DNA from: Spirochaetia bacterium
GTDB taxonomy: Bacteria; Spirochaetota; Spirochaetia; WTKD01; G963693115
Assembly: GCA_965226055.1 (NCBI GenBank)
Contig: CBDDCA010000006.1
Coordinates: forward strand, 704,001 to 768,000
Direction of reading: 5' to 3'
Length of the DNA: 64,000 nucleotides
In this document: piece after piece, positions 1 to 64,000 of the stretch
How positions within the stretch are numbered: the stretch's first letter is position 1
Layout of the letters: each line of letters starts with the position of its first letter
Notes under the pieces: generated by a model
The model's input: only the letters and a program-made list of their open reading frames with translations
What the model was told of the DNA's origin: nothing
Database searches by the model: none
Position numbers and translations under genes: made by a program

Positions 1-757
1 TAAATCGTTTTTTAGGGGGAATATACTCTAACTGTTGTATACGTTCGTTGGTATGGACATGCTCTTTCTTCTGTTCAAGCTGTTTTCGAATACCTTGTAT
101 ATGTGCTGCTCCAAACACTCCTAGTATTTTTTTTCCTGTAGCATTACGCAGTTTGGTAGCCATATACTCGTCTCGTTCATCAAGTAATACTGTTTTTAAT
201 TGTGGCAAAATGGTAGAAAGCTCTTGTAGTACATTTCCTTCTAAAGATTTATCTTTTAGTTCGTTGAGTTCTTCAATGCTAATGCTCTTTTTTGAAAATA
301 CTACACTTAACAAAGCCATAATAATTTTTTGTTTGCCCCATAGACTTGAACATCGCCATGCTCTTCTAAGAGTGATAGCCACGGGTCTATCAACAAGTAT
401 CACTTGTTTTCCTAGCTCTTCACTTTTTTTTACGGCAGTAATCATTTCACTTCCCGGAAGAGTATCTACATGCTCTCCTAGTTTGCGCTGAAAGGATGAC
501 AGTATAATGCTTGTCAGTAATAAGAAACTTTTTCCTTCTTTAATAATCTTAAAAAGATTAAGATCCATCCATTTTTCAGAATCTTTTTGTAACACTCTAG
601 CGAGCCTTTCTTGATCAAGCTCTACCGCAACAACATCAGGGTCTACCTGTTTTATTGTATCAATAACTTCTTCGACACTTTCTTGTGAAATATGAGCAGT
701 GCCAAGAAGGTAATATGTTTTTTGTTCAAGAGAAACTTCAATAATTGTATCAGACAT
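1..757 (-). CDS. TraB/GumN family protein (pheromone-shutdown TraB-like), runs off the left edge; alternative in-frame ATG at 772
   Basis: Not in the ORF track. Manual minus-strand translation gives MSDTIIEVSLEQKTYYLLGTAHISQESVEEVIDTIKQVDPDVVAVELDQER, matching the TraB signatures GTAH and VAVELD. Confidence 0.85.
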   Translation of the reverse strand, partial: MSDTIIEVSLEQKTYYLLGTAHISQESVEEVIDTIKQVDPDVVAVELDQERLARVLQKDSEKWMDLNLFKIIKEGKSFLLLTSIILSSFQRKLGEHVDTLPGSEMITAVKKSEELGKQVILVDRPVAITLRRAWRCSSLWGKQKIIMALLSVVFSKKSISIEELNELKDKSLEGNVLQELSTILPQLKTVLLDERDEYMATKLRNATGKKILGVFGAAHIQGIRKQLEQKKEHVHTNERIQQLEYIPPKKRF

Positions 758-811
758 AGTAACTTTTTTCATTTTTTACTTTATTATAGTAATAAAGGCA
801 AGCTTTGTTTT

Positions 812-2671
812 ATGTTAAATACCCAAAAATATTACTATATTTTTCCTGTTTTATTTATTATAACCATTCTCATCTTTCTTTTTGATGAATATAGCAAAGA
901 AAAAACACTCAATATTCATTGGTCAGATAATTTTAAGGCAACATTTACGCTATCAGAGAGAGATGAAAAATCATTGATTGATCCCAACACATTACCAACT
1001 ATCGGATTACAGCCGCAATCAGCTACCATTAGTATTTTTTCTGTAACATTTTTGTTAGAAAAACATCATATAGTGTCCAATAAACATACTCTGTTTCTTA
1101 AGAAAGTTATTCCTAATGAAAAACAAAATGGCTTTTCTCTGTTACTCACCACTGTGAGGGATGAAGTCATAGATATAGGTATTATCTTTCACAAAGATGA
1201 CACTATTGAGGAGTACACTATTACTATAAAAAATTATTCCAATACAGACATGGTGCTTCCTTTTTCACTTATTATAGGATCTAATACAACAATTTCAAGT
1301 AATCAAATAGATATTTTTTCTCAATCGTTAAATACCTATCTCACCGTATCTCCAAATATTGAAATTAAAGAAAATAGTTTTCATGTACAATCATCAAATG
1401 GCATTATACGAATAAGCAATAAAAAAGATAACAAAATGTTTAATACTACTGCCATAGATATGGATGCTGTACAAGCTCCTCCTGTATCTCTTGAACTGGC
1501 AATACAAGAGTACATAGATAAATCATACTATGCATGGATATTTTCGCGTTATCAAAGATCTACGGGAATGTGGCGGTATCCTCATTCAATATATACTTTC
1601 AATGAAGACGCTCTGGTAGCTACATATTCAGAAGCAGTGCAACGTAATGAGCTTGCTCAGCATAAACTATTTCTTGAACGTATAGCTTTGTTACATACCC
1701 CGCATCTTTCTTGGAAAAGTTTACCAATACGTGGCACTAATACTATAGGCATACATACTATACCTGCCTCCACTCATCTTATACATACATTACAAGATAA
1801 AAATCAAGAAATGCTAGAAACATATTTGCTAGACTATTCTTTTCTTCAACATGCATATACTTTTTATCAGGACGATATAAAAGCTATGATATTACAAGCG
1901 TTGAAATCAATGTCGTATGTGCATTGTAGTCCTGAGTTAGCTGCATCATTGCTATATCAATCTCATAGCTCTTTATGGCAAGAAGCGAATACGATCATTC
2001 AAAGTAATAAGGATATTCTCACTCTTATTGTACTCAATAATTTTGTCTCTGTATATAACACTATCAATGATGATATATCTCTTACGCTAAAAAAAAGTAG
2101 TGCTCTTGATAATGAAAATATAGTATTCCTTTTATCTAATTCAAACAATCAGCTAGACAGTATAGCTACTTTGCTTGGAGCAAAGTATTTTGTAACTCAA
2201 AAGGAACAATCATTAGTACAGTTTGGAACAAAACTTATGTATGATATGTTAGCACAATCTGACGATACAGGGTTTCTTCCACGCTGGTTTATAGTAAACA
2301 AAGATACTATTGTGCCATCAGGATATATTGCTCCTGAATCAATATATTCCTTGCTGAAAGGAAACAAATATTATCCTCATATTTCTATTGATACATCATT
2401 ACGTATTCTCTCTGTTGTTCCTATATCCTATACATATCAAAATAATCGTCTGGTACTCTCTGCTCCTACTATAGCCCCAAATATTACTACCTATCTTTTT
2501 ATATGGAACATACGATCTCCTGCACGTATTGTTGCTTTTGATGCAGTATGGAAAGGAAACTACAATCTTGATGGATTGTTGCGCGGTGTACAATATAATG
2601 CAAATACACACACTATTATGATTAAAAATAAAAGTAAAAACAAACAAGAAACAATTAGGATACAATATTAA
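812..2671 (+). CDS. Hypothetical membrane-anchored protein
   Basis: Long ORF (track 692..2671). ATG 812 precedes a single N-terminal hydrophobic segment and avoids overlap with the TraB gene. Confidence 0.6.
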   Translation: MLNTQKYYYIFPVLFIITILIFLFDEYSKEKTLNIHWSDNFKATFTLSERDEKSLIDPNTLPTIGLQPQSATISIFSVTFLLEKHHIVSNKHTLFLKKVIPNEKQNGFSLLLTTVRDEVIDIGIIFHKDDTIEEYTITIKNYSNTDMVLPFSLIIGSNTTISSNQIDIFSQSLNTYLTVSPNIEIKENSFHVQSSNGIIRISNKKDNKMFNTTAIDMDAVQAPPVSLELAIQEYIDKSYYAWIFSRYQRSTGMWRYPHSIYTFNEDALVATYSEAVQRNELAQHKLFLERIALLHTPHLSWKSLPIRGTNTIGIHTIPASTHLIHTLQDKNQEMLETYLLDYSFLQHAYTFYQDDIKAMILQALKSMSYVHCSPELAASLLYQSHSSLWQEANTIIQSNKDILTLIVLNNFVSVYNTINDDISLTLKKSSALDNENIVFLLSNSNNQLDSIATLLGAKYFVTQKEQSLVQFGTKLMYDMLAQSDDTGFLPRWFIVNKDTIVPSGYIAPESIYSLLKGNKYYPHISIDTSLRILSVVPISYTYQNNRLVLSAPTIAPNITTYLFIWNIRSPARIVAFDAVWKGNYNLDGLLRGVQYNANTHTIMIKNKSKNKQETIRIQY

Positions 2672-2679
2672 GTAATACT

Positions 2680-3363
2680 ATGATACATATTTTACAACAA
2701 TTTGATACACAAAAGAATATTTATTTTGTCAGGCACGCAGAATCAGAATTCAATAAGTCGGGTGTTATTGCAGGAAGAATAGAATGTTTGCTTACGGATG
2801 AAGGCAAACAGCAAGCACAAAAAACGGCAGAGTGGTTTAAGGATAAAGATATTGCGTATACTCTTCATTCGCCTCAAACAAGAGCAAAAGAAACAGCGCA
2901 TATAATACATCGTGTTGCGGCTCCATCATCTCCTATTGAAACATATGATGATTTATGGGAAATTTCTGCAGGTATATTTGAGGGACTTACGAGAGAAGAA
3001 CTACACAAAAAACATGCAGACATTACTCCATTGTTTTTACAAAAAAGCTGGGAAGCAGTCGATAAAGCTGAAACTATTAGTGAACTATTACAAAGAGCCA
3101 AACGGGTATGGAATAAAATAGTTACTGTACTCCAAACAGATACTATACAGAATCTTCTTGTAGTATCTCATGGAGGCTTTATGCAATGGCTTTTTAAGAC
3201 AGTGTACGGTTTTTCTGGTACCCATGTTGAGTCGTGGGCACCTATCCTTAAAATCTCTAATTGTGGTATTTTTCATCTAAAAATAGAACCTGCTATTGAT
3301 GCCAATAATACTGTGTTGGGAGCTCACGCAACATGGAAACACATGAATACTATTGCGTATTAA
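2680..3363 (+). CDS. Histidine phosphatase (phosphoglycerate mutase-like) family protein
   Basis: FVRHAES, SPQTRAKETA, VVSHGG motifs. Confidence 0.85.
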   Translation: MIHILQQFDTQKNIYFVRHAESEFNKSGVIAGRIECLLTDEGKQQAQKTAEWFKDKDIAYTLHSPQTRAKETAHIIHRVAAPSSPIETYDDLWEISAGIFEGLTREELHKKHADITPLFLQKSWEAVDKAETISELLQRAKRVWNKIVTVLQTDTIQNLLVVSHGGFMQWLFKTVYGFSGTHVESWAPILKISNCGIFHLKIEPAIDANNTVLGAHATWKHMNTIAY

Positions 3364-3446
3364 ATGATATTAAAATATATGAATACAGTAATGATAGGCA
3401 CTTATATGCCTTACGTTACTAGCACAATACATTTGTTTATAGCATA

Positions 3447-4646
3447 CTAGCTCATCAGCCATGCAAATAATAGTCCTGTTCCTGCCCCTAACACTTCTAT
3501 GCTGGTAAGGATGTTTCCCATAATGGTATCCATCATAACAGAAATATCTTGAGATTTCATGTTTTCTATTGTCTTTTGAATAGTATTTCCCAGCAACTCA
3601 GGAACTATCCTCTGAAATTGTTGTAAAGTAAGACTTGTATGGAGTATCTGTTGTATCATTATTAATACAGTATCAATAAGCACATCGCGTACTCGTTCTA
3701 GCTCATTGTCTGGGATATTTTTTAATACATTTTGTAATTTTTGCATCATTTTAGGAAGCATGGTCTCAACAGAAGGGTTGCTTAAAATAGTATTCTTATA
3801 TGTCTCAAACTTTTCACGATTCATATTTTGTACTAATTCTTTGAATTTTTCTATTGCACCGTATATTGTATCACGTATTTTATCGTCAACACCGAGAACT
3901 TGTCTTCCTAATTTTTGAAAAATATTTCCTGTTTCATCTCTCTCAAGCTCTTTTTCTAGTAATTCTTTAATATATGTTTCAATTTGTGGCATAAATTCAT
4001 TAAGAAACTCTGTTGTTACTTCATATGAAAAAATATCAGACACAACTTGTTTAATGGTATTACTATTTATATTGAATGTGTCCATGAGATATGAGCTGAA
4101 ACTTCTTATTGTATCAGGTGTCAAAAAACGGATAATAGCACCTTCTTGTTTTTTTGTTAATTCTCTTTCTTTCTCTATCCACTCTGATAGTTTTGTTTTT
4201 ATATCTTCAAATGTTTTTTCTTCTTTTAATAAAGACTTAAATTCACTATCAAATTGATTTGCAATATTTTTTTGCATAATAGGAATAACAATATGTAATA
4301 TCACCACTGTTACCAATGCGTTTGTTATAAACCCAATATATGCTCCAAGCCATACAATATGCGAATATTCTCTAAACAAGAGCACCCATGCTCCTAATCC
4401 AAACGATATGATAAGCCTTATAAGCCAACGTATCTTGCTTACTTTTGAAGCTTTTTTTAGTGTGGGATGGTTTCTCCGTGCATTCCATGCACAAAACTCT
4501 TCAATTACAAAGAACAAGAGAAATATACACATCATGGGTATTATGAAGCTATCAGTGATAAAGGCTTTGATGCCCAACAATAGAGTGAGGTATACTACCA
4601 CTACTATAACTCTGGGATTTTTTACAATAGTTGCTAATTGTGTCAT
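3447..4646 (-). CDS. DUF445-like membrane protein
   Basis: N-terminal TM helices, [11 protein letters not shown] motif, long helical middle, C-terminal [11 protein letters not shown] helix. Confidence 0.55.
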
Positions 4647-4691
4647 TATGGTATCCTTGCGATAATGTTTCTATTAGTATACCATATAAGT

Positions 4692-5783
4692 ATGACATAT
4701 TCTTTAGCAGTGCTTTCCGGAGATGGAATTGGTCCGGAGGTTATGGAAGAAACTCTTGCTTTGCTTCCTATTATAGAAAAAAAATATTCAATTATGTTTA
4801 CGTATGAAAAGGCACTTGTTGGTGGCATAGCCATTGATACTCATGGTAGTGCTCTTCCTCAAGAAACTTTGGAAGTATGCAACAATGCACATGCTATTCT
4901 CTTTGGATCTGTTGGGGGGCCGAAATGGGAATCTTTTCCTGTGCAACAACAACCAGAACGTGCTGCACTGTTACCTCTGAGAAAGCATTTTGAATTGTTT
5001 GCTAATTTACGTCCTGCACTTTTGTTTAAGGAACTCACAGAGGCGTCTCCCTTAAAGAAAAGAATTATTGAACATGCATTTGATGTGCTAGTGGTACGAG
5101 AGCTTACTGGTGGTATTTATTTTGGTTCTCCAAAACAGAAGACAGATACAATGGGGCTTGATACTATGATATATCATGACTATGAAATTGAACGTATAGC
5201 TGTTTTGGCATTTGAGTTGGCACGATTAAGAAACAAAAAAGTATGTTCTATTGATAAATCAAATGTTCTTAACAGTATGGTACTATGGCGCGATGTTGTC
5301 ACAAAAGTATCACAGAAATTTCCTGATATACAGCTACAGCACATGTATGTCGATAACGCAGCAATGCAGCTTGTGGCAAATCCTAGTCAGTTTGATGTAC
5401 TACTATGTCCTAACTTATTTGGTGATATACTATCTGATGAGGCTTCTATGATTACTGGTTCTCTTGGAATGCTTGCAAGTGCAAGTCTTGGTACAAAAAA
5501 AAGTGCCGAAGGGTTTCAGTTTGGTATGTACGAGCCAGCAGGTGGCTCGGCTCCTGATATTGCAGGAAAAGGGATAGCAAACCCTATTGCTCAAATATTG
5601 TCGCTTGCTATGCTCTGTAAGTATAGCTTTGGGCTAACAGCAATTCATGATGATATTGTTTCTGCTATCAATGCTACTCTTGCGAAAGGGTACAGGACAA
5701 AAGATATAGTAAGTGAACATAGTATTGAAGTAAGCACGCAAGAAATGGGAAAACAGATAGCTCACTACTTAACGCAGAAGTAA
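4692..5783 (+). CDS. leuB: 3-isopropylmalate dehydrogenase
   Basis: [60 protein letters not shown] 4692 is preferred over the track start. Confidence 0.95.
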
Positions 5784-5852
5784 CAGTATGTATCTATAGG
5801 GTCTATAGTATCAAGGGAGCAGTATATATACCTATCATAGCATTGATGCAGT

Positions 5853-6440
5853 ATGTCGCGTAGTTATAGTCATAAAGAATATTTTACAAAAAGAGCAAAA
5901 AACGAAGGATATTCAGCTCGTTCGGTGTATAAATTACAAGAGATACATAAAAAATATCTTTCTCTCCATACCTGTAAATGTATTTTAGATATAGGTGCTG
6001 CACCAGGCTCTTGGTGTCAGTATTTACAAAAACATGTTTCAGCTCAGGCAAAAATAGTTGCAGTGGATCTTCAACCATTATCTGCATCTTTTATGTCAAC
6101 TCCAACTATACATTTCATTCAAGGAGATTTTATGCATCCAGATATTGTACGCCATGTTCAAGACTATGGACCCTACGATATAATAGTCAGCGATGCAGCT
6201 CCTAACACAAGTGGTGTTAAATCCTTAGATCATGCACGTAGTGAAGAGATAGTATTGCAGGGTATTACGATAGCACAAGAAAATCTTACTCATAATGGGC
6301 AACTTGTCATGAAAATCTTTCAAGGTTCGGGACTCAATGATATTATTACATTACTACGAAAACGATTTTCATGTATCCATCAGTTTAGACCAAAAGCAGT
6401 TCGCACACAATCAGTGGAGAAGTTTATTGTGTGTCGATGA
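5853..6440 (+). CDS. rlmE: 23S rRNA Um2552 methyltransferase RlmE (FtsJ/RrmJ)
   Basis: ARSVYKLQEI, LDIGAAPGSW, SDAAPNTSG, MKIFQG motifs. Confidence 0.92.
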   Translation: MSRSYSHKEYFTKRAKNEGYSARSVYKLQEIHKKYLSLHTCKCILDIGAAPGSWCQYLQKHVSAQAKIVAVDLQPLSASFMSTPTIHFIQGDFMHPDIVRHVQDYGPYDIIVSDAAPNTSGVKSLDHARSEEIVLQGITIAQENLTHNGQLVMKIFQGSGLNDIITLLRKRFSCIHQFRPKAVRTQSVEKFIVCR

Positions 6441-7391
6441 TTTTTTTTGAATAATATCTTTGACAGACACATACTCCCCATTTTTTTCTTCACTTAAATA
6501 TAAAAGGTTATCAAAACTTATTTGTGAAATATCCTTAAAATTTGATTCTAGGCTTATAATGGACTCCGATGATTGTCGTATTGATATAATAAGCTCATAC
6601 AATTTTTTAGTACTAAAAAAATCAGGAGACAGAAAAAATATATGTTGTTGTTCAAATACTGTTTCAGGGCTGTACTCTATGCTTTTTTCTAATAAAAATG
6701 ATTCTATATGTTTTTCATTTGTTTTTTTTATGGAATTAAGAAAATTTCTTACTCCAAATCGTAGCCCAAGTTTATTTTTATATAAGGAACGTGAAATTGC
6801 CAGAAAGTTACCAAATCGTTCTGATATATTTGGATCTGAGGTAAATCTATGCGGTTTTAAGGAAGAAATACGAGAATAATCATACATGCGTGTTTTTAGT
6901 TTTGGAACAATGCTTGCATCAAGTTTTATTCCAATGAAATAGTACGCTTCTAATAGATAGGAGAATGGTTGTAGCTTACTGTTCATAATCCGTATAGCAT
7001 TTACATTTTCTGTATTTGTAACTGTATTTTTTGTATTAAATGGAGATAAAATATATTTAGCAATGGCAAAAATATCTAAAATTCTTTCTTTGTCAAGTGC
7101 GTGTATGTCTTGTGTAAACTCCCATTCTAGGTTCAGAAAAAATTCCATGCTCACTCCTAATTCATAGAGCTGTAATAGCTCATCATAAATTTCACGATAG
7201 GAATCAGCGTATTTGTTTCGTAAAAACATCATCATTAGCACATCAACAAAAAAAGTTACTTGTATGTCTGGCATAGCTGATAAAGTAATACGTAACTTTC
7301 TTAAGCTGTTTGCTATGGCATTATAATATATGTTAGTGAGATGTTTACTTAAGGTAAAATTAATTGAGTAAAAATATACTTTCTTTTTCAT
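6411..7391 (-). CDS. Hypothetical protein downstream of dnaA
   Basis: 326-aa ORF, co-oriented with dnaA and 44 bp after its stop; no recognised motif. Confidence 0.6.
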   Translation of the reverse strand: MKKKVYFYSINFTLSKHLTNIYYNAIANSLRKLRITLSAMPDIQVTFFVDVLMMMFLRNKYADSYREIYDELLQLYELGVSMEFFLNLEWEFTQDIHALDKERILDIFAIAKYILSPFNTKNTVTNTENVNAIRIMNSKLQPFSYLLEAYYFIGIKLDASIVPKLKTRMYDYSRISSLKPHRFTSDPNISERFGNFLAISRSLYKNKLGLRFGVRNFLNSIKKTNEKHIESFLLEKSIEYSPETVFEQQHIFFLSPDFFSTKKLYELIISIRQSSESIISLESNFKDISQISFDNLLYLSEEKNGEYVSVKDIIQKKSSTHNKLLH

Positions 7392-7435
7392 AATAACATG
7401 CTTTTTTACTGTAATATGTGTTTTAGCTATTACCG

Positions 7436-8836
7436 TTACTCAAAAATAGCCACGTTCAATATGTTTATTTGTTCTTGCAGTACTTCATTTGTTCCTAACA
7501 ATAATTCTTCTTCAATAGCTTGTACTGCATTCATGCTAGAAGGATGTGAAACTCTCAGCATATGGGCAATACTCTCATAGGTGAGATCGGTATGTTCTCG
7601 CAGTAAGTAGGTGGCGATTCTCCTTGCTTTTGTTATAGGTTTGTTACGTTTTCCGCTTTTTAAGTCAGAAATTCCTAGCTCAAAAAAGTTTGCTACTTCT
7701 TGTAATATTTTTTTTGCAAGATTTTCTTTTCCTTGTTTGTTGGGTTGAACATCAAGTGCCCAGTTTCTTATCATATCAAGAGTAACAATTTTTGCTGTAA
7801 TTTTTGAATATCCAATAACTCTATTTAAGAAGCCTAGCATATCTCGAATATTATTTCTTAAACGCGAGCTGATATATTCTATCACTTCCGAAGCGATGAA
7901 AGACTGAGCATGCTGTAATTCTAATGAACGTATAAGAATTCCCATTGCAGTTTCTGGTGTTGGCGGCTGAAGATCTACACTCATTCCACTCTGAAAGCGA
8001 CTGAGAAGACGTTCTTCTATGTCTTTGATGTGAACTAAGGCTCTATCACTTGAAAATACCATCTGCTTAAAAGAGTGGCTTAATGCATTAAAAGTATGAA
8101 ACAGCTCATCCTGTGTTCCATCTTTTCCTGATAAAAACTGTATATCATCAATTAAAAGTAAATCTAATTTTCGATATTTATTTCTAAAATTTGTCATTTG
8201 ATCGTGTCTTGAACAAAACACAAAATCGTTCATAAAATTTTCTGCGGAAATATATTTAATATACATTTTAGGAAAACGCATACTTACTTCATTTGCAATA
8301 GCTTGTAATAAATGAGTTTTTCCTAACCCTACTTTTCCGTAGATAAGACAAGGATTATAGCTTGTTTTGCCGGGATTATGTGCAATAGCTTTTGCTACAC
8401 TAGAAGCAAAATCGTTAGAAGGACCTACAATAAAATTTTCAAAAGAGAAACTTTTTGTAAGTGATGATTCTCCAGGATGCTTCTTTTCGGTAGATTCTGA
8501 TACTTGCTTTTTTGTTTCCTTTTGTTGTATTTCATGTTTTACTGTATGTTCGTTTGCTTCATTGTTGTGTGCAGAATCTTCAAGATCAAGTACATTGGTA
8601 GTGGTGTCAACTTTTATAAGTATGTCCTCAATATTTCCCCATACTTCTCTTGCAACAGAAAGTAATGTTTCCTTTTCTTGTTCTATTATTTTTCGAAATA
8701 TCTCAGAAGGAATGGTGCATACAAGAGTATCATGTACTATTTCATGTACTCGTAAAAAAGAAAAAGTAGCAACAAATTTCTTTCCTGCCTTTTGCTTTAA
8801 GTTTTCATAAAAAATTTTGTTTTGTGAATGCGACAT
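7436..8836 (-). CDS. dnaA: Chromosomal replication initiator DnaA (divergent domain IV)
   Basis: FENFIVGPSN, YNPCLIYGKVGLGKTHLLQAI (Walker A), LLLIDDIQF (Walker B), TQDELFHTFN, RLLSRF. Confidence 0.9.
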   Translation of the reverse strand: MSHSQNKIFYENLKQKAGKKFVATFSFLRVHEIVHDTLVCTIPSEIFRKIIEQEKETLLSVAREVWGNIEDILIKVDTTTNVLDLEDSAHNNEANEHTVKHEIQQKETKKQVSESTEKKHPGESSLTKSFSFENFIVGPSNDFASSVAKAIAHNPGKTSYNPCLIYGKVGLGKTHLLQAIANEVSMRFPKMYIKYISAENFMNDFVFCSRHDQMTNFRNKYRKLDLLLIDDIQFLSGKDGTQDELFHTFNALSHSFKQMVFSSDRALVHIKDIEERLLSRFQSGMSVDLQPPTPETAMGILIRSLELQHAQSFIASEVIEYISSRLRNNIRDMLGFLNRVIGYSKITAKIVTLDMIRNWALDVQPNKQGKENLAKKILQEVANFFELGISDLKSGKRNKPITKARRIATYLLREHTDLTYESIAHMLRVSHPSSMNAVQAIEEELLLGTNEVLQEQINILNVAIFE

Positions 8837-8994
8837 TATATTCTATTGATACCAAGTTAGATATTACCTATTATAACAAAAACAGGTATTTTCAGTATAT
8901 ATCAGGAGTAATGTGCTTTTTATTATTATAGTACACATTATTGGCGTTAATATAAACAAACTTATTTTATGATAAAGTGTATAATAAATATATA

Positions 8995-10302
8995 ATGCAT
9001 ACTATTACTATTATAGAAAAGAAAAGAGATGGCCATACACTCAGTAATGAAGAGCTTTCATTTTTTCTTACAGAATACCTTCATAATAGAGTGGCAGATT
9101 ATCAAATGAGTGCTTTTCTTATGGCCGTGTTTTTGAATGGTCTGAGTAATAAAGAGCTTCATTGTTTAACAAGTGCAATGACTCAATCGGGGGATGTCAT
9201 TACTCTTCCAAAGACTCATCGATTTATTGTTGACAAGCATTCTACTGGTGGAGTAGGAGACAAAACATCTATTACCTTAGCTCCGTTACTTTCTGCATGT
9301 GGGCTTGGAGTGGCAAAACTTACTGGAAGAGGGCTTGGTCATACTGGTGGTACTATTGATAAGTTTGAGTCTATTAGTGGTTTTCGTTTTTTAGAAAATG
9401 CTTCACAAGCAAAAGAGCTGATAGAGAAAACAGGTATAGCTTTGTTAGGATATACTGACTCTCTTGTTCCTCTTGATAAAAAGCTATATACGCTACGAGA
9501 TGTTACTGCAACTGTTCCTTCCATTCCTTTGATTGCATCTTCAATTATGAGTAAGAAGCTGGCAGTATCTTCTGATGCTATTGTGCTTGATGTAAAAGTA
9601 GGAAATGGAGCTTTTATGCAAGAGACTATGCAAGCAAAAGAATTAGCACATACTATGTTAGATATTGGGAAAAACGCTGGCCGAAAGGTAGCATGTGTAT
9701 TATCAAATATGAATCAGCCTTTAGGGTACGCAATAGGAAATGCAAATGAATTTATAGAAGCAGTTGAAACATTAAAAGGAAATGGTCCACAAGACTTTGT
9801 CGATCTTGTCTGTGCTCTTGCAGGAGTATCTCTTTTGTTAGCAAACAAAGTAACATCAATAGAGGAAGGTACAATGATGGCACAGAAAAAACTACAATCG
9901 CAGGAACCTCTATCCTATTTACGTGCATTTATTGAATATCATGGAGGGAATAAGTTAGTAGTGGATGATTATAGTATACTGCCAAGTGCTAGTATACAGC
10001 ATGATGTATACTCTGATTATTCAGGGTATGTGCAAGCGATTGATACACAAAGTATTGGAACGGTGGCTATGCATTTAGGTGCAGGACGAGCATTGAAAGA
10101 GGATAGTATTGATCATGCTGCAGGTATTAATTTTAAGATAAAAAAAGGGGACTATATACAGAAAGGGGATACTATTGCCTCTTTGTATACAAATAAAGAG
10201 CAGCCTATTGAAATGGCATGTAAAATGGTAAAAAATGCTATACTATTTCAAAAAGAAAAAATAGAGAAAGATCCAATACTGTTTGATATTTTGACTAATT
10301 AG
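8995..10302 (+). CDS. pdp: Pyrimidine-nucleoside phosphorylase
   Basis: DKHSTGGVGDK, GRGLGHTGGTIDK, LRDVTATV, SSIMSKK, LDVKVGNGAF. Confidence 0.93.
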   Translation: MHTITIIEKKRDGHTLSNEELSFFLTEYLHNRVADYQMSAFLMAVFLNGLSNKELHCLTSAMTQSGDVITLPKTHRFIVDKHSTGGVGDKTSITLAPLLSACGLGVAKLTGRGLGHTGGTIDKFESISGFRFLENASQAKELIEKTGIALLGYTDSLVPLDKKLYTLRDVTATVPSIPLIASSIMSKKLAVSSDAIVLDVKVGNGAFMQETMQAKELAHTMLDIGKNAGRKVACVLSNMNQPLGYAIGNANEFIEAVETLKGNGPQDFVDLVCALAGVSLLLANKVTSIEEGTMMAQKKLQSQEPLSYLRAFIEYHGGNKLVVDDYSILPSASIQHDVYSDYSGYVQAIDTQSIGTVAMHLGAGRALKEDSIDHAAGINFKIKKGDYIQKGDTIASLYTNKEQPIEMACKMVKNAILFQKEKIEKDPILFDILTN

Positions 10303-10313
10303 GAGGAATAATT

Positions 10314-10994
10314 ATTACTACTATCAATACATACATAGATCATACATTGCTCAAACAAGATACTAATGTTTCTCATTTATCATTCCATTGTAATCAAGCT
10401 ATTAAGCATAATTTTTATTGTGTTTGTGTAAATAGCTCTTATATACCATATGTTCGTACTATGCTTGATAGAACAAGTGTAAGAATATGTTCTACTGTTA
10501 ATTTTCCTTTAGGAGCCGCTTCTTTTCATGCGGTATGTGAAGAAGCAGTGCAAGCAATAAAAGACGGAGCGGATGAGATAGATACCGTTATGAATATATC
10601 ATTCTTAAAGTCAGGATACAAAGAAAAGATATTGAAAGATCTCATGATATTGCGTTCTGTTACAGAAGGAAAAGTCTTAAAGGTCATTCTTGAAACCTGT
10701 CTTCTTACGCAACAGGAAAAAATAACAGCGTGTGAAATATGCTGTGAAGCAAAAGTAGATTTTGTAAAAACATCTACAGGCTTTAGTACTGGAGGTGCTA
10801 CCCTAGAGGATGTAGCACTAATGAAGAAGCATACAGAACACTCATCAGTTAAGATTAAGGCTTCTGGAGGAATACGAGATTATAATACAGCATTACAATT
10901 TATTGAAGCAGGTGCTTCGCGTATTGGTACGAGTAATGGTGTTGTAATTGTTACAGGGGAAAGTACAGCTGTTAATGATAGCAGTATCTATTAG
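10314..10994 (+). CDS. deoC: Deoxyribose-phosphate aldolase, probable non-canonical ATT start
   Basis: YIDHTLLK lies upstream of the track TTG; also GADEIDTV, LKVILETC, FVKTSTGF, KASGGIR, RIGTS. AGGAGG RBS at 10301-10306. Confidence 0.92.
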   Translation: MTTINTYIDHTLLKQDTNVSHLSFHCNQAIKHNFYCVCVNSSYIPYVRTMLDRTSVRICSTVNFPLGAASFHAVCEEAVQAIKDGADEIDTVMNISFLKSGYKEKILKDLMILRSVTEGKVLKVILETCLLTQQEKITACEICCEAKVDFVKTSTGFSTGGATLEDVALMKKHTEHSSVKIKASGGIRDYNTALQFIEAGASRIGTSNGVVIVTGESTAVNDSSIY

Positions 10995-11006
10995 GGAGAG
11001 GTAGGT

Positions 11007-11432
11007 GTGCCATCAATGATATCAAAGGATAGTATTGCTATTCTTATGGAAAAAGCACTTTCTGTTCGTCAGTATGCTCATGCTCCTTACTCTCATTTTA
11101 CGGTAGGAGCTGCGTTGTTGGGGGATGATAACATCTATTATGTAGGAGTAAATGTTGAAAATGCTTCTTATGGATTAGGGATATGTGCAGAAAGAAATGC
11201 TATTTTTAGTGCAAAGACACAGGGCATGCAGTATATACAGTCTATTGCGGTAGTAGGACAGACAAATGATGTTATAAGTCCTTGTGGAGCATGTCGTCAG
11301 ATTATTGCAGAGTTTAGTAACAGTGACACTACCGTTATATTAGGGAATGACAAAGGAGTATATAGACTGTACTCTATAGAAGAAATAATTCCATTTGCGT
11401 TTACTCTCAATGTTTCAAAAACAGAAGAGTAA
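11007..11432 (+). CDS. cdd: Cytidine deaminase
   Basis: APYSHFTVGAAL, NVENASYG, CAERNA, PCGACRQ. Confidence 0.95.
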   Translation: MPSMISKDSIAILMEKALSVRQYAHAPYSHFTVGAALLGDDNIYYVGVNVENASYGLGICAERNAIFSAKTQGMQYIQSIAVVGQTNDVISPCGACRQIIAEFSNSDTTVILGNDKGVYRLYSIEEIIPFAFTLNVSKTEE

Positions 11433-11623
11433 AAAAGGCTTCAGCAAATATCAAAAAAAGAAGGTATTCTCTTTCTTTTTTGTGTATTATATTATATATT
11501 GTTTTCGCAGATATAGTGTAAGATGTGTTTTACTTATACTCTTATAGAGTGTATTCTTTTTTTCTCCTTGAACTCGCAATAATACATTACATAAATGAGT
11601 TATATAAAAATGTAAAAAAAATT

Positions 11624-11637
11624 GGGGGGGGGGGGGG
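11624..11637 (+). repeat. Poly-G tract (G14) upstream of the giant lipoprotein promoter
   Basis: 14 consecutive G in otherwise very AT-rich intergenic DNA. Confidence 0.9.
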
Positions 11638-11662
11638 TAAAGCAATAAAATGTGTAAAAATA

Positions 11663-11692
11663 TTGCTATAAAAAAGAAAATACTGCTATAAT
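11663..11692 (+). promoter_or_regulatory. Sigma70-like promoter of the giant lipoprotein
   Basis: TTGCTA, 18-nt spacer, TATAAT preceded by TGC (extended -10). Confidence 0.6.
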
Positions 11693-11748
11693 AAGGAGTG
11701 TAAGGATGATGAGCAATCATCATATAAATAAAAAATATGGAGGTCCAT

Positions 11749-14700
11749 ATGAACCAAAAAAATAATAAGAATCATGCAAGAGGCATAAAGAATAGATATA
11801 TCGTGTTAGGGGCGATACTACTGATGATGGTAGTGGGAAGTTGTGAGGAGCCTGAAAGTAGCAGTAGCTCACCGTCAGCACCACCAGTACCACCGCCACA
11901 GGCAGTACTGTCATGGGAAGAATTGTATAAGCAAGAAGAGAAGCTGGTAGTATTATTTTCTGATCCGCTTGCGTCTTATGAAGCAAGCAAGATAGTAATC
12001 AACAAGACAGTAAAAGGAGGGACAGCAAGTAAGCTGGCATTGACAAAGGACTATACGCTAAAGCTGGAAGGGAAAACGCTTGTGATAACATTCACAAAGA
12101 AAGTAGAGAAAGAGGAGATGTATGCAGTGCAGATACAAGCAGGAGGAGTAAAGAGTACCGCAGGCAAGACAAATGAGCGATCAGAGGATAAGCGAGTAAC
12201 GATAAACAAGGAGCCTGAGCTAGAGATAGGGCTATGGTATATAGATCCTACAGGAGGCAAGAAAATAATAATAACATTTAATGAAGAAGTAAGGATACTG
12301 GATGCGAGCAAGATAAAGGCGCAAAAGAAGGAAGCAGACAGCTATGCAGATATAGAGGTATCATCAGTAGCAGTAAAAGAAGCAGATAAGAGTCAGTTAG
12401 AAATAGAATTAAAAGAAGGAGCAAAAGCCCAAGAGAAATACAAGGTGATCATAGAGAAAGGAGGAATAAAAGGAGCAACAGAAGGAAATGCGACCAGATG
12501 GGAAACAGGAGAGATAGAGTATCAACAAAATCCATTACAGGAGCAGGCAGTATATATAGTAGGAAAAAAGATAACAGTAGTATTTGGGATAGCATTAAAA
12601 AGTATAGAAGCATCCAAGATAAAAGTGAAGAAAAAGCAAGGAGAAAACTATGAAGAGTTGACAGTGTCTGAGCTTCCCGATATAAACAAGAAGATAAATA
12701 AGGAGCAAAAGAAGCACTTAGAGTTAGAATTAGGACAGGCTCCCAAGCAAGGAGAGGTGTACCGCATAGCTTTTGAAGCAGGAGCGTTGACAGATATAAG
12801 CAATCAACAAAGTGGGCAGAGAGAACCGACCGATAAGGACATAGAGATAAACGGGGGCCCGGTACTAGATAGCAGCAAAGATCCGTATATAGTAGGCAAA
12901 GAGATAACAGTAGCGTTTGATAAAGAATTAGTACTGCTGGATACGAGCAAGATAAAGGTACTGAAGCAAGCATCAGGCGGATCAGTCTTTAGTGAATTAG
13001 ATGCGACAGCCTTGCCCGAAGCAAATAAAGTACTGAATGGGAGTGATAAGAAACTATTAGAGCTGACACTATCAGAAACAGAAACGATACAAACAGGAGA
13101 CAAGTATAGGATACAGCTGGAAGCAGGAGCAGTAAGAGATACCGATGAAGGAAATGCAGAGATTTCACCGACCGATAAGGACATAGAGATAGAGGAAAAG
13201 CCTGAGTTATCTCCAGAGGGTCCGTACATAGTAGGCAGAGAGATAACAGTGAGTTTTGCAGGAGCAGTAACGCTGCTGGATGCGAGTAAGGTAAAAGTAT
13301 TGAAGCAATCAGGAGGAGCATCTAATTTTACAGAGGTGTCGGTGAGTAGTGTAGTATTGGACAGCAATGATACAACAAAGCTAAAAGTGACAATACCAGC
13401 GACACAGACAGGAGAAACCTATAGGATAAAGATAGAACCAGGAGCAGTAGAGAATGGGAACAAGAAAGCCAATGAAGAGCTAGCGCCAACGGATAAGGAC
13501 ATAATGATAACAGGAGGAGCAGTATTAGATACAAGCAAAGATCCGTATATAGTAGGCAAAGAGATACGAGTGTTCTTTACAAAAGCTATAGCATTCCTCG
13601 ATAAGAGCAAGGTAAAAGTATTGAAGCAAGCAGTAGGAGGATCAACCTTTAGTGAATTAAATACGACAGCCTTACCCGAAGCAAATAAAGTGATCAATAG
13701 CAGTGATAAGAAGCAACTAGAGCTGACACTTGTAGGAACAGTACAGACAGGAGAAACGTATAGGATAAAGCTAGAAGCAGGAGCAGTACTCTCTGAGAAT
13801 GAAGGAAATGCAGAGATTTCACCGACCGATAAGGACATAGTGATAACAGGAGGCCCGGTACTAGATAACAGTAAAGATCCATACATAGTGGGCAAAGAGA
13901 TAACAGTAATGTTTGATAGGAATGTGGAGATACTGGATAAAAGCAAGATACAAGTACTAAAGCAAGGAGCAGGAGAGTCAAAATTTAGTGCATTAAATAC
14001 CACTGCGTTGCCCGAAGCAAATAAAGTACTCAATGGAAGCAATAAGAAACAACTCGAACTGACGCTTGTAGGAACAATACAGACAGGAGACAAGTATAGG
14101 ATAAAGCTAGAAGCAGGAGCAATACGAGATACCGATGAAGGAAATACAGAGCTCGCACCAGAAAATAAGGACATAGAGATAACAGGAGGCCCGGTGCTAG
14201 ATAACAATCAAGCCCCGTACATAGTAGGCAAAGAGATAACAGTGACATTTGATAAAGCTATAGCATTCCTCGATAAGAGCAAGATAAAAGTATTGAAGCA
14301 AGCAGTAGGAGGGTCAACCTTTAGTGAATTGAATACGACAGACTTGCCCGAAGCAAATAAAGTACTCAATGGGAGTAATAAGAAACTACTCGAACTAACG
14401 CTTGTAGGAACAGTACGGACAGGAGAAACCTATAGGATAAAGCTGGAAGCAGGAGCCATACTCTCTGAGAATGAAGGAAATGCAGAGATTTCACCGACCG
14501 ATAAAGACATAGTGATAAAGGAGAATCCTGTGTTAAATAATAGTATCCCCCCGTATATAGTAGGAACTGTGATACGAGTAATCTTTGATAGAGTGGTAAG
14601 CATAGAGGACAAGAGCAAAATAAAAGTGCAGAAGAAAGCATCAGGAGGCACATTTACAGAGCTGGTAGTATCAGGAAGTAATAAAGAACTGGACACAGAT

Positions 14701-17700
14701 AAAAAGATACTAAAAATAACAATACCGTCTCCGACAACAGGAGACACATATAGGCTAGAATTGGAAGCGGGGGCTGTGAGTGCGAATGGGAGAGACAATG
14801 AGGCAATAGCACCGACCGATAAGGACATAGTAATAACAGGAGGCCCGGTACTAGATAGCAGCAAAGATCCGTATATAGTAGGCAAAGAGATACGAGTGTT
14901 CTTTACAAAAGCAATAACATTTTTGGATAAGAGCAAGGTAAAAGTATTGAAGCAAGCAGTAGGAGGCTCAACCTTTAGTGAATTGAATGCGACAGTATTG
15001 CCCGCAGCAAATAAAGTAATCAATAGCAGTGATAATAAGCAGTTAGAACTGACGCTTGTAGGAACAGTACGGACAGGAGAAACCTATAGGATAAAGCTGG
15101 AAGCAGGAGCAGTAAAAGATGCAAGTGAAGGAAACGCAGAGATCTCACCAACAGGGAAGGATATAGTGATAAGCGGAGGCCCGGTACTTGATGGAAATGT
15201 TACCTTAGCAAGTAAAGTGATAACAGTAACATTTGATAGAACAATAACAATAGTATCAAAGAAGAAAATAAAAGTACTCAAGAAAACAACAAGCGAAGTG
15301 AGCTATAAAGAAGTGAGTACCAGTGAATTACCGGAAGCCAATAAACAAAGGGCAGGAGGGAATGACAAGCAGCTGAAGTTGACGTTGGTAGGAACATTGA
15401 GAAACAACGATAGCTACAGAATAGCACTAGAGGCAGGAGCAGTGAAAGACACAGATGAAGGGAATGCAGAGCTAGCACCAACAGATAAAGATGTAGTGGT
15501 AACAGGAGGAGCGATGCTTGATGGAAGCAAAGCAATGTCAGTAGTAGGAAAAGAGTTTACCATACCGCTGGATAAAGTAGTGAGCATAGAGGATAAGAGT
15601 AAGATAAAACTGAAGAAGCAAGCAGTAGGAGGAAGTGCATTTATTGACTTAACTGACAGTGAATTACCAGCAGCGAACAAAGGATTAGTATCATCAAACA
15701 ATGCGTTGAAGCTAACTGTAGCACAGACCCCCACGACAGGAGAAACCTATAGGATAGAGCTAGAAGCAGGAGCAGTAAAAGCAGCAGGAGATATACTCAA
15801 TGATACGATAGCGCCAACGAACAAGGATATAGTGATAAGTGGCGGTCCAGTACTGGATAGCAGTACAGATCCATATATAGTGGGAGCAGTGATACTAGTG
15901 AGTTTTGATAGCACTATAACAATCATAGATAAAGATAAGATAAAAGTGCAGAAGAAAGCATCAGGAGGCACATTTACAGAACTGGATGATACAGCAGTAC
16001 CAGATAATAGTATAGTAAAAGATACGAACAATGCGAAAGTGCTAAAAATAACAGTACCAACCCCAAAGAAGAATGACACCTATCGCTTAGAGTTTGAAGC
16101 AGGAGCGGTATCCTCTGGAAATGAAGGAAATAGAACAATAGCACCGACCGACAAGGATATAGTGATAGCAGGAGGAGCAGTATTAGATACAAGTAAAGAT
16201 CCGTATCGAGTAGGAACAGTGATAATAGTGAGCTTTGATAAGAATATAGCATTTTTAGATAAGAGCAAGATAAAAGTGAAGAAGCAGGCAGTAGGAGGAA
16301 GTTCGTATACCGATGTGGCAGTATCGGGGAGTAATATAGCAAAAGATACGAATGATGAGAAAGTGCTAAAAATAACAGTGCCAACCCCACAGAATAAAGA
16401 GAAGTATCGCTTAGCATTTGAAGAGGGAGCCTTGCTCTCTGGGAAAGAAGGAAATGAGGCAATAACCCCGACAAATAAGGACATAACGATAGGAGATGGC
16501 CCTGTGTTGAGTGCAGGAACGAAGCTGAACGTAGCAAAGAAAAGGGTATTAGAAGTATCGTTTCCTGTAGAGGTAGAGCTCATAGCCCCAGATAGTATAG
16601 TGGTATCTAAAAAAGCAAAAGGAGGAAGTTTTAGTCCCTTAGGAACTTCCGATAGGACGATAGCAGTGGATAGTACCGATGAAAAGAAGATACAGATTAC
16701 GCTCACTAAAAGTGACTTAGCACAAGACGAGACATGGAAAGCAGAGTTTCCCGCAGGAACAGTATTAGGAGTAGCAAGTAGAAATGGAAATAGTACTAGT
16801 CAAATAACAGGAGAATATACGATAGATGATATATATGATTTGTACACATGGAAGCAACTGGTTACCAGCAATGAGGATCCTAAAAAGACGGGTATTTGGA
16901 ATAAACGTGAAAGACTTGGTTCTGTAGTGTTTAAGAATAGAATATGGGCATTGGGAGGAAACGATAGTAATGATAATTTTCTTAATGATGTATGGAGCAG
17001 TGCTGATGGGCAGGTATGGAAAGAACATACCACGAGTAACGAAGATAAAACAAGTACTATTTGGAGTAAACGTCAAGAGCTTGGTTCTGTAGTGTTTAAG
17101 AATAGGATATGGGTTATGGGAGGGATTGAGGATCCTTATATTGCACTTAATGATGTGTGGAGCAGTGCTGATGGAGAAGTATGGAAAAAGCACACCACGA
17201 GTAACAAAAATGGAACAAATACTATTTGGAGGGGACGTGCCCTATCAGCTGTGGTGGTATTTCAGAATAAGATCTGGATTATAGGAGGATACGAATCCCC
17301 TGATAGTCATCTCACTGATATATGGAGCAGTGCTGATGGGAATGTATGGGAAGAGCATAGTATAAGCGATTCTACCGGTGATAATACTAAATTATGGGGA
17401 CAAGCTGGTTATCCTTATAGTATTGTAGAGTTTAAGAGTAAGATATGGGTTATAGGAGGATACGACAAGAGCAAGACAGATTTTAGTAATAATAACATAT
17501 GGAGCAGTACTGATGGGATTGTATGGAAAAGGCATACTACAAGTTCAATTTGGGCTGATGGTCGTCACAATTTTACCTCTTTGGTGCTTGATAATAAGAT
17601 GTGGGTTGTTGGAGGTTCTACTGTTAAGGATAATGGTAATGATATATGGAGTAGTGCTGATGGAGAAGTGTGGAAAGTACATAGTGCTACCATAAACCAT

Positions 17701-17811
17701 AAAGAAATTCACAACTATGCTGCTGAGGTATTCAAGAACAAAATCTTTTTGCTAGGGGGATTTATAGAGAATTTTAAAGAAATCGATGATGTTTGGACAT
17801 TTCCCAACTAA
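11749..17811 (+). CDS. Giant surface lipoprotein with ~15 tandem Ig-like repeats and a C-terminal six-bladed Kelch-like beta-propeller
   Basis: GGAGGT RBS before ATG 11749; lipobox MVVGSC; Ser/Pro linker; ~110-aa repeats (GGPVLD..DPYIVGKEI.V.FD...YRI.LEAGAV...PTDKDI); six repeats of VFKNRIW..GG...NDVWSSADG..W. Confidence 0.85.
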   Translation: MNQKNNKNHARGIKNRYIVLGAILLMMVVGSCEEPESSSSSPSAPPVPPPQAVLSWEELYKQEEKLVVLFSDPLASYEASKIVINKTVKGGTASKLALTKDYTLKLEGKTLVITFTKKVEKEEMYAVQIQAGGVKSTAGKTNERSEDKRVTINKEPELEIGLWYIDPTGGKKIIITFNEEVRILDASKIKAQKKEADSYADIEVSSVAVKEADKSQLEIELKEGAKAQEKYKVIIEKGGIKGATEGNATRWETGEIEYQQNPLQEQAVYIVGKKITVVFGIALKSIEASKIKVKKKQGENYEELTVSELPDINKKINKEQKKHLELELGQAPKQGEVYRIAFEAGALTDISNQQSGQREPTDKDIEINGGPVLDSSKDPYIVGKEITVAFDKELVLLDTSKIKVLKQASGGSVFSELDATALPEANKVLNGSDKKLLELTLSETETIQTGDKYRIQLEAGAVRDTDEGNAEISPTDKDIEIEEKPELSPEGPYIVGREITVSFAGAVTLLDASKVKVLKQSGGASNFTEVSVSSVVLDSNDTTKLKVTIPATQTGETYRIKIEPGAVENGNKKANEELAPTDKDIMITGGAVLDTSKDPYIVGKEIRVFFTKAIAFLDKSKVKVLKQAVGGSTFSELNTTALPEANKVINSSDKKQLELTLVGTVQTGETYRIKLEAGAVLSENEGNAEISPTDKDIVITGGPVLDNSKDPYIVGKEITVMFDRNVEILDKSKIQVLKQGAGESKFSALNTTALPEANKVLNGSNKKQLELTLVGTIQTGDKYRIKLEAGAIRDTDEGNTELAPENKDIEITGGPVLDNNQAPYIVGKEITVTFDKAIAFLDKSKIKVLKQAVGGSTFSELNTTDLPEANKVLNGSNKKLLELTLVGTVRTGETYRIKLEAGAILSENEGNAEISPTDKDIVIKENPVLNNSIPPYIVGTVIRVIFDRVVSIEDKSKIKVQKKASGGTFTELVVSGSNKELDTDKKILKITIPSPTTGDTYRLELEAGAVSANGRDNEAIAPTDKDIVITGGPVLDSSKDPYIVGKEIRVFFTKAITFLDKSKVKVLKQAVGGSTFSELNATVLPAANKVINSSDNKQLELTLVGTVRTGETYRIKLEAGAVKDASEGNAEISPTGKDIVISGGPVLDGNVTLASKVITVTFDRTITIVSKKKIKVLKKTTSEVSYKEVSTSELPEANKQRAGGNDKQLKLTLVGTLRNNDSYRIALEAGAVKDTDEGNAELAPTDKDVVVTGGAMLDGSKAMSVVGKEFTIPLDKVVSIEDKSKIKLKKQAVGGSAFIDLTDSELPAANKGLVSSNNALKLTVAQTPTTGETYRIELEAGAVKAAGDILNDTIAPTNKDIVISGGPVLDSSTDPYIVGAVILVSFDSTITIIDKDKIKVQKKASGGTFTELDDTAVPDNSIVKDTNNAKVLKITVPTPKKNDTYRLEFEAGAVSSGNEGNRTIAPTDKDIVIAGGAVLDTSKDPYRVGTVIIVSFDKNIAFLDKSKIKVKKQAVGGSSYTDVAVSGSNIAKDTNDEKVLKITVPTPQNKEKYRLAFEEGALLSGKEGNEAITPTNKDITIGDGPVLSAGTKLNVAKKRVLEVSFPVEVELIAPDSIVVSKKAKGGSFSPLGTSDRTIAVDSTDEKKIQITLTKSDLAQDETWKAEFPAGTVLGVASRNGNSTSQITGEYTIDDIYDLYTWKQLVTSNEDPKKTGIWNKRERLGSVVFKNRIWALGGNDSNDNFLNDVWSSADGQVWKEHTTSNEDKTSTIWSKRQELGSVVFKNRIWVMGGIEDPYIALNDVWSSADGEVWKKHTTSNKNGTNTIWRGRALSAVVVFQNKIWIIGGYESPDSHLTDIWSSADGNVWEEHSISDSTGDNTKLWGQAGYPYSIVEFKSKIWVIGGYDKSKTDFSNNNIWSSTDGIVWKRHTTSSIWADGRHNFTSLVLDNKMWVVGGSTVKDNGNDIWSSADGEVWKVHSATINHKEIHNYAAEVFKNKIFLLGGFIENFKEIDDVWTFPN
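12853..16500 (+). repeat. Tandem ~330-bp intragenic repeats (Ig-like units), several with long near-identical DNA stretches
   Basis: Recurrent blocks such as ccgaccgataaggacata and gatccgtatatagtaggcaaagagata. Confidence 0.9.
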
Positions 17812-17820
17812 AAGCACACA

Positions 17821-17852
17821 AAAAGAGAGCAGGAGTATTTCTGCTCTCTTTT
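17821..17852. terminator. Bidirectional intrinsic terminator
   Basis: AAAAGAGAGCAG, 8-nt loop, CTGCTCTCTTTT hairpin between convergent genes. Confidence 0.85.
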
Positions 17853-17876
17853 TAATTTGCATAGAAGAGACAGGTA

Positions 17877-18359
17877 TTATGCTAATAGATTGAATAAATG
17901 CTTACAACTACGTTCTATTATGGCATACACATCATAAAAGGCTTGGTCACCATTATAATAAGGATCAGGCACAGAAAGATCTTTTTCTGTTGCTTGAGGA
18001 TCATATTCTCTTAAATAATGAACTTTTGTCAAAAGAGACTGTTTTGTAGAAGAAAGCATTCTCTGTATTTCAATAATATGGCTGGCATCCATAACATAAA
18101 TGTAATCAAATTGTTCTATATCAGCTAATTCTATTTGTCGTGATTTTTTATGTAATTGCCAGCCATATTCTGATGCAACAGCACGCATGCGTGTATCTGC
18201 ATTTTGTCCAATATGCCATGCTCCTGTGCCACAGGAATCTACTATGAAATTGTTGTGCTTGTTATTTTCTTGTGCAATTTTTTCAAATAGTCTGTGAGCA
18301 AGCGGGCTTCTACAGATGTTGCCTGTACATACAAACAAAATACTTATTTTTTCTTGCAT
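17877..18359 (-). CDS. Low-molecular-weight protein-tyrosine phosphatase
   Basis: VCTGNICRSP active-site loop and DPYY motif. Confidence 0.92.
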   Translation of the reverse strand: MQEKISILFVCTGNICRSPLAHRLFEKIAQENNKHNNFIVDSCGTGAWHIGQNADTRMRAVASEYGWQLHKKSRQIELADIEQFDYIYVMDASHIIEIQRMLSSTKQSLLTKVHYLREYDPQATEKDLSVPDPYYNGDQAFYDVYAIIERSCKHLFNLLA

Positions 18360-18372
18360 AATGATAGTTCCT

Positions 18373-19911
18373 TTATTGTTCTATGGTATATAATAGAGGG
18401 AGGATTTTCTTTACAAATTCCCATACACGAAATGTAGATTCTATATGTATTCGTTCCATAGGGGAATGTAAATACTGAATATCAGGACCAAAAGATATCA
18501 TATCAAGCTCATGTGCTACTCGTGTATTAAGCATAGCACATTCAATGCCTGCATGAACAGGAGCTACAACGGGAGCATGGTGATATATTTTTTTATATTC
18601 TTCAATAAAAAATGATAATAAGCGAGAGGTCGGTGCAGGACTCCATGCAGGATATGAATTTTCTGTTACTGTATGAATATCATCATCTGAGAAAATGCTG
18701 TTGAAGATACGGGTAAGGTATTTTTCTGCTACTGTACTAAGAAAACGGCAATTATTAACAATTTTTACTGTACCCTGAATAGTTTGAATGCTTGCAAGAT
18801 TATTTGACATAGTACTATCAATACTCTCAAGCCCTTTGCGATATAAAACACCAGTAGGACATAGGCGTAAAAGCTGTAATATACGATTGCATGAACGAGT
18901 ACTAAGTACATTTCTATTATCTATGGCATTGTTTTCACACAATGATATACGTATGTCTTTGTCTTTATCAGGTAGCTCAAGAATGATATTTTCTAAGCAA
19001 TGTTGTATGATTGTCTGAATATTGTCTGCGTCTGATGCTTGAATCCAACATTGTATTTGTGCAAAGCGAGGGATTGCATTTCGTTTATCGCCACCTTCTA
19101 TGGAAACAATATGGAGCTCATGCTGTTCTTGTATTTCGCTTAGTACCCATTCTATAACTTTAAGTGCATTTCCTCTTCCATCATAAATTTCCATACCACT
19201 ATGTCCACCAGACAAGCCTTCTACAGTTAATGTGTATGCTTTATATGTAGTACCCTGAATACTTGTTGTTGCTATAGGAATGCTACTTACAAAATCTTTA
19301 CCTCCAGCACAACCAGTACAAAAAAATCCTTCCTCAGAGTTGTCAATGTTAAGTAAGTACTTTGCATGAATCATGTCTTTTCCTAGATGAGCAGCACCAG
19401 TAAGTCCAATTTCCTCCTCTATGGTAAACAATAGCTCAAGTGGACCGTGCTGTATAGGACATTCTATGCTCATGAGTTCCATTGCCATTGCTACAGCAAT
19501 GCCATTATCTGCGCCAAGTGTAGTTCCTATTGCATGAAGCCACTGTGCTTCTTTTTCCTTATTGTCATGCTTATTTGATATATCTTGGGTATTCGGTACT
19601 GTAATTATTTCCAGCTGTAATCCTTCTTGTAAGAAATCTATAGATTTTTCAGCATCTTTTTCACATACCATATCAAGATGGCTTTGTATTGCACAAGGAG
19701 GAGCTTGTTCTAGGGCTTTTGTATTTGCAGGAATATATACCACGATGTTGCCATAGGTATCCTCTTTGTACTCTCGTTTCCATTTTTTTGCATACGATAG
19801 TACCCATTCTTTTGCTTTTTCTTCGTGTCCCGAAGGACGTGGTATCCCGCTTAATTCAATAAAATAACGAAATACTTCTTTTTGTTGTAATGATTCAATG
19901 TTAGTGTACAT
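18373..19911 (-). CDS. pepD: Aminoacyl-histidine dipeptidase (peptidase D, M20C)
   Basis: IPRPSGHE, QSHLDMVCEK, TTLGADNGIA, EEEIGLTGA, GGHSG, HAGIEC, SFGP...HSP.ER. Confidence 0.9.
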   Translation of the reverse strand: MYTNIESLQQKEVFRYFIELSGIPRPSGHEEKAKEWVLSYAKKWKREYKEDTYGNIVVYIPANTKALEQAPPCAIQSHLDMVCEKDAEKSIDFLQEGLQLEIITVPNTQDISNKHDNKEKEAQWLHAIGTTLGADNGIAVAMAMELMSIECPIQHGPLELLFTIEEEIGLTGAAHLGKDMIHAKYLLNIDNSEEGFFCTGCAGGKDFVSSIPIATTSIQGTTYKAYTLTVEGLSGGHSGMEIYDGRGNALKVIEWVLSEIQEQHELHIVSIEGGDKRNAIPRFAQIQCWIQASDADNIQTIIQHCLENIILELPDKDKDIRISLCENNAIDNRNVLSTRSCNRILQLLRLCPTGVLYRKGLESIDSTMSNNLASIQTIQGTVKIVNNCRFLSTVAEKYLTRIFNSIFSDDDIHTVTENSYPAWSPAPTSRLLSFFIEEYKKIYHHAPVVAPVHAGIECAMLNTRVAHELDMISFGPDIQYLHSPMERIHIESTFRVWEFVKKILPLLYTIEQ

Positions 19912-20073
19912 AGTTTAATGATATGCAAAAAAGCGTTTTTATGTGCGTTACTATTGTGTTACATATCGTTTATATTTCTCTATAAATGATATGGTACAGG
20001 TTACAATAAAGCTATAGAGTAATATGATATTGTAGAGTATAATAGTATATGTAATGAAAAGGGTATATACAGT

Positions 20074-21558
20074 ATGCAATATATAACATCTTATTCTATG
20101 CAATCATACAGACGAAACTGCACTATCGTGTTACTATCATGTAGTATGTTGTTTGTTCTGTTTCTCTCAATTATTGCCTGTGCTACAAGAAATATGCAGT
20201 ATGCAAGTACTGATATGCTTGTGCAAGAACAGAATTTTTCTGCAGCACGTCAAGAGATAGAAGCAAATAAGAGCAATCTCTATACAGCTGAAGATACTAT
20301 TCTCTATTATTTAGATGATGGTATGTTAGCTTTTTATGATAGAAAGAACACCGAAAGTATATCACAACTGAGTACTGCAGATCGTTTAATGGAAGATGCG
20401 TATACAAAAAGTTTTAGTCAAGAAACACTCAGTTTTATTCTTAATGATACCGTAAAAGAATATGCAGGAGAAGAACATGAGAGATTATTTACAAATGTAT
20501 TTCTTTCCTTAAATTATCTTCTGAAAAATAATTTTGATAATGGTTTCGTTGAAATGAGAAAAGCATTGAATGTTATTCAAAAGATACAGAATGATAATAG
20601 AATTTTGTACGATAGTTATGTTCAATCGGAGGATGCGTATGTTTCTTTAGATGAGTATGAGACACCAATTGTTGATAGTGCCTTTGTAAGATTGCTTTCA
20701 TCTTGGGTATATCGTGCAGATAGGGATATAAGTGATTATGAGGTAGCGTTACGAAACTATAATAACGCAGTACAGTTACAGCCGCATTTATATACTTTTT
20801 CTCCTCCTGAGTATGATATAGAACAAGGAGATGAAATATTTCGCCAATACACGCAATCTGCAAATGTGCAGATTGTAGCGTTTACAGGGCGTATTCCTAT
20901 AAAAGTAGAAAAGGGTTTTTCTGTAAATGCAGCTGAGGGGATAGCTGTTATTCATGCATTTGATGAGGAAGCAGTTTTAGATGGATATGCTGTTGCACAG
21001 TCAAATGATAGTTCTGTGTTAACTACCGCTATTGCGATACCAGATGATATATCATTTTCTGCACGGTTTTCTCTTCCTTATATTGTTAGGTATATTTCGG
21101 AAGTACAAGAGATAGAAGTATATGTTGATGATGATATGGTAGGAAAGCTGCAGAAAACAGAAGATATGGCTACTATTACACAGGCTATATTTGAATCAAA
21201 ACGAAATTTTATCTATGCTAAAACGATATCTCGGGTAATAGCAAAAGCACTTATTTCTACGTCAGCAACGCAAGCAGCGTCACAGGCTAATCAAACCGCG
21301 GGGTTATTGACTGCTGTTGCGGGAGGCTTATTTAATAATTTGAGTGAAACCGCAGATACTCGGTCAGCACGGTATTATCCTGGTGTTATATGGACAGGAG
21401 ATTTTTTATTGTCTGATATTGAGGAAGAAAAAGAACATACAATTACTCTTCAATACCTCAATGCTTTAGGGCAAGTACTCTATCAAGAAGAACAAATTGC
21501 TACTGTAGACTCTACACTCAATAAGCTCAATTTAATAACTTCGGTATTTTTGCATTAG
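20074..21558 (+). CDS. COG3014-like lipoprotein
   Basis: Lipobox SIIAC, helical N-half (YYLDDGML, EYAGEEHE), C-terminal ETADTRS motif. Confidence 0.65.
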   Translation: MQYITSYSMQSYRRNCTIVLLSCSMLFVLFLSIIACATRNMQYASTDMLVQEQNFSAARQEIEANKSNLYTAEDTILYYLDDGMLAFYDRKNTESISQLSTADRLMEDAYTKSFSQETLSFILNDTVKEYAGEEHERLFTNVFLSLNYLLKNNFDNGFVEMRKALNVIQKIQNDNRILYDSYVQSEDAYVSLDEYETPIVDSAFVRLLSSWVYRADRDISDYEVALRNYNNAVQLQPHLYTFSPPEYDIEQGDEIFRQYTQSANVQIVAFTGRIPIKVEKGFSVNAAEGIAVIHAFDEEAVLDGYAVAQSNDSSVLTTAIAIPDDISFSARFSLPYIVRYISEVQEIEVYVDDDMVGKLQKTEDMATITQAIFESKRNFIYAKTISRVIAKALISTSATQAASQANQTAGLLTAVAGGLFNNLSETADTRSARYYPGVIWTGDFLLSDIEEEKEHTITLQYLNALGQVLYQEEQIATVDSTLNKLNLITSVFLH

Positions 21559-21580
21559 CCATATTTTGTGATATTTTTGC

Positions 21581-22216
21581 ATGATAAAGCATAAGATAAA
21601 AAAAATAATTTTGCTAGGACCAAAACATGTAGGAAAAACATCGGTTGCAGAGCAAATAGCAATACAATGTTCATTTCCATTTTCTGATACTGATGCTGAT
21701 ATATTACTTGCATTACAAAAGAAAAATCAGGTACACAAAAGTATTGCAGAGGCCTATGAAGCTATAGGTCCTACTGTATTTCAGTCATATGAAGCACAGG
21801 TAGTAGCACATGCACTTGCTACTGATGCCTATATAGTAGCAACAGGGGGAGGTCTTGCAGATAACCAAAAAGCCTTTTTTTATGTTCAATCTGCTATTAC
21901 TGCGTTTTCAAATAAAGTACCTAAAACAGAAAATACCTGTCTGGCAGTACTCTTAAAAGATGAGGGAGATAAAATATGGGAGCGTGTGAGTCAAAAAAGT
22001 ATTCCTGCTTTTGTAAAAAATGCAGTGTTCCAACAACTAACGATACAAAAAAAGAGGATGCCCGATCAAGCAACTCTGTACAGTATGTATCGGGATTATT
22101 TTATGGAAACATTTCATAGGCGTAATGAAATATATGCCTCAATAGCAAATAAAATAATAGAAGTACAGCATAAAACACCGATGCAGTTAGCAAAAGAAAT
22201 TTGTGCTATACTATAA
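21581..22216 (+). CDS. aroK: Shikimate kinase
   Basis: Walker A GPKHVGKT, DTD, IVATGGG, C-terminal R...Y. Confidence 0.75.
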   Translation: MIKHKIKKIILLGPKHVGKTSVAEQIAIQCSFPFSDTDADILLALQKKNQVHKSIAEAYEAIGPTVFQSYEAQVVAHALATDAYIVATGGGLADNQKAFFYVQSAITAFSNKVPKTENTCLAVLLKDEGDKIWERVSQKSIPAFVKNAVFQQLTIQKKRMPDQATLYSMYRDYFMETFHRRNEIYASIANKIIEVQHKTPMQLAKEICAIL

Positions 22217-22222
22217 ACATTT

Positions 22223-23467
22223 ATGTCTAGTAAAGTAATAATTCTTGTTATAAATTGTGGTAGCTCTTCCTTAAAATACGATGTGTTTTCTTTTGAAAAT
22301 GACAAAATATATAAAAGTATGGCAAAGGGAGTAGTAGAAAAGATAGGAGAATCAGGATCGAGTATTATAAATCATAGCAGTACTGGTGTAAAGGTGCGAG
22401 AAAGCTGTGAAATTTCTTCTCATAAAGAAGCCTTTACTGTTATGTCTAATTTTTTATGTCATAAAGAATACGGAGTGCTAAAAGATATCTCGGAGATAAA
22501 TGCAGTAGGGCATAGGGTAGTACATGGAGGAGAAATGTATGCCTCATCGGTGATTATTGACTCTTCTGTGAAACAAACAATAAGAGAGATGATTCCTCTT
22601 GCTCCCTTACATAATCCTGCACATCTTATTGGGATAGATGTAGTCACTGATATTCTGCCTTCTGTTCCTCAGGTGGCAGTATTTGATACTGCATTTCATC
22701 AAACTATGCCAGAATACTCTTATTTATATGCTCTTCCGTATAATATTTATCAACAATATAAGATTAGGCGCTATGGGTTTCATGGGACATCGCATTATTA
22801 TGTAAGCAGACGAGCTGCAGATCTATTAGGAGTATCCGTTAAGGACATACATATGATTACTTGTCATCTAGGAAATGGAGCTTCTATTACTGCAGTTGAG
22901 AAAGGAAAATCTATAGATACCTCTATGGGATTTACTCCGCTTGAAGGGCTTATGATGGGAACGCGTTGTGGCTCGGTAGATCCAGCTATTGTAAACTATC
23001 TCATTTTACAAGGGAAAGGCACAGATCAGATAAATACCATTATCAATAAAGAAAGTGGTTTGTTAGGTATTTCTGGTATATCAAATGATATGCGTGATAT
23101 TGAAACAGTAGCACAAGACGAATATCAAGGTACATTTTTGCCCATGAAACACAGAGCAGAGCTTGCTCTTAAAATGTATGCTCATGTAGCTGCAAAATAT
23201 ATTGGGGGGTTTATGACAGTATTAAGAGGTGTGGATGTTATTGTTTTTACTGCAGGGGTAGGACAGTTTGGAACAAAAATGAGAAAACGTATTTGCGATC
23301 ATTTTTCGTTTATGGGAGTGGAGATAGATGAAGAAAAAAATGCGACAGCAACAACTACAGAGGCAATTATTTCTACAGATGCTTCAAAAATAAAAGTAGC
23401 CGTTATTCCTACAAACGAAGAGTTACAAATAGCAAAAGATACCTATACCTTAATGCAATCTATGTAA
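22223..23467 (+). CDS. ackA: Acetate kinase
   Basis: NCGSSSLK, GHRVVHGG, PLAPLHNP, FDTAFH, RYGFHGTSH, MGFTPLEG, PTNEE. Confidence 0.97.
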   Translation: MSSKVIILVINCGSSSLKYDVFSFENDKIYKSMAKGVVEKIGESGSSIINHSSTGVKVRESCEISSHKEAFTVMSNFLCHKEYGVLKDISEINAVGHRVVHGGEMYASSVIIDSSVKQTIREMIPLAPLHNPAHLIGIDVVTDILPSVPQVAVFDTAFHQTMPEYSYLYALPYNIYQQYKIRRYGFHGTSHYYVSRRAADLLGVSVKDIHMITCHLGNGASITAVEKGKSIDTSMGFTPLEGLMMGTRCGSVDPAIVNYLILQGKGTDQINTIINKESGLLGISGISNDMRDIETVAQDEYQGTFLPMKHRAELALKMYAHVAAKYIGGFMTVLRGVDVIVFTAGVGQFGTKMRKRICDHFSFMGVEIDEEKNATATTTEAIISTDASKIKVAVIPTNEELQIAKDTYTLMQSM

Positions 23468-23501
23468 TTCTTGGAAAAATAATTAAAATAGTGTAATTTT
23501 T

Positions 23502-25121
23502 TTGCAAAACAGTAACGCTCCACAGTTTATTCTTGCTCAACATCTTATTGAATGGTTTAGTTGTCCTTTGCGATCATTTCATCTTATTCATAATCAATGC
23601 TCATCTCTTGCTATAGCATCTCGCTATCGTGAAAATATTCGTGTGTTACATACATTTCTGCGTGACTTAAAAAGCATTGATATTGCTCTTCCTCTTGATA
23701 GGAGAGAGAATGCTGAACAACATGCAGTGAAGACTCCACAAGAGTCTCTTATAGAGACTAAGGAGCTATTTGAACGTAATCAGCCAATAAGTGAAGCTCT
23801 ATTTTGTATAAGAAGAAATATACTTCTTTTTGTTCCATATATGTATTGGGATAATGAAGCGAAAGGATGGGTGTTGTGGTATGGTATGGCATCTAATAGC
23901 CATAAACGGGAATCTATGTTGCAGGCTGCATTGATGTTGGCATATGCAAAAGAACACGGTGTCTCTATATCAAAGATATTATGTTTTGCTCATAATACAT
24001 TTAAGCTCATAGATAAACAGCTCATAACGTATGAAATTAAAAAAAATACCGATACTATTGATAGTAGTATAGTCAAACAGCTTAAACATTGGAGATGTTT
24101 TGATATAACCAAAAAAACTCGTAATTATGCGACACAAGAAAAAAATGAGTTCAAAAATCTTTTTGCAATTATAGAAAAAGAAGATGCCTTTACAAATAAA
24201 CAGTACTGGAAAGGATGCAACAGGCAGTACTGTGAATCATGTGCTACTGAAGAGCAGTATGCAATAGACGATATTCGTACAATACGAAAATCTAAGCATC
24301 TTACTGACGAGTTGTATAAAGATGGAATACGGAAAATTACAGAACTTCCATCGGGAATCCCTTTTGAAACGGCAGCATATCGACAAATACAGTCTGTAAA
24401 ACAAAATAGACCCATACTGTACACACAAGAAATAAAAGAAATGCTTCATAGTATGCACTATCCACGATATTATCTTGATTTTGAAGCGTTTAATAGCTCT
24501 GTGCCTTCGTTTCATAAAACAAATGCATGGGAATATGTTCCTTTTTTGTTCTCTTTACAATGGCAAAGTCATCCTCAAGGGAAAGTGCATACTCAGTTGT
24601 GGGCTATGCCTCCCGCAGTGGATAAACGTAAGGATATGTGGGATATTTTGAAACAGCATCTCGATAGAGCTGGTTCTATTATTGTGTACAGCAGTCAGTT
24701 TGAGGATGCAATTCTTAAAAAACTGTCAGAGCTTTCAAACGAATATTCTGTGTACCAAGAGTTACGATCAAAGATAGTAGATTTACAAACGCTATTTTTT
24801 AATCTATCATTGTATCACCCTAAACAAAAGGGGAAAATATCTCTTAAGACGGTAGCTGATGTATGGCTTACTATTTCTTATAGTAATTTTACTGTTTCTG
24901 AAGGTATTGCTGCTAATTATTACTATGCTACTTTTTGTGATGAAGCACAGCATATTTTTGATACTATTAAGCAATCACCGTATCTCTCACTGTTGTTTGG
25001 TACACTCCGTAGTATAGAAGACAGTACTATTGTACTCAAAGATATTATGGAGTATTGTAAATATGATACAAAAGTTATGGTACATATTGTGCATTTACTA
25101 GAAGATAGTGTAAGCACATAA
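23502..25121 (+). CDS. DUF2779-domain protein (RNase H-like fold)
   Basis: YPRYYLDFEA, VPFLFSL, IIVY...FE, IVDL, G.ISLK.V, YCKYDT. Confidence 0.65.
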   Translation: MQNSNAPQFILAQHLIEWFSCPLRSFHLIHNQCSSLAIASRYRENIRVLHTFLRDLKSIDIALPLDRRENAEQHAVKTPQESLIETKELFERNQPISEALFCIRRNILLFVPYMYWDNEAKGWVLWYGMASNSHKRESMLQAALMLAYAKEHGVSISKILCFAHNTFKLIDKQLITYEIKKNTDTIDSSIVKQLKHWRCFDITKKTRNYATQEKNEFKNLFAIIEKEDAFTNKQYWKGCNRQYCESCATEEQYAIDDIRTIRKSKHLTDELYKDGIRKITELPSGIPFETAAYRQIQSVKQNRPILYTQEIKEMLHSMHYPRYYLDFEAFNSSVPSFHKTNAWEYVPFLFSLQWQSHPQGKVHTQLWAMPPAVDKRKDMWDILKQHLDRAGSIIVYSSQFEDAILKKLSELSNEYSVYQELRSKIVDLQTLFFNLSLYHPKQKGKISLKTVADVWLTISYSNFTVSEGIAANYYYATFCDEAQHIFDTIKQSPYLSLLFGTLRSIEDSTIVLKDIMEYCKYDTKVMVHIVHLLEDSVST

Positions 25122-25296
25122 TACTATTTTATACATAGTAAAAAAAAGTCATTACTAATAAAATTTATTCTGGACTCATAAAATTCTATCAATAACAACT
25201 TTTTTAAAAACTGTATACTTCTCCCATTTTATAGGGGTATTCTTAAAACCTGCTGTGTGTAAAAACTTCTATCTTAGTAAATGGTATTAATTAGTA

Positions 25297-26169
25297 CTAT
25301 GAATTATCAGTGGTAATCTCTTTCTTAGCTTCAATTGATGTATAATGTTTTGTTGTAGTTTGACCTTGAGTAGTAGTAGTAATAACTTGTTGTACTACGA
25401 TTGTATAAGCTGTATTTTTAGTGAGATCAGTTAGTTTATAAGATGTTTTAGGATCAGAAGTAGTGTCGCTCATCTTTTTTGCTGTTTCTTTTTTTACATC
25501 TGCGGTATCGAGTCCTGTTCCTGCTTTATAATATATCCAATATTCATTGGAATCTGCAACTGCTGCATCATTAATATTAATTGTAACCTCTGTGCTGGTT
25601 ATTGGTGTAACTGTGAAAAAACTAACATCTGAAGGTTTTGTCTCAAATTTTGGTTTTTGAGTACTTTTATATGCCACTTCAAATCTTACTCCATCTGATT
25701 CTTCATCTCCATTTACCACAGTTATTGCTATTTCATAAGTTGTACCTGCGTTAAGTTTACTATGGTCTATCTCTGCTTGAGTGACATTTTTATTTGTAGT
25801 CTCTATTTGTTGAGGGGTTTCTGTGGCTGCGGCTGTTTGTATCTGTGCAGGAGTTCTTTCACTATTAATAACTTTTGCTATATAATATACCTTGTAAGAT
25901 AGGTTTGCTGCAGTTAGTTTTGTATTATCTGGTGTTTTAGCGTTGTCATCAATGTCCGGCGCATACCATTTTATTATTAAATCTCCATCACTATCAACAG
26001 AAATACTTCTTCCCACATCGGAAATATCTGGTAGTTTTGAATTACTTTCTGTACTACTACTACTCCCTACACCATTATTTTCACAACTTATAGTTGCAAA
26101 CAAACTTGTTACAATTATCATAAACAATGACAATTTGATTAAATTATTTGAAAACTTAGCATGTTTCAT
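25297..26169 (-). CDS. Lipoprotein with fibronectin type III-like domains
   Basis: Lipobox FATISC, Ser-rich linker, FN3-like motifs IKW, YKVYY, LNAGTTYEIAITV, LTKNTAYTIVV; GGAG RBS. Confidence 0.7.
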   Translation of the reverse strand: MKHAKFSNNLIKLSLFMIIVTSLFATISCENNGVGSSSSTESNSKLPDISDVGRSISVDSDGDLIIKWYAPDIDDNAKTPDNTKLTAANLSYKVYYIAKVINSERTPAQIQTAAATETPQQIETTNKNVTQAEIDHSKLNAGTTYEIAITVVNGDEESDGVRFEVAYKSTQKPKFETKPSDVSFFTVTPITSTEVTININDAAVADSNEYWIYYKAGTGLDTADVKKETAKKMSDTTSDPKTSYKLTDLTKNTAYTIVVQQVITTTTQGQTTTKHYTSIEAKKEITTDNS

Positions 26170-26440
26170 ATAATCTCTCCTTATAAAATATAATGTTTAT
26201 ACAACAAATAGAATGTTCATTAGTCCAAATTTCAAACATTTTATTTCTTGTACTTAATAATTGTATGTTTTTTTTGTCAAGTGCAAGGCACGAGGAATTA
26301 TGTATAAAAGCAGACTAAAATAATTTATTGCTTTTAGCGTAAATACGCAATCAAAATTATACTTGATGAGTATCTCTTATATGCGTAAATCAAAGTATAC
26401 AACTATAATCCTAATCTACTTTTTATCTATGCCGATACTA

Positions 26441-26469
26441 TTGACATATCTAAAAGGGAGAATTATAAA
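26441..26469 (+). promoter_or_regulatory. Sigma70-like promoter of the TM-protein/ImmA pair
   Basis: TTGACA, 17-nt spacer, TATAAA. Confidence 0.5.
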
Positions 26470-26575
26470 GTCTTGTATTACATTTTAGTTACAAATATGT
26501 TACAATATATATTAGTATGATTGTAGCTAAAGCATAAAAAACTATTGTAATATTAATCTTATATGTAAAAATAAT

Positions 26576-27055
26576 ATGAGTAATGAGAAAGAAAAGAAAA
26601 AGAATTGGTTTTCAAAGTTTATAGATTGGATTAATAAACATATATCTATGTTTATTAGTATTACTTTATTAGTATTTTTTATATCATTAGGTTTCATATT
26701 TTATCAGACTGTACAAACAGGATATTCTCATTTCAGAAATATAGAGTATGATTTTGATAGTGCAGATGCAATAAGTTTACAAATAACTTTATTACAAGTA
26801 CTTATAGGTTCATTTGCTTTGGGCGTAGGTGCATTAGGTATTATAGGATGGAAAGAATTACGTAATACTTTAAAAACTTCTATAACTAAAGAAATATTTG
26901 AAGAATTAGAAAAAGATAAAAGAAAAAGAGAAGAAGATTTAAGAAAAGAAATAACTGAAAAAACAGAATTAGATTTACAAGCAAAGGAGATGGAAGAAGC
27001 TAGAAAAAGAGAAATATTAAAAGAATTAGCAAGGAAATCTAATAGGAGGAAGTAA
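26576..27055 (+). CDS. Hypothetical two-TM protein with C-terminal charged coiled coil
   Basis: Two hydrophobic segments, E/K-rich tail, very AT-rich DNA. Confidence 0.7.
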   Translation: MSNEKEKKKNWFSKFIDWINKHISMFISITLLVFFISLGFIFYQTVQTGYSHFRNIEYDFDSADAISLQITLLQVLIGSFALGVGALGIIGWKELRNTLKTSITKEIFEELEKDKRKREEDLRKEITEKTELDLQAKEMEEARKREILKELARKSNRRK

Positions 27056-27059
27056 TAAA

Positions 27060-27566
27060 ATGAATAAAATAGAAGAAATAACACAAAACTTAAAAGAAGA
27101 TTCATTATTAGATACTATCCCAGTGAATTTAGAAAAAATAGCAAATCATTATGAAATAAAGGTTTTTTATAGATATATAGGAAAATTATCAGGCCAGATT
27201 ATAAAAAAAGAAAATAATACATATGAAATAATTGTTAGTGTTTTACACCCAAATACAAGACAACGATTTACATTAGCACATGAATTAGCACATTACTTCT
27301 TACATAAACAAGAAATAGGGGATGGGATAAATGAAACTGCTTTATATAGAAGTGGACTCTCTAATAAAATGGAAGCAGAAGCTAATAGATTAGCTGGAAA
27401 TATTATTATGCCTGGTCATAAAATTGATGAAATTTTAGAAGAAATAACAAAAAAAATAGGACTTAGTGTAGAAAATGGCAAAGAAATAATAATTACTCTT
27501 ATGGCTGATATATTTGAAGTTTCTAAACAAGCAATGACCTATCGTCTAGGACTACAAGACAAATAA
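27060..27566 (+). CDS. ImmA/IrrE family metallo-endopeptidase (DUF955)
   Basis: RQRFTLAHELAHYFLH (HExxH), EAEANRLAGNIIMP, FEVSKQAMTYRL; AGGAGG RBS. Confidence 0.88.
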   Translation: MNKIEEITQNLKEDSLLDTIPVNLEKIANHYEIKVFYRYIGKLSGQIIKKENNTYEIIVSVLHPNTRQRFTLAHELAHYFLHKQEIGDGINETALYRSGLSNKMEAEANRLAGNIIMPGHKIDEILEEITKKIGLSVENGKEIIITLMADIFEVSKQAMTYRLGLQDK

Positions 27567-27632
27567 TTATTTTATAATGTTTTATTTCTGTTTTGTGATT
27601 TTTTATATACAATAACTTTATCCAAGAAATCA

Positions 27633-27752
27633 TCCACGAGTTCAAGTATTAAATGCGACAAAGGAGCAAAAAAAGGATACCCTATGAGCTATACTCATAT
27701 ATCATACCATGAACGCACAGAAATAGCACGGCTTAAAATATCCCGTTTGTGA
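27633..27752 (+). mobile_element. IS30-family left end with truncated transposase N-terminus
   Basis: IR-like TCCACGAGTTCAAGTATTAAATGCGACAAAG (second copy at 38820), followed by mini-ORF 27684..27752 MSYTHISYHERTEIARLK, resembling IS30 transposase starts. Confidence 0.6.
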
Positions 27753-27782
27753 TAAGTGTTGAATCAATATCACACTACTAGC

Positions 27783-27827
27783 ACGGGAGGCTGTATTAGT
27801 CTAATTTTCATTAAATGGGTCAGCCTC
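27783..27827 (+). mobile_element. Isolated IS1595-family end
   Basis: GGAGGCTGTATTAGTCTAATTTTCATTAAATGGGTCAGCCTC closely matches the reverse complement of 59012-59053. Confidence 0.8.
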
Positions 27828-28595
27828 TTATTTTTTTTTGTTTTGATGTTCTGGATCGTTTACTGTTTGTCCTCTTGCTTCACGATATTTTACTATTTTT
27901 CGTTTGAGTAAATTTATCAGTTTAGTAATTTTTATGCCACGAGGACATGCTTTTGTGCATTCAAACATGCTTTCACATGCCCATATGCCATCTTTTTTGT
28001 CCAGAACATCAATACGAGCTTCAAGTCCCGCGTCGCGAGTATCGTCAATAAATCGTGCTGCCTGTACTAATGCCATAGGGCCAATGAAGTCGGGATTTTT
28101 TTCATCTAGTATAGGGCAAGCCGAAAAACATGCAGCACAGCCAATACAGCTGGATGCCTCTGCAAGTAATTTTTGTTCTTCAGGGCTTTGTAAAAATTCG
28201 CCTACTGAGGGAAGATCTTTCCTTGGTATAAAATAAGGTTTGACTGATTTATATTTTTCTATAAACGGAGTTTGGTCAACGACAAGATCTTTTTCCACCT
28301 TTAGATGATTAAGTGGCTGTATTTCCACCGTAAAATTATTGTCTTCGTTTGCTACTTGCTCAAATAATGTTTTACACGCAAGCCTATTTTTGCCATTGAT
28401 AATCATTGCGTCTGAGCCACACACACCATGTGCACAGCTTCTTCTAAATGATAATGTTCTATCTTGTGTTTTTGCAATGCTTTCTAGTGCATCTATTACA
28501 CGGGATGTATCTTCTACTTCTAAAGTATAGGTAGAGTAGCTTGTTTTTATAGCTGCTTTAGGGTCAAAACGCTTTACTTTTAATGTTACTTGCAT
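27828..28595 (-). CDS. sdhB: Succinate dehydrogenase/fumarate reductase iron-sulfur subunit
   Basis: SCAHGVCGSD, CIGCAACFSACP, CESMFECTKACP; AGGAGG RBS before ATG 28595. Confidence 0.9.
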   Translation of the reverse strand: MQVTLKVKRFDPKAAIKTSYSTYTLEVEDTSRVIDALESIAKTQDRTLSFRRSCAHGVCGSDAMIINGKNRLACKTLFEQVANEDNNFTVEIQPLNHLKVEKDLVVDQTPFIEKYKSVKPYFIPRKDLPSVGEFLQSPEEQKLLAEASSCIGCAACFSACPILDEKNPDFIGPMALVQAARFIDDTRDAGLEARIDVLDKKDGIWACESMFECTKACPRGIKITKLINLLKRKIVKYREARGQTVNDPEHQNKKK

Positions 28596-28612
28596 GTTTC
28601 CTCCTAATATTC

Positions 28613-30367
28613 CTAATATACTCGTGGTTTTGGTTCCCATTTACTTATATCGACAGGGTCGTAAGTAATAGTTACTTTTTTATCATGTGATAGAGTGGCC
28701 ATAGTGTGCTGTAAGTAATGCTCATCATCTCTTTCGGGAAAATCTTCTCTTGAATGTCCTCCGCGAGTTTCTTTTCTTTCATAGGCTCCTGCTACCACCA
28801 TACGTGAAAGATCTATCATTGATCCAAGTTCAAAAATACGTAAAATATCATAATTAAAGTCTATACTACTGTTTTCAACACCTACTTCTTTGTATTCTTG
28901 TTGAATATTGATAAGCTCTTCTGTAGCTTCTAAAAGTCCTTGTTCGGTTCTAAATACCCCCACTTTTTTTGACATAAGCAGTTGTAATTTTTTATGAACA
29001 TCTCCAAGTGATCGCTTACCTTTACGTTGAAAAAGTTGACTGTGTATTGCATGTGCTTGTTCAATTTGTTCTTTTGGTATTTCAGGAAGACTGACATTTG
29101 AGACATATGTTCCCATAGCTCTTCCTCCTCTTCTTCCAAACACCAGTAGCTCAAGAAGACTGTTTGAACCTAATCGGTTTGCTCCATGTACTGATACACA
29201 GGCACATTCTCCTGCTGCATAAAGGCCAGGGTATGTTTGTTTTGAATATACAACTTCTGCATTAACGTTGGTAGGGATGCCTCCCATAGTGTAATGAGCA
29301 GTAGGATGTACAGGAATAGGATGTTCAATTGGATTGATGCCAAGATATACTTCACAAAATTCGCGTACATCAGGGAGCTTTTGATTGATAACATCAGCTC
29401 CTAAATGGGTAGTATCAAGGTATACAAAATCATCAATGCTACAATTTCCTTTTACTCCTCGTCCAGCAAGAAGTTCTTGTGTAATATACTTTGCTACTAA
29501 GTCCCTTGGTGCAAGATCTTTTAAGGTAGGAGAATATGTTTCCATAAAAGGTTCGCCTTTTCCATTACGTAAAATGCCTCCTTCTCCACGTACTCCTTCT
29601 GTGATTAACACTCCAATATCTTTGATGCCAGTGGGATGAAACTGAAAGAACTCCATATCCTCTAAAGGAATACCTTCGCGTGCTACTAATGCAGCACCAT
29701 CGCCTGTATTTGCAAGGGCATTTGAAGTTATTTTGAACAATCTTCCGCATCCGCCTGTAGCAAACATAACTGCTTTCGCATTAAAAATATGTAATGATCC
29801 ATCAGAAATACGTATAGCTGCAATGCCACAAGCAGTGGTATCTTTCATAAGTAATTTTATAACATGATATTCATCATAAAAATTGACATTTTGTTTTATA
29901 CATTGTTGATATAATGTATGAAGAATATGATGTCCTACACGATCAGCTGCAAAACAGGTACGCATAAGAGGTCCTTCTCCAAAGTGATGAGTGTGTCCCC
30001 CAAATTTTCGCTGTGCTATTTTTCCTTCGGAGGTACGAGAAAAAGGAAGTCCTGAGTTTTCTAAATAATAGATAACTTCGGGAGCTTCTTGTGCAAGAAT
30101 AATGGCAGCTTGTTGATCAACAAGATAATCCCCTCCTTTTACAGTATCGTATGCGTGCCACTCAAAATGATCCTCTCCCATATTTCCTAATGAAGCGGCA
30201 ACGCCTCCCTGTGCTGCTCCTGTATGGCTTCGAAGAGGAAACAATTTACTCACTACCGCTACATCTTTTACATGAGAGCTGGCTTCAAGGGCAGCATAAA
30301 GACCAGAGCCCCCTCCTCCAACTATTATGACATCATGGCTGTGATATGTAATATTAGGACTACTCAT
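28613..30367 (-). CDS. sdhA: Succinate dehydrogenase/fumarate reductase flavoprotein subunit
   Basis: GGGGSG, RSHTGAAQGG (covalent FAD His), QFHPT, TEGVRGEGG, HYTMGG, HGANRLGSNSL. Confidence 0.93.
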   Translation of the reverse strand: MSSPNITYHSHDVIIVGGGGSGLYAALEASSHVKDVAVVSKLFPLRSHTGAAQGGVAASLGNMGEDHFEWHAYDTVKGGDYLVDQQAAIILAQEAPEVIYYLENSGLPFSRTSEGKIAQRKFGGHTHHFGEGPLMRTCFAADRVGHHILHTLYQQCIKQNVNFYDEYHVIKLLMKDTTACGIAAIRISDGSLHIFNAKAVMFATGGCGRLFKITSNALANTGDGAALVAREGIPLEDMEFFQFHPTGIKDIGVLITEGVRGEGGILRNGKGEPFMETYSPTLKDLAPRDLVAKYITQELLAGRGVKGNCSIDDFVYLDTTHLGADVINQKLPDVREFCEVYLGINPIEHPIPVHPTAHYTMGGIPTNVNAEVVYSKQTYPGLYAAGECACVSVHGANRLGSNSLLELLVFGRRGGRAMGTYVSNVSLPEIPKEQIEQAHAIHSQLFQRKGKRSLGDVHKKLQLLMSKKVGVFRTEQGLLEATEELINIQQEYKEVGVENSSIDFNYDILRIFELGSMIDLSRMVVAGAYERKETRGGHSREDFPERDDEHYLQHTMATLSHDKKVTITYDPVDISKWEPKPRVY

Positions 30368-30517
30368 ATGTTTAGTATATCACAGAGAGCAGGCTTTATG
30401 TTTCATGTATAGAAGTATATTGTCCTACTTTTAGATGCTATAGGAATGCTATATTAGGGAGTATGCCCCATTACAGCATATGCATAGCAATGGAGCATTA
30501 TAGAGTAAGAGTATGGT

Positions 30518-30772
30518 TTATTCGTTGGTAATCCATTTGTTAACAACTTTGCCATCAATATCGGTAAATCCACCAGCAATGATAAAAATGCCATCTACAA
30601 GATTCCAAATAAAAAGAGTTAAAAATCCGAACAATAATTGCATAATGCCAGATGTAATCTTTCCGACATACATTCTGTGTACTCCAAGTCCTCCAAAGAA
30701 AAACCACAATAATAAACAGACTAGTTTGCTCTTATTAGAAATAGTATCTGAAACAGTAACATCCATATCCAT
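30518..30772 (-). CDS. TM2 domain-containing protein
   Basis: KSKLVCLLLWFFFGGLGVHRMYVGK, WNLVD; AGGAGG RBS. Confidence 0.85.
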   Translation of the reverse strand: MDMDVTVSDTISNKSKLVCLLLWFFFGGLGVHRMYVGKITSGIMQLLFGFLTLFIWNLVDGIFIIAGGFTDIDGKVVNKWITNE

Positions 30773-30936
30773 AACCTCCTAATAGTATATAAAGGGATAC
30801 ATCAGCAAGCAACATAGCATGAAGTTCCTTTTTTTATTAAGTATATACTATATTTTTTCTTTTGTGGTATTTCATTTTGTATTTGTAATGGTATATCTTA
30901 TGAGTGTATAATAGTGTTTTATGCTATGCTGAATGT

Positions 30937-32502
30937 ATGGGAAAGTTATGGGATAAGGGCTATACGTTAGACTCATCGGTAGAGTCATTTATTACAGGAA
31001 AAGATTATGTGTATGATACTTTGTTATTACCAGCAGATTGTGTAGCCAGTATTGCTCATGTATACACTTTGTTGCACGCAAGCGATACGCATGCTTGTAA
31101 TCTTTTAAGTAAGCACGAAGCTCATTTTTTAATAGATGGGCTAATTGAAGTATATAATCAGTCTCATGAAGGTGCTTTTTCTATTGCATCATCAATGGAA
31201 GATTGTCATACTGCCATTGAACAATATTTAGTTTCTCGAGAAACTGCAGCACCAATACACAAAGAGCAAACAAAAACAGATATGTCGGATATGCAGAAGT
31301 CTGATATGCAAAAGATGGCACAAAAATCATATGTCATAGCTGAAAAAATCCATACAGGAAGAAGTAGAAATGATCAAGTGCAGGCAGCATTGCGTTTATA
31401 TTATAAAGAATATATATTTATGCTCCAAGATGAAGTATCTCAACTTATTCGTATGATATATACACGGGCACTTGAGCATAAAATGGTAGCAATGCCAGGG
31501 AGAACCCATTTACAAAAAGCAATGCCTTCATCAGTGGGGATATGGTTTGCATCGTATGCTGAACAATTGCTGGATGATATGAAATTACTTGATACTGTTT
31601 TTGAACTTATTGATAGATCTCCACTTGGTTCTGCTGCAGGGTATGGTACTTCACTTCCTCTTGATCGTAGTTATACTGCAAAGCTACTAGGGTTTTCTCA
31701 GGCACAGAACAATGTTATTGCAGTACAAAATAGTCGAGGAAGATTAGAGCTTTCTCTGTTATTTGCATTACAACAAATTGCACTTACAATAAGTAGATTA
31801 GCAGAAGATGTTCTTTTGTTTTCTTTGCCTGAATTTGGATATTTTGCTTTGCCCGATTCACTGTGTAGTGGTTCTAGTATTATGCCTCAGAAAAAAAATC
31901 CTGATATTCTTGAGTTATTACGCTCAAAGGCAAGTTTCTTTACTGGAGCTGTGAGTAATATTTCATTGTTATTGAGTAGGCTTCCAAGTGGATATCAACG
32001 AGATTTGCAGGATACTAAAATGATAACTTTGCAAGGTTTGTACTATTGTCAAAGTATGTTACAGGTAAGTTCACAATTAGTCAAAGATATTGTGGTACAT
32101 AAGAATACTATAGAGGCAGCATGTACTTCTGAGTTGTATGCAACGGATAAGGCATATGAGCTTGTGTTACAAGGTATGCCGTTTCGCAGTGCATATAAAT
32201 ATATTGCTCAACAGTTAGCAACACAGCAAACAGAACAACAGCAATCAGATGAGCTTCCTGAAGCATATATTAAAAACAGATCTATGCTTGGTTCTGCAGG
32301 CAACCCTCATTTTGAATATATAACAGAAACACTAGATCTATTACAAAAAGGGAGAGACAAAGAGAAAGTACGGTTTTTTGATGCAATATCGGGCTTGTTT
32401 TCTTATGATGGAGAAAAAGCACAAGAGAAGCGAGGGCTAGAGCCTCTTGTATCACAAGTATCTGTTATTCCTAAAAAATTATTAGTGTCAGTAATACCAT
32501 AA
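30937..32502 (+). CDS. argH: Argininosuccinate lyase
   Basis: MGKLWDKG start, IHTGRSRNDQV, MPGRTHLQKA, SPLGSAAG, GSSIMPQKKNPD. Confidence 0.92.
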   Translation: MGKLWDKGYTLDSSVESFITGKDYVYDTLLLPADCVASIAHVYTLLHASDTHACNLLSKHEAHFLIDGLIEVYNQSHEGAFSIASSMEDCHTAIEQYLVSRETAAPIHKEQTKTDMSDMQKSDMQKMAQKSYVIAEKIHTGRSRNDQVQAALRLYYKEYIFMLQDEVSQLIRMIYTRALEHKMVAMPGRTHLQKAMPSSVGIWFASYAEQLLDDMKLLDTVFELIDRSPLGSAAGYGTSLPLDRSYTAKLLGFSQAQNNVIAVQNSRGRLELSLLFALQQIALTISRLAEDVLLFSLPEFGYFALPDSLCSGSSIMPQKKNPDILELLRSKASFFTGAVSNISLLLSRLPSGYQRDLQDTKMITLQGLYYCQSMLQVSSQLVKDIVVHKNTIEAACTSELYATDKAYELVLQGMPFRSAYKYIAQQLATQQTEQQQSDELPEAYIKNRSMLGSAGNPHFEYITETLDLLQKGRDKEKVRFFDAISGLFSYDGEKAQEKRGLEPLVSQVSVIPKKLLVSVIP

Positions 32503-32549
32503 TATGATGTATTATAGAAACAATATACTAGGGCAGTCTATAGTAAAGT

Positions 32550-34082
32550 ATGAGATATTTTATTTCGATAGATATTGGTACTAATTTCTTAAAAGCGACA
32601 GCGTTTTCTTTTTCACAAGGGCATCATAGAGATACAGAAACATCTCTTGCTATGTGTTCTCCCATTATTGTACAGTCCGCTGAGCAGGATGATGTACAGA
32701 GTATTCCTCGTATTGTCAGTATGGCACTTGTAAGGAGTATACAAAAAGTATTTGCTTCATTGCCATTACATCAAGATGATACCATTGATATTTGTATATC
32801 GGGAAATAGTCCGACCTTAGTATTTCTTAATAAAAAAAAGGAGGCTATATACTGTACCTCATGGTATAGTTCGCAATATATTCAGTTAGAGAATGAGCGT
32901 TCCTATTATCTTCCATATGTAATGGCAGTAAAAGAAAATAATAGAACAGTGTTTGATGAAACTCATTATATTGTTCCTCTTGCAGAATATGCAAGTTTTT
33001 TGTTATGTGGTACGCTTGCAACATTTGTTCCTCATATGGATTTTCTCCAATATTTATGGAGTACTGATAGTGTTGATACATATAATTTTTCTCGTGATAT
33101 GTTTCCACAAGCAGCTCTTTCTGGTTCGGTATTAGGAGCAGCTTGCAGTGATGCTATTGTGTCTCCTCTCACTCCTGTACTCTCCTCTTTGTTTTTGCAA
33201 AAAACTGATATAGCATTGACTTCCTTTTTTCTCCATCAGTGTAGGGTGTTATGTGGAGGCATAGATTACCTGAGTGCGCTTGTTGGATCTTCTACTGTAG
33301 AAGCAGGAGATATATGTATAAGAGGAGGTACTTCTACTGTTATGAATATATGTTTAGAGCAAGATGCTATGTCAGAGAATCTGTATAAGAAAGTGCCAGA
33401 TCACAGCACTTTTCCTGAATTTGTGCTTTCTCATCCTGTGCAGAATACCATAAACAAAGGTATTTCCATACCTTCTTTCACTACTTTATATCAACAGAGT
33501 AATGAAGCGCTGGAAATAATACAACATACTTCTACTCTGCAATCTTTGTTTTGGAAGCTATTTTTTGTTGTATACAAACAATGTGATATTACTAATTCAT
33601 TACATATGCATATGCGTAACAGTACCAGTCGAGATGACGCTAAGCATTATATTGATACTGTATTGAATTTTCTTGTGTCTACTCATACTACTATGCTTCA
33701 AGAGTATTTTTCTTCTTTTAATGCATCTGCTCATAGGAGTGTTATTGCTCTTTGTTATCTTTTCTATCTGATGAAAAAGGTATATGTACAATTAACTGAT
33801 ACACGTTCGGATTGCCATGTAAGAAAAATTGCAGTAAGTGGTGGGCAATGCAGTGCAAAAGGCTTTGCTCGTTTGTTGAGTGTGTTGTTTCAAAAAAATG
33901 TTATTGTTCATACAGTAGAATATTGTGAGTTAGTAGGAAATGTACTATTTGCTCTCGTGCAGGATACTCTTAATGAGAAGAGTATGGAAGCAAAAAATGG
34001 TGAGCATAGTAATATTGCTTCTGATATGCTTGTAGCGTATGCGAAACAGTTTTCTCAACCATCAGCTACCTTTGTTCCATAA
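32550..34082 (+). CDS. Divergent FGGY-family carbohydrate kinase
   Basis: IDIGTNFLKA, GGIDYLSALVG, RGGTS, VSGG. Confidence 0.65.
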   Translation: MRYFISIDIGTNFLKATAFSFSQGHHRDTETSLAMCSPIIVQSAEQDDVQSIPRIVSMALVRSIQKVFASLPLHQDDTIDICISGNSPTLVFLNKKKEAIYCTSWYSSQYIQLENERSYYLPYVMAVKENNRTVFDETHYIVPLAEYASFLLCGTLATFVPHMDFLQYLWSTDSVDTYNFSRDMFPQAALSGSVLGAACSDAIVSPLTPVLSSLFLQKTDIALTSFFLHQCRVLCGGIDYLSALVGSSTVEAGDICIRGGTSTVMNICLEQDAMSENLYKKVPDHSTFPEFVLSHPVQNTINKGISIPSFTTLYQQSNEALEIIQHTSTLQSLFWKLFFVVYKQCDITNSLHMHMRNSTSRDDAKHYIDTVLNFLVSTHTTMLQEYFSSFNASAHRSVIALCYLFYLMKKVYVQLTDTRSDCHVRKIAVSGGQCSAKGFARLLSVLFQKNVIVHTVEYCELVGNVLFALVQDTLNEKSMEAKNGEHSNIASDMLVAYAKQFSQPSATFVP

Positions 34083-34115
34083 AGAGCAGAGTACTGCTAA
34101 GCAGAGGCAATACCA

Positions 34116-34901
34116 CTAGAATGTAAAGTGTAGCTCCAATGTTTTTTGATTCATCATGTCCATAAGAAAATAATCAATATATTGAGTATCTTCTGCCATA
34201 CTTTTTTTCCAATTTTTATCAGGAAGTTTTCCAAACCCTTTTTCTTTTTTCATTTCAATTCTTGCATAGGATGATTGTAATTGTTCTTTTATGGTTTGTT
34301 CGTTTCCGTAATCGCTTAATGCCCATGCAAGGTAGCTTGCATAATCATTGTCTGCAAAAGGATTTTTATCAGGAAAAAAGTTTTGTACAATTGCCTTGTT
34401 TTTGCTGTATTTTGGAATACTTGAAATTATCTCAAATAAATCTTTTCGAGAAAATGTTACAGTAAACTCTTGCATATTAGTGGATATAATTTTTTTATCG
34501 TCAATTACTTCAAAATCTTGTAATGTTGCAATAATATTATTTGAATGTAAATTGATAATAATAGTTTTAATATCTTCTTTGTATTCAATATCCACTTGTG
34601 ATATAGCGTCAACAGAACGTAAGTATGTGCGTAAATCTTCTTCTGGAAACACTTCTTCTACTGTTGTTGCTCCAAGCAAATCAAATAGATATTGAGCAAA
34701 AAAATCTTCAATATAAATATTCATACTAATTTTTGCTGAATAAAATTTCTGTACATGTACGGTAACAAGAGAGCTACATGAAGCAAAAAGTAATATGAAT
34801 ATACAACACATAAGGGAGCTAAGTATTGTTTTTCTTGCTTTAGGAGAAGAATGCTGTTTGTTTATAGATGATACATAAGTATGCTTTTTATTTGTTTTCA
34901 T
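34116..34901 (-). CDS. Hypothetical lipoprotein
   Basis: Signal peptide with lipobox LFASC. Confidence 0.6.
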   Translation of the reverse strand: MKTNKKHTYVSSINKQHSSPKARKTILSSLMCCIFILLFASCSSLVTVHVQKFYSAKISMNIYIEDFFAQYLFDLLGATTVEEVFPEEDLRTYLRSVDAISQVDIEYKEDIKTIIINLHSNNIIATLQDFEVIDDKKIISTNMQEFTVTFSRKDLFEIISSIPKYSKNKAIVQNFFPDKNPFADNDYASYLAWALSDYGNEQTIKEQLQSSYARIEMKKEKGFGKLPDKNWKKSMAEDTQYIDYFLMDMMNQKTLELHFTF

Positions 34902-34927
34902 ACTATATTCCTTAAAAATTATACTCT

Positions 34928-35752
34928 TTATTGCTTTTTTTGTCTTTTACTTCTTCCTCTGTTCCAGATGGCTTGTTTTTGTGTAAGTTCTGCAATAGCG
35001 AGTTTTTTTTGTGCATCAGAAAGTGTATTTTTTTGTAATAATGCCATAAGTGCTTCTATTCTAAATTTTTCAATATAATTGTACTTATGTGATAGTTGTT
35101 TTTGTTGTCCAGAATATTTTACTATGCAAGGCTCATGCACATAGTGTACAGGTATATGGGCACAAATCCGTAGCCAATATTCATAATCTTCGGCTATTTC
35201 AAGTGTTTCATTAAACATTCCATATTGTTCTACTATAGATGCATGCATAAGTACTGTTGACGGACCAATAATGCATTTTTTTAATGAATCTTGAAATATA
35301 TTTCCGTCTCGGGCATACTGTTGTTTTTTCTGACTTACTATGGTTTCGTTTCTTTGCCAAATTTCTTTTGTATGACAAAAAAGACAGAGGGGGCTATGAG
35401 AGGACAAAGAGGTATTGTTTTGTTGAACATTGCTTATTGTGTTTACTTGCATTTCTAATTTATGAGGAAGCCAGTAATCATCAGAATCAAGGAATGCAAG
35501 CCAGCTATGTGTTGCTATTTCTATTCCTCTGTTTCGTACTGCCCCTGGCATACCACAATGCTGTATACGCTTTCTTACTATAGTAATAGTATCATAACGT
35601 AATGTTTGTATGAGCTCCCATGTACCATCATCTGATCCATCATCAATGATAATAAGCTCTTTTGCAGGATATGTTTGATCAACAACACTTTCTATCGCTT
35701 TTTTTATATATTGTTTGCGATTCCATACTGGTATTATGACTGAAATATCCAT
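34928..35752 (-). CDS. Glycosyltransferase family 2 protein
   Basis: ISVIIPVWNR, IIDDGSDDGT, RNRG, AFLDSDD, EDYEYWLR. Confidence 0.9.
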   Translation of the reverse strand: MDISVIIPVWNRKQYIKKAIESVVDQTYPAKELIIIDDGSDDGTWELIQTLRYDTITIVRKRIQHCGMPGAVRNRGIEIATHSWLAFLDSDDYWLPHKLEMQVNTISNVQQNNTSLSSHSPLCLFCHTKEIWQRNETIVSQKKQQYARDGNIFQDSLKKCIIGPSTVLMHASIVEQYGMFNETLEIAEDYEYWLRICAHIPVHYVHEPCIVKYSGQQKQLSHKYNYIEKFRIEALMALLQKNTLSDAQKKLAIAELTQKQAIWNRGRSKRQKKQ

Positions 35753-35810
35753 TATTATTATATTGTAGATAATTTTCCTTATGTTTGTGTATATCCCCTA
35801 TACTGATTAT

Positions 35811-36716
35811 ATGCAATATATTATTCATTTTATGAAAGGAATAGTACTTGGTATTACGGCAATAACTCCAGGTATTAGTTTTGGCACTATGGCATTATTA
35901 CTAAATGTGTATGAACGAGCAATAACATTGTTTACTCATTTTTTTTCTGTTTCATTTTGGAAAGATGCGTCAAGACGAAAGGAGATTGTAGTATTTCTTG
36001 TTCCTCTGCTGATAGGGGGAGCGGTATCGGTATATGTAGGCTCCTCTATTTTGTTATTGTTTTTTGTATCGTATACAGTGTTTATACAAATGTTTTTTAT
36101 AGGTATTATAACTGCAAGTATTCCTTATTTTTATATACAATATATCCACCCTCAGTTTAAGAGATATGTATCTATCATTGCAAACAAAAATGGCATGTAT
36201 ATTCTGTGGATAATCTTTGGGTATCTTTTGGTGATACTGCTTGGTTCACGCCAAGAAAGTAGAGAAGCTGTGACAGTAAGTATTCCTTCGTCTTTAAGCG
36301 AATATATCATATGCTTTATAATTGGAGTATGTGTTGCTGGAGTAGGCCTTATGCCAGGCATAAGTGGATCTTATGTGTTGCTTCTTATCGGCTATTACAG
36401 TACATTTCTTGCTATTGTAAGTTCTGTTGCCCTTGTGCCTCTTATATGGCTTATGAGTGGTGTAGTGGTAGGGCTGGTGTCTACTGCTTTTTTAGTGCGA
36501 TTTTTATTTAGTCGTTATCCACAAGTGAGCTACTGTGTTATTTTTGGAGTAATTGTGGCTTCGTTACAAACGCTCTTTCCTTGGCAAGGGTTATTTGAGA
36601 GCAATGCACCTACTATATCTTTATGGCTTGGATCTATAGGGGCATGTGGGCTTGGAGTACTAGTAACAATATGTAGTATGAAAGTGAGTAAAAGTACAGT
36701 GAGTAAAGGGGTATAG
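35811..36716 (+). CDS. DUF368 family membrane protein (putative undecaprenyl-phosphate translocase)
   Basis: Duplicated PGISFGT / PGISGS motifs and many TM helices. Confidence 0.85.
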   Translation: MQYIIHFMKGIVLGITAITPGISFGTMALLLNVYERAITLFTHFFSVSFWKDASRRKEIVVFLVPLLIGGAVSVYVGSSILLLFFVSYTVFIQMFFIGIITASIPYFYIQYIHPQFKRYVSIIANKNGMYILWIIFGYLLVILLGSRQESREAVTVSIPSSLSEYIICFIIGVCVAGVGLMPGISGSYVLLLIGYYSTFLAIVSSVALVPLIWLMSGVVVGLVSTAFLVRFLFSRYPQVSYCVIFGVIVASLQTLFPWQGLFESNAPTISLWLGSIGACGLGVLVTICSMKVSKSTVSKGV

Positions 36717-36773
36717 AAATAGCACAGTATTTATATGAGTTAAGAATGGAAGCAAAACAATATGTATGTATTC

Positions 36774-37907
36774 TTATTCTGAAACAAGCGTTTCTTCTGT
36801 TTCATTATCAAATACATGAATTTTATCCAGAACAAGCTCAAAATGAATGACTTCGTTTACTGCTATATCAATGTTGCGATCAAGTTTTATAACATAAAAA
36901 TCTTCACTTCCTTCTGATTCTTGTGTTTTGTCTGATACTTCATGAGGAACATACACATATGTTTCTGCTCCTAGATTTTCAACGACTTCCACTTTTCCAG
37001 TAAGAAAATTTTTAGGATTCTTTTTATTTGATTTAGAGAAATTTTCGGGACGAATACCCATAGTTACATCTTTTCCATCATAGTCTAAGAGTTTGGCAAA
37101 ACGAGGCCCCGAAATTTCTATATTGGTATATTCGTTACTGAGTATAATGTCTTTTCCTTTGATAGACACTTTCATATCAAATAAATTCATGGGAGGGGAT
37201 CCAATAAACCCTGCTACAAACTTATTTTTTGGTTTATCATATAAATCAAGCGGAGAACCTACTTGCTGTATGAGACCATCTTTCATAATAATAATTTTGT
37301 CTCCCAAAGTCATAGCTTCAATTTGATCGTGGGTAACATAAATCATAGTAGTACCAAGCCGATGATGAAGTGCTGCAAGTTCTGCTCGCATATGTCCACG
37401 TAATTTAGCATCTAAGTTGGACAATGGTTCATCGAAAAGGAAAACTTTTGGGTTTCGCACAATGGCTCGTCCAAGTGCTACACGTTGCCGTTGTCCTCCT
37501 GATAGCTGTTTTGGTTTTCTATCCAGCAATGTTTCAAGTTTGAGAATTTTTGATGCTTGTTCTACCCGCTCTTTGATTTTATCTTTTGGTATCTTTCGTA
37601 ACTTGAGTCCAAACGCCATGTTTTCAAACACAGTCATATGAGGATACAAAGCATAATTCTGAAACACCATTGCTATGTCTCTATCTTTTGGAGGGACATC
37701 ATTGACTTTTTTGTCATCAATGAGGAGATCTCCTCCTGATATTTCTTCGAGACCTGCTATCATTCTGAGGGTGGTTGTTTTTCCACAACCAGAAGGACCT
37801 AATAACACAACGAATTCTTTGTTATCGATCTCAACATTAAAATTATCCACAGCTTGAAAGCCGTTATCATACACTTTTGTTATATTCTTTAAGGTTACAG
37901 TAGCCAT
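36774..37907 (-). CDS. Carbohydrate ABC transporter ATP-binding protein (MsmX/UgpC/MalK family)
   Basis: GPSGCGKT, VFQNYALYPHMTV, LSGGQRQRVALGRA, FDEPLSNLDAKLR; start MATVTL at 37907. Confidence 0.93.
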   Translation of the reverse strand: MATVTLKNITKVYDNGFQAVDNFNVEIDNKEFVVLLGPSGCGKTTTLRMIAGLEEISGGDLLIDDKKVNDVPPKDRDIAMVFQNYALYPHMTVFENMAFGLKLRKIPKDKIKERVEQASKILKLETLLDRKPKQLSGGQRQRVALGRAIVRNPKVFLFDEPLSNLDAKLRGHMRAELAALHHRLGTTMIYVTHDQIEAMTLGDKIIIMKDGLIQQVGSPLDLYDKPKNKFVAGFIGSPPMNLFDMKVSIKGKDIILSNEYTNIEISGPRFAKLLDYDGKDVTMGIRPENFSKSNKKNPKNFLTGKVEVVENLGAETYVYVPHEVSDKTQESEGSEDFYVIKLDRNIDIAVNEVIHFELVLDKIHVFDNETEETLVSE

Positions 37908-38047
37908 ATATATATTATACCATATTTTTTTATTTTTGTGTAATAAATACTTAAATTTATTAATAAGTGGTGAGTAATAAGTGATACATAAGAAAAACAA
38001 TATTATCAGCTACATAGTTGCTGTTATATGCTGTATAGCAGGTAATT

Positions 38048-38707
38048 TCATTCTTCATCAATTACAAAATTACTACCACTATAGTATTTTATTGCTGCTT
38101 TCTTAAATTGTGTCATTGTAACATAATTGAATGTTCCTGCAACTATAGCACCTACTCCAAATGGAATTAGTTTTCCAAGTGCAATGCCACCTCTTTTTGT
38201 ACCATATTTGGTAAAAATAGTTGTTCCAACTTTCTGATTTATTTTTGCCAATACCTTTCCTGATACTCTTTTATTAAATTGGACAACTGCAACTCTTGTC
38301 CCTATTCTCTTTGTTGCCTGTTTAGCTATTCTGATCACACCGCACCAAACACCAAGCACTTTAACAAATTCTTGGTTGAATTCATCTCTAATGTTTTTTC
38401 CATATATCAATGCAATGCCATAACTAATTGCAGCCATCCATCGTAGCAGTAACAAGGCATCTCCACTGATTGCACCAACTTCAAATCCTACTTGAACTGC
38501 AGTCCCGACTCCAGGAATTATACTTGGCAAAGCAGATGCCACTCCGATTGATGTGTATTTCCTTCTAATTCTATTAGCAAATATATCAGCTAATTCAGAT
38601 TTATTTGAAGATTTATTGTCTTTTTTAATTTCCATAATTTCTTGTTCTAAAGAATCAAAGGATGGTGCTATTTTATTAACAATAGTTAAAAAAGTACTTT
38701 CTCCCAT
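38048..38707 (-). CDS. EcsC-like family protein
   Basis: SALPSIIPGVG, IALIYG, GKLIPFGVGAIVAGTFN pattern; AGGAG RBS. Confidence 0.6.
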   Translation of the reverse strand: MGESTFLTIVNKIAPSFDSLEQEIMEIKKDNKSSNKSELADIFANRIRRKYTSIGVASALPSIIPGVGTAVQVGFEVGAISGDALLLLRWMAAISYGIALIYGKNIRDEFNQEFVKVLGVWCGVIRIAKQATKRIGTRVAVVQFNKRVSGKVLAKINQKVGTTIFTKYGTKRGGIALGKLIPFGVGAIVAGTFNYVTMTQFKKAAIKYYSGSNFVIDEE

Positions 38708-38761
38708 TACTTCTCCTTTTTTGCGATTTATTATTAAATTCGCAAATGTTTTATATATATA

Positions 38762-38799
<38 letters not shown>

Positions 38800-38819
38800 G
38801 CAAGTAGTGGTAGACTTAG

Positions 38820-38850
38820 TCCACGAGTTCAAGTATTAAATGCAACAAAG
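38820..38850 (+). mobile_element. Solo IS30-like terminal inverted repeat
   Basis: 30/31 nt identical to 27633-27663. Confidence 0.55.
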
Positions 38851-38894
38851 AAACAGTGTATTAAGGGCTATTATTATCCCTGTAAACTACTACA

Positions 38895-40289
38895 TTACGA
38901 AGAAACATCAAAGATATATGCAGCAAAATAGGGGCTATTTTGCAAGGTAGTGTATATTTCTTTTAGTAATTCTTTATGCATGGTAATGGTTGTATCAACA
39001 TCTATATTAAATAGCTCTTGTAATACCGTCTGTACATAGTTGAATGTAAGCATGTTGGCTATGTGTTTTTTGTGTGTATGAGCATGTTGTTGTAGTGCTT
39101 GAAGGGCATTTTCTAGCAGTATAGTAGTAAGTTTTGCCTGTGGGTATGCAGCAAAGAAATCAGGAGAAAAAGTATTTTTTTTAAAGGAGAACATATAGTG
39201 CATATGCTCTGTGAGTGTTTGTTCAAAAAACAAAAGAAGGGAGAATTGTTTTTGTTGTATTGAGAGGGAGCTGTTTTGATTATAGAGAGTATCCTTTGTG
39301 TAATCTGTATGTACAAAGCTGAGGCAATGGGTACGATGAGGAGCATGCAGGAGCTGTGAGTGTAGTTGTTTGTATTCGTAAAATGCTCCGCCATATTCTA
39401 ATAGCAACAGTAAGCTATAGATATACTGTGTTTCTTTTATAGGAGCATTGCATAGAAATGATTGCTCCTGCGATGATATGAGTGATTGTGCAAGTGTATG
39501 CAGTGATTGATGAGTGTGGGTACATATTTCAGCTGTTATGCTAGTATGTGTTGTATTGTGCAGATCTTTGTGTTTGTGTGGAATAATGCTATGTATGATA
39601 GGAGGAATTGCAGTTGTATTGTGTTTTTTTTTGTTGTTATTCCTTTCTGTGTTTGTGCTGGAGTCTTGTGTTGTATAGGACGGTGCTATGTGTAAATATC
39701 CTGATGTAGACAGAGAAGGATGCGATGAAAAGGAAAAGTTTTGGAGTCGGGGAGCTTTGTGTTGTATTTTCATGCGTTCTTGAGAAGTATAAATAGCATG
39801 GTGCATATTGTATGCTGTATAATATGTCAGTATTGTATTGAGCTGTGTATTCCAATGACAGTCAAGAAAATAGGCATTAAATACGCATCGTTGCAATGCT
39901 ACCAATGCAAGTGAAGAACAGCAGAGTAAGGTATCGTACTTTTCTCCACTATAGGTTTGTTGAAAGTGATATTTTTCACTGGGAGCAGCACTATCTGTAC
40001 GTGAGGGAATAAAAATAAAATCACTATCATCAGGAATGTATATGTTTTTATTGAGACACATTACTGCCTCTGAAACATGGGTTACGAAAATAAATGGCAT
40101 ACAATGTTTTCTTTGTGCCGTTACAAATGCATCAATAATAGTACTCATTGTAATATACATTGTTTTTGCTTTGCTAATGCTAGCAAGGGGAGCTATTACA
40201 TGTAAATGTTTTAATGGGCTATCATTGTTTTGTTTGTGTGTTGTATGAGAATCAATAGTATATTTAGGAACTGTGGAATGTACTTTCAT
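38895..40289 (-). CDS. Hypothetical His/Thr/Gln-rich protein
   Basis: Long ORF (track to 40484); ATG 40289 follows an AGGA RBS-like site; no recognisable motif. Confidence 0.45.
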   Translation of the reverse strand: MKVHSTVPKYTIDSHTTHKQNNDSPLKHLHVIAPLASISKAKTMYITMSTIIDAFVTAQRKHCMPFIFVTHVSEAVMCLNKNIYIPDDSDFIFIPSRTDSAAPSEKYHFQQTYSGEKYDTLLCCSSLALVALQRCVFNAYFLDCHWNTQLNTILTYYTAYNMHHAIYTSQERMKIQHKAPRLQNFSFSSHPSLSTSGYLHIAPSYTTQDSSTNTERNNNKKKHNTTAIPPIIHSIIPHKHKDLHNTTHTSITAEICTHTHQSLHTLAQSLISSQEQSFLCNAPIKETQYIYSLLLLLEYGGAFYEYKQLHSQLLHAPHRTHCLSFVHTDYTKDTLYNQNSSLSIQQKQFSLLLFFEQTLTEHMHYMFSFKKNTFSPDFFAAYPQAKLTTILLENALQALQQHAHTHKKHIANMLTFNYVQTVLQELFNIDVDTTITMHKELLKEIYTTLQNSPYFAAYIFDVSS

Positions 40290-40478
40290 AATATTCCTGC
40301 TTATCTTTTTATTATACTGTGTAATGTTATAATAATTATATGAAAGATTATATATGAGATTATCATATTTATTATTCTTATTATTTTTATGAGTGGATGT
40401 GTAACTAATGGTGAGATGTATGTAAAAAGAAAGTATATCCCTAAAAAATAAAGCAAACTGTTTATCCGTGAGACAGAT

Positions 40479-40790
40479 TTGCACCTATTCAATGGAGATG
40501 TATCGCAATGGGATGTAAGCAATGTTACAGATATGGGAGCGACTGCCTTTAATGGGGATATATCAAACTGGAATGTAACGAAAGAGGTTAGGTATATTTC
40601 TATTTATGATATATTTGTAAATGCTAGTAATTTTAATCAAGATTTATCATCATGGATATTGTGTCAAGCGTCATGGGATTCTTCATATGTAACTGATTCG
40701 GCTATAAAAGGAATAACAACATACTACCCAACAATAATGAGTAATACTAATCCAGCATGTGTAATGTACAGAATATACAATTTGCTGTAA
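40479..40790 (+). pseudogene. BspA/DUF285 repeat surface-protein fragment
   Basis: FNGDVSQWDVSNVTDM, FNGDISNWNV, FNQDLSSW repeats with internal deletions; no signal peptide or RBS. Confidence 0.65.
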
Positions 40791-40871
40791 AGACACACAC
40801 CTATAGCAAGAAAGGATGTGTTCTTTCTTGCTATAGAAACTCAATCATACAGCTAACTACACTTTTGTCTT

Positions 40872-41648
40872 CTATGGAGTACTGGAGCAATGCTTTGTTA
40901 CCGTATCAACGGATGGAGTCAGCTTTTGCGAAAATAGTGCATGTAAGGTAATTTTGGAGCTTTCTTCTAATCCACCGACACGACTATCTTGATATATAAG
41001 TGGTTCTTTGAGAGCATAAATATTGTATGCGCTTTGTGTTCGTGCTAATATTACATCATAGTTAAGTTTTTGATGTATACTTTCAAGTATTGCATTGCTA
41101 TGAAATACACAAGCTCTTAGACTACAAAATAGCATACCGTGGGTACTGAGCATATGGTGAATACGAACAATGGGCATGTAAGGATGATTACTAATTTCGT
41201 AGCCAAAATTCTTAAAGACATAGTAGGGAGGATGTTCTATTGTTGAAGCCTTTGAAATACCAATGTAGAGCATGTCAGTATCATCAGGAACACTGAGGGT
41301 TTTAGGAAATTCGCGGTATTTTGATACATCATCCTCAATGAGTGCAAAGGGTTGAAATGGTTTTTTTCTGTCTTGCTTTCTTAATGCCATATCAATTATT
41401 CGTAGTTGGGCGAAAGCACCAGAAGTTATTTTTTCTTCAGAAGGATGTTGTTGTTGTAAGGGCTTAGGAGTAGGAGCATGTACTCTTATGAGTGGCACAT
41501 CAGTAAACTCTGTTTCTATATGGGTATGTCGATGTTTGTTATGCAATGTACTTTGATAATAAAATGGGGTATGTAATAGACTAATGTTCACTAAAATTAG
41601 TATACCATAAGTATATATGCCTCTTTTTTTCTCTTTGTGTATATACAT
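40872..41648 (-). CDS. GT25-like (GT-A fold) glycosyltransferase-related protein
   Basis: FALIEDD, DMLYIG, MLSTHG, PLIYQD motifs. Confidence 0.45.
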   Translation of the reverse strand: MYIHKEKKRGIYTYGILILVNISLLHTPFYYQSTLHNKHRHTHIETEFTDVPLIRVHAPTPKPLQQQHPSEEKITSGAFAQLRIIDMALRKQDRKKPFQPFALIEDDVSKYREFPKTLSVPDDTDMLYIGISKASTIEHPPYYVFKNFGYEISNHPYMPIVRIHHMLSTHGMLFCSLRACVFHSNAILESIHQKLNYDVILARTQSAYNIYALKEPLIYQDSRVGGLEESSKITLHALFSQKLTPSVDTVTKHCSSTP

Positions 41649-41713
41649 TATGCAGGGCTATCATGTACAATAAGAGTATATATTCTGTGCTAGAGTAATA
41701 GTAAGGAAGGTTT

Positions 41714-42607
41714 ATGTCAATAGATTTACATGCACTTGATAGTTATTTGAAAACAAAATGTAATTTCGATATTTTTACTGATATTGACACAGTAAATGGA
41801 ATACAAGTTTCTCGAAAAAAACAGGATATTCACACTATTGCATGTGCAGTTGACAGTTCTTTTCCTGTCATACAGCATGCTGCTCACGCCTTTGCTAACT
41901 CAGATGCCAATATAAATACCAGTTCAGCAGATGTTCTTATGGTACATCATGGTATGTTTTGGGGAACATTTGATTCAGTAACAGGCCCTGTGCATAATAA
42001 ACTGTCATCGCTCCTCTGTAATGATATGGCATTATATGCAATGCATCTTCCCTTAGATGCTCATATGCAATTTGGCAACAATGCACAGATTGCCTCAATG
42101 CTTGGCTTAAAAGAAATTGCTCCTTTTGGAGAATACAAAGGAAGAAAAGTTGGAGTACAAGGCATATTTTCACAAGCAATGCACAGAGAATCTGTTATTG
42201 CTACTTTGTTTCCTCCTGCATATACATGGAAAGATGCTCCCTATCTTTCTCATTATACATTGCCTATACAAGAGGTAGGTACAAGTTATTATAATGCTAT
42301 TTTGTCATCCAGCATGTCTCCTTTAGGGAAGGCTTTTCATGGAAGAGAGGAAATTTCTTCAGTAGCGATTATATCAGGAGGAATGCCACGAAACGCTCTC
42401 TACGAAGCAAAGCAACAGAACATTGATATGCTGATATGTGGAGATGCTAGCCATATACTGTGGCTTGAAGCACAAGAATATGGCATAAATATTCTTTCTG
42501 CAGGGCATTACTATACTGAAACATGGGGGATTATGGCTTTGCTGCAACATCTTTGTGAGCAATTTTCATTAAAAGGAGTGTTTATTCATGCGCCAACTCA
42601 GCACTAA
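41714..42607 (+). CDS. Nif3-like dinuclear metal centre protein
   Basis: NGIQV, VHHGMFW, HLPLDAH..FGNN, AGHYYTETWG. Confidence 0.9.
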   Translation: MSIDLHALDSYLKTKCNFDIFTDIDTVNGIQVSRKKQDIHTIACAVDSSFPVIQHAAHAFANSDANINTSSADVLMVHHGMFWGTFDSVTGPVHNKLSSLLCNDMALYAMHLPLDAHMQFGNNAQIASMLGLKEIAPFGEYKGRKVGVQGIFSQAMHRESVIATLFPPAYTWKDAPYLSHYTLPIQEVGTSYYNAILSSSMSPLGKAFHGREEISSVAIISGGMPRNALYEAKQQNIDMLICGDASHILWLEAQEYGINILSAGHYYTETWGIMALLQHLCEQFSLKGVFIHAPTQH

Positions 42608-43238
42608 TGTTGTTCCCGAGAATACAACACGTAATAGTAATACAGGGCTTGCAGAAAAAGCTACATGGCTTTGGAGTCCATTGCTGTTATGTGTATTTAT
42701 TGTATTTATTGATCAGTTGAGCAAGTATCTTGTAGAAACTAATATTGGAAGAAATACAAAGTACGGTGAAATTATAGATCTATTCAATGGCTTTCTCTGG
42801 ATAGTGAAAGTGTACAATAAAGGCATTGCCTTTAGTTTAGCCTCTGATACAGATTGGTGGATTAGACTGATAATAGTGTATACAGTACCATTACTGTTAG
42901 TGATATTTCTCTTCAAGATAATTATTTATTCAAATTTTGATGCCTCATTTCGCTGGTATGCTTCGTTAGTGGCAGGGGGAGGAGTGGGGAATCTTATTGA
43001 TAGATTTTTTCGTGAAGAAGGAGTAGTAGATTTCATCAGTATAAATACATACGGTATATTTGGTATATCACGTTGGGCTACATTTAATTTTGCTGATGTT
43101 GCAGTAGTGATAGGTATGGTGTTATGGATGATTACTCTTTTGAAAGGACAGAAATCGCAGGCAATGTCGCAACAAGAGAGTGCTAGCACATCAGAGAGTA
43201 CACAAGAATCGCAAGATGCTGAAAAAAATAAACTATAG
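42588..43238 (+). CDS. lspA: Signal peptidase II
   Basis: DQLSK, NKGIAFS, GGVGNLIDR, VVDFI, FNFAD. Confidence 0.93.
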   Translation: MRQLSTNVVPENTTRNSNTGLAEKATWLWSPLLLCVFIVFIDQLSKYLVETNIGRNTKYGEIIDLFNGFLWIVKVYNKGIAFSLASDTDWWIRLIIVYTVPLLLVIFLFKIIIYSNFDASFRWYASLVAGGGVGNLIDRFFREEGVVDFISINTYGIFGISRWATFNFADVAVVIGMVLWMITLLKGQKSQAMSQQESASTSESTQESQDAEKNKL

Positions 43239-43251
43239 GTACACATAAGCA

Positions 43252-43662
43252 ATGTCTAACGATATTTTTGATGAAACAAAAGAGAAATATAATACACTAG
43301 GAAAAGCCTCTCTTGATACGAAACCAGATATATATGAAAAAAGGAAATTTAAGAAGTGGGTTCTATCAAAAACAAAAAAGCATATATTAAGCGATCGTAT
43401 CAATACAAAAAAAAATTCTTTACAGCTCTTTTTTCACTGGGTATCTATCTCATTATTGCTAATGCTTAGCATTACTGTGTTATTTGTTGGTATTATTTTT
43501 ATCTTTTCTCGTTTTAAGGAAAGTATTCCTTCCTCTTTTATCCCGTGGATATATGCTAGTGCGTATATTGTTTCTTTGCTGCTTGTGTTTTTCCCTTTCT
43601 TTTTCTGGTATAAAAGAAAGCGTGTAAGGAAAGAAAAAAATAATGCTATGCATGATACGTAA
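43252..43662 (+). CDS. Hypothetical two-TM membrane protein
   Basis: Co-oriented 13 bp after lspA; two hydrophobic helices. Confidence 0.55.
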   Translation: MSNDIFDETKEKYNTLGKASLDTKPDIYEKRKFKKWVLSKTKKHILSDRINTKKNSLQLFFHWVSISLLLMLSITVLFVGIIFIFSRFKESIPSSFIPWIYASAYIVSLLLVFFPFFFWYKRKRVRKEKNNAMHDT

Positions 43663-43792
43663 TATGGGAGCTTCGTAGAGGCATGGGTGCTATTCTCTTT
43701 GTGTGAATTTTGTTTTTGAACTTTGTATTTTTGGGCAATACCTAAGCAGTATTTAAGTAATAACAGAGCAATAGACACTTATAGCAAATAAC

Positions 43793-45304
43793 TTACATTA
43801 ATTTTCTAAATATGCCTGAGCGGCTTTTTAGTTCTTTTTGTAATTCATCAGTAAAAGGAATATGTTTCCAAAACATTGATCGAATATCTTTGTGTAATTT
43901 AGAAATACCTTTGCTTTCCCATTGAATCCATTGTATGTAATCAGCAATAAAATTCTCTTTTAAGGAGCCTTTTACTTTATTGTCTTCTGACCATTGATAA
44001 TATAGCCCTGTAAGTCCCTCTAAAGTCCATCGATGTCCAGCTTCTTCTTTGCTAATTTGCCATCGGTAATCTCCAATAGCATAGCAAATACAATGAAAGA
44101 GTTTGCTTGAATACATAGGAATAATAATTTTCGCAGAACTAGCGTTTCTATTATAGAAATTAAATGGTTCCCAACACACTCCTTTTGTTCCATAACAAGG
44201 AAGTAGTAATATTTGAGGGAACATTCTTACTTTTGTTCTTTTAATATTTCTAAAAAAAATAGAATAATCAATAGTTTCTACTTCTTGTATGTATTTTAGT
44301 ACAACTTCTCTTGTTCCTAAGTTATGTATATTAGAAGAGAAGAATTTATTAAACAATAGGGGGATATGGTTGCCTGTTTTTCCTACAGACATCTTAAACA
44401 TTTGCTTTATACTGTTTAATTCTTCGTATATTATTTTAGCGTTTACTTCTTGATTGCTGTTATCAGTATCATCATCTTCTTTAGGAGAGGGTTGCTCGTA
44501 CACACTATCCAATGTATGTTCTATGTCTTGGGTATATCTTTCAATGGTGCTTTGAGTCTCTTTTAACTGTTTATTGTTCATACGGATAGTCTGGATTGTT
44601 TGTATACATGAAAATAGTTCTGCCATAGCATGTTCTGGAATGGGAAATGTATACCCGAACTCATTTTCTTCCATAGATGATTGCAGTGAATTTCCTACTG
44701 AGAGTATTTTTTGTAATAGTTCTTGATTTTCTTGTGAAATAGTTTGTGCTTTATGCAGTGAAGAATCTCGTATCTTCTGAATTTGATTTATTTTCTGTTT
44801 TTCATTAAGGGCAAGCATTTCTCTTGAAGTCTCTTGCATAGTATCAATCAATGATTGACTTATATCTCCTTTCATAACTCCATCAAACCATTCGTCTAAA
44901 TAGTAAATTGATACTTTTGGGGGAGCATATATGTCATTTTCTGTTATTATACGTAATATTTCTCTTGAAATAGCTGAGCTTACTATTACCCCGTAGCGTA
45001 ATAGTAGTTTTACAGAAACTTCATTCAAGGAAGGAGTGTGCGAGATAACACTTTCTAAAAATTGCCAATAACTGTTGCTTAATTGAGCTCGTGCTTCAGA
45101 GTCAGAAGAAGTGAAGTCGCTTTCTAAAAGAAGAGTAAGGTGCTTATGAAGAGGCCTTGCTTTATCTTCTGATTGAGACATGATGCTTTTGTAAAATTGT
45201 TCTGGCTGTAGCAGTATATCAATTTTTTTTTCGCTTTGAGGAGGAACAAATAAATTCTCCTCATAAAAGCTATGTATTTGGTGCAGATATTCTTCATTTT
45301 TCAT
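43793..45304 (-). CDS. Conserved hypothetical protein
   Basis: 503-aa ORF with central coiled coil and conserved-looking C-terminus (EGLTGLYYQ, FIADYIQWIQWESKG). Confidence 0.7.
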   Translation of the reverse strand: MKNEEYLHQIHSFYEENLFVPPQSEKKIDILLQPEQFYKSIMSQSEDKARPLHKHLTLLLESDFTSSDSEARAQLSNSYWQFLESVISHTPSLNEVSVKLLLRYGVIVSSAISREILRIITENDIYAPPKVSIYYLDEWFDGVMKGDISQSLIDTMQETSREMLALNEKQKINQIQKIRDSSLHKAQTISQENQELLQKILSVGNSLQSSMEENEFGYTFPIPEHAMAELFSCIQTIQTIRMNNKQLKETQSTIERYTQDIEHTLDSVYEQPSPKEDDDTDNSNQEVNAKIIYEELNSIKQMFKMSVGKTGNHIPLLFNKFFSSNIHNLGTREVVLKYIQEVETIDYSIFFRNIKRTKVRMFPQILLLPCYGTKGVCWEPFNFYNRNASSAKIIIPMYSSKLFHCICYAIGDYRWQISKEEAGHRWTLEGLTGLYYQWSEDNKVKGSLKENFIADYIQWIQWESKGISKLHKDIRSMFWKHIPFTDELQKELKSRSGIFRKLM

Positions 45305-45409
45305 ACTATACTTATTATTATAGGCATTTTTATCATATACTTAAAAATTTTCACTATTTTTATGCTAATATTATAGCAAAAATATTTTTTTTTCTTTACA
45401 ATGTAATAA

Positions 45410-46972
45410 ATGCAGGACGCAATCAAATATCTACATCCCTTAGAATTAAAAGTGTTATTCTACTTTGAATCTCAAGAATCTTCTCAGAAGGCTTCTCAAG
45501 AGTATGGTATATCGGTACATGATATTATAGAAGGGACAGGATTATTGGAAGGACAAGTAAATCAAGCTATTAGTTGGTTACAGGGAAAATCATATGTAGA
45601 AGAAAAAAGTAAGACTGCGAGTGTGTGGTATGAAAGAACTTCACTAGGAGCAGAATGGAATGATAAAAAAACTCCGTATAGAAGAATTGTGGAGTATGTA
45701 CAGGATAATGAAGAGAAGAGTGATTTACAGACCATTGCTAAAAAACTTGGTATAGAAGCAAAAGAGGTAGGCTCTGCCTTTGGTACTCTTTCAAAAGCAC
45801 AGGTGCTGCGTTTAAGTAATACTAAGCAGGTAGAGTATGTAGAGAATGCTGTGTATCCATCTGAACTTATGGCACTGGAGTTACTGTTACAACAAGAAGA
45901 AATTGATGGATCCCTCCTTACTACAGAACAAATGCAAGTTATTGAAAAATATGCAAAAAAGAGAGGCTCTGCTTCTGTTCCTTTCCGCAGAGTAGAACGT
46001 GAGGTAATACAGTATATAATAAGTGATGCAGGAAAGCAGAGCATAGAACAGGCAAAATTACTTGGTTTAACAGGGGAAGAAGTTGGTGCAGTAAACGCTC
46101 AGATGCTAAAGGATAAAAGCTGGAAAGAAAAAAAGTTTCGTTCGTATAATATTTCTTTGCCTCCTAACAGGGTAAGTGTAGGGAGAAGAAACTCCTATTC
46201 TCAATTTTTACAAGGAGTGAAGGATACATTAGTGGGACTAGGCTTTGAAGAATTTGATGGATCCCTTGTTCAAACGGAATTTTGGAATTCTGATGCTTTG
46301 TTTATGCCACAATTTCATGCAGCTCGTGATATACATGATGTGTACTATGTAGATGCCCCTACCCATGCAAAAAAAATAGATGAGCCTTGGTTGCATAATG
46401 TAGCGAAAGTACATGAGAATGGAGGGGATACAGGCAGTAGAGGATGGAGATATTCTTTTGATAAACATTTTACGAAACGTTTAATTTTAAGAAGTCAAGG
46501 TACGGTTATGTCAGCCAGGACCTTGCCGCATGCAAAAATTCCGGGAAAATATTTTGGTATTCTTCGTGTATTTAGGAGAGATCAAATAGACGCAACACAT
46601 CTTTCTGATTTTTATCAAACGGAAGGTATTATTGTAGGAGAGGATGTGAATTTACGAACATTGCTTGGTTTATTGCGAGTATTTGCAGAAGAAATTGCTC
46701 ATGCAGAAGAAATACGCTATGTGCCCGGTTATTTTCCTTTTACTGAACCTTCTGTAGAGGTGCATATTAAGCATCCAAACATTGGATGGATGGAGCTGGG
46801 AGGCTCTGGTATTTTTCGTCCTGAGGTAACAAAGCCACTTGGGATAGATGTTCCCGTTGCAGCTTGGGGGATAGGCATAGATAGAATGGCTACTATGCAG
46901 ATGAATATTAGTGATTTACGAGATCTATTTAGTTATGATTTAGAGAAAGTATTATATCAAAAGCAGGCGTAA
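45410..46972 (+). CDS. pheS: Phenylalanine--tRNA ligase alpha subunit (long archaeal/spirochete type)
   Basis: FWNSDALFMPQFHAARDIHD, FRRDQIDATH, YFPFTEPS, ELGGSGIFRPE, AWGIGIDR; 520 aa. Confidence 0.95.
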   Translation: MQDAIKYLHPLELKVLFYFESQESSQKASQEYGISVHDIIEGTGLLEGQVNQAISWLQGKSYVEEKSKTASVWYERTSLGAEWNDKKTPYRRIVEYVQDNEEKSDLQTIAKKLGIEAKEVGSAFGTLSKAQVLRLSNTKQVEYVENAVYPSELMALELLLQQEEIDGSLLTTEQMQVIEKYAKKRGSASVPFRRVEREVIQYIISDAGKQSIEQAKLLGLTGEEVGAVNAQMLKDKSWKEKKFRSYNISLPPNRVSVGRRNSYSQFLQGVKDTLVGLGFEEFDGSLVQTEFWNSDALFMPQFHAARDIHDVYYVDAPTHAKKIDEPWLHNVAKVHENGGDTGSRGWRYSFDKHFTKRLILRSQGTVMSARTLPHAKIPGKYFGILRVFRRDQIDATHLSDFYQTEGIIVGEDVNLRTLLGLLRVFAEEIAHAEEIRYVPGYFPFTEPSVEVHIKHPNIGWMELGGSGIFRPEVTKPLGIDVPVAAWGIGIDRMATMQMNISDLRDLFSYDLEKVLYQKQA

Positions 46973-47054
46973 CCTGATGAGAGATGCACATCTAAGTATA
47001 ATACTCCACATGTATACATAAAGAATAAAAAGGAAATATTTATTATCATTTATT

Positions 47055-48773
47055 ATGCCAAAAATACAAATTGATACAGAATTATTTTTTTCTCTGTTAG
47101 GACAGAGGCTTGACAAAGAGAGATTAGAGGATCTTTTAGTCGTTGCAAAAGCAGAGCTTGAAGAGTTTGCAGAAGGGGTTGGTGCAACACTGAAAATAGA
47201 ATTAAATGATACAAATCGCCCTGATTTATGGTCAGCTGCTGGTTTAGCACGTCAGCTTAAATGTTATCTTACCCATACTGTTCCGCATTTTTCATTTTAT
47301 GATCAAGCTCCTGCACAAGAAAAAACTATTATTGTAGATTCTCGTTTGCAAGATATTCGTCCCTATGTGGTGGGGCTAGAAATATCAGGCAAAGAAATTG
47401 ATGAAGCACTTCTTATAGAGCTTATTCAAAATCAAGAAAAGTTATGTGAAAATTTTGGACAAAAGCGTTATGCATTAGCTATGGGCATATATCGAGCAAG
47501 TGAAATACAATGGCCTGTGCATTATAGAGCCTGCGATCCTGATACCACTGAGTTTGTACCATTAGAGCATACTCATGCGTTAAGTTTACGCAAGATAGTA
47601 CATGAACATGCGAAAGGAAAAGAGTATGGTCATATCATAAAAGACTATTCTCTCTACCCTCTTCTTGTCGATGCAAAAGATGAAGTATTAAGTATGCCTC
47701 CTATTATCAATAGTGCACAGTTAGGGGCAGTACAGGTAGGGGATGATCATTTGTTCATAGAACTTACTGGTTGGGATTTAGAAATGCTTTTTTTAGCTAC
47801 CTCAATCTGTGCCTGTGATTATGCAGATTTAGGGTTTCAGATTACGAGAATACAGTCTTTGTATCAGTATGATACAGGCTATTCAAAAGAAGTTGTCTGT
47901 CCGCATTATTTTCAGACAACAAAAGAATGTAATATACTACAGGCAAATAAGTTGCTTGGAAACAATCATAGTGTTCAGGAAATATCCGATTCTCTTACAT
48001 GTATGGGGCTGGAAACCTCTTTGCAAGATGAACATACTTTGCAAGTGACAGTGCCTCCTTACCGTAATGATTTTTTGCATTCAGTGGATATTGTTGAGGA
48101 TATTATGATTGGCTATGGACTGTCTCAATATGAACCAGAAATGCCTAAAAGTTTTACAATAGGACGCGTAAGCACAAGAGAAAAAATGAAGCGAAGCATC
48201 TTACAAACGATGATAGGGCTAGGATTTCAAGAAATGATGTTTCCGTATCTTGGTTCTAAGCAACAACATATTGTGCAAATATATGAAAAAACAGAAATAG
48301 CAGACAAAGAAAGTACTTTTGTAAAGGTAGCTAATCCTATATCGGAAAACTATGAGTATGTGCGACAGTCCATTCTGCCAAATTTACTTGAAACAGAACG
48401 TGTGTCTGCTAATACTATGTATCCTCATAGGATATGTGAAGTTGGTGAAACAGTAACAAAAGATACAAATGAAAATTATGGATCTAAGACATTACAAATG
48501 CTTGGATTTTTGCTTGCAGATAATCAAGCAGGATTTACAGAAATAAATTCTATTGTGGCTGCAATACTTTTTTATCATGATATTGATTGGGAAGCAAAAA
48601 CAGTGAAAGATTCACGTTTTCTTGAAGATAGAGCTGCAGTAGTAGTACGAAAATCTGATAAAGTAGTGCTAGGAATATTTGGTGAGATACATCCACGAAT
48701 ATTAGAGCAGTTTGATATTACCATGCCATGTGCTGGTGGCGAGCTCTTTTTAGATATGTTTACGCTTTTATAA
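47055..48773 (+). CDS. pheT: Phenylalanine--tRNA ligase beta subunit (short archaeal/spirochete type)
   Basis: DTNRPDLWS, LSMPPIINS, PPYRNDFLHSVDIVEDI, GEIHP; 572 aa. Confidence 0.93.
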   Translation: MPKIQIDTELFFSLLGQRLDKERLEDLLVVAKAELEEFAEGVGATLKIELNDTNRPDLWSAAGLARQLKCYLTHTVPHFSFYDQAPAQEKTIIVDSRLQDIRPYVVGLEISGKEIDEALLIELIQNQEKLCENFGQKRYALAMGIYRASEIQWPVHYRACDPDTTEFVPLEHTHALSLRKIVHEHAKGKEYGHIIKDYSLYPLLVDAKDEVLSMPPIINSAQLGAVQVGDDHLFIELTGWDLEMLFLATSICACDYADLGFQITRIQSLYQYDTGYSKEVVCPHYFQTTKECNILQANKLLGNNHSVQEISDSLTCMGLETSLQDEHTLQVTVPPYRNDFLHSVDIVEDIMIGYGLSQYEPEMPKSFTIGRVSTREKMKRSILQTMIGLGFQEMMFPYLGSKQQHIVQIYEKTEIADKESTFVKVANPISENYEYVRQSILPNLLETERVSANTMYPHRICEVGETVTKDTNENYGSKTLQMLGFLLADNQAGFTEINSIVAAILFYHDIDWEAKTVKDSRFLEDRAAVVVRKSDKVVLGIFGEIHPRILEQFDITMPCAGGELFLDMFTLL

Positions 48774-48829
48774 GAATAAGGGTATTGAAATACTATATAT
48801 GATTACTATAATAACAATGGGAAATTATT

Positions 48830-49873
48830 ATGCAACAAAAGACTATACATAGTAAGCCACATATATTGCAGCATTATTCTGGAAAAGGAAAAGAAAATGA
48901 ACAGGACATTTTTATTCTTTTACGTCCTGCAACTAATTGTTATCAAATAGAAAGTATTATTCTTAGTGTACTACGATCGTCTCATTATTATAGAAAATCT
49001 CTGTGGTTAGAGTATATGGCAAATTTACCTGGTACTTTTCTTTCATTTTATAATGTTATGAACGCACATTATCGTCATCGTTATTATTTTTCTATACATG
49101 GAAAAGCAAGTTTTACTTCAAGCATGAGAAAAAAGTTTGAGCAACGGTTTCATAGAAAATTTGATGATAGTAACATTATCAGCCCTTTTGAAGCCCTTAG
49201 ATATTTGAATCTTAATGAAATTGAATTAGCACGATACTGGCTTTGTACAAAAGAAGGCATGAACGATTATATAGAAGGGCAAACAGTGAGTATGGTGTGT
49301 GATCATGATAATAAGGAACTTTTTATCATTAATTGTGATTTTCCCAGCTTAATGATGCAACATCATGAGGGTACTAATTGTGCAGTATTGCTATTTCGTA
49401 CGGTGCTTTCATATCAACAGTTTTATATACTCATTAGGGAAGTGATACACAATGTGTTCATGCATGTTTCTGAGTTTGCTGATATGTATAAACATGATAA
49501 AACATTACAAAATTATTTCATGCTCCCTCAAGAAATGCTATTGCGTGGAGGATATAAACGGTTTTTTCAATATTCTAACGGTCCTTTTGAGCAGTTACAT
49601 GATGGTATAGATTTTTTATATGATGAATCAGGCAACCATATAGCGCTTGAGAACATGACTTTTGCACATTATTTACGCTTACATAATGTTGATACAAATG
49701 AGCTGGAAGCCAGTTTACGAAATCCCATAGGGTTCTTTGATGTAAATAATACATGGGAAGAACATTCGTTGTATTCTATGACCTACCATATGAATTATCA
49801 GCAAGCTCTAAATGTGTTTAAGACAATGCGTTCGCAGTTTATTACCGATGAAAAAATCACTGAAGCGGTATAA
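48830..49873 (+). CDS. Hypothetical protein
   Basis: 347-aa ORF; no confident motif. Confidence 0.65.
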   Translation: MQQKTIHSKPHILQHYSGKGKENEQDIFILLRPATNCYQIESIILSVLRSSHYYRKSLWLEYMANLPGTFLSFYNVMNAHYRHRYYFSIHGKASFTSSMRKKFEQRFHRKFDDSNIISPFEALRYLNLNEIELARYWLCTKEGMNDYIEGQTVSMVCDHDNKELFIINCDFPSLMMQHHEGTNCAVLLFRTVLSYQQFYILIREVIHNVFMHVSEFADMYKHDKTLQNYFMLPQEMLLRGGYKRFFQYSNGPFEQLHDGIDFLYDESGNHIALENMTFAHYLRLHNVDTNELEASLRNPIGFFDVNNTWEEHSLYSMTYHMNYQQALNVFKTMRSQFITDEKITEAV

Positions 49874-49914
49874 GTAGTATACAGTATACAATACAATTTC
49901 AATAGAGTACTCTA

Positions 49915-50517
49915 TTACTTGCATGTAAGTAATGCTTGACTGAGTGCCTCATAATGTTCAAATGCTGGTATAGATGGATATAGATCTGTAATTGTTTGTG
50001 GAGCACGAAAAAATGCACCATAGTTTGCCTGTTGTATCATTGTTATATCGTTATATGAATCTCCAGCTGCAGCAACAAAGATATTACATGCTTGTAATTG
50101 TTTTGTGAGATGAAATTTTCCATTGTGTTGACGAAGTATATACGATTGTATGTTCCCCTGAGTATCAATGGCAAGTGAATTACAAAAAATAACTGGATAT
50201 TGAAGCAGTGCTCGAAATGGGGTAAAAAACTCTACAAATGTATCAGATACAATAATGACCTCGCAGTGTTTACGAAGGTGCATGAAGAAATCCAATGCAT
50301 CAGGAAGCGGAGTCATGGTAGCTATGATGTCTTGCAAGGTATGTATAGTAATAGCATGCTTTTGTAATGCCTTAATACGTATTTCCATGAGTTGATCGTA
50401 GTCAGATATATCGCGAGTTGTAAGTCCAAGTTGTTCAATATTTGTAATTTTTGCTACTTCTTTCCATATTTCAGGAATAAGTACTCCTTCTAAGTCAAGG
50501 GCAATAGTTTTCTGCAT
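49915..50517 (-). CDS. thrH: Phosphoserine phosphatase/homoserine phosphotransferase ThrH (HAD family)
   Basis: LDLEGVLIPEIW, TTRDISDYDQLM, SDTF, AAGDSYND. Confidence 0.9.
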   Translation of the reverse strand: MQKTIALDLEGVLIPEIWKEVAKITNIEQLGLTTRDISDYDQLMEIRIKALQKHAITIHTLQDIIATMTPLPDALDFFMHLRKHCEVIIVSDTFVEFFTPFRALLQYPVIFCNSLAIDTQGNIQSYILRQHNGKFHLTKQLQACNIFVAAAGDSYNDITMIQQANYGAFFRAPQTITDLYPSIPAFEHYEALSQALLTCK

Positions 50518-50741
50518 AAGAATATTATAATATTTTATCGTTTGTGATTTCAAGGACTAGGTGTGACATCAAAGGCTTTAGCAGGCATCAAAAAATAGTT
50601 TTAGCGATCTATTATTGATAAGTATTTGTACTTGTAATATATCATGTTGTTTTATTTTGTGAATCAATATTTTTTTAGAAAATGCGAAATAAAGAGATTA
50701 GTCAATAATAAAGCCTTTTATTTATTTGCTATAATGTATCT

Positions 50742-51371
50742 ATGCAAAAAGAAGTGGAAAAATTTTTTGCGGAACAAGACAAATCTGAAGTACTAGACTT
50801 TGTGTATGATAACGCAGTATGTATGGTAGATAAAATAATAAAGACATTAGATAAGATCAAGCAAAGGGCAACAATTTTCATGTCAGGGTACATATTAGTA
50901 ATATTGGGAATATATTCTTCTATTTCTACGGTAAGTACTATGATAAAAAAACTGTTTGTACTCAGGAATGTTTATATTTTTGTAGCACTAGTTATAGTCT
51001 TACTATTATTACTACTACTAATATGGTTTATGTTATCTGCATTTCTAAAATTTTACCAAGTACTAAAAACTCATAAAATTGTTGCTTCAAGTATACCTCC
51101 TAAGGAATTTGATAAAGTTCTTATGAATATGAATAAGAGAGAGATTATAAAATTAAAAATAGAGGCATTAAAATTTCTGGAGAAAGCTTATGATGCAAAT
51201 TATCAACAAATGAAACAACAGGCCAAATTACTCGATAAAGGAATGAAAGGCTTTAAATTAAGTTTGATATTTTTATCATTACTGATAGTAGTGGTATCAA
51301 TCCTGTATTTTATTGATAATGATTTACCCTCATTCATTATTTTGATCAGTATGTTCATCTTCGGAAAATGA
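50742..51371 (+). CDS. Hypothetical multi-TM membrane protein
   Basis: Three or more hydrophobic helices; AT-rich; TGC-TATAAT lies 6 nt before the ATG. Confidence 0.7.
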   Translation: MQKEVEKFFAEQDKSEVLDFVYDNAVCMVDKIIKTLDKIKQRATIFMSGYILVILGIYSSISTVSTMIKKLFVLRNVYIFVALVIVLLLLLLLIWFMLSAFLKFYQVLKTHKIVASSIPPKEFDKVLMNMNKREIIKLKIEALKFLEKAYDANYQQMKQQAKLLDKGMKGFKLSLIFLSLLIVVVSILYFIDNDLPSFIILISMFIFGK

Positions 51372-51455
51372 CTGATCATCTTCAAATAATGTTGATGAGT
51401 TTATATCAATCTCATCATCCTGATTTGTATCGTTTGTATAATTATTATTATCCAT
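51330..51455 (-). CDS. Putative 41-aa acidic small protein
   Basis: Manual translation MDNNNYTNDTNQDDEIDINSSTLFEDDQSFSEDEHTDQNNE; preceded by TTGACA, 19 nt, TATAAT, 6 nt, ATG. Confidence 0.45.
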   Translation of the reverse strand: MDNNNYTNDTNQDDEIDINSSTLFEDDQSFSEDEHTDQNNE

Positions 51456-51654
51456 AAATCTATTATAGTATAATTATTCATTATTTTGTCAATAAATTTC
51501 CAATTTTTGTATTGATATACTTGCAAATATTTTGTATTTTAGGTAACATATAAATACTGTATGAAAAATTACGATAGTTTATGCAGTGCATTCAGATTTA
51601 TAGGGGAATAAATACCTTGTAAATAGCGAAATAAATAAAAATAATAAAAAATAG

Positions 51655-53319
<1,665 letters not shown>

Positions 53320-53351
53320 TTACTATCATACATGGAATGATACAAAAGAAG

Positions 53352-53379
53352 AAAAGGGAGACTATAAGTCTCCCTTTTT
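53352..53379 (+). terminator. Intrinsic terminator after groEL
   Basis: AAAAGGGAGACT-ata-AGTCTCCCTTTTT hairpin. Confidence 0.85.
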
Positions 53380-53422
53380 ATTAGGATACTTTATTATAGA
53401 GAGTACAAGGGAGAATTGTAAT

Positions 53423-53788
53423 ATGGCAAAGCATGTAACAAGAGAAGAGTATATTGGTATTATTGGGTTTTTTGGTAATACAGCACTTATTGATAGATCG
53501 GTACTTAAGAAAGTCAAAAAGCTTTCTTTTGAAAGGCTTCTTGATAAAAATATGATACGTGAATGTGTATGTGATGCATTATATACTAACGATGAAGACA
53601 AAAAAAGAAAGGTATGTACCCATTACTTTGCTCTTCGTCCTCATACCTCTGATGATGAATCGACTTCTTTACCAACACCGCACGATACTCAGCAGGATGA
53701 CTATATGGTACAGTTTAAGTCTCTTGTTCAAGAATATGGTGTTCTTGAAGAGGTATTACATAGAGAATTACGAAAAAAATATATGTAA
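53423..53788 (+). CDS. Hypothetical protein
   Basis: 121-aa ORF with GGGAG RBS. Confidence 0.6.
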   Translation: MAKHVTREEYIGIIGFFGNTALIDRSVLKKVKKLSFERLLDKNMIRECVCDALYTNDEDKKRKVCTHYFALRPHTSDDESTSLPTPHDTQQDDYMVQFKSLVQEYGVLEEVLHRELRKKYM

Positions 53789-53862
53789 ATTATTGCTATC
53801 TTCTGTTATAATTTATTAATCGTATAGTTATGATATACTATATATAGTGAGTTTATTTTTGT

Positions 53863-54993
53863 ATGTCTAGTGAATTAAAAAGAGTGCCATTATATAATTT
53901 TCATCTCCAACAATCAGCAAAGATGGGAGCGTTTGCAGGATACTCTATGCCGTTATCCTATGCTCATGGAGCTACACAAGAGCATATACATACAAGAACA
54001 CATGTTTCTTTGTTTGATGTGTCTCATATGGGGCAAATACATATTATTGGAGATGATGTAGGAGCATTTTTAGAGTATCTGTTACCAATTTCTGTTTCCT
54101 CTATGCCTATTGCAAGTTGTAAATACACTGTTATGCTTAACGAGCAAGGCGGCATTATAGATGATGTTATTCTTACAAAGAAGGATGCGTCTCGATATCA
54201 TATAGTGATGAATGCAGCATGCCGAGAAAAAGATACTGATCATATTAAAAAAATAGCACAGGACTTTGCAGTTTCTATTCTGTTAGAAGATAATGTATTA
54301 TTGGCAATTCAAGGGCCACAGTCAGAAGAAGTGCTGTCTTTGCTTACCAAAGAAGTGTCTCAGCTTACTTTTATGCAAGGGATGCCTCTTAGTTATGAAG
54401 GAAAAGAGTTATGGATAAACAGAAGTGGCTATACAGGAGAAGATGGTTTTGAATTATCTATTGCAAGTGATCATGCCCTCTCTCTTGTGAAGAAATTATA
54501 TGAGCATACTGAATTACAGTGTGCTGGTCTTGGAGCAAGAGATAGTCTTCGTTTAGAAGCAGGGCTTCCTTTGTATGGCACTGATATGACTGAAGATATA
54601 AATCCTATTGAAGCAAACCTAAAGTTTGCTATTGCTAAAAAACGCAGAGAACAGGGAGGATTTGTTGGAGCTTCTGCTATTATGCCATTTTTTATACATG
54701 ATGATAATCGTGTTCCATTACAAGTAAAACAGCTTCGTGTAGGGGTGCGTATAGAAGAAAGAACTCTTATACGGTCAGGGGCAGAAATTTTTTCTGATGA
54801 ACATAGTGAGCATCCAATAGGATGGGTAAGTTCGGGAGCAATAACACCAAGTGTTGATTATCCCATTTGTTTTGCATATGTGCCTGTAGCATACAGTACT
54901 GTAGGTACTACATTATGGACCCAAAGAAGAGATAAGCGATATAGATGTAGTGTTACTTCATCTCCTTTTGTTCCCCATAACTATAAGCGATAA
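53863..54993 (+). CDS. gcvT: Glycine cleavage system aminomethyltransferase T
   Basis: LFDVSHMG, GGIIDD, RSGYTGEDGFE, GLGARDSLRLEAG. Confidence 0.95.
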   Translation: MSSELKRVPLYNFHLQQSAKMGAFAGYSMPLSYAHGATQEHIHTRTHVSLFDVSHMGQIHIIGDDVGAFLEYLLPISVSSMPIASCKYTVMLNEQGGIIDDVILTKKDASRYHIVMNAACREKDTDHIKKIAQDFAVSILLEDNVLLAIQGPQSEEVLSLLTKEVSQLTFMQGMPLSYEGKELWINRSGYTGEDGFELSIASDHALSLVKKLYEHTELQCAGLGARDSLRLEAGLPLYGTDMTEDINPIEANLKFAIAKKRREQGGFVGASAIMPFFIHDDNRVPLQVKQLRVGVRIEERTLIRSGAEIFSDEHSEHPIGWVSSGAITPSVDYPICFAYVPVAYSTVGTTLWTQRRDKRYRCSVTSSPFVPHNYKR

Positions 54994-55047
54994 TATTGTA
55001 TTATAAAAATAAAAATAGTATATAGTAACTGTAAAGATGAAAGGAAA

Positions 55048-55425
55048 GTGAGGATAAAAATGTATTTTACAAAAAATCATGAATGGGTGTTAATAGAGGG
55101 AACTGTTGCTACAGTAGGGATTACTTCTTATGCACAAGATAATTTAGGGGATGTTGTTTTTGTTGAATTGCCATCTATTGATAGTACAGTATCACAATCT
55201 GATGCAGTAGCAGTAGTAGAATCAGCAAAGTCTGTATCTGATGTGTATGCCCCTCTTAGTGGCACCATAGTTGAGATAAATGATACGGTGATTGAGGAGA
55301 CTTCTATTATAAATACAAGTCCCCAAAAGGATGGATGGCTCTTTAAGATTAACATTGATCAGTTGAATCAGCTCGATGAAATGATGAATGAAAGTGAATA
55401 TAATGAATATATACAGACATTATGA
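55048..55425 (+). CDS. gcvH: Glycine cleavage system H protein
   Basis: HEWV, VGITSYAQDNLGDVVFV, VESAKSVSD (lipoyl-Lys). Confidence 0.95.
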   Translation: MRIKMYFTKNHEWVLIEGTVATVGITSYAQDNLGDVVFVELPSIDSTVSQSDAVAVVESAKSVSDVYAPLSGTIVEINDTVIEETSIINTSPQKDGWLFKINIDQLNQLDEMMNESEYNEYIQTL

Positions 55426-55472
55426 GAATATGGCGATGAGTATTCTTGTTGTTTGTTTCTTTGTAAATAACT

Positions 55473-58397
55473 ATGTCAGATAAAAAAAATACTTTTGTAG
55501 ATGTAGCAGAGGAAATATCTCATTCTTTTGCAGAAAGGCATATAGGGGTACACGGTGATGATCGTAAGCACATGCTTGCGGCATTAGGGGTAGATTCTAT
55601 TGAACAGTTAATAGATCAAGTGCTTCCTGATAGCTTAAAAGATGCTACGCAGTTTGATTTTCCAAAAGCTGTATCAGAATATGCAGCACTTCAAAAATTA
55701 AAAAATATAGCTCAGAAAAATGTTGTAGTGAAATCTCTTATTGGACAGGGATATTATGATACTATTACGCCTGCTCCGATACTCCGAAATATTTTAGAGA
55801 ATCCTGGATGGTATACAGCGTATACTTCATATCAGTCTGAGATATCACAAGGTCGGCTTGAAGCACTTTTTAATTTTCAAACAATGATAAGTGATTTCAC
55901 AGGGTTATCGGTTGCAAATGCTTCATTGTTAGATGAATCTACTGCTCTTGCAGAAGCGGTGTTACTTGCATGCAGATATTCTAAAAAAGAGCGGGTTGTT
56001 GTTATAGAAGGTTTGCATGAACAGAATATGCAATTACTCTATACTCGTTTAGATAAACTGAACATACCTATTGAAATTGTATCGTTACAGGAATATGAAC
56101 AAGATACATTTCATCTAGCAGCCGATACGGCTGCTGTAGTAATGCAGTTGCCTACTACTGAGGGATTGGTATATGACATTTCTTTGTGTGTACAAAAAGC
56201 AAAGAAGCAAGAGGTTCTTTGCATAGCATCAATTGATCCATTATTGATGACTATTCTTGGTACTCCTGCACAGTGGGGAATTGATATTGTAGTGGGTTCA
56301 ACACAGCGTTTTGGGGTACCAATGGGCTATGGGGGACCACATGCTGCATTTTTAGCATGTGATGAAAAGTTCAGACGTTTGGTTCCTGGACGGCTTGTAG
56401 GACAATCGAAAGATGCTAAGGGACGTGTTGCGTATAGGCTTGCATTGCAAACAAGAGAGCAGCATATTCGTAGAGAGAAAGCAACATCAAATATATGTAC
56501 CTCCCAAGTGTTACTTGCTGTTATGGCTTCCATGTATGCAGTATATCATGGAGGAAAAGGGCTGCAACATATTACAAAGTATATTCATACATTAGCATGG
56601 TTGTTTTGGAATGTAGCAAAAAGACAAAAAAATAGTAAGGTGCTTTATGATACTTTTTTTGATACTATAACATGGTCTGTTCAAGAGAGTGCCCTTGCAC
56701 AGACACAACAGAAAGCTGCGTTACAGGCAGGGTATAACATACGATGTATAAATAAGACGACACTTTCTGTCTCATTTGATGAAGTATGTACTCTTGAGGA
56801 TGTAAAAGTTCTTTCACAAAATATATTTGATCTTTCATCGGAAGATATGAATATATTTGATATACTTTTACAAAAAAATCTTGGATCGTCAGTACCTTTG
56901 TCATTGCCAGCTCATATGTATCGAAATACTTCTTTGTTAAGTCAACCTATATTTAATGCATATCATACTGAAACAGAACTTATGCGCTATATGCGCTTTC
57001 TTATGGATAAAGATTTGGCTCTTGATAGATCTATGATACCGCTTGGTTCGTGTACTATGAAGCTGAATGCTGTATCTGAGCTTATGCCAGTTTCATGGCA
57101 AGAATTTTCTCATATGCACCCGTATGTGCCGTTAGATCAAACTGTTGGGTATCAAAATCTTATTACTCAAACAGAAAGTATGCTATGTAGCATCACTGGA
57201 TTTGATGCAGTGTCATTGCAACCAAATGCAGGAAGTCAAGGGGAATACGCAGGATTGCTTGCAATTAGTGCATATCATAGGAGTAATGGTGATATGCAAC
57301 GAAATATTTGTTTGATACCATCTTCGGCTCATGGCACTAACCCTGCAAGTGCAATTATGGTGGGAATGAAAGTAGTGGTAGTGCAGTGTGATGAGCAAGG
57401 GAATATTGATATTCAAGATTTACAAGCGAAAGCAGAGAAATATTCTGAGGTATTAGCGGCTTTGATGGTGACATATCCTTCCACCCATGGAGTATATGAA
57501 GAAAATATAAAGCATATATGTGATATTGTGCATACACATGGTGGACAAATATATATTGATGGGGCTAATCTTAATGCGCTTGTTGGCATAGTAACACTGA
57601 CTTCTTTAGGGGCAGATGCTGCACATATGAATCTTCATAAAACATTTGCTATTCCGCATGGAGGAGGAGGTCCAGGCATAGGACCTGTGGGAGTAAAGAA
57701 GCATCTTGTTCCTTTTTTGCCTGCTAATATGCTTGTACAAAAAAAGCCATATTCTGTAGGACCAGTGTCAGCTGCTCCGTGGGGATCAGCTTCAATACTT
57801 CCTATATCATGGATGTATATGACAATGATGGGAAAGGAGGGGCTACAGGAAGCAACAAAGGTTGCAGTATTAAATGCTAATTATGTGGTAAAAAGGCTGT
57901 CTAAGTATTATACTATTTTGTATACAGGAAAACACGGGAGAGTTGCACATGAGTGTATACTTGATACACGGCCTTTTAAGGAGAGTGCAAATGTTATGTC
58001 TACTGATATTGCAAAAAGGCTTATAGATTATGGGTTTCATGCTCCTACTATGTCCTGGCCTGTACAGAATACGCTTATGATAGAGCCTACAGAAAGTGAA
58101 TCGAAAGCTGAGCTGGATAGATTTTGTGATGCAATGATTAGTATTCGTGAAGAAATTCGAAACATAGAAAATGCTGTGTGGGCAAGAGATGATAATCCCC
58201 TTGTATGTGCTCCTCATTGTGCAGAAGATATATGCAGTGATAGCTGGGATCACAGTTATACAAGGCAAGAAGCAGCGTACCCGATACCTTCGCTCTACAA
58301 TAATAAGTATTGGCCTCCGCTCTCACGAGTAGACGATGCTTTTGGAGATAAAAATCTTATTTGCTCATGCCCTCCTATTGATGAGTACGAAGCATAA
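55473..58397 (+). CDS. gcvP: Glycine dehydrogenase (decarboxylating), single-chain P protein
   Basis: YQSEISQGRLEAL, REQHIRREKATSNICT, PLGSCTMK, HMNLHKTF. Confidence 0.97.
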   Translation: MSDKKNTFVDVAEEISHSFAERHIGVHGDDRKHMLAALGVDSIEQLIDQVLPDSLKDATQFDFPKAVSEYAALQKLKNIAQKNVVVKSLIGQGYYDTITPAPILRNILENPGWYTAYTSYQSEISQGRLEALFNFQTMISDFTGLSVANASLLDESTALAEAVLLACRYSKKERVVVIEGLHEQNMQLLYTRLDKLNIPIEIVSLQEYEQDTFHLAADTAAVVMQLPTTEGLVYDISLCVQKAKKQEVLCIASIDPLLMTILGTPAQWGIDIVVGSTQRFGVPMGYGGPHAAFLACDEKFRRLVPGRLVGQSKDAKGRVAYRLALQTREQHIRREKATSNICTSQVLLAVMASMYAVYHGGKGLQHITKYIHTLAWLFWNVAKRQKNSKVLYDTFFDTITWSVQESALAQTQQKAALQAGYNIRCINKTTLSVSFDEVCTLEDVKVLSQNIFDLSSEDMNIFDILLQKNLGSSVPLSLPAHMYRNTSLLSQPIFNAYHTETELMRYMRFLMDKDLALDRSMIPLGSCTMKLNAVSELMPVSWQEFSHMHPYVPLDQTVGYQNLITQTESMLCSITGFDAVSLQPNAGSQGEYAGLLAISAYHRSNGDMQRNICLIPSSAHGTNPASAIMVGMKVVVVQCDEQGNIDIQDLQAKAEKYSEVLAALMVTYPSTHGVYEENIKHICDIVHTHGGQIYIDGANLNALVGIVTLTSLGADAAHMNLHKTFAIPHGGGGPGIGPVGVKKHLVPFLPANMLVQKKPYSVGPVSAAPWGSASILPISWMYMTMMGKEGLQEATKVAVLNANYVVKRLSKYYTILYTGKHGRVAHECILDTRPFKESANVMSTDIAKRLIDYGFHAPTMSWPVQNTLMIEPTESESKAELDRFCDAMISIREEIRNIENAVWARDDNPLVCAPHCAEDICSDSWDHSYTRQEAAYPIPSLYNNKYWPPLSRVDDAFGDKNLICSCPPIDEYEA

Positions 58398-58533
58398 AAG
58401 AATACGGCAATGGATGAGGAAAGTAGAAATTTAGATGAGAGGCTTATATCGTTTTACCGTGATATATTGTCTGTATTTGAGCGATATAATATCAATGGTC
58501 ATATAGAGTGGGAAGAATAAAGAGCATCTTTAA

Positions 58534-58941
58534 TTACTCAAGCGGTGATAATTTTGTATCTTTATCTTTGTAAAACTCTTTTACTTTCTCATTTACCCAA
58601 TCACTGTGTGTCCAGTCATGTAATTTTTTGAGTGTGTACCCTACTACTGCCAAATCGTCAAGCCATCCAACAAAAGGTATTGCATCTGGTATTAAATCAA
58701 AAGGAAATACTACATACCCTAACGCTGCAATGCAAAAAATCTTGCTTGTACTGTCAATATCAGGATGTTTCATTACAAAGTATAGTCGTACAAACGGCTC
58801 ACTTACTTTTCTTGGGAGTTTTTTTACTAATTTTTCAAACTTCCCTTCATCATAGTATTTTTCATATTTTTCGTGATTTTTCTCAAAATGATCTGTATGT
58901 TCTTTTTTCTTCTCTTCTGTGTATTCTTCTTCTTTATCCAT
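58534..58941 (-). CDS. YkvA/DUF1232 family protein
   Basis: AALGYVVFPFDLIPDAIPFVGWLDD. Confidence 0.88.
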   Translation of the reverse strand: MDKEEEYTEEKKKEHTDHFEKNHEKYEKYYDEGKFEKLVKKLPRKVSEPFVRLYFVMKHPDIDSTSKIFCIAALGYVVFPFDLIPDAIPFVGWLDDLAVVGYTLKKLHDWTHSDWVNEKVKEFYKDKDTKLSPLE

Positions 58942-58947
58942 AATAGT

Positions 58948-58977
58948 ATTATACTGGATGAGCATATGTGTTGTCAA
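58948..58977 (-). promoter_or_regulatory. Sigma70 promoter of the DUF1232 gene (leaderless)
   Basis: TTGACA, 18 nt, TATAAT, 6 nt, ATG on the minus strand. Confidence 0.65.
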
Positions 58978-59011
58978 TGTTTTTTTACTTTTTGAATGAT
59001 ATTTTTGACAA

Positions 59012-59739
59012 GGGGCTGACCCATTTAATGAAAATTAGACTAACCCAGCCTCCTGTACCCAATTATACAACACTTTATACATGTTTGTGATTGGTCTATA
59101 ATTAAACCGAAATTCACATTCTTTGAGATACAGCTCAAAATGGTTTTTCGGTATTCCATTGTATCTTCTCAGATGCCTCTTTGATTGATTCCAAAAATTC
59201 TCTATTCCATTTATATGATTTTGCTTGTGTGCAAATTCCTTTGCATGATTTATGCGATAGTGTTGAAAGTCTGATACATCCAATATATTATAACTCGGAG
59301 AGGTATCTGTATAGATAATACTCTGAGGAGCTACTTTTTTCTTTATGATACTATAGAGTGTGCAAGTTGTTGTATTACTTACTGTTAGTGCATGCACCAT
59401 AGCTATTTCTTTTATATAATCCAAACACTATTGTTTTTCCTCCTGCTCCTCTGCCTCGCTTTCCTTTTTGTTTTCCTCCAAAATAACTTTCATCTATTTC
59501 TATTTCCCCTGAAAGTGCTATTTCATATTCACTGAGCTTTTCTCTTATAATACACCGTAATTTATGATACCACGATATACTTGTTTTTTTATTTATTCCT
59601 AGAAGCAATGCTGCACTTCTTGCTGGTGTTCCTGCTACATAATGTTCTATTATTCTTTTTACTATGATATGTGATAATCTTGTTTTTCTCATGCCTATTC
59701 TTTTAGAATAGCCTTTTTTCTCTTATCTGGGTCAGCCCC
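59012..59739 (-). mobile_element. IS1595-family (IS1016-like) insertion sequence, 728 bp
   Basis: Terminal IRs GGGGCTGACCCA / TGGGTCAGCCCC; 8-bp target duplication TTTGACAA at 59004-59011 and 59740-59747. Confidence 0.92.
59035..59692 (-). pseudogene. IS1595-family transposase, frameshifted near 59400
   Basis: EIDESYFGG..KGKRGRGAGGK in one frame; IYTD, HINGIENFW, YLKECEFRFN in another. Confidence 0.85.
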
Positions 59740-59740
59740 T

Positions 59741-59768
59741 TTGACAATATGTGGAAAGTCTGTATAAT
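59741..59768 (+). promoter_or_regulatory. Consensus sigma70 promoter at the head of the tandem array
   Basis: TTGACA, 16-nt spacer, TATAAT. Confidence 0.65.
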
Positions 59769-59841
59769 TAAATAGGGAGTACTGTTTACTAATTTGCTTA
59801 AATGTAATCAGCTTCTTGAATTAAATACAGAGGAGGGTTTT

Positions 59842-60390
59842 ATGAGTAAACCTAAAAAAGAGATGTTATTGTTGGCTGTGCCTCCTAATTGTGGTAAAAC
59901 ATTCACGATTAATTTGCTATATAATAAATTGAAGCAATTTAATGAAAAAGAACAAGATACTTCTAAATGGAAGTATGATAAACTAGCTCCAAAATCTAAA
60001 GAAGAGTTTCAAAACATAGAGGATAAAAAATATGAAAATCAAGATGAAGAGGGAGATATTCAAGAAACAGTAAAAATCAATGGCATAACTATTGGTTTTG
60101 CTAGTGCAAGTGATGATCCTGATCTGATTGATGCGAATATGGAGTTTTTTGAAGAAAAGAAATGTAATATTTGTATTACAGCTTGTTCTTGTGATGGAAT
60201 ATTAGGTAAAAGACAAGGAAAATATCCAACAGAGAGCATACAAAAAATATTAAAATTTGCACAAAAACATGAATACTGTATCTCACCATTTGATTTCATG
60301 GGTATGGATAAAGAGCATGATAATGATTATTGTAACAACGAAAAAGCAAGAATGATGTTTGATAGATTAAAATATCTTTTATCCGTGTAA
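59842..60390 (+). CDS. Small P-loop-like protein, array copy 1
   Basis: GAGGAGG RBS; LLLAVPPNCGKT; INGITIGFAS; CNICITACSC. Confidence 0.8.
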   Translation: MSKPKKEMLLLAVPPNCGKTFTINLLYNKLKQFNEKEQDTSKWKYDKLAPKSKEEFQNIEDKKYENQDEEGDIQETVKINGITIGFASASDDPDLIDANMEFFEEKKCNICITACSCDGILGKRQGKYPTESIQKILKFAQKHEYCISPFDFMGMDKEHDNDYCNNEKARMMFDRLKYLLSV

Positions 60391-60584
60391 AGTCTAATCA
60401 GTATCCGAGAACAGTAAAGGAAAAATAAAAAACTCCATTTTTGCAAAAATTCTGCACTATATTCTTATATCTTTGATACGGTAACACGAGACAGTGAAAG
60501 TACAGTATAATTAAATAGGAAGTATTGCTTACTAATTTGCTTAAATGTAATCAGCTTCTTGAATTAAATACAGAGGAGGGTTTT

Positions 60585-61127
60585 ATGAGTAACCCTAAAA
60601 AAGAGATGTTATTGTTGGCAGCGCGTGATAGAAGTGGGAAAACATTCACGATTAATTTGCTATATCATAAATGTATGCAATTTAAACAAGATATGTCCAT
60701 ATCAGATTATGATAAACTAGCTCCAAAATCTAAAGAAGAGTTTCAAAAAATAAAGAATGCAGAGTATAAAAATCAAGATGAAGATGGAGATATTCAAGAA
60801 ACAGTAGAAATTAATGGCATAACTATTGGTTTTGCTAGTAAAGGTGATTATCCTAATGATATTAAAAAGAATATTAAGTTTTTTAAAGAAAATGGATGTG
60901 ATATTTGTATTACAGCTTGTTCTTGCCTTGGAATAATAGGTAAAGGACGAGGAAGGAAAAAAGAGATGATACAAAAAATATGGGATTTTAAGGAAAAACA
61001 TAAATACTGTATCTCACAATTTGATTTCACAGGTGTGGAATATCATGATGATGAGTATTGTTACGACACTAACAACGAAAAAGCAAGAATGATGTTTGAT
61101 AGATTAAAATATCTTTTATCCGTGTAA
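60585..61127 (+). CDS. Small P-loop-like protein, array copy 2
   Basis: GAGGAGG RBS; LLLAARDRSGKT matches [AG]x4GK[ST]. Confidence 0.8.
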   Translation: MSNPKKEMLLLAARDRSGKTFTINLLYHKCMQFKQDMSISDYDKLAPKSKEEFQKIKNAEYKNQDEDGDIQETVEINGITIGFASKGDYPNDIKKNIKFFKENGCDICITACSCLGIIGKGRGRKKEMIQKIWDFKEKHKYCISQFDFTGVEYHDDEYCYDTNNEKARMMFDRLKYLLSV

Positions 61128-61321
61128 AGTCTAATCAGTATCCGAGAACAGTAAAGGAAAAATAAAAAACTCCATTTTTGCAAAAATTCTGCACTATATT
61201 CTTATATCTTTGATACGGTAACACGAGACAGTGAAAGTACAGTATAATTAAATAGGAAGTATTGTTTGCTAATTTGCTTAACTGTAATCAGCTTCTTGAA
61301 TTAAATACAGAGGAGGGTTTT

Positions 61322-61867
61322 ATGAGTAAACCTAAAAAAGAGATGTTATTGTTGGCTGTGCCTTCTAATTGTGGTAAAACATTCACGATTAATTTGCTAT
61401 ATAATAAATTGAAGCAATTTAATGAAAAAGAACAAGATACTTCTAAATGGAAGTATGATAAACTAGCTCCAAAATCTAAAGAAGAGTTTCAAAAAATAAA
61501 GGATGCAGAGTATGAAAATCAAGATGACTGGGGAGATATTCAAGAAACAGTAACAATCAATGGCATAACTATTGGTTTTGCTAGTGCAAGTGATGAACCT
61601 TATCTGATTGATGCGAATATGAAGTTTTTTGAAGAAAAGAAATGTGATATTTGTATTACAGCTTGTTCTTGCCTTGGAATATTAGGTACAGGACGAGGAA
61701 AGAAAAAAGAAATGATACAAAAAATAAGGGATTTTAAGGAAAAACATAAATACTGTATCTCACAATTTGATTTCATGGGTATGGATAAAGAGCATGATTT
61801 TGACTACTCTAACAACGAAAAAGCAAGAATGATGTTTGATAGATTAAAATATCTTTTATCCGTGTAA
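61322..61867 (+). CDS. Small P-loop-like protein, array copy 3
   Basis: GAGGAGG RBS; LLLAVPSNCGKT. Confidence 0.8.
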   Translation: MSKPKKEMLLLAVPSNCGKTFTINLLYNKLKQFNEKEQDTSKWKYDKLAPKSKEEFQKIKDAEYENQDDWGDIQETVTINGITIGFASASDEPYLIDANMKFFEEKKCDICITACSCLGILGTGRGKKKEMIQKIRDFKEKHKYCISQFDFMGMDKEHDFDYSNNEKARMMFDRLKYLLSV

Positions 61868-62060
61868 AGTCTAATCAGTATCCGAGAACAGTAAAGGAAA
61901 AATAAAAAACTCCATTTTTGCAAAAATTCTGCACTATATTCTTATATCTTTGATACGGTAACACGAGACAGTGAAAGTACAGTATAATTAAATAGGAAGT
62001 ATTGTTTGCTAATTTGCTTAAATGTAGTCAGCTTCTTGGATTAAATACAAATGAGGTTTT

Positions 62061-62573
62061 ATGGATAAATCTAAAAAAGAGATGTTGGTATTGGCTATGC
62101 CTCCTAAACATGGTAAAACATTCACGATTAAATTGTTATATGATAAATTAGAGCGATTTAATAGATCTGAAAAAGATATTTCTAACTTGAACTATGATAA
62201 TCTAAAACCAGAATACGGATCGGAAGAATTTCAAGAAATAAAGTATAAAAAACATGGTCGAAACAAAGAGATTCTAGAAGCAATAAAAATCAATGGCATA
62301 ACTATTGGTTTTGCTAGTGTAAGTGATACCTGGTATGAGATTAGAGATAATATGAAGTTTTTTGAAGAAAAGAAATGTAATATTTGTATTACAGCTTGTT
62401 CTTGTATGGGATTACTAAGAGATGGAAATAAACAAAAAATAATATTAGATTTTGTAAAAAAGCATAGATACGGTATTTCGATATTTAATTTTAGAGGTGT
62501 AGATGATTACTATCGTAACAACGAAAGAGCGAGAATAATGTTCGATAGATTAAAGTATCTTTTATCTGTGTAA
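62061..62573 (+). CDS. Small P-loop-like protein, array copy 4 (most divergent)
   Basis: GAGG RBS; LVLAMPPKHGKT. Confidence 0.8.
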   Translation: MDKSKKEMLVLAMPPKHGKTFTIKLLYDKLERFNRSEKDISNLNYDNLKPEYGSEEFQEIKYKKHGRNKEILEAIKINGITIGFASVSDTWYEIRDNMKFFEEKKCNICITACSCMGLLRDGNKQKIILDFVKKHRYGISIFNFRGVDDYYRNNERARIMFDRLKYLLSV

Positions 62574-62764
62574 ATTTTGATGAGAAAGCCAAACAGTAGA
62601 GGAAAAATAAAAAGCTCCATTATTGCAAAAATTTTGCAGTATATTCTTATATCTTTGATACGGCAACAAGATGGTAAAATTACAGTATAATTAAATAAGG
62701 GAGTATTGTTTATTAATTTGCTTAAATGTAATCAGCTTCTTGAGTAAATATAAAGGAAAGTTTT

Positions 62765-63304
62765 ATGAGTAAATCTAAAAAAGAGATATTATTATTGGCT
62801 GTGCCTGCTAACAGTGGTAAAACATTCACGATTAATTTGTTATATAATAAATGGATGAAATTTAAACAAGATATGTCCATATCAGATTATGATAAACTAG
62901 AACCAAAATCTAAAGAAGCGTTTCAAAAAATAAAGAATGCAGAGTATAAAAATCAAGATAAAGATGGAGATATTCAAGAAACAGTAGAAATTAATGGCAT
63001 AACTATTGGTTTTGCTAGTAAAGGTGATGAACCTGATGCTATTCGAAAGAATATTAAATTTTTTAAAGAAAATAAATGTGGTATTTGTATTACAGCTTGT
63101 TCTTGTGATGGAATATTAGATAAAAGACAAGGGAAAGATACAAAAGAGCGTGTACAAAAAATATTAGATTTTGAAGAAAAACACAAATACTGTATCTCAA
63201 CATTTGATTTCATGAGTGTGGATGAAGAGCATGACAATGACTACTGTAACAATGAAAAAGCAAGAATGATGTTTGATAGATTAAAGTATCTTTTGTCCGT
63301 GTAA
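62765..63304 (+). CDS. Small P-loop-like protein, array copy 5
   Basis: AAGGA RBS; LLLAVPANSGKT. Confidence 0.8.
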   Translation: MSKSKKEILLLAVPANSGKTFTINLLYNKWMKFKQDMSISDYDKLEPKSKEAFQKIKNAEYKNQDKDGDIQETVEINGITIGFASKGDEPDAIRKNIKFFKENKCGICITACSCDGILDKRQGKDTKERVQKILDFEEKHKYCISTFDFMSVDEEHDNDYCNNEKARMMFDRLKYLLSV

Positions 63305-63435
63305 ATTTTGATAAGAAAGCCAAACAGTAAGAGGAAAAATAAAAAATTCCATAGTTTAAATATATTTGCACTATAGTATTGTATGCTTATATAGACAACG
63401 AGATAGTAAAACTCCAAAAAAATCCTTATTTTTGC

Positions 63436-63465
63436 TTGACATAGCATAAACAAACACAATATAAT
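63436..63465 (+). promoter_or_regulatory. Sigma70 promoter of rplM-rpsI
   Basis: TTGACA, 18-nt spacer, TATAAT. Confidence 0.65.
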
Positions 63466-63534
63466 ATATTCCATAGTGGAGACTTATGTTTAATGATATA
63501 GGTACACTAAATAGTAGATACAAGGTACAAGGAT

Positions 63535-63978
63535 ATGCTAGACCAAAAAACTATATTTATTCCCCCAAGCAAAGTAGTGCGTAAGTGGTATCTCATTGAT
63601 GCGAAAGATAAAGTATTGGGAAAAGTAGCAGTGGAAATTGCTCGATTAGTACGTGGAAAACACAAAGCTGAGTTTACTCCTCACCAAGAGATTGGTGATT
63701 ATGTGGTAGTTATCAATGCAGACAAGGTAAAGCTCACTGGTAACAAAGAAACACAGAAAATGTATCACCGACATAGTGGGTATCCCGGTTCTCTGAAATC
63801 AGAGAATTATAAAAGATTGAACGATAGAAAGCCTGGCTATCCCTTAGAGCTAGCAATTAAACGCATGTTGCCAAAAAATAAACTTGGCAATAAACTGTTT
63901 ACTAATGTTAAGGTATATGCAGGAGAGCCTAATCCTCTCCCTCATATAGCACAGAAACCAGAAAAATACGAGGTATAA
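63535..63978 (+). CDS. rplM: 50S ribosomal protein L13
   Basis: RKWYLIDA, GKHKAEFTPH, GDYVVVINA, HSGYPG, MLPKNKLG. Confidence 0.97.
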   Translation: MLDQKTIFIPPSKVVRKWYLIDAKDKVLGKVAVEIARLVRGKHKAEFTPHQEIGDYVVVINADKVKLTGNKETQKMYHRHSGYPGSLKSENYKRLNDRKPGYPLELAIKRMLPKNKLGNKLFTNVKVYAGEPNPLPHIAQKPEKYEV

Positions 63979-63979
63979 T

Positions 63980-64000
63980 ATGGAACAGAGTTCTTTTGGT
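63980..64000 (+). CDS. rpsI: Probable 30S ribosomal protein S9, 5' fragment
   Basis: ATG 1 nt after the rplM stop (MEQSSFG...); called from conserved rplM-rpsI synteny only. Confidence 0.55.

Follow-up and report, generated by a model that had tools for sequence, protein, structure and literature searches.

A genus-specific tandem array of predicted minimal P-loop NTPases with a conserved core and variable loops

Here we describe five small paralogous genes that stand in tandem upstream of rplM in the genome of a Spirochaetia bacterium, within a stretch of 64,000 nucleotides that we call the window. We read them as a genus-specific tandem expansion of minimal P-loop NTPases that would act in an NTP-dependent manner, with a second-substrate site that differs from copy to copy, and we give this reading a probability of about one half. 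Each copy would bind NTP through a constant core, the variable loops and an inserted segment may form the site for a second substrate or a partner, and the array would thus supply several versions of a single activity, which could be phosphotransfer or a switch driven by NTP. The reading frames, the sheet core and the C-terminal helix are under purifying selection, and the copies are mosaics that arose by segment exchange, through gene conversion or unequal crossing-over.

The array and its surroundings

The five genes occupy positions 59842 to 63304 of the forward strand of the window (Table 1), and encode proteins of 170 to 182 residues without a stop or a frameshift. About 5 nt before each ATG lies a purine-rich stretch resembling a Shine-Dalgarno sequence (GAGGAGGG in c1 to c3, weaker in c4 and c5), so that the five intact genes with ribosome-binding sites of the original prediction are indeed there; the longer TTG-initiated frames in the list of open reading frames are read-through of a conserved leader upstream of the ATG. 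Whole units of about 735 bp are repeated, conserved spacer included, with start-to-start distances of 701 to 746 bp and spacers of 191 to 194 nt, and a TATAAT and a ribosome-binding site are kept in each of the five spacers. Neither spacer nor leader matched any entry of Rfam, and the predicted leader hairpin is without covariation.

Table 1. Coordinates of the array and associated features, in positions of the window
Feature	Position	Strand	Description
IS1595-family element	59005-59740		736 bp, split transposase, directly upstream of array
Candidate array promoter	59741..59768	+	sigma-70-type-like; TTGACA, 16 nt, TATAAT; 12/12 consensus matches
c1	59842-60390	+	182 aa, predicted minimal P-loop NTPase
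c2	60585-61127	+	180 aa; ortholog of sister-species first copy g1
c3	61322-61867	+	181 aa; mosaic copy
c4	62061-62573	+	170 aa; most diverged type; ortholog of sister-species g2
c5	62765-63304	+	179 aa; counterpart of sister-species g3
Conserved spacers with leader	60391-60584, 61128-61321, 61868-62060, 62574-62764	+	repeat family D6
Fifth spacer, diverged	63305-63534	+	precedes rplM

Around the array are housekeeping genes (pheST, groEL, gcvTHP, rplM), and the 21 open reading frames scanned with Pfam in about 25 kb upstream are all either housekeeping or without assignment. The original prediction had seen no enzyme, transporter or recombinase next to the array, which holds for enzymes and transporters; directly upstream, though, is the split transposase of an element of the IS1595 family. 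Contigs from three other studies join position 59004 to 59741 without the element, and we therefore regard it as an insertion. The predicted promoter, 74 nt upstream of c1, starts at the first base past the insertion point, and transcription may begin at this candidate site and possibly read into rplM-rpsI.

An independent single-contig genome of a sister species carries three tandem copies (g1 to g3) just upstream of rplM, and is the one positive (1/40) among 40 relatives searched for the family. Two ortholog pairs are well supported in the tree, c2 with g1 (98/95; dN 0.057, dS 0.137) and c4 with g2 (100/100; dN 0.091, dS 0.188), and all eight copies of the genus form a single clade (100/100). 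Two of the three sister-species copies have changes at otherwise invariant sites: g2 has exchanged the Walker-A Gly for Ala and had its C-terminal tail replaced, and g3 has lost a conserved Asn through an in-frame deletion of 21 codons. These changes speak against the reading that we prefer. Another assembly holds a protein (P0002) that is 98% identical to c1.

That strain variants were stitched together into a false tandem array is extremely unlikely, even though the source is a metagenome-derived assembly of 6 contigs and the short-read contigs of all runs break within the array. The sister-species genome has its three-copy array at the same place, and the contigs of run X1 match all five copies without differences. 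The word depth of the X1 contigs follows the expected copy numbers, with copy-specific pieces close to the flanks (11-12.5 against 9.5-12), a two-copy piece at about twice that level (17.9) and a three-copy piece at about three times (29.1). It is a weak hint all the same, because X1 is probably the sample of origin and contig word depth is not copy number.

Fold, motifs and family

By structure prediction, the copies are minimal P-loop NTPases of kinase-like fold, with three alpha/beta layers around a central parallel sheet that match solved P-loop proteins. The AF2 model of c1 (pLDDT 85.9), in which the hydrophobic N-terminal stretch becomes the predicted strand beta-1, matches a designed P-loop fold (Z 8.5), the APS-kinase-like 2yvu (Z 8.3) and the human NTPase 2i3b (Z 8.1), while a model of the family core (P0013, from an alignment of 126 sequences; pLDDT 94.1) is closest to APS kinase 4rfv (Z 9.4, rmsd 3.1 over 109 residues), followed by 2yvu (Z 9.0), 2i3b (Z 8.3) and a fungal RNA kinase (Z 7.0); Z values of 8-9 barely exceed those from unrelated models in the same search. 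Foldseek gives a probability of 1.0 for designed P-loop folds and 2yvu, and of 0.99 for the PFKFB kinase domain. With an intact GKT in all five copies, these predictions bear out the earlier description of the proteins as P-loop-like. The Pfam model APS_kinase is unlisted for all five copies at E <= 1, and the likeness to these kinases is one of fold only.

Copies c2 to c5 are 60-85% identical to c1, and 94 amino-acid columns are invariant across the array, among them every one of the near-invariant blocks picked out at first sight (GKTFTI, INGITIGFAS, C.ICITACSC and NNE.AR.MFDRLKYLLSV). The Walker A core G18-K19-T20, at the end of strand 1, is the same in 5/5 copies, and its G and K are kept in at least 90% of the 126 family sequences. 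Four residues past strand 3 lies D91, the sole fully invariant column among those 126, which from its position may be the magnesium-binding acidic residue (Walker B or its kinase equivalent). The family consensus consists of the G-K of Walker A, a G/S-D past strand 3, a Cys before strand 4, T-A within strand 4, a Gly after it, and an Asn (N165 in the copies) at the start of the last helix, and the corresponding G18, K19, D91, C108, T113, A114, G119 and N165 are found in 5/5 copies. The first Gly of the canonical GxxxxGK[ST] is absent, position 13 being V, A, V, M and V in c1 to c5; it is also missing in many relatives and present in members from the Bacteroidia. Past strand 4, the Arg of an R-T-x-G motif is replaced by Ser in the five copies and the three of the sister species, giving a genus motif C-S-C-x-G that is followed by an inserted loop rich in Lys, Arg and Gly. 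The absence of this Arg and of the first Walker A Gly counts against our main reading, as does the position of the array outside any defence island.

None of the five copies matched a family model in Pfam or NCBIfam, and a scan of c1, c2 and c4 against PADLOC-DB 2.0 gave one weak match, to PtuA in the P-loop region of c1 (18.1 bits, E 3.6e-4), with nothing for c2, c4 or five relatives that were also scanned. A profile search, however, returned 1359 cluster representatives at E <= 0.001 (126 at <= 1e-10), most of them 135-170 aa long, and the copies match the family profile at E 1e-49 to 1e-55. The original prediction had held that the family could not be assigned; judged from these matches, the genes belong to a widespread, unnamed family of P-loop proteins of about 140 aa that is sporadic and almost always single-copy outside this genus. 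It occurs in 9/301 genomes of Bacteroidia (eight with one match, one with two unlinked matches) and in 13/400 genomes of other Spirochaetota (one match apiece), and in the source genome it is limited to the five copies. Homologs were thus found and arrays extend to the sister species, but elsewhere the genes are nearly always single, and arrays are found only in this genus, with five copies here and three in its relative. The analysis thus defines a family of very small P-loop proteins, with roughly 1,400 cluster representatives outside the coverage of Pfam, NCBIfam and PADLOC, and points to the single lineage known to date to have amplified and recombined it.

The position of the array suggests another possibility, namely that the proteins are translation-linked factors resembling GTPases that act with the ribosome and are co-expressed with rplM-rpsI. 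In both species rplM follows immediately downstream of the array and in the same orientation, no terminator-like site was found on that strand, the Walker-A region looks like the Era type, and, among the relatives, P0010 passes the cut-off of PF01926 ('50S ribosome-binding GTPase'; 29.2 against 21.9 bits) and several others bear a precomputed label for this model. We consider this very unlikely. The array proteins themselves stay below the gathering cut-off of 21.9 (c1 13.8 and c3 12.7 bits; no match for c2, c4 and c5), and the alignments of the copies and of the family hold no conserved NKxD, the base-recognition motif that confers guanine specificity. Moreover, rplM has its own consensus promoter, a ribosomal-protein gene is the immediate neighbour in 0/24 of the relatives' loci that were scanned, and kinases come out ahead of GTPases in the structural comparisons.

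Segment exchange and selection

Exchange of segments is supported at p <= 0.0008 for four pairs of copies, and can be followed in c3, whose 5' half is like c1 and the middle of whose 3' half is like c2. Over columns 54-268 of the unit alignment, c3 differs from c1 at 1 position; over columns 416-552 it differs from c2 at 5, where c1 differs at 27. Copies c5 and c2 likewise share a near-identical middle segment, with two differences over columns 240-368 (permutation p = 0.0008).

Between the two species, six flanking genes have a dS of 0.139 and an omega of 0.078, whereas the array orthologs, at a dS of 0.137-0.188, have an omega of 0.42-0.55, which amounts to protein evolution 5-7 times faster than in the neighbouring genes. 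This freedom is unevenly spread. The strands (omega 0.32, p 0.007) and the last, C-terminal helix (omega 0.19, p 0.0009) are constrained, and the 94 invariant columns carry a pS of 0.197, which argues that they are held by selection and not by homogenisation. The top loops, which lie on the ligand-binding, C-terminal edge of the sheet, reach an omega of 0.97 over three independent ortholog pairs, and a 36-residue insert after helix 1 has an omega of 0.65. Residues that vary between copies follow the same pattern (26/37 in top loops, 25/36 in the insert, 31/66 in helices, 8/28 in strands), gathering where an alpha/beta nucleotide-binding fold takes up its ligands, in partial support of the specificity variants of the original prediction. 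No region or window has an omega significantly above 1 (best single window 2.2, p 0.24), and relaxed constraint at the surface accounts for the variation just as well, which tells against our main reading.

The copies may then be plain duplicates, amplified in tandem for dosage or by drift in a small host-associated genome and now slowly diverging and decaying, with the fold and nucleotide site alone being kept and no specificity of the single copy. This is unlikely but by no means negligible: the variable segments evolve near the neutral rate, two of three sister-species copies have lesions at invariant positions, and copy number varies, with 5 copies against 3 and a second assembly in which only c1-, c4- and c5-like proteins are present. 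Yet the three types are older than the divergence of the two species (dS 0.22-0.45 between types, 0.14-0.19 between orthologs), and simulation gives frames a chance of P 0.0012-0.0016 of staying open over the divergence between types, as they have here. Half of the residues are invariant at a synonymous divergence of 0.2, and dosage alone would favour near-identical copies and not the level of identity seen. That the genes are kept by selection and are not dead duplicates, as had been proposed, is therefore upheld by the constrained strands and last helix and by the open frames. The further proposal of a selected repertoire is weakened to a possibility, since by the refuting condition set with it, neutral evolution of the variable blocks, these blocks are not separable from neutral.

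Possible roles and known systems

The preferred reading, an NTP-dependent activity with differing second-substrate sites, places these sites in the loops and the insert, which stand at the positions taken in P-loop kinases by the lid and the elements that bind substrate. An accessory role in conflict is probable, either in defence against mobile elements or in detoxification, as suggested by the scattered occurrence of the family, the faster evolution of the array, and the third of examined relatives that have genes of defence, toxin-antitoxin systems or mobile elements nearby. The neighbourhoods in question are those of distant relatives outside the genus, where 8/24 loci have such genes within about 1.5 kb, a count without a control and including five loci that were extended after a first look had given hints. 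One relative lies 16 nt behind a GajA-GajB pair (PADLOC E 3e-249 and 1e-193), another adjoins SIR2-HerA, and AbiE and similar genes are also found beside relatives. Given this recurrence, screens of defence islands could reasonably include the family.

A more specific proposal is a stand-alone repertoire resembling innate immunity, in which the loops would recognise different ligands or proteins of invaders, the proteins would switch on by binding NTP, and the shuffling of segments would create new specificities. We hold this to be improbable; the 'anti-phage sensor' of the original prediction finds its support solely in the surroundings of distant relatives. Were it true, the array would be to bacteria, on a small scale, what the clustered and recombining genes of NTPase receptors are to plants, and would draw on an undescribed family. 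Should the loops set specificity, the locus would be a compact instance of gene conversion building a repertoire, and this of a cytoplasmic enzyme instead of a surface antigen; otherwise it would be a clean case of surface drift in a minimal nucleotide-binding fold whose core is held. Either way, the eight natural variants on one constant scaffold offer a means of asking what the family binds.

The copies may instead neutralise toxins or small molecules, each a different toxin or antibiotic, in the manner of polyimmunity or of small resistance kinases that belong to the same fold class. Diverged small cytoplasmic paralogs in tandem without an adjacent toxin are also seen in polyimmunity loci (PMC3482391), the list of fold matches has chloramphenicol phosphotransferase (Z 6.0-6.2) and tunicamycin resistance protein (Z 5.7), and the named relatives (Porphyromonas, Prevotella, Alloprevotella) come from dense host-associated communities. 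We nevertheless find this quite improbable, since no known immunity family was matched in Pfam, the scanned 25 kb upstream showed no gene for a polymorphic toxin, relatives elsewhere occur singly and away from toxins, and among the fold matches many unrelated P-loop kinases ranked above the resistance kinases. The earlier 'immunity/antitoxin' label, for which neither a toxin nor a known immunity family was found, is accordingly not sustained.

It is useful to set the array, read as an expansion of NTPases with varying second sites, beside the systems that it resembles. As described by Zhang et al. 2012 (PMC3482391), the polyimmunity loci of polymorphic toxin systems are arrays of paralogous small genes that may lack a neighbouring toxin, and have in common with our array the tandem, paralogous and diverged small intracellular proteins; the fold predicted here, that of a P-loop NTPase, sets the array apart from SUKH and the other immunity families, a scan of 25 kb upstream revealed no toxin, and other lineages have the family in single copy. 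Some distant relatives are inside Gabija and SIR2-HerA islands, while the array is outside any such island, and the P-loop family is no described component of these systems and is without a PADLOC model match.

The remaining likenesses are those of fold. Era-type GTPases (PF01926, MMR_HSR1) have a Walker-A strand and helix like those of the array proteins, but the Ras-like domain has one beta-alpha unit more than is predicted for the array family. APS kinase (CysC; 4rfv, 2yvu) shares the parallel sheet of five strands and the succession of strand 1, P-loop and helix 1, and the Asp after the next central strand presumably corresponds to the D-G-D region of the kinases, whose lid and substrate-binding elaborations the proteins of the family (135-180 aa) lack. 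Human NTPCR (2i3b; Z 8.1-8.3) and THEP1 (1ye8; Z 5.6-6.8) are likewise single-domain P-loop proteins of similar size without partner domains; they have no sequence similarity to the array proteins in the libraries searched, and are conserved single-copy genes, whereas the genes described here form a variable array.

Array anatomy and genomic setting

Five small P-loop paralogs (c1 to c5, in array order) follow one another on the forward strand, and each is an intact gene without a stop or frameshift, as the original prediction had it, with its ATG about 5 nt 3′ of a purine-rich ribosome-binding stretch. The proteins are 60-85% identical to c1, and the conserved blocks singled out in that prediction all fall within the 94 columns that are invariant among the five copies. 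The repeat consists of whole units, spaced 701-746 bp from start to start and separated by spacers of 191-194 nt that are themselves conserved; a diverged sixth spacer copy fills the interval between c5 and rplM, the gene downstream of the array. These five are the only array copies in their own genome (2.25 Mb, 6 contigs).

That such an array is an artefact of assembly is extremely improbable, because the independent, single-contig genome of a sister species in the same genus has three tandem copies (g1 to g3) at the same place, directly upstream of rplM, whose product is identical, and then rpsI. Contigs of run X1, probably the source sample, show zero differences from any of the five copies, and their word depth relative to the flanks is about 1x over copy-specific pieces, about 2x over a piece common to two copies and about 3x over one common to three, a pattern that fits five copies and serves as a weak hint, depth not being a copy number. 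Runs X5, X6 and X7 have no contig over 60457-61765 (c2 and c3) or across the gap, which does not mean that these copies are missing there. In a second assembly, a 25,557-bp contig encodes c1-, c4- and c5-like proteins but nothing that falls in the c2 or c3 clusters; this is a hint that copy number varies from strain to strain, though short-read collapse of the repeat would give the same picture.

Upstream of the array lie the housekeeping genes pheS, pheT, groEL and gcvT-H-P, then a DUF1232 gene and then an IS1595-family element with a split transposase (see table). The absence of an adjacent recombinase claimed at first must therefore be amended; what stands is that none belongs to the array. 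In contigs from three other studies 59004 runs straight into 59741, so the element is a strain-specific insertion outside the array proper; related IS copies in those runs differ by 1 nt at 59397, and elsewhere in its own genome the element has only two long relatives, 79-85% identical. The promoter-like site before c1 starts on the very first base past the insertion point, and no terminator-like site was found on the forward strand; the genes may be co-transcribed. There was no Rfam match within 58400-64000 and no covariation in the predicted leader hairpin. A recent foreign origin was considered and dropped, since the copies (GC3 0.20-0.24) do not stand out from their neighbours (GC3 0.20-0.31). 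Synteny is not conserved on the left of the array, where the sister species has a giant repeat protein; the window encodes another giant surface-type protein far from the array.

Coordinates of the features discussed, in the window or in the loci of relatives
Feature	Sequence	Position	Strand	Description
c1 to c5	window	59842-63304	+	182, 180, 181, 170 and 179 codons
Cysteine motif in c1	window	60163-60192		residues 108-117
IS1595-family element	window	59005-59740	-	736 bp, directly upstream of array
Transposase, first ORF	window	59375-59692	-	overlaps second ORF
Transposase, second ORF	window	59035-59424	-	overlaps first ORF
Promoter-like site	window	59741-59768	+	perfect TTGACA/TATAAT, 74 nt before c1
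Promoter-like site	window	63436-63465	+	perfect TTGACA/TATAAT, before rplM
Giant surface-type protein	window	11737-17811	+	2024 aa, Big_5 and Kelch repeats
Giant surface-type repeat protein	L009 (sister species)	1126-8976		2616 aa, just left of array
g2 and g3	L009 (sister species)	10730-11769		in g2, Walker-A Gly to Ala and new 12-residue tail; in g3, 21-codon in-frame deletion
Gabija locus with family member	L025 (Bacteroidia)	4970-10752		member of 147 aa, starting 16 nt after GajA-GajB, then GmrSD/HEC-06-type gene
Family member with internal TAA	L032 (Spirochaetota)	1501-1908		

An unnamed P-loop family and its predicted fold

The original prediction could assign no family, and Pfam, NCBIfam and PADLOC indeed give sub-threshold P-loop matches only. 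Beyond proteins of the genus itself, a word-indexed search returned just one metagenomic protein, 37% identical, and HMMER, run in full with a profile of 11 sequences, yielded 1359 cluster representatives at E <= 0.001, 126 of them at <= 1e-10 and most of them 135-170 aa long. The copies are thus not orphans; what holds is that the libraries searched have neither a model nor a name for their family. Among the 120 matches listed in a second search, 11 carry names, eight being 'hypothetical' or 'uncharacterized' and three generic automatic P-loop names, and 30 family members compared with Pfam gave scattered weak P-loop matches, a relative called P0010 alone exceeding the PF01926 cut-off. Little more came from other libraries: two stray single-member matches in PHROGs (34 members), TPR noise for the five-copy profile against PDB sequence profiles, only generic polynucleotide kinases and Ras-like proteins (E >= 0.007) in the viral library BFVD, and nothing beyond unnamed Bacteroidota-rich clusters in the ESM Atlas. 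The family profile matched FtsY/SRP54 at E ~1e-3, which we take as generic P-loop similarity and not as a relationship; that the array encodes a ribosome-linked, GTPase-like factor, with rplM as its neighbour, seems to us very unlikely. The ParA-type immunity NTPases, as described in a preprint (bioRxiv 10.64898/2026.10.19.760177), were ruled out, the copies having no deviant ParA Walker A. No description of the family came up in full-text searches of the literature.

The family consensus reads x-N-x-G-K-T-T, then I-G-x-x-S/T-x-G-D, then N-x-x-F-F-x-x-x-x-C-x-I-x-I-T-A-x-R-T-x-G and, in the last helix, N-x-x-x-A. From it c1 to c5 keep G18, K19, T20, D91, C108, T113, A114, G119 and N165, and they depart from it by S-C-x-G in place of R-T-x-G, by a Lys/Arg/Gly-rich loop inserted after that motif, and by an insert of about 36 residues after helix 1. 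The insert spans residues 37-72 and the Lys/Arg-rich loop residues 115-128. Four cysteines around strand 4, at positions 108, 111, 115 and 117 (C-x-x-C-x-x-x-C-x-C), are invariant in the five copies, three of them being present in the close subfamily and one in Bacteroidia members; they may form a metal or redox site, and they account for the weak ferredoxin-like NCBIfam matches of the copies. Two relatives, P0024 (246 aa) and P0117 (287 aa), each contain the family domain twice, fused in tandem.

The AlphaFold model of c1 (pLDDT 85.9) is a single alpha/beta domain, running from strand 7-11 through the P-loop, helix 19-36, the insert, and strands 73-79 and 82-87 to helix 93-105, strand 110-114, helix 129-142, strand 146-150 and helix 162-181. 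Compared with 48,161 solved chains, it best matched a designed P-loop fold (Z 8.5) and the APS-kinase-like 2yvu (8.3), followed by the human NTPase 2i3b and the APS kinase of M. tuberculosis (both 8.1). A better model was obtained for P0013, a core member of the family (pLDDT 94.1, alignment of 126 sequences), with the APS kinase 4rfv on top (Z 9.4, rmsd 3.1 over 109 residues), then 2yvu (9.0), 2i3b (8.3), a fungal RNA kinase (7.0) and THEP1 (6.8), and adenylate, gluconate and polynucleotide kinases further down. Foldseek gave nothing for the c1 model at E <= 0.001 against the PDB; for the P0013 model its probabilities were 1.0 for designed P-loop folds and 2yvu and 0.99 for the PFKFB kinase domain, all with E just above 0.001. 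Since these Z values barely exceed those reached by unrelated models in the same search, we claim for c1 to c5 only the predicted fold class, that of a minimal P-loop kinase-like NTPase, and no membership of a kinase family. Prediction of a homodimer scored 0.07 (mark 0.42), a value that speaks neither for nor against a dimer. The N-terminus of c1 and c3, with basic residues, a short hydrophobic run and Cys17, looks slightly like a lipobox; a lipoprotein was dropped as a candidate, since c2, c4 and c5 have no such Cys and the hydrophobic run, six residues long, is strand 1.

Genomes with the family are scattered, and they nearly always have a single copy. Of 40 relatives only the same-genus genome has it; elsewhere it occurs in 13 of 400 other Spirochaetota genomes, with one match each, and in 9 of 301 Bacteroidia genomes, eight with one match and one with two unlinked matches. 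In tblastn searches, neither c1 as query against 50,697 phage records nor P0013 against 72,556 plasmids gave a match, and none of the IMG/VR or JGI metagenome contigs scanned with a pattern from seven aligned sequences yielded a relative. A tree of 26 sequences groups all eight copies from the genus in a single, long-stemmed clade (100/100), with c2-g1 (98/95) and c4-g2 (100/100) as ortholog pairs. From this distribution and the single clade it follows that the array arose within the genus; three copy types are older than the split of the two species, c1 and c3 being extra in the species of the window.

Constraint, variation and segment exchange

Between the two species, six flanking genes have a dS of 0.139 and an omega of 0.078, and three array ortholog pairs have a similar dS (0.137-0.188) with an omega of 0.42-0.55, so the array proteins evolve 5-7 times faster than their neighbours. 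As first proposed, the genes are kept rather than dead: after random substitutions equal to the between-type divergence, the frame stayed open in just 0.12-0.16% of simulations. The 94 invariant amino-acid columns have a synonymous divergence of 0.197, and they are therefore held by purifying selection and not by homogenisation. When classes were set by the structural model, and not by variability, the three independent ortholog pairs gave an omega significantly below neutral in the strands (0.32, p = 0.007) and the last helix (0.19, p = 0.0009), and values not significantly different from neutral in helices 1-3 (0.57), the insert (0.65) and the loops after strands (0.97). No sliding window lay significantly above 1, the highest being 2.2 (c1-c2, codons 61-110, p 0.24), and the pooled windows that exceed 1 rest on pairs that are not independent, so that the comparison gives no demonstration of positive selection. 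The original prediction read the array as a selected repertoire of specificity variants, and named neutral evolution of the variable blocks as what would speak against it; compatible with neutrality is what they proved to be.

Relaxed constraint on duplicates, plain and simple, is the main rival reading; we think it rather unlikely, and it is favoured by the neutral rates of the variable parts and by the damage to g2 and g3, two of the three copies in the sister species. In g3 there is a 21-codon in-frame deletion, and the g2-g3 spacer has shrunk to 14 nt.

Variable residues make up 26/37 in the loops after strands, 25/36 in the insert, 31/66 in the helices, 8/28 in the strands and 4/21 in the last helix. 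Nucleotide-binding alpha/beta folds bind their ligands along the C-terminal edge of the sheet, and P-loop kinases have their substrate-binding and lid elements in the stretch that follows helix 1 and in the strand-4 loop; by this layout, it is the variable parts that a second substrate or partner would be expected to contact. The map, drawn on a predicted model, would fit specificity variants, and would fit surface drift as well.

Segments of the copies are shared in mosaic fashion. Along the unit alignment, c3 differs from c1 once in 215 columns (54-268) and from c2 five times over columns 416-552, where c1 has 27 differences; c2 and c5, widely divergent elsewhere, differ twice in 129 columns (240-368), and the 3′ end and spacer are identical in c1, c2 and c3. 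A permutation test on 225 polymorphic sites gave p <= 0.0002 for each of the three pairs among c1, c2 and c3, the value for c2-c5 being p = 0.0008. The mosaics and this test together show that gene conversion or unequal crossing-over is active in the array.

Loci of relatives and overall reading

Outside the genus, in 8 of 24 loci of relatives the neighbours up to about 1.5 kb away include defence, toxin-antitoxin or mobile-element genes, a count made without a control, among distant relatives, with five loci extended after a first look had given hints. At the Gabija locus the family member could be the third gene of a Gabija variant, or a mere neighbour. Other loci hold SIR2-HerA, an AAA_15/21 ATPase, a Pol-beta nucleotidyltransferase, AbiEii with a CI-type repressor, a D12 methylase with a PD-(D/E)XK transposase and, in two cases, integrases; the remaining 16 have housekeeping, surface-protein or unassigned neighbours. 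In one Spirochaetota relative (L032) the family member overlaps the end of a radical-SAM/SPASM gene and adjoins an AAA_15/21 ATPase. The defence genes offer a lead towards a role in conflict; that the array specifically neutralises toxins or antibiotics is unlikely.

Overall, we read the array as the product of an expansion, within one genus, of a minimal P-loop NTPase of kinase fold that has no name yet, with a probability of about 0.5. The putative nucleotide-binding core and the last helix are held constant across the copies, while a putatively ligand-facing periphery varies between them and is reshuffled by recombination. The most likely function would be an NTP-dependent, accessory and probably conflict-related activity, the conflict role itself being much less certain than the overall reading. 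The array should serve well as a way into a still uncharacterised family, and selected diversity is so far a proposal only. Of already known kinds are the fold and the shuffling of tandem paralogs by conversion; new are a family without a name or model in the searched libraries, and an array that is so far unique to one genus.

Follow-up and report, generated by a model that had tools for sequence, protein, structure and literature searches.

Does a tandem gene array in which two types of N-terminal half and two types of C-terminal half occur in all four combinations represent a programmed generator of diversity, or can it arise by ordinary exchange between paralogs? The window (the whole stretch of DNA analysed here, 64,000 nt) carries such an array, consisting of five direct tandem paralogs (c1 to c5; 59842-63304, all on the + strand and with ATG starts) with a repeat period of ~740 bp (Table 1). 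Most probably the pattern reflects gene conversion of an ordinary kind between paralogs of an orphan P-loop protein gene whose expansion is specific to the genus, with a single recombinant copy, c3, completing the set of combinations.

Table 1 Coordinates of the array genes, c2-like segments of c3 and flanking features in the window.
Feature	Position	Strand	Remarks
Degenerate IS1595-family element	59010-59741	-	5′ bound of array; 33-nt terminal inverted repeats 59010-59042 / 59709-59741
Perfect sigma-70-type consensus upstream of c1	59741-59768	+	TTGACA, 16 nt, TATAAT; 12/12 matches; consensus match only
c1 (alpha-x)	59842-60390	+	182 aa, predicted P-loop NTPase paralog
Spacer c1-c2	60391-60584	+	Conserved TATAAT and RBS GAGGAGGG
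c2 (beta-y)	60585-61127	+	180 aa; r1 orthologue; donor type for c3 tracts
c3 (alpha-y)	61322-61867	+	181 aa; recombinant copy (segment matches, incongruent trees)
Minor c2-like patch in c3, ~16 nt	61495-61510	+	6 c2-like substitution sites, 1 c1-like
Major c2-like tract in c3, ~119 nt	61646-61764	+	22 c2-like sites and shared 3-nt gap, 2 c1-like, 3 unique
c4	62061-62573	+	170 aa; most divergent paralog; r2 orthologue
c5 (beta-x)	62765-63304	+	179 aa; r3 orthologue
23-nt block ATTTGTATTACAGCTTGTTCTTG, starts	60169 (c1), 60903 (c2), 61649 (c3), 62382 (c4), 63083 (c5)		
rplM	63535-63978	+	Conserved 3′ anchor of array in window and sister-species genome; translation and DNA match to sister locus

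All five copies are full ORFs, each starting at an ATG of its own and preceded by an RBS and a conserved TATAAT -10 box, and neither silent cassettes nor a single expression site were found among them. The first 137 nt are identical in the spacers c1-c2, c2-c3 (61128-61321) and c3-c4 (61868-62060). Promoter-like sites are fewer in the region overall than in shuffled sequence (17 vs 25). The transposase of the IS1595-family element at the 5′ boundary is split over two ORFs (59035-59424 and 59375-59692; Pfam DDE_Tnp_IS1595, 3.9e-20 and 1e-07). The three upstream ORFs scanned with Pfam correspond to IS1595 transposase fragments and a DUF1232 protein, rplM lies downstream, and no recombinase is present among these flanking ORFs. 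All copies are direct repeats, the best inter-copy inverted repeat being only 30 nt at 73%. At the 3′ end, 63388-64000 matches a sister-species relative with 96.7% identity (613 nt), and the sister-species genome carries three syntenic copies (r1, r2 and r3) upstream of rplM.

The two-by-two arrangement had been described in a first-pass annotation, and all of its elements were recovered here. N-half alpha (KLKQFNEKEQDTSKWKYDK ... ASDxPxLIDANM) was found in c1 and c3 and beta (FKQDMSISDYDK ... KGDxPxxIxKNIKFFKEN) in c2 and c5; C-half x (DGILxKRQGK) is present in c1 and c5 and y (LGIxGxGRGxKKEMIQKI) in c2 and c3, and all four combinations of N-half and C-half are found in the array. The switch between halves falls at the shared 23-nt block, which occurs exactly once per copy, and a second switch follows FDF, where MGMDKEHD is found in c1 and c3. 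Of the 45 sites that are two-by-two informative among c1, c2, c3 and c5, 30 back the split c1c3|c2c5 (28 located 5′ of the block, the other two at alignment positions 465 and 471), 13 back c1c5|c2c3, all within alignment positions 353-448, and two back the third split. Only 5 switches occur along the gene, a number as low being reached in 0/20000 permutations of site order (run test). The PHI test (own permutation-based implementation), a type of check that the annotation had proposed, indicated clustering of sites far beyond chance for the five copies (58 informative sites; observed 0.282 vs permutation mean 0.425, sd 0.018; 0/10000). The x module is a weak group, not a supported clade: c1 and c5 share just 85% DNA identity in the x stretch and the group rests mostly on non-synonymous sites. 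It appears as c1+c5+r3 in the best C-part tree (65/78), and as a true clade it was unsupported in the tract tree, though not rejected (p-AU 0.31).

Comparison of c3 with c1 and c2 revealed a mosaic. From 61322 to 61461 c3 is c1-like at 22 substitution sites and c2-like at none, and a 9-nt indel is shared; 61513-61641 has 20 c1-like vs one c2-like; the minor c2-like patch lying between these segments could alternatively be a c1-specific cluster of changes. The relation is reversed at 61643-61773 (2 c1-like vs 22 c2-like substitutions and a shared 3-nt gap), where the major tract is bounded by c1-like sites at 61641 and 61776 and has its left end at the conserved block (61649-61671). After this tract c3 is c1-like again over 61776-61811, with six c1-like and no c2-like substitutions in 61775-61816 together with 12 c1-like gap columns (9-nt and 3-nt gap states). 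Since a donor-type tract thus has recipient type on both sides, the mosaic carries the signature of gene conversion. A further 15 c3 sites, absent from both c1 and c2, are spread over both kinds of segment, which makes c3 a copy in its own right that has aged, rather than a c1/c2 join.

It is unlikely that c3 is instead a hybrid gene whose c1-type N part was joined to a c2-type C part in one step, by unequal crossover or deletion. Unequal crossing-over is indeed favoured where tandem direct repeats have near-identical tails and spacers, and the order alpha-x, beta-y, alpha-y could, by reasoning only, follow duplication of a c1-c2 pair and a fusion deletion, but because c3 is of c1 type again 3′ of the tract (six vs no substitutions and the shared gap states) a single crossover is insufficient and at least one further exchange is needed.

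Separate trees per part, also proposed in the annotation, are incongruent. In the N-part tree c1+c3 has support of 76/75 and forcing c2+c3+r1 costs 57.2 lnL (p-AU 5.4e-12), while in the tract tree c2+c3+r1 has support of 96/99 and forcing c1+c3 costs 19.9 lnL (p-AU 0.0012); the c4/r2 clade is supported at 100/100. When c3 is left out, the C part does not reject (p-AU 0.185-0.186) the c2+r1+c5+r3 clade found in the N part (98/99), and PHI on c1, c2, c5, r1 and r3 gives 3406/10000. Because one tree then fits both halves, three ordinary paralogs and one recombinant are enough to give all four combinations. PHI signal persists in other sets without c3 (72/10000 for c1, c2, c4 and c5; 128/5000 for seven sequences), so c3 is not the sole exchange; there were probably older, poorly resolved exchanges too, e.g. 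one involving the 5′ ends of c4 and c5, and a second old exchange may lie behind beta-x or alpha-x. The earlier suggestion of recombination or gene conversion at the constant block therefore holds for c3, on the tree comparisons, PHI and the run test, and was not demonstrable for the other copies.

Along the whole gene, the pairing c2r1|c5r3 is found at 32/37 sites, and since full-length orthologues pair in this way the combinations in c2 and c5 are stable: beta-y (c2) and beta-x (c5) are old paralogs that predate the split from the sister species. The pair r1-r2 has its best collinear counterpart in the c3-c4 block (87.4% over 1441 nt), and c3 may be either a duplicate of c1 or the copy at the ancestral position of r1. 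At alignment positions 180-270 c2 and c5 are 99% identical, vs 94% for c2 and r1. Copy number differs, with five genes here vs three in the sister species. In a second assembly, a protein search with a 93-aa limit found on a 25,557-nt contig only proteins that cluster with c1, c4 or c5, and protein P0002 from this assembly is 98% identical to c1; absence of the c2 and c3 types could be due to repeat collapse or to fragments below 93 aa. Contigs from two sequencing runs with other organism labels (X5 and X6) lie on 59741-60360 and from 61819 to the end, continuing into unlike sequence before 59741, with none over 60503-61671 (c2, c3), a gap that is not bridged by any contig and so provides no evidence for strains without c2 and c3. 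This coverage pattern agrees with the c1, c4 and c5-only proteins of the second assembly.

On the gene-conversion reading, the exchange would have taken place within the five-copy tandem expansion, and c3 would be a c1-type gene that received short tracts from c2, the next copy upstream, presumably by homologous, RecA-type recombination between direct repeats, i.e. non-reciprocally. The genome carries an intact recA (445.9 bits), and hence machinery for general homologous recombination, and RecA may have acted in the c3 event. The main tract would measure 119-134 nt, with its left end in the 23-nt block common to all copies, and would stop before the MGMDKEHD codons, c3 being of c1 type from there. 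The remaining genes (c1, c2, c4 and c5) would be older, ordinary paralogs, with copy number shifting via recombination between near-identical gene tails and spacers.

The choice of breakpoint may be explained by the protein. In an AlphaFold2 model (mean pLDDT 90.3, pTM 0.88) the constant block is predicted to encode core β-strand 4 of a P-loop fold (ICITAC, strand 110-115); it would be identical in all copies because the motif of this strand is conserved throughout the wider family, and would in consequence provide perfect homology for recombination beside fast-evolving loops. The product is predicted to be a stand-alone P-loop NTPase fold of ~180 aa, presumably with NTPase activity, in agreement with its earlier description as an apparently cytoplasmic protein. 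Top matches in a structure search were all P-loop NTPases/kinases or designed P-loop folds (Z 8.6-7.2, middling range), the best being 2i3b (Z 8.6, rmsd 3.0, 112 residues aligned), with APS kinases at Z 8.4-7.3; Foldseek against PDB gave no E-value ≤0.001. Walker A residues G18-K19-T20 are invariant in the five copies (G and K at least 90% conserved in 71 sequences); at the first Gly position of GxxxxGKT, V, A or M is found instead. D91, invariant in the 71-sequence alignment and following strand 82-87, is a putative Walker B acidic residue. The match to THEP1/human cancer-related NTPase (2i3b, 1ye8) and APS kinase (4rfv, 2yvu) is at the level of fold (Z 8.6-8.2, rmsd 3.0-3.8, 111-121 residues). 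Like other minimal P-loop NTPases/kinases, the array proteins have a Walker A GKT and a conserved Asp after strand 3, but they differ from THEP1 and APS kinase in identity (10-15%), in the replaced Walker A Gly and in their own, lineage-specific insertions (~25 aa and 6-10 aa). Binding of an Fe-S cluster by CxxCxxxCxC was considered and rejected, as the cysteines lie in a buried β-strand of the model and, across the family, C108 alone reaches 90% conservation.

Combinatorial shuffling at the constant blocks, reminiscent of known systems, had been suggested in the annotation; a programmed, ongoing form of it, with these blocks as dedicated crossover sites, is very improbable. In Borrelia vlsE/vls and Treponema tprK, one expressed surface-antigen gene and promoter-less silent donors generate high-frequency variation within a population, while in hsdS shufflons of type I restriction-modification systems target recognition domains (TRDs) are swapped by site-specific inversion, a process that depends on inverted copies and, as a rule, on a tyrosine recombinase encoded next to them. 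The array shares with vls/tprK the bacterial class (the sister record is labelled Spirochaetia), segmental conversion between related sequences and constant regions flanking variable ones, and with hsdS two variable modules either side of a conserved central block. The presence of all four combinations, a main breakpoint coinciding with an invariant block, fast-evolving variable regions (paralog dN/dS up to 1.6) and assemblies differing in copy number all speak for such a system. Unlike vls/tprK, however, the array consists of five complete, separately startable genes for predicted cytoplasmic P-loop proteins with combinations stable across species, and the modelled N-terminus, strand 1 and P-loop of a globular α/β NTPase fold, does not resemble a surface-exposed antigen. 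Unlike hsdS, its copies are direct, without meaningful inverted repeats or a recombinase among the scanned flanking ORFs, and family searches (Pfam, NCBIfam, PADLOC/PHROGs) found no hsdS similarity in its proteins, the predicted fold not being that of a specificity subunit either. A single recombinant accounts for the pattern, and the combinations in c2 and c5 have been kept since before the species split. Contigs of four runs contain no joints inside the array, although contigs drop rare variants, making this a weak point.

Ordinary exchange has known parallels. Interlocus (ectopic) gene conversion and concerted evolution occur among bacterial paralogues, as in rRNA operons, tuf genes and M. 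tuberculosis multigene families; three reports on the subject are PMC8022953, PMC6053082 and PMC13061034. As in such conversion, c3 has a short, non-reciprocal tract from a neighbour bounded by recipient type, the breakpoint falls within perfectly identical sequence and paralogs are locally closer than orthologues. Unlike homogenising conversion, the c3 tract made a new combination, in a divergent, uncharacterised family.

An assembly artefact, in which c1-like and c2-like reads were wrongly joined to give c3, is likewise very improbable. The array is repetitive, the junction lies in sequence common to c2 and c3, and among the contig pieces listed none, independent ones included, bridges the alpha-to-y junction of c3 (these are k-mer contigs, and the nearest diagnostic sites are ~37 nt apart). 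A c1/c2 chimera would, however, match its parents exactly, whereas the 15 sites unique to c3 lie to either side of the junction, and the implied ‘other halves’ are absent from the 2.25-Mb assembly, which has only five copies. Contigs from runs X1 and X3 (two samples, one study) lie on 29/30 and 30/30 bins of 59000-63999, with one listed difference within the array, although X1 may be the source sample and is then not fully independent; 39/51 contig pieces in X1 and 30/42 in X3 are at least 99% alike, and 11 pieces in each only 90-95%.

Paralog dN/dS is 0.5-1.6, which fits relaxed constraint and would also fit selection for diversity. Pairwise values >1 (c1-c2, 1.39; c1-c3 N-half, 3.08, from 14 non-synonymous changes and one synonymous change) rest on small counts, and positive selection was set aside. 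Least credible of all is a scenario without any recombination, in which selection on fast-evolving loops produced the shared motifs by convergent or parallel substitution. High dN/dS in variable segments and the mostly non-synonymous sites of the x group might suggest it, but it is opposed by a contiguous, sharply bounded c2-like tract in c3 (22 substitution sites and an indel), by C-half dS (0.11 for c2-c3 vs 0.30 for c1-c3) and by PHI and the run test, which reject such clustered site patterns.

The protein family is unnamed and uncharacterised, and its expansion is genus-specific. Pfam, NCBIfam, PHROGs and PADLOC assigned none of the five proteins to a family, giving sub-threshold generic P-loop matches only (best PtuA, 3.6e-4, and GajA, 3.5e-4, over the Walker A region); a PDB sequence search also gave generic P-loop matches only, and Pfam found nothing over cut-off in 28 distant homologues. 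A CNICITACRTxG motif is common to the array proteins and these homologues, which form a sparse family with a patchy distribution (7/301 Bacteroidia genomes); in the ESM Atlas the nearest clusters consist of hypothetical proteins without names, from Bacteroidota more often than from any other phylum. No relatives were found in metagenome contigs scanned with the alignment or in viral contigs scanned with a narrower one, tblastn gave no match to plasmids or phages, and an exact 27-nt pattern had no matches in a collection scan. Three of the seven homologue loci examined adjoin defence-type genes (UvrD-like helicase and GmrSD, HerA-like, AAA_5).

In the model, the variable segments follow strands 1, 3, 4 and 5 directly, the nucleotide-/substrate-binding edge in P-loop folds. 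It is conceivable, though doubtful, that the array is a selected ‘specificity-swap’ family in which recombination at the core strand re-assorts loops for new partner or substrate specificity, perhaps with a role in defence or conflict. One conversion event is enough to produce a striking two-by-two module pattern in a tandem family, and in this array the pattern gives no indication of a programmed diversity generator, which corrects an over-reading. What c3 offers is a clean, well-bounded natural conversion tract starting at a functionally constrained motif, in an array whose content and copy number turn over between close genomes, and it draws attention to a sparse, unnamed, minimal P-loop family that is expanded and insertion-modified in this spirochaete lineage.

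The array consists of five tandem ORFs (c1 to c5; period ~740 bp) encoding a small P-loop protein, and holds all five copies of this gene found genome-wide (2.25 Mb, 6 contigs). GAGGAGGG lies ~5 nt ahead of the ATG in c1-c3, a conserved GTATAATTAAATAGG box is present in every spacer, and c1, c2 and c3 are identical in their final 48 coding nt and in the initial 137 nt of the spacers 3′ of them. A perfect TTGACA-16-TATAAT consensus is found upstream of c1, its first base being the final base of the insertion sequence (IS) inverted repeat, whereas c2-c5 keep TATAAT with poor -35 boxes. Window-matched contigs from two public sequencing runs (X5 and X6) diverge, reading upstream from c1, into unrelated sequence just before 59741, so the IS1595-family insertion may be strain-specific. 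Genes of the glycine cleavage system lie just upstream of the array region, and elsewhere in the window a long ORF falls in a stretch of markedly anomalous composition (GC 0.39-0.41, AT skew up to 0.41, GC skew ~0.3).

Table. Features of the array, its surroundings and the segments of c3.
Feature	Position	Strand	Description
Five-copy array	59842-63304	+	paralogous ORFs
c1	59842-60390	+	paralogous ORF, ATG start
c2	60585-61127	+	paralogous ORF, ATG start
c3	61322-61867	+	paralogous ORF, ATG start
c4	62061-62573	+	paralogous ORF, ATG start
c5	62765-63304	+	paralogous ORF, ATG start
c3 segment	61322-61461		22 c1-like, 0 c2-like substitutions; shares c1's 9-nt indel state
c3 segment	61489-61511		1 c1-like, 6 c2-like substitutions; minor patch
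c3 segment	61513-61641		20 c1-like, 1 c2-like substitutions
c3 segment	61643-61773		2 c1-like, 22 c2-like substitutions; shares c2's 3-nt gap
c3 segment	61775-61816		6 c1-like, 0 c2-like substitutions; shares c1's 9-nt and 3-nt gap states
Conserved block of c3	61649-61671		left end of c2-type tract
Degenerate IS1595-family element	59010-59741		upstream array boundary; 33-nt terminal inverted repeats, transposase split into two overlapping ORFs
rplM			downstream array boundary
TTGACA-16-TATAAT	59741-59768		upstream of c1
gcvH, gcvP	55048-58397		gcvP single-chain, 974 aa
DUF1232 protein gene	58534-58977	-	
Long ORF	11737-17811		2024 aa

The first-pass annotation had described two N-half types (alpha, beta) and two C-half types (x, y) in all four combinations, crossing over at an invariant CITACSC block. 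This observation was confirmed: the peptide patterns are distributed exactly as stated (c1 alpha-x, c2 beta-y, c3 alpha-y, c5 beta-x), and the 23-nt block occurs once in each copy. The four copies other than c4 divide 2:2 at 45 informative sites, 30 of which split c1+c3 from c2+c5 (28 located 5′ of the block, plus alignment positions 465 and 471), while 13, all within alignment positions 353-448, split c1+c5 from c2+c3 and two follow the third split. The split switches only five times along the gene, a number as low as this arising in 0/20000 permutations, and the PHI test (own script, refined incompatibility, 100-nt window) gave 0/10000 for the five copies.

Site-by-site scoring of c3 against c1 and c2 (Table) identifies it as a c1-type gene carrying a c2-type tract of 119-134 nt, and a second small c2-type tract may also be present. 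In maximum-likelihood trees c3 groups with c1 in the N part (76/75), where forcing it into the group of c2 and r1 (first of three sister-species copies, r1-r3) is rejected (delta lnL 57.2, p-AU 5.4e-12), and with c2 and r1 in the tract (96/99), where a constrained c1+c3 grouping is rejected (delta lnL 19.9, p-AU 0.0012). An assembly chimera is argued against by 15 sites at which c3 matches neither c1 nor c2, found on both sides of the junction. Contigs from two further runs, X1 (possibly the source sample) and X3, cover the whole array, with 39/51 and 30/42 pieces, respectively, at least 99% alike and 11 in each 90-95% alike; k-mer contigs of this kind cannot join the sites in c3 that are diagnostic for alpha to those diagnostic for y, ~37 nt away.

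A sister-species genome (record title ‘MAG: Spirochaetia bacterium’; same genus by kinship assignment) has three copies at the corresponding position, immediately 5′ of rplM: r1 (beta-y), r2 (c4-like) and r3 (beta-x), i.e. types c2, c4 and c5, with no alpha type among the three. Synteny between the window and this genome is restricted to the rplM side of the array, and a 2616-aa repetitive, surface-protein-like ORF lies just upstream of the sister array (locus L006, 1126-8976). In the quartet c2, c5, r1 and r3, 32/37 informative sites, unclustered along the whole gene, split c2+r1 from c5+r3 (PHI 5523/10000); beta-y and beta-x are therefore older than the species split, with no detectable exchange since. 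With c3 removed, a c2+r1+c5+r3 clade has strong support in the N part (98/99) and is not rejected in the tract (p-AU 0.185) or the whole C part (p-AU 0.186). By contrast with this clade, c1, c5 and r3 form only a weak x group, in which c1 and c5 share just 85% identity over the x segment. The tract tree leaves x paraphyletic, and a tree of alignment positions 327-510 gives it 65/78. One recombinant and three ordinary paralogues are enough to explain ‘all four combinations’. Older, smaller exchanges probably also occurred, e.g. at the 5′ ends of c4 and c5, PHI without c3 being 72/10000 for c1, c2, c4 and c5 and 128/5000 for seven sequences. Identity of 99% between c2 and c5 at alignment positions 180-270 (c2-r1, 94%; c5-r3, 92%) gives signs of local homogenisation among copies. 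In the sister-species array (L006, 10730-11769), r2 and r3 look degenerate: r2 has HAKT for HGKT in Walker A and a changed, extended C-terminus reaching within 15 nt of r3, which lacks ~21 codons (FDF...NNEK) and has YVTACSC for CITACSC.

Copy number also varies. A second assembly in a protein collection has a 25,557-nt contig on which the c1, c4 and c5 clusters are represented and the c2 and c3 clusters are not. Copies could be deleted or duplicated via the identical tails and spacers (at least 188 nt).

The proteins match no curated family in Pfam, NCBIfam, PHROGs or PADLOC. Among 5.8 billion proteins, nine clusters matched at E ≤ 1e-3, namely the five types of the window, the three sister-species copies and a metagenomic protein at 37% identity. 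With an exhaustive profile search, 84 representatives were recovered at E ≤ 1e-3 (13 at E ≤ 1e-10); these relatives are ~135-160 aa long and share four motifs (KEIILL..P.N.GKT, IGFAS.GD, C.ICITACRT.G and N.EKARMMLDRL.YL); none of 28 scanned reached a Pfam cut-off. AlphaFold2 (71 sequences; pLDDT 90.3, pTM 0.88) predicts an alpha/beta fold with ICITAC as strand 110-115, and structure searching returned P-loop NTPases and kinases, including 2i3b (Z 8.6, rmsd 3.0, 112 aligned residues), APS kinases (Z 8.4-7.3) and designed P-loop folds, with Z values middling by the tool's own scale; Foldseek gave no match at ≤1e-3. In the predicted fold the ‘invariant block’ encodes a core strand that is also a conserved family motif; this accounts for copies that otherwise diverge sharing identical DNA here, and for the resolution of exchanges at this site. 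The subfamily found in the window differs from its relatives by a ~25-aa insertion after helix 1, a 6-10-aa insertion right after the motif, corresponding to the x/y segment, and CSC in place of CRT. The variable segments follow strands 1, 3, 4 and 5, which in P-loop folds is the nucleotide and substrate edge; secondary structure alone would place them there. The protein is fast-evolving (dN/dS 0.42-0.55 for orthologues, 0.5-1.6 for paralogues), with counts too small for a claim of positive selection.

Within the window's order the family is present in 2/9 genomes, both of one genus, and absent from the other seven. Single copies occur in 7/301 genomes of a Bacteroidia sample, and no relatives were found in phage, plasmid, viral-contig or JGI-metagenome collections. 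Neighbours of the distant homologues vary from locus to locus, with defence-type genes at 3/7 loci examined (HerA_C-like at L019, AAA_5 at L020, UvrD-like helicase and GmrSD_N at L022), which suggests, as a lead only, variable or defence islands around the Bacteroidia homologues.

The first-pass annotation had likened the locus to combinatorial shuffling of the hsdS or vls/tprK kind. Its inference of recombination holds for c3, the only copy demonstrably mosaic; the analogy with a programmed system is not supported. All copies are direct, complete and separately startable, the array contains no silent cassettes and no inter-copy inverted repeats of note, no recombinase was found among the flanking ORFs scanned, and the combinations are stable across species. 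With recA intact in the genome, general homologous recombination suffices, and gene conversion between bacterial paralogues has ample precedent (PMC8022953, PMC6053082, PMC13061034). The locus represents an ordinary mechanism at work in a P-loop family that has expanded in this lineage and is otherwise uncharacterised.
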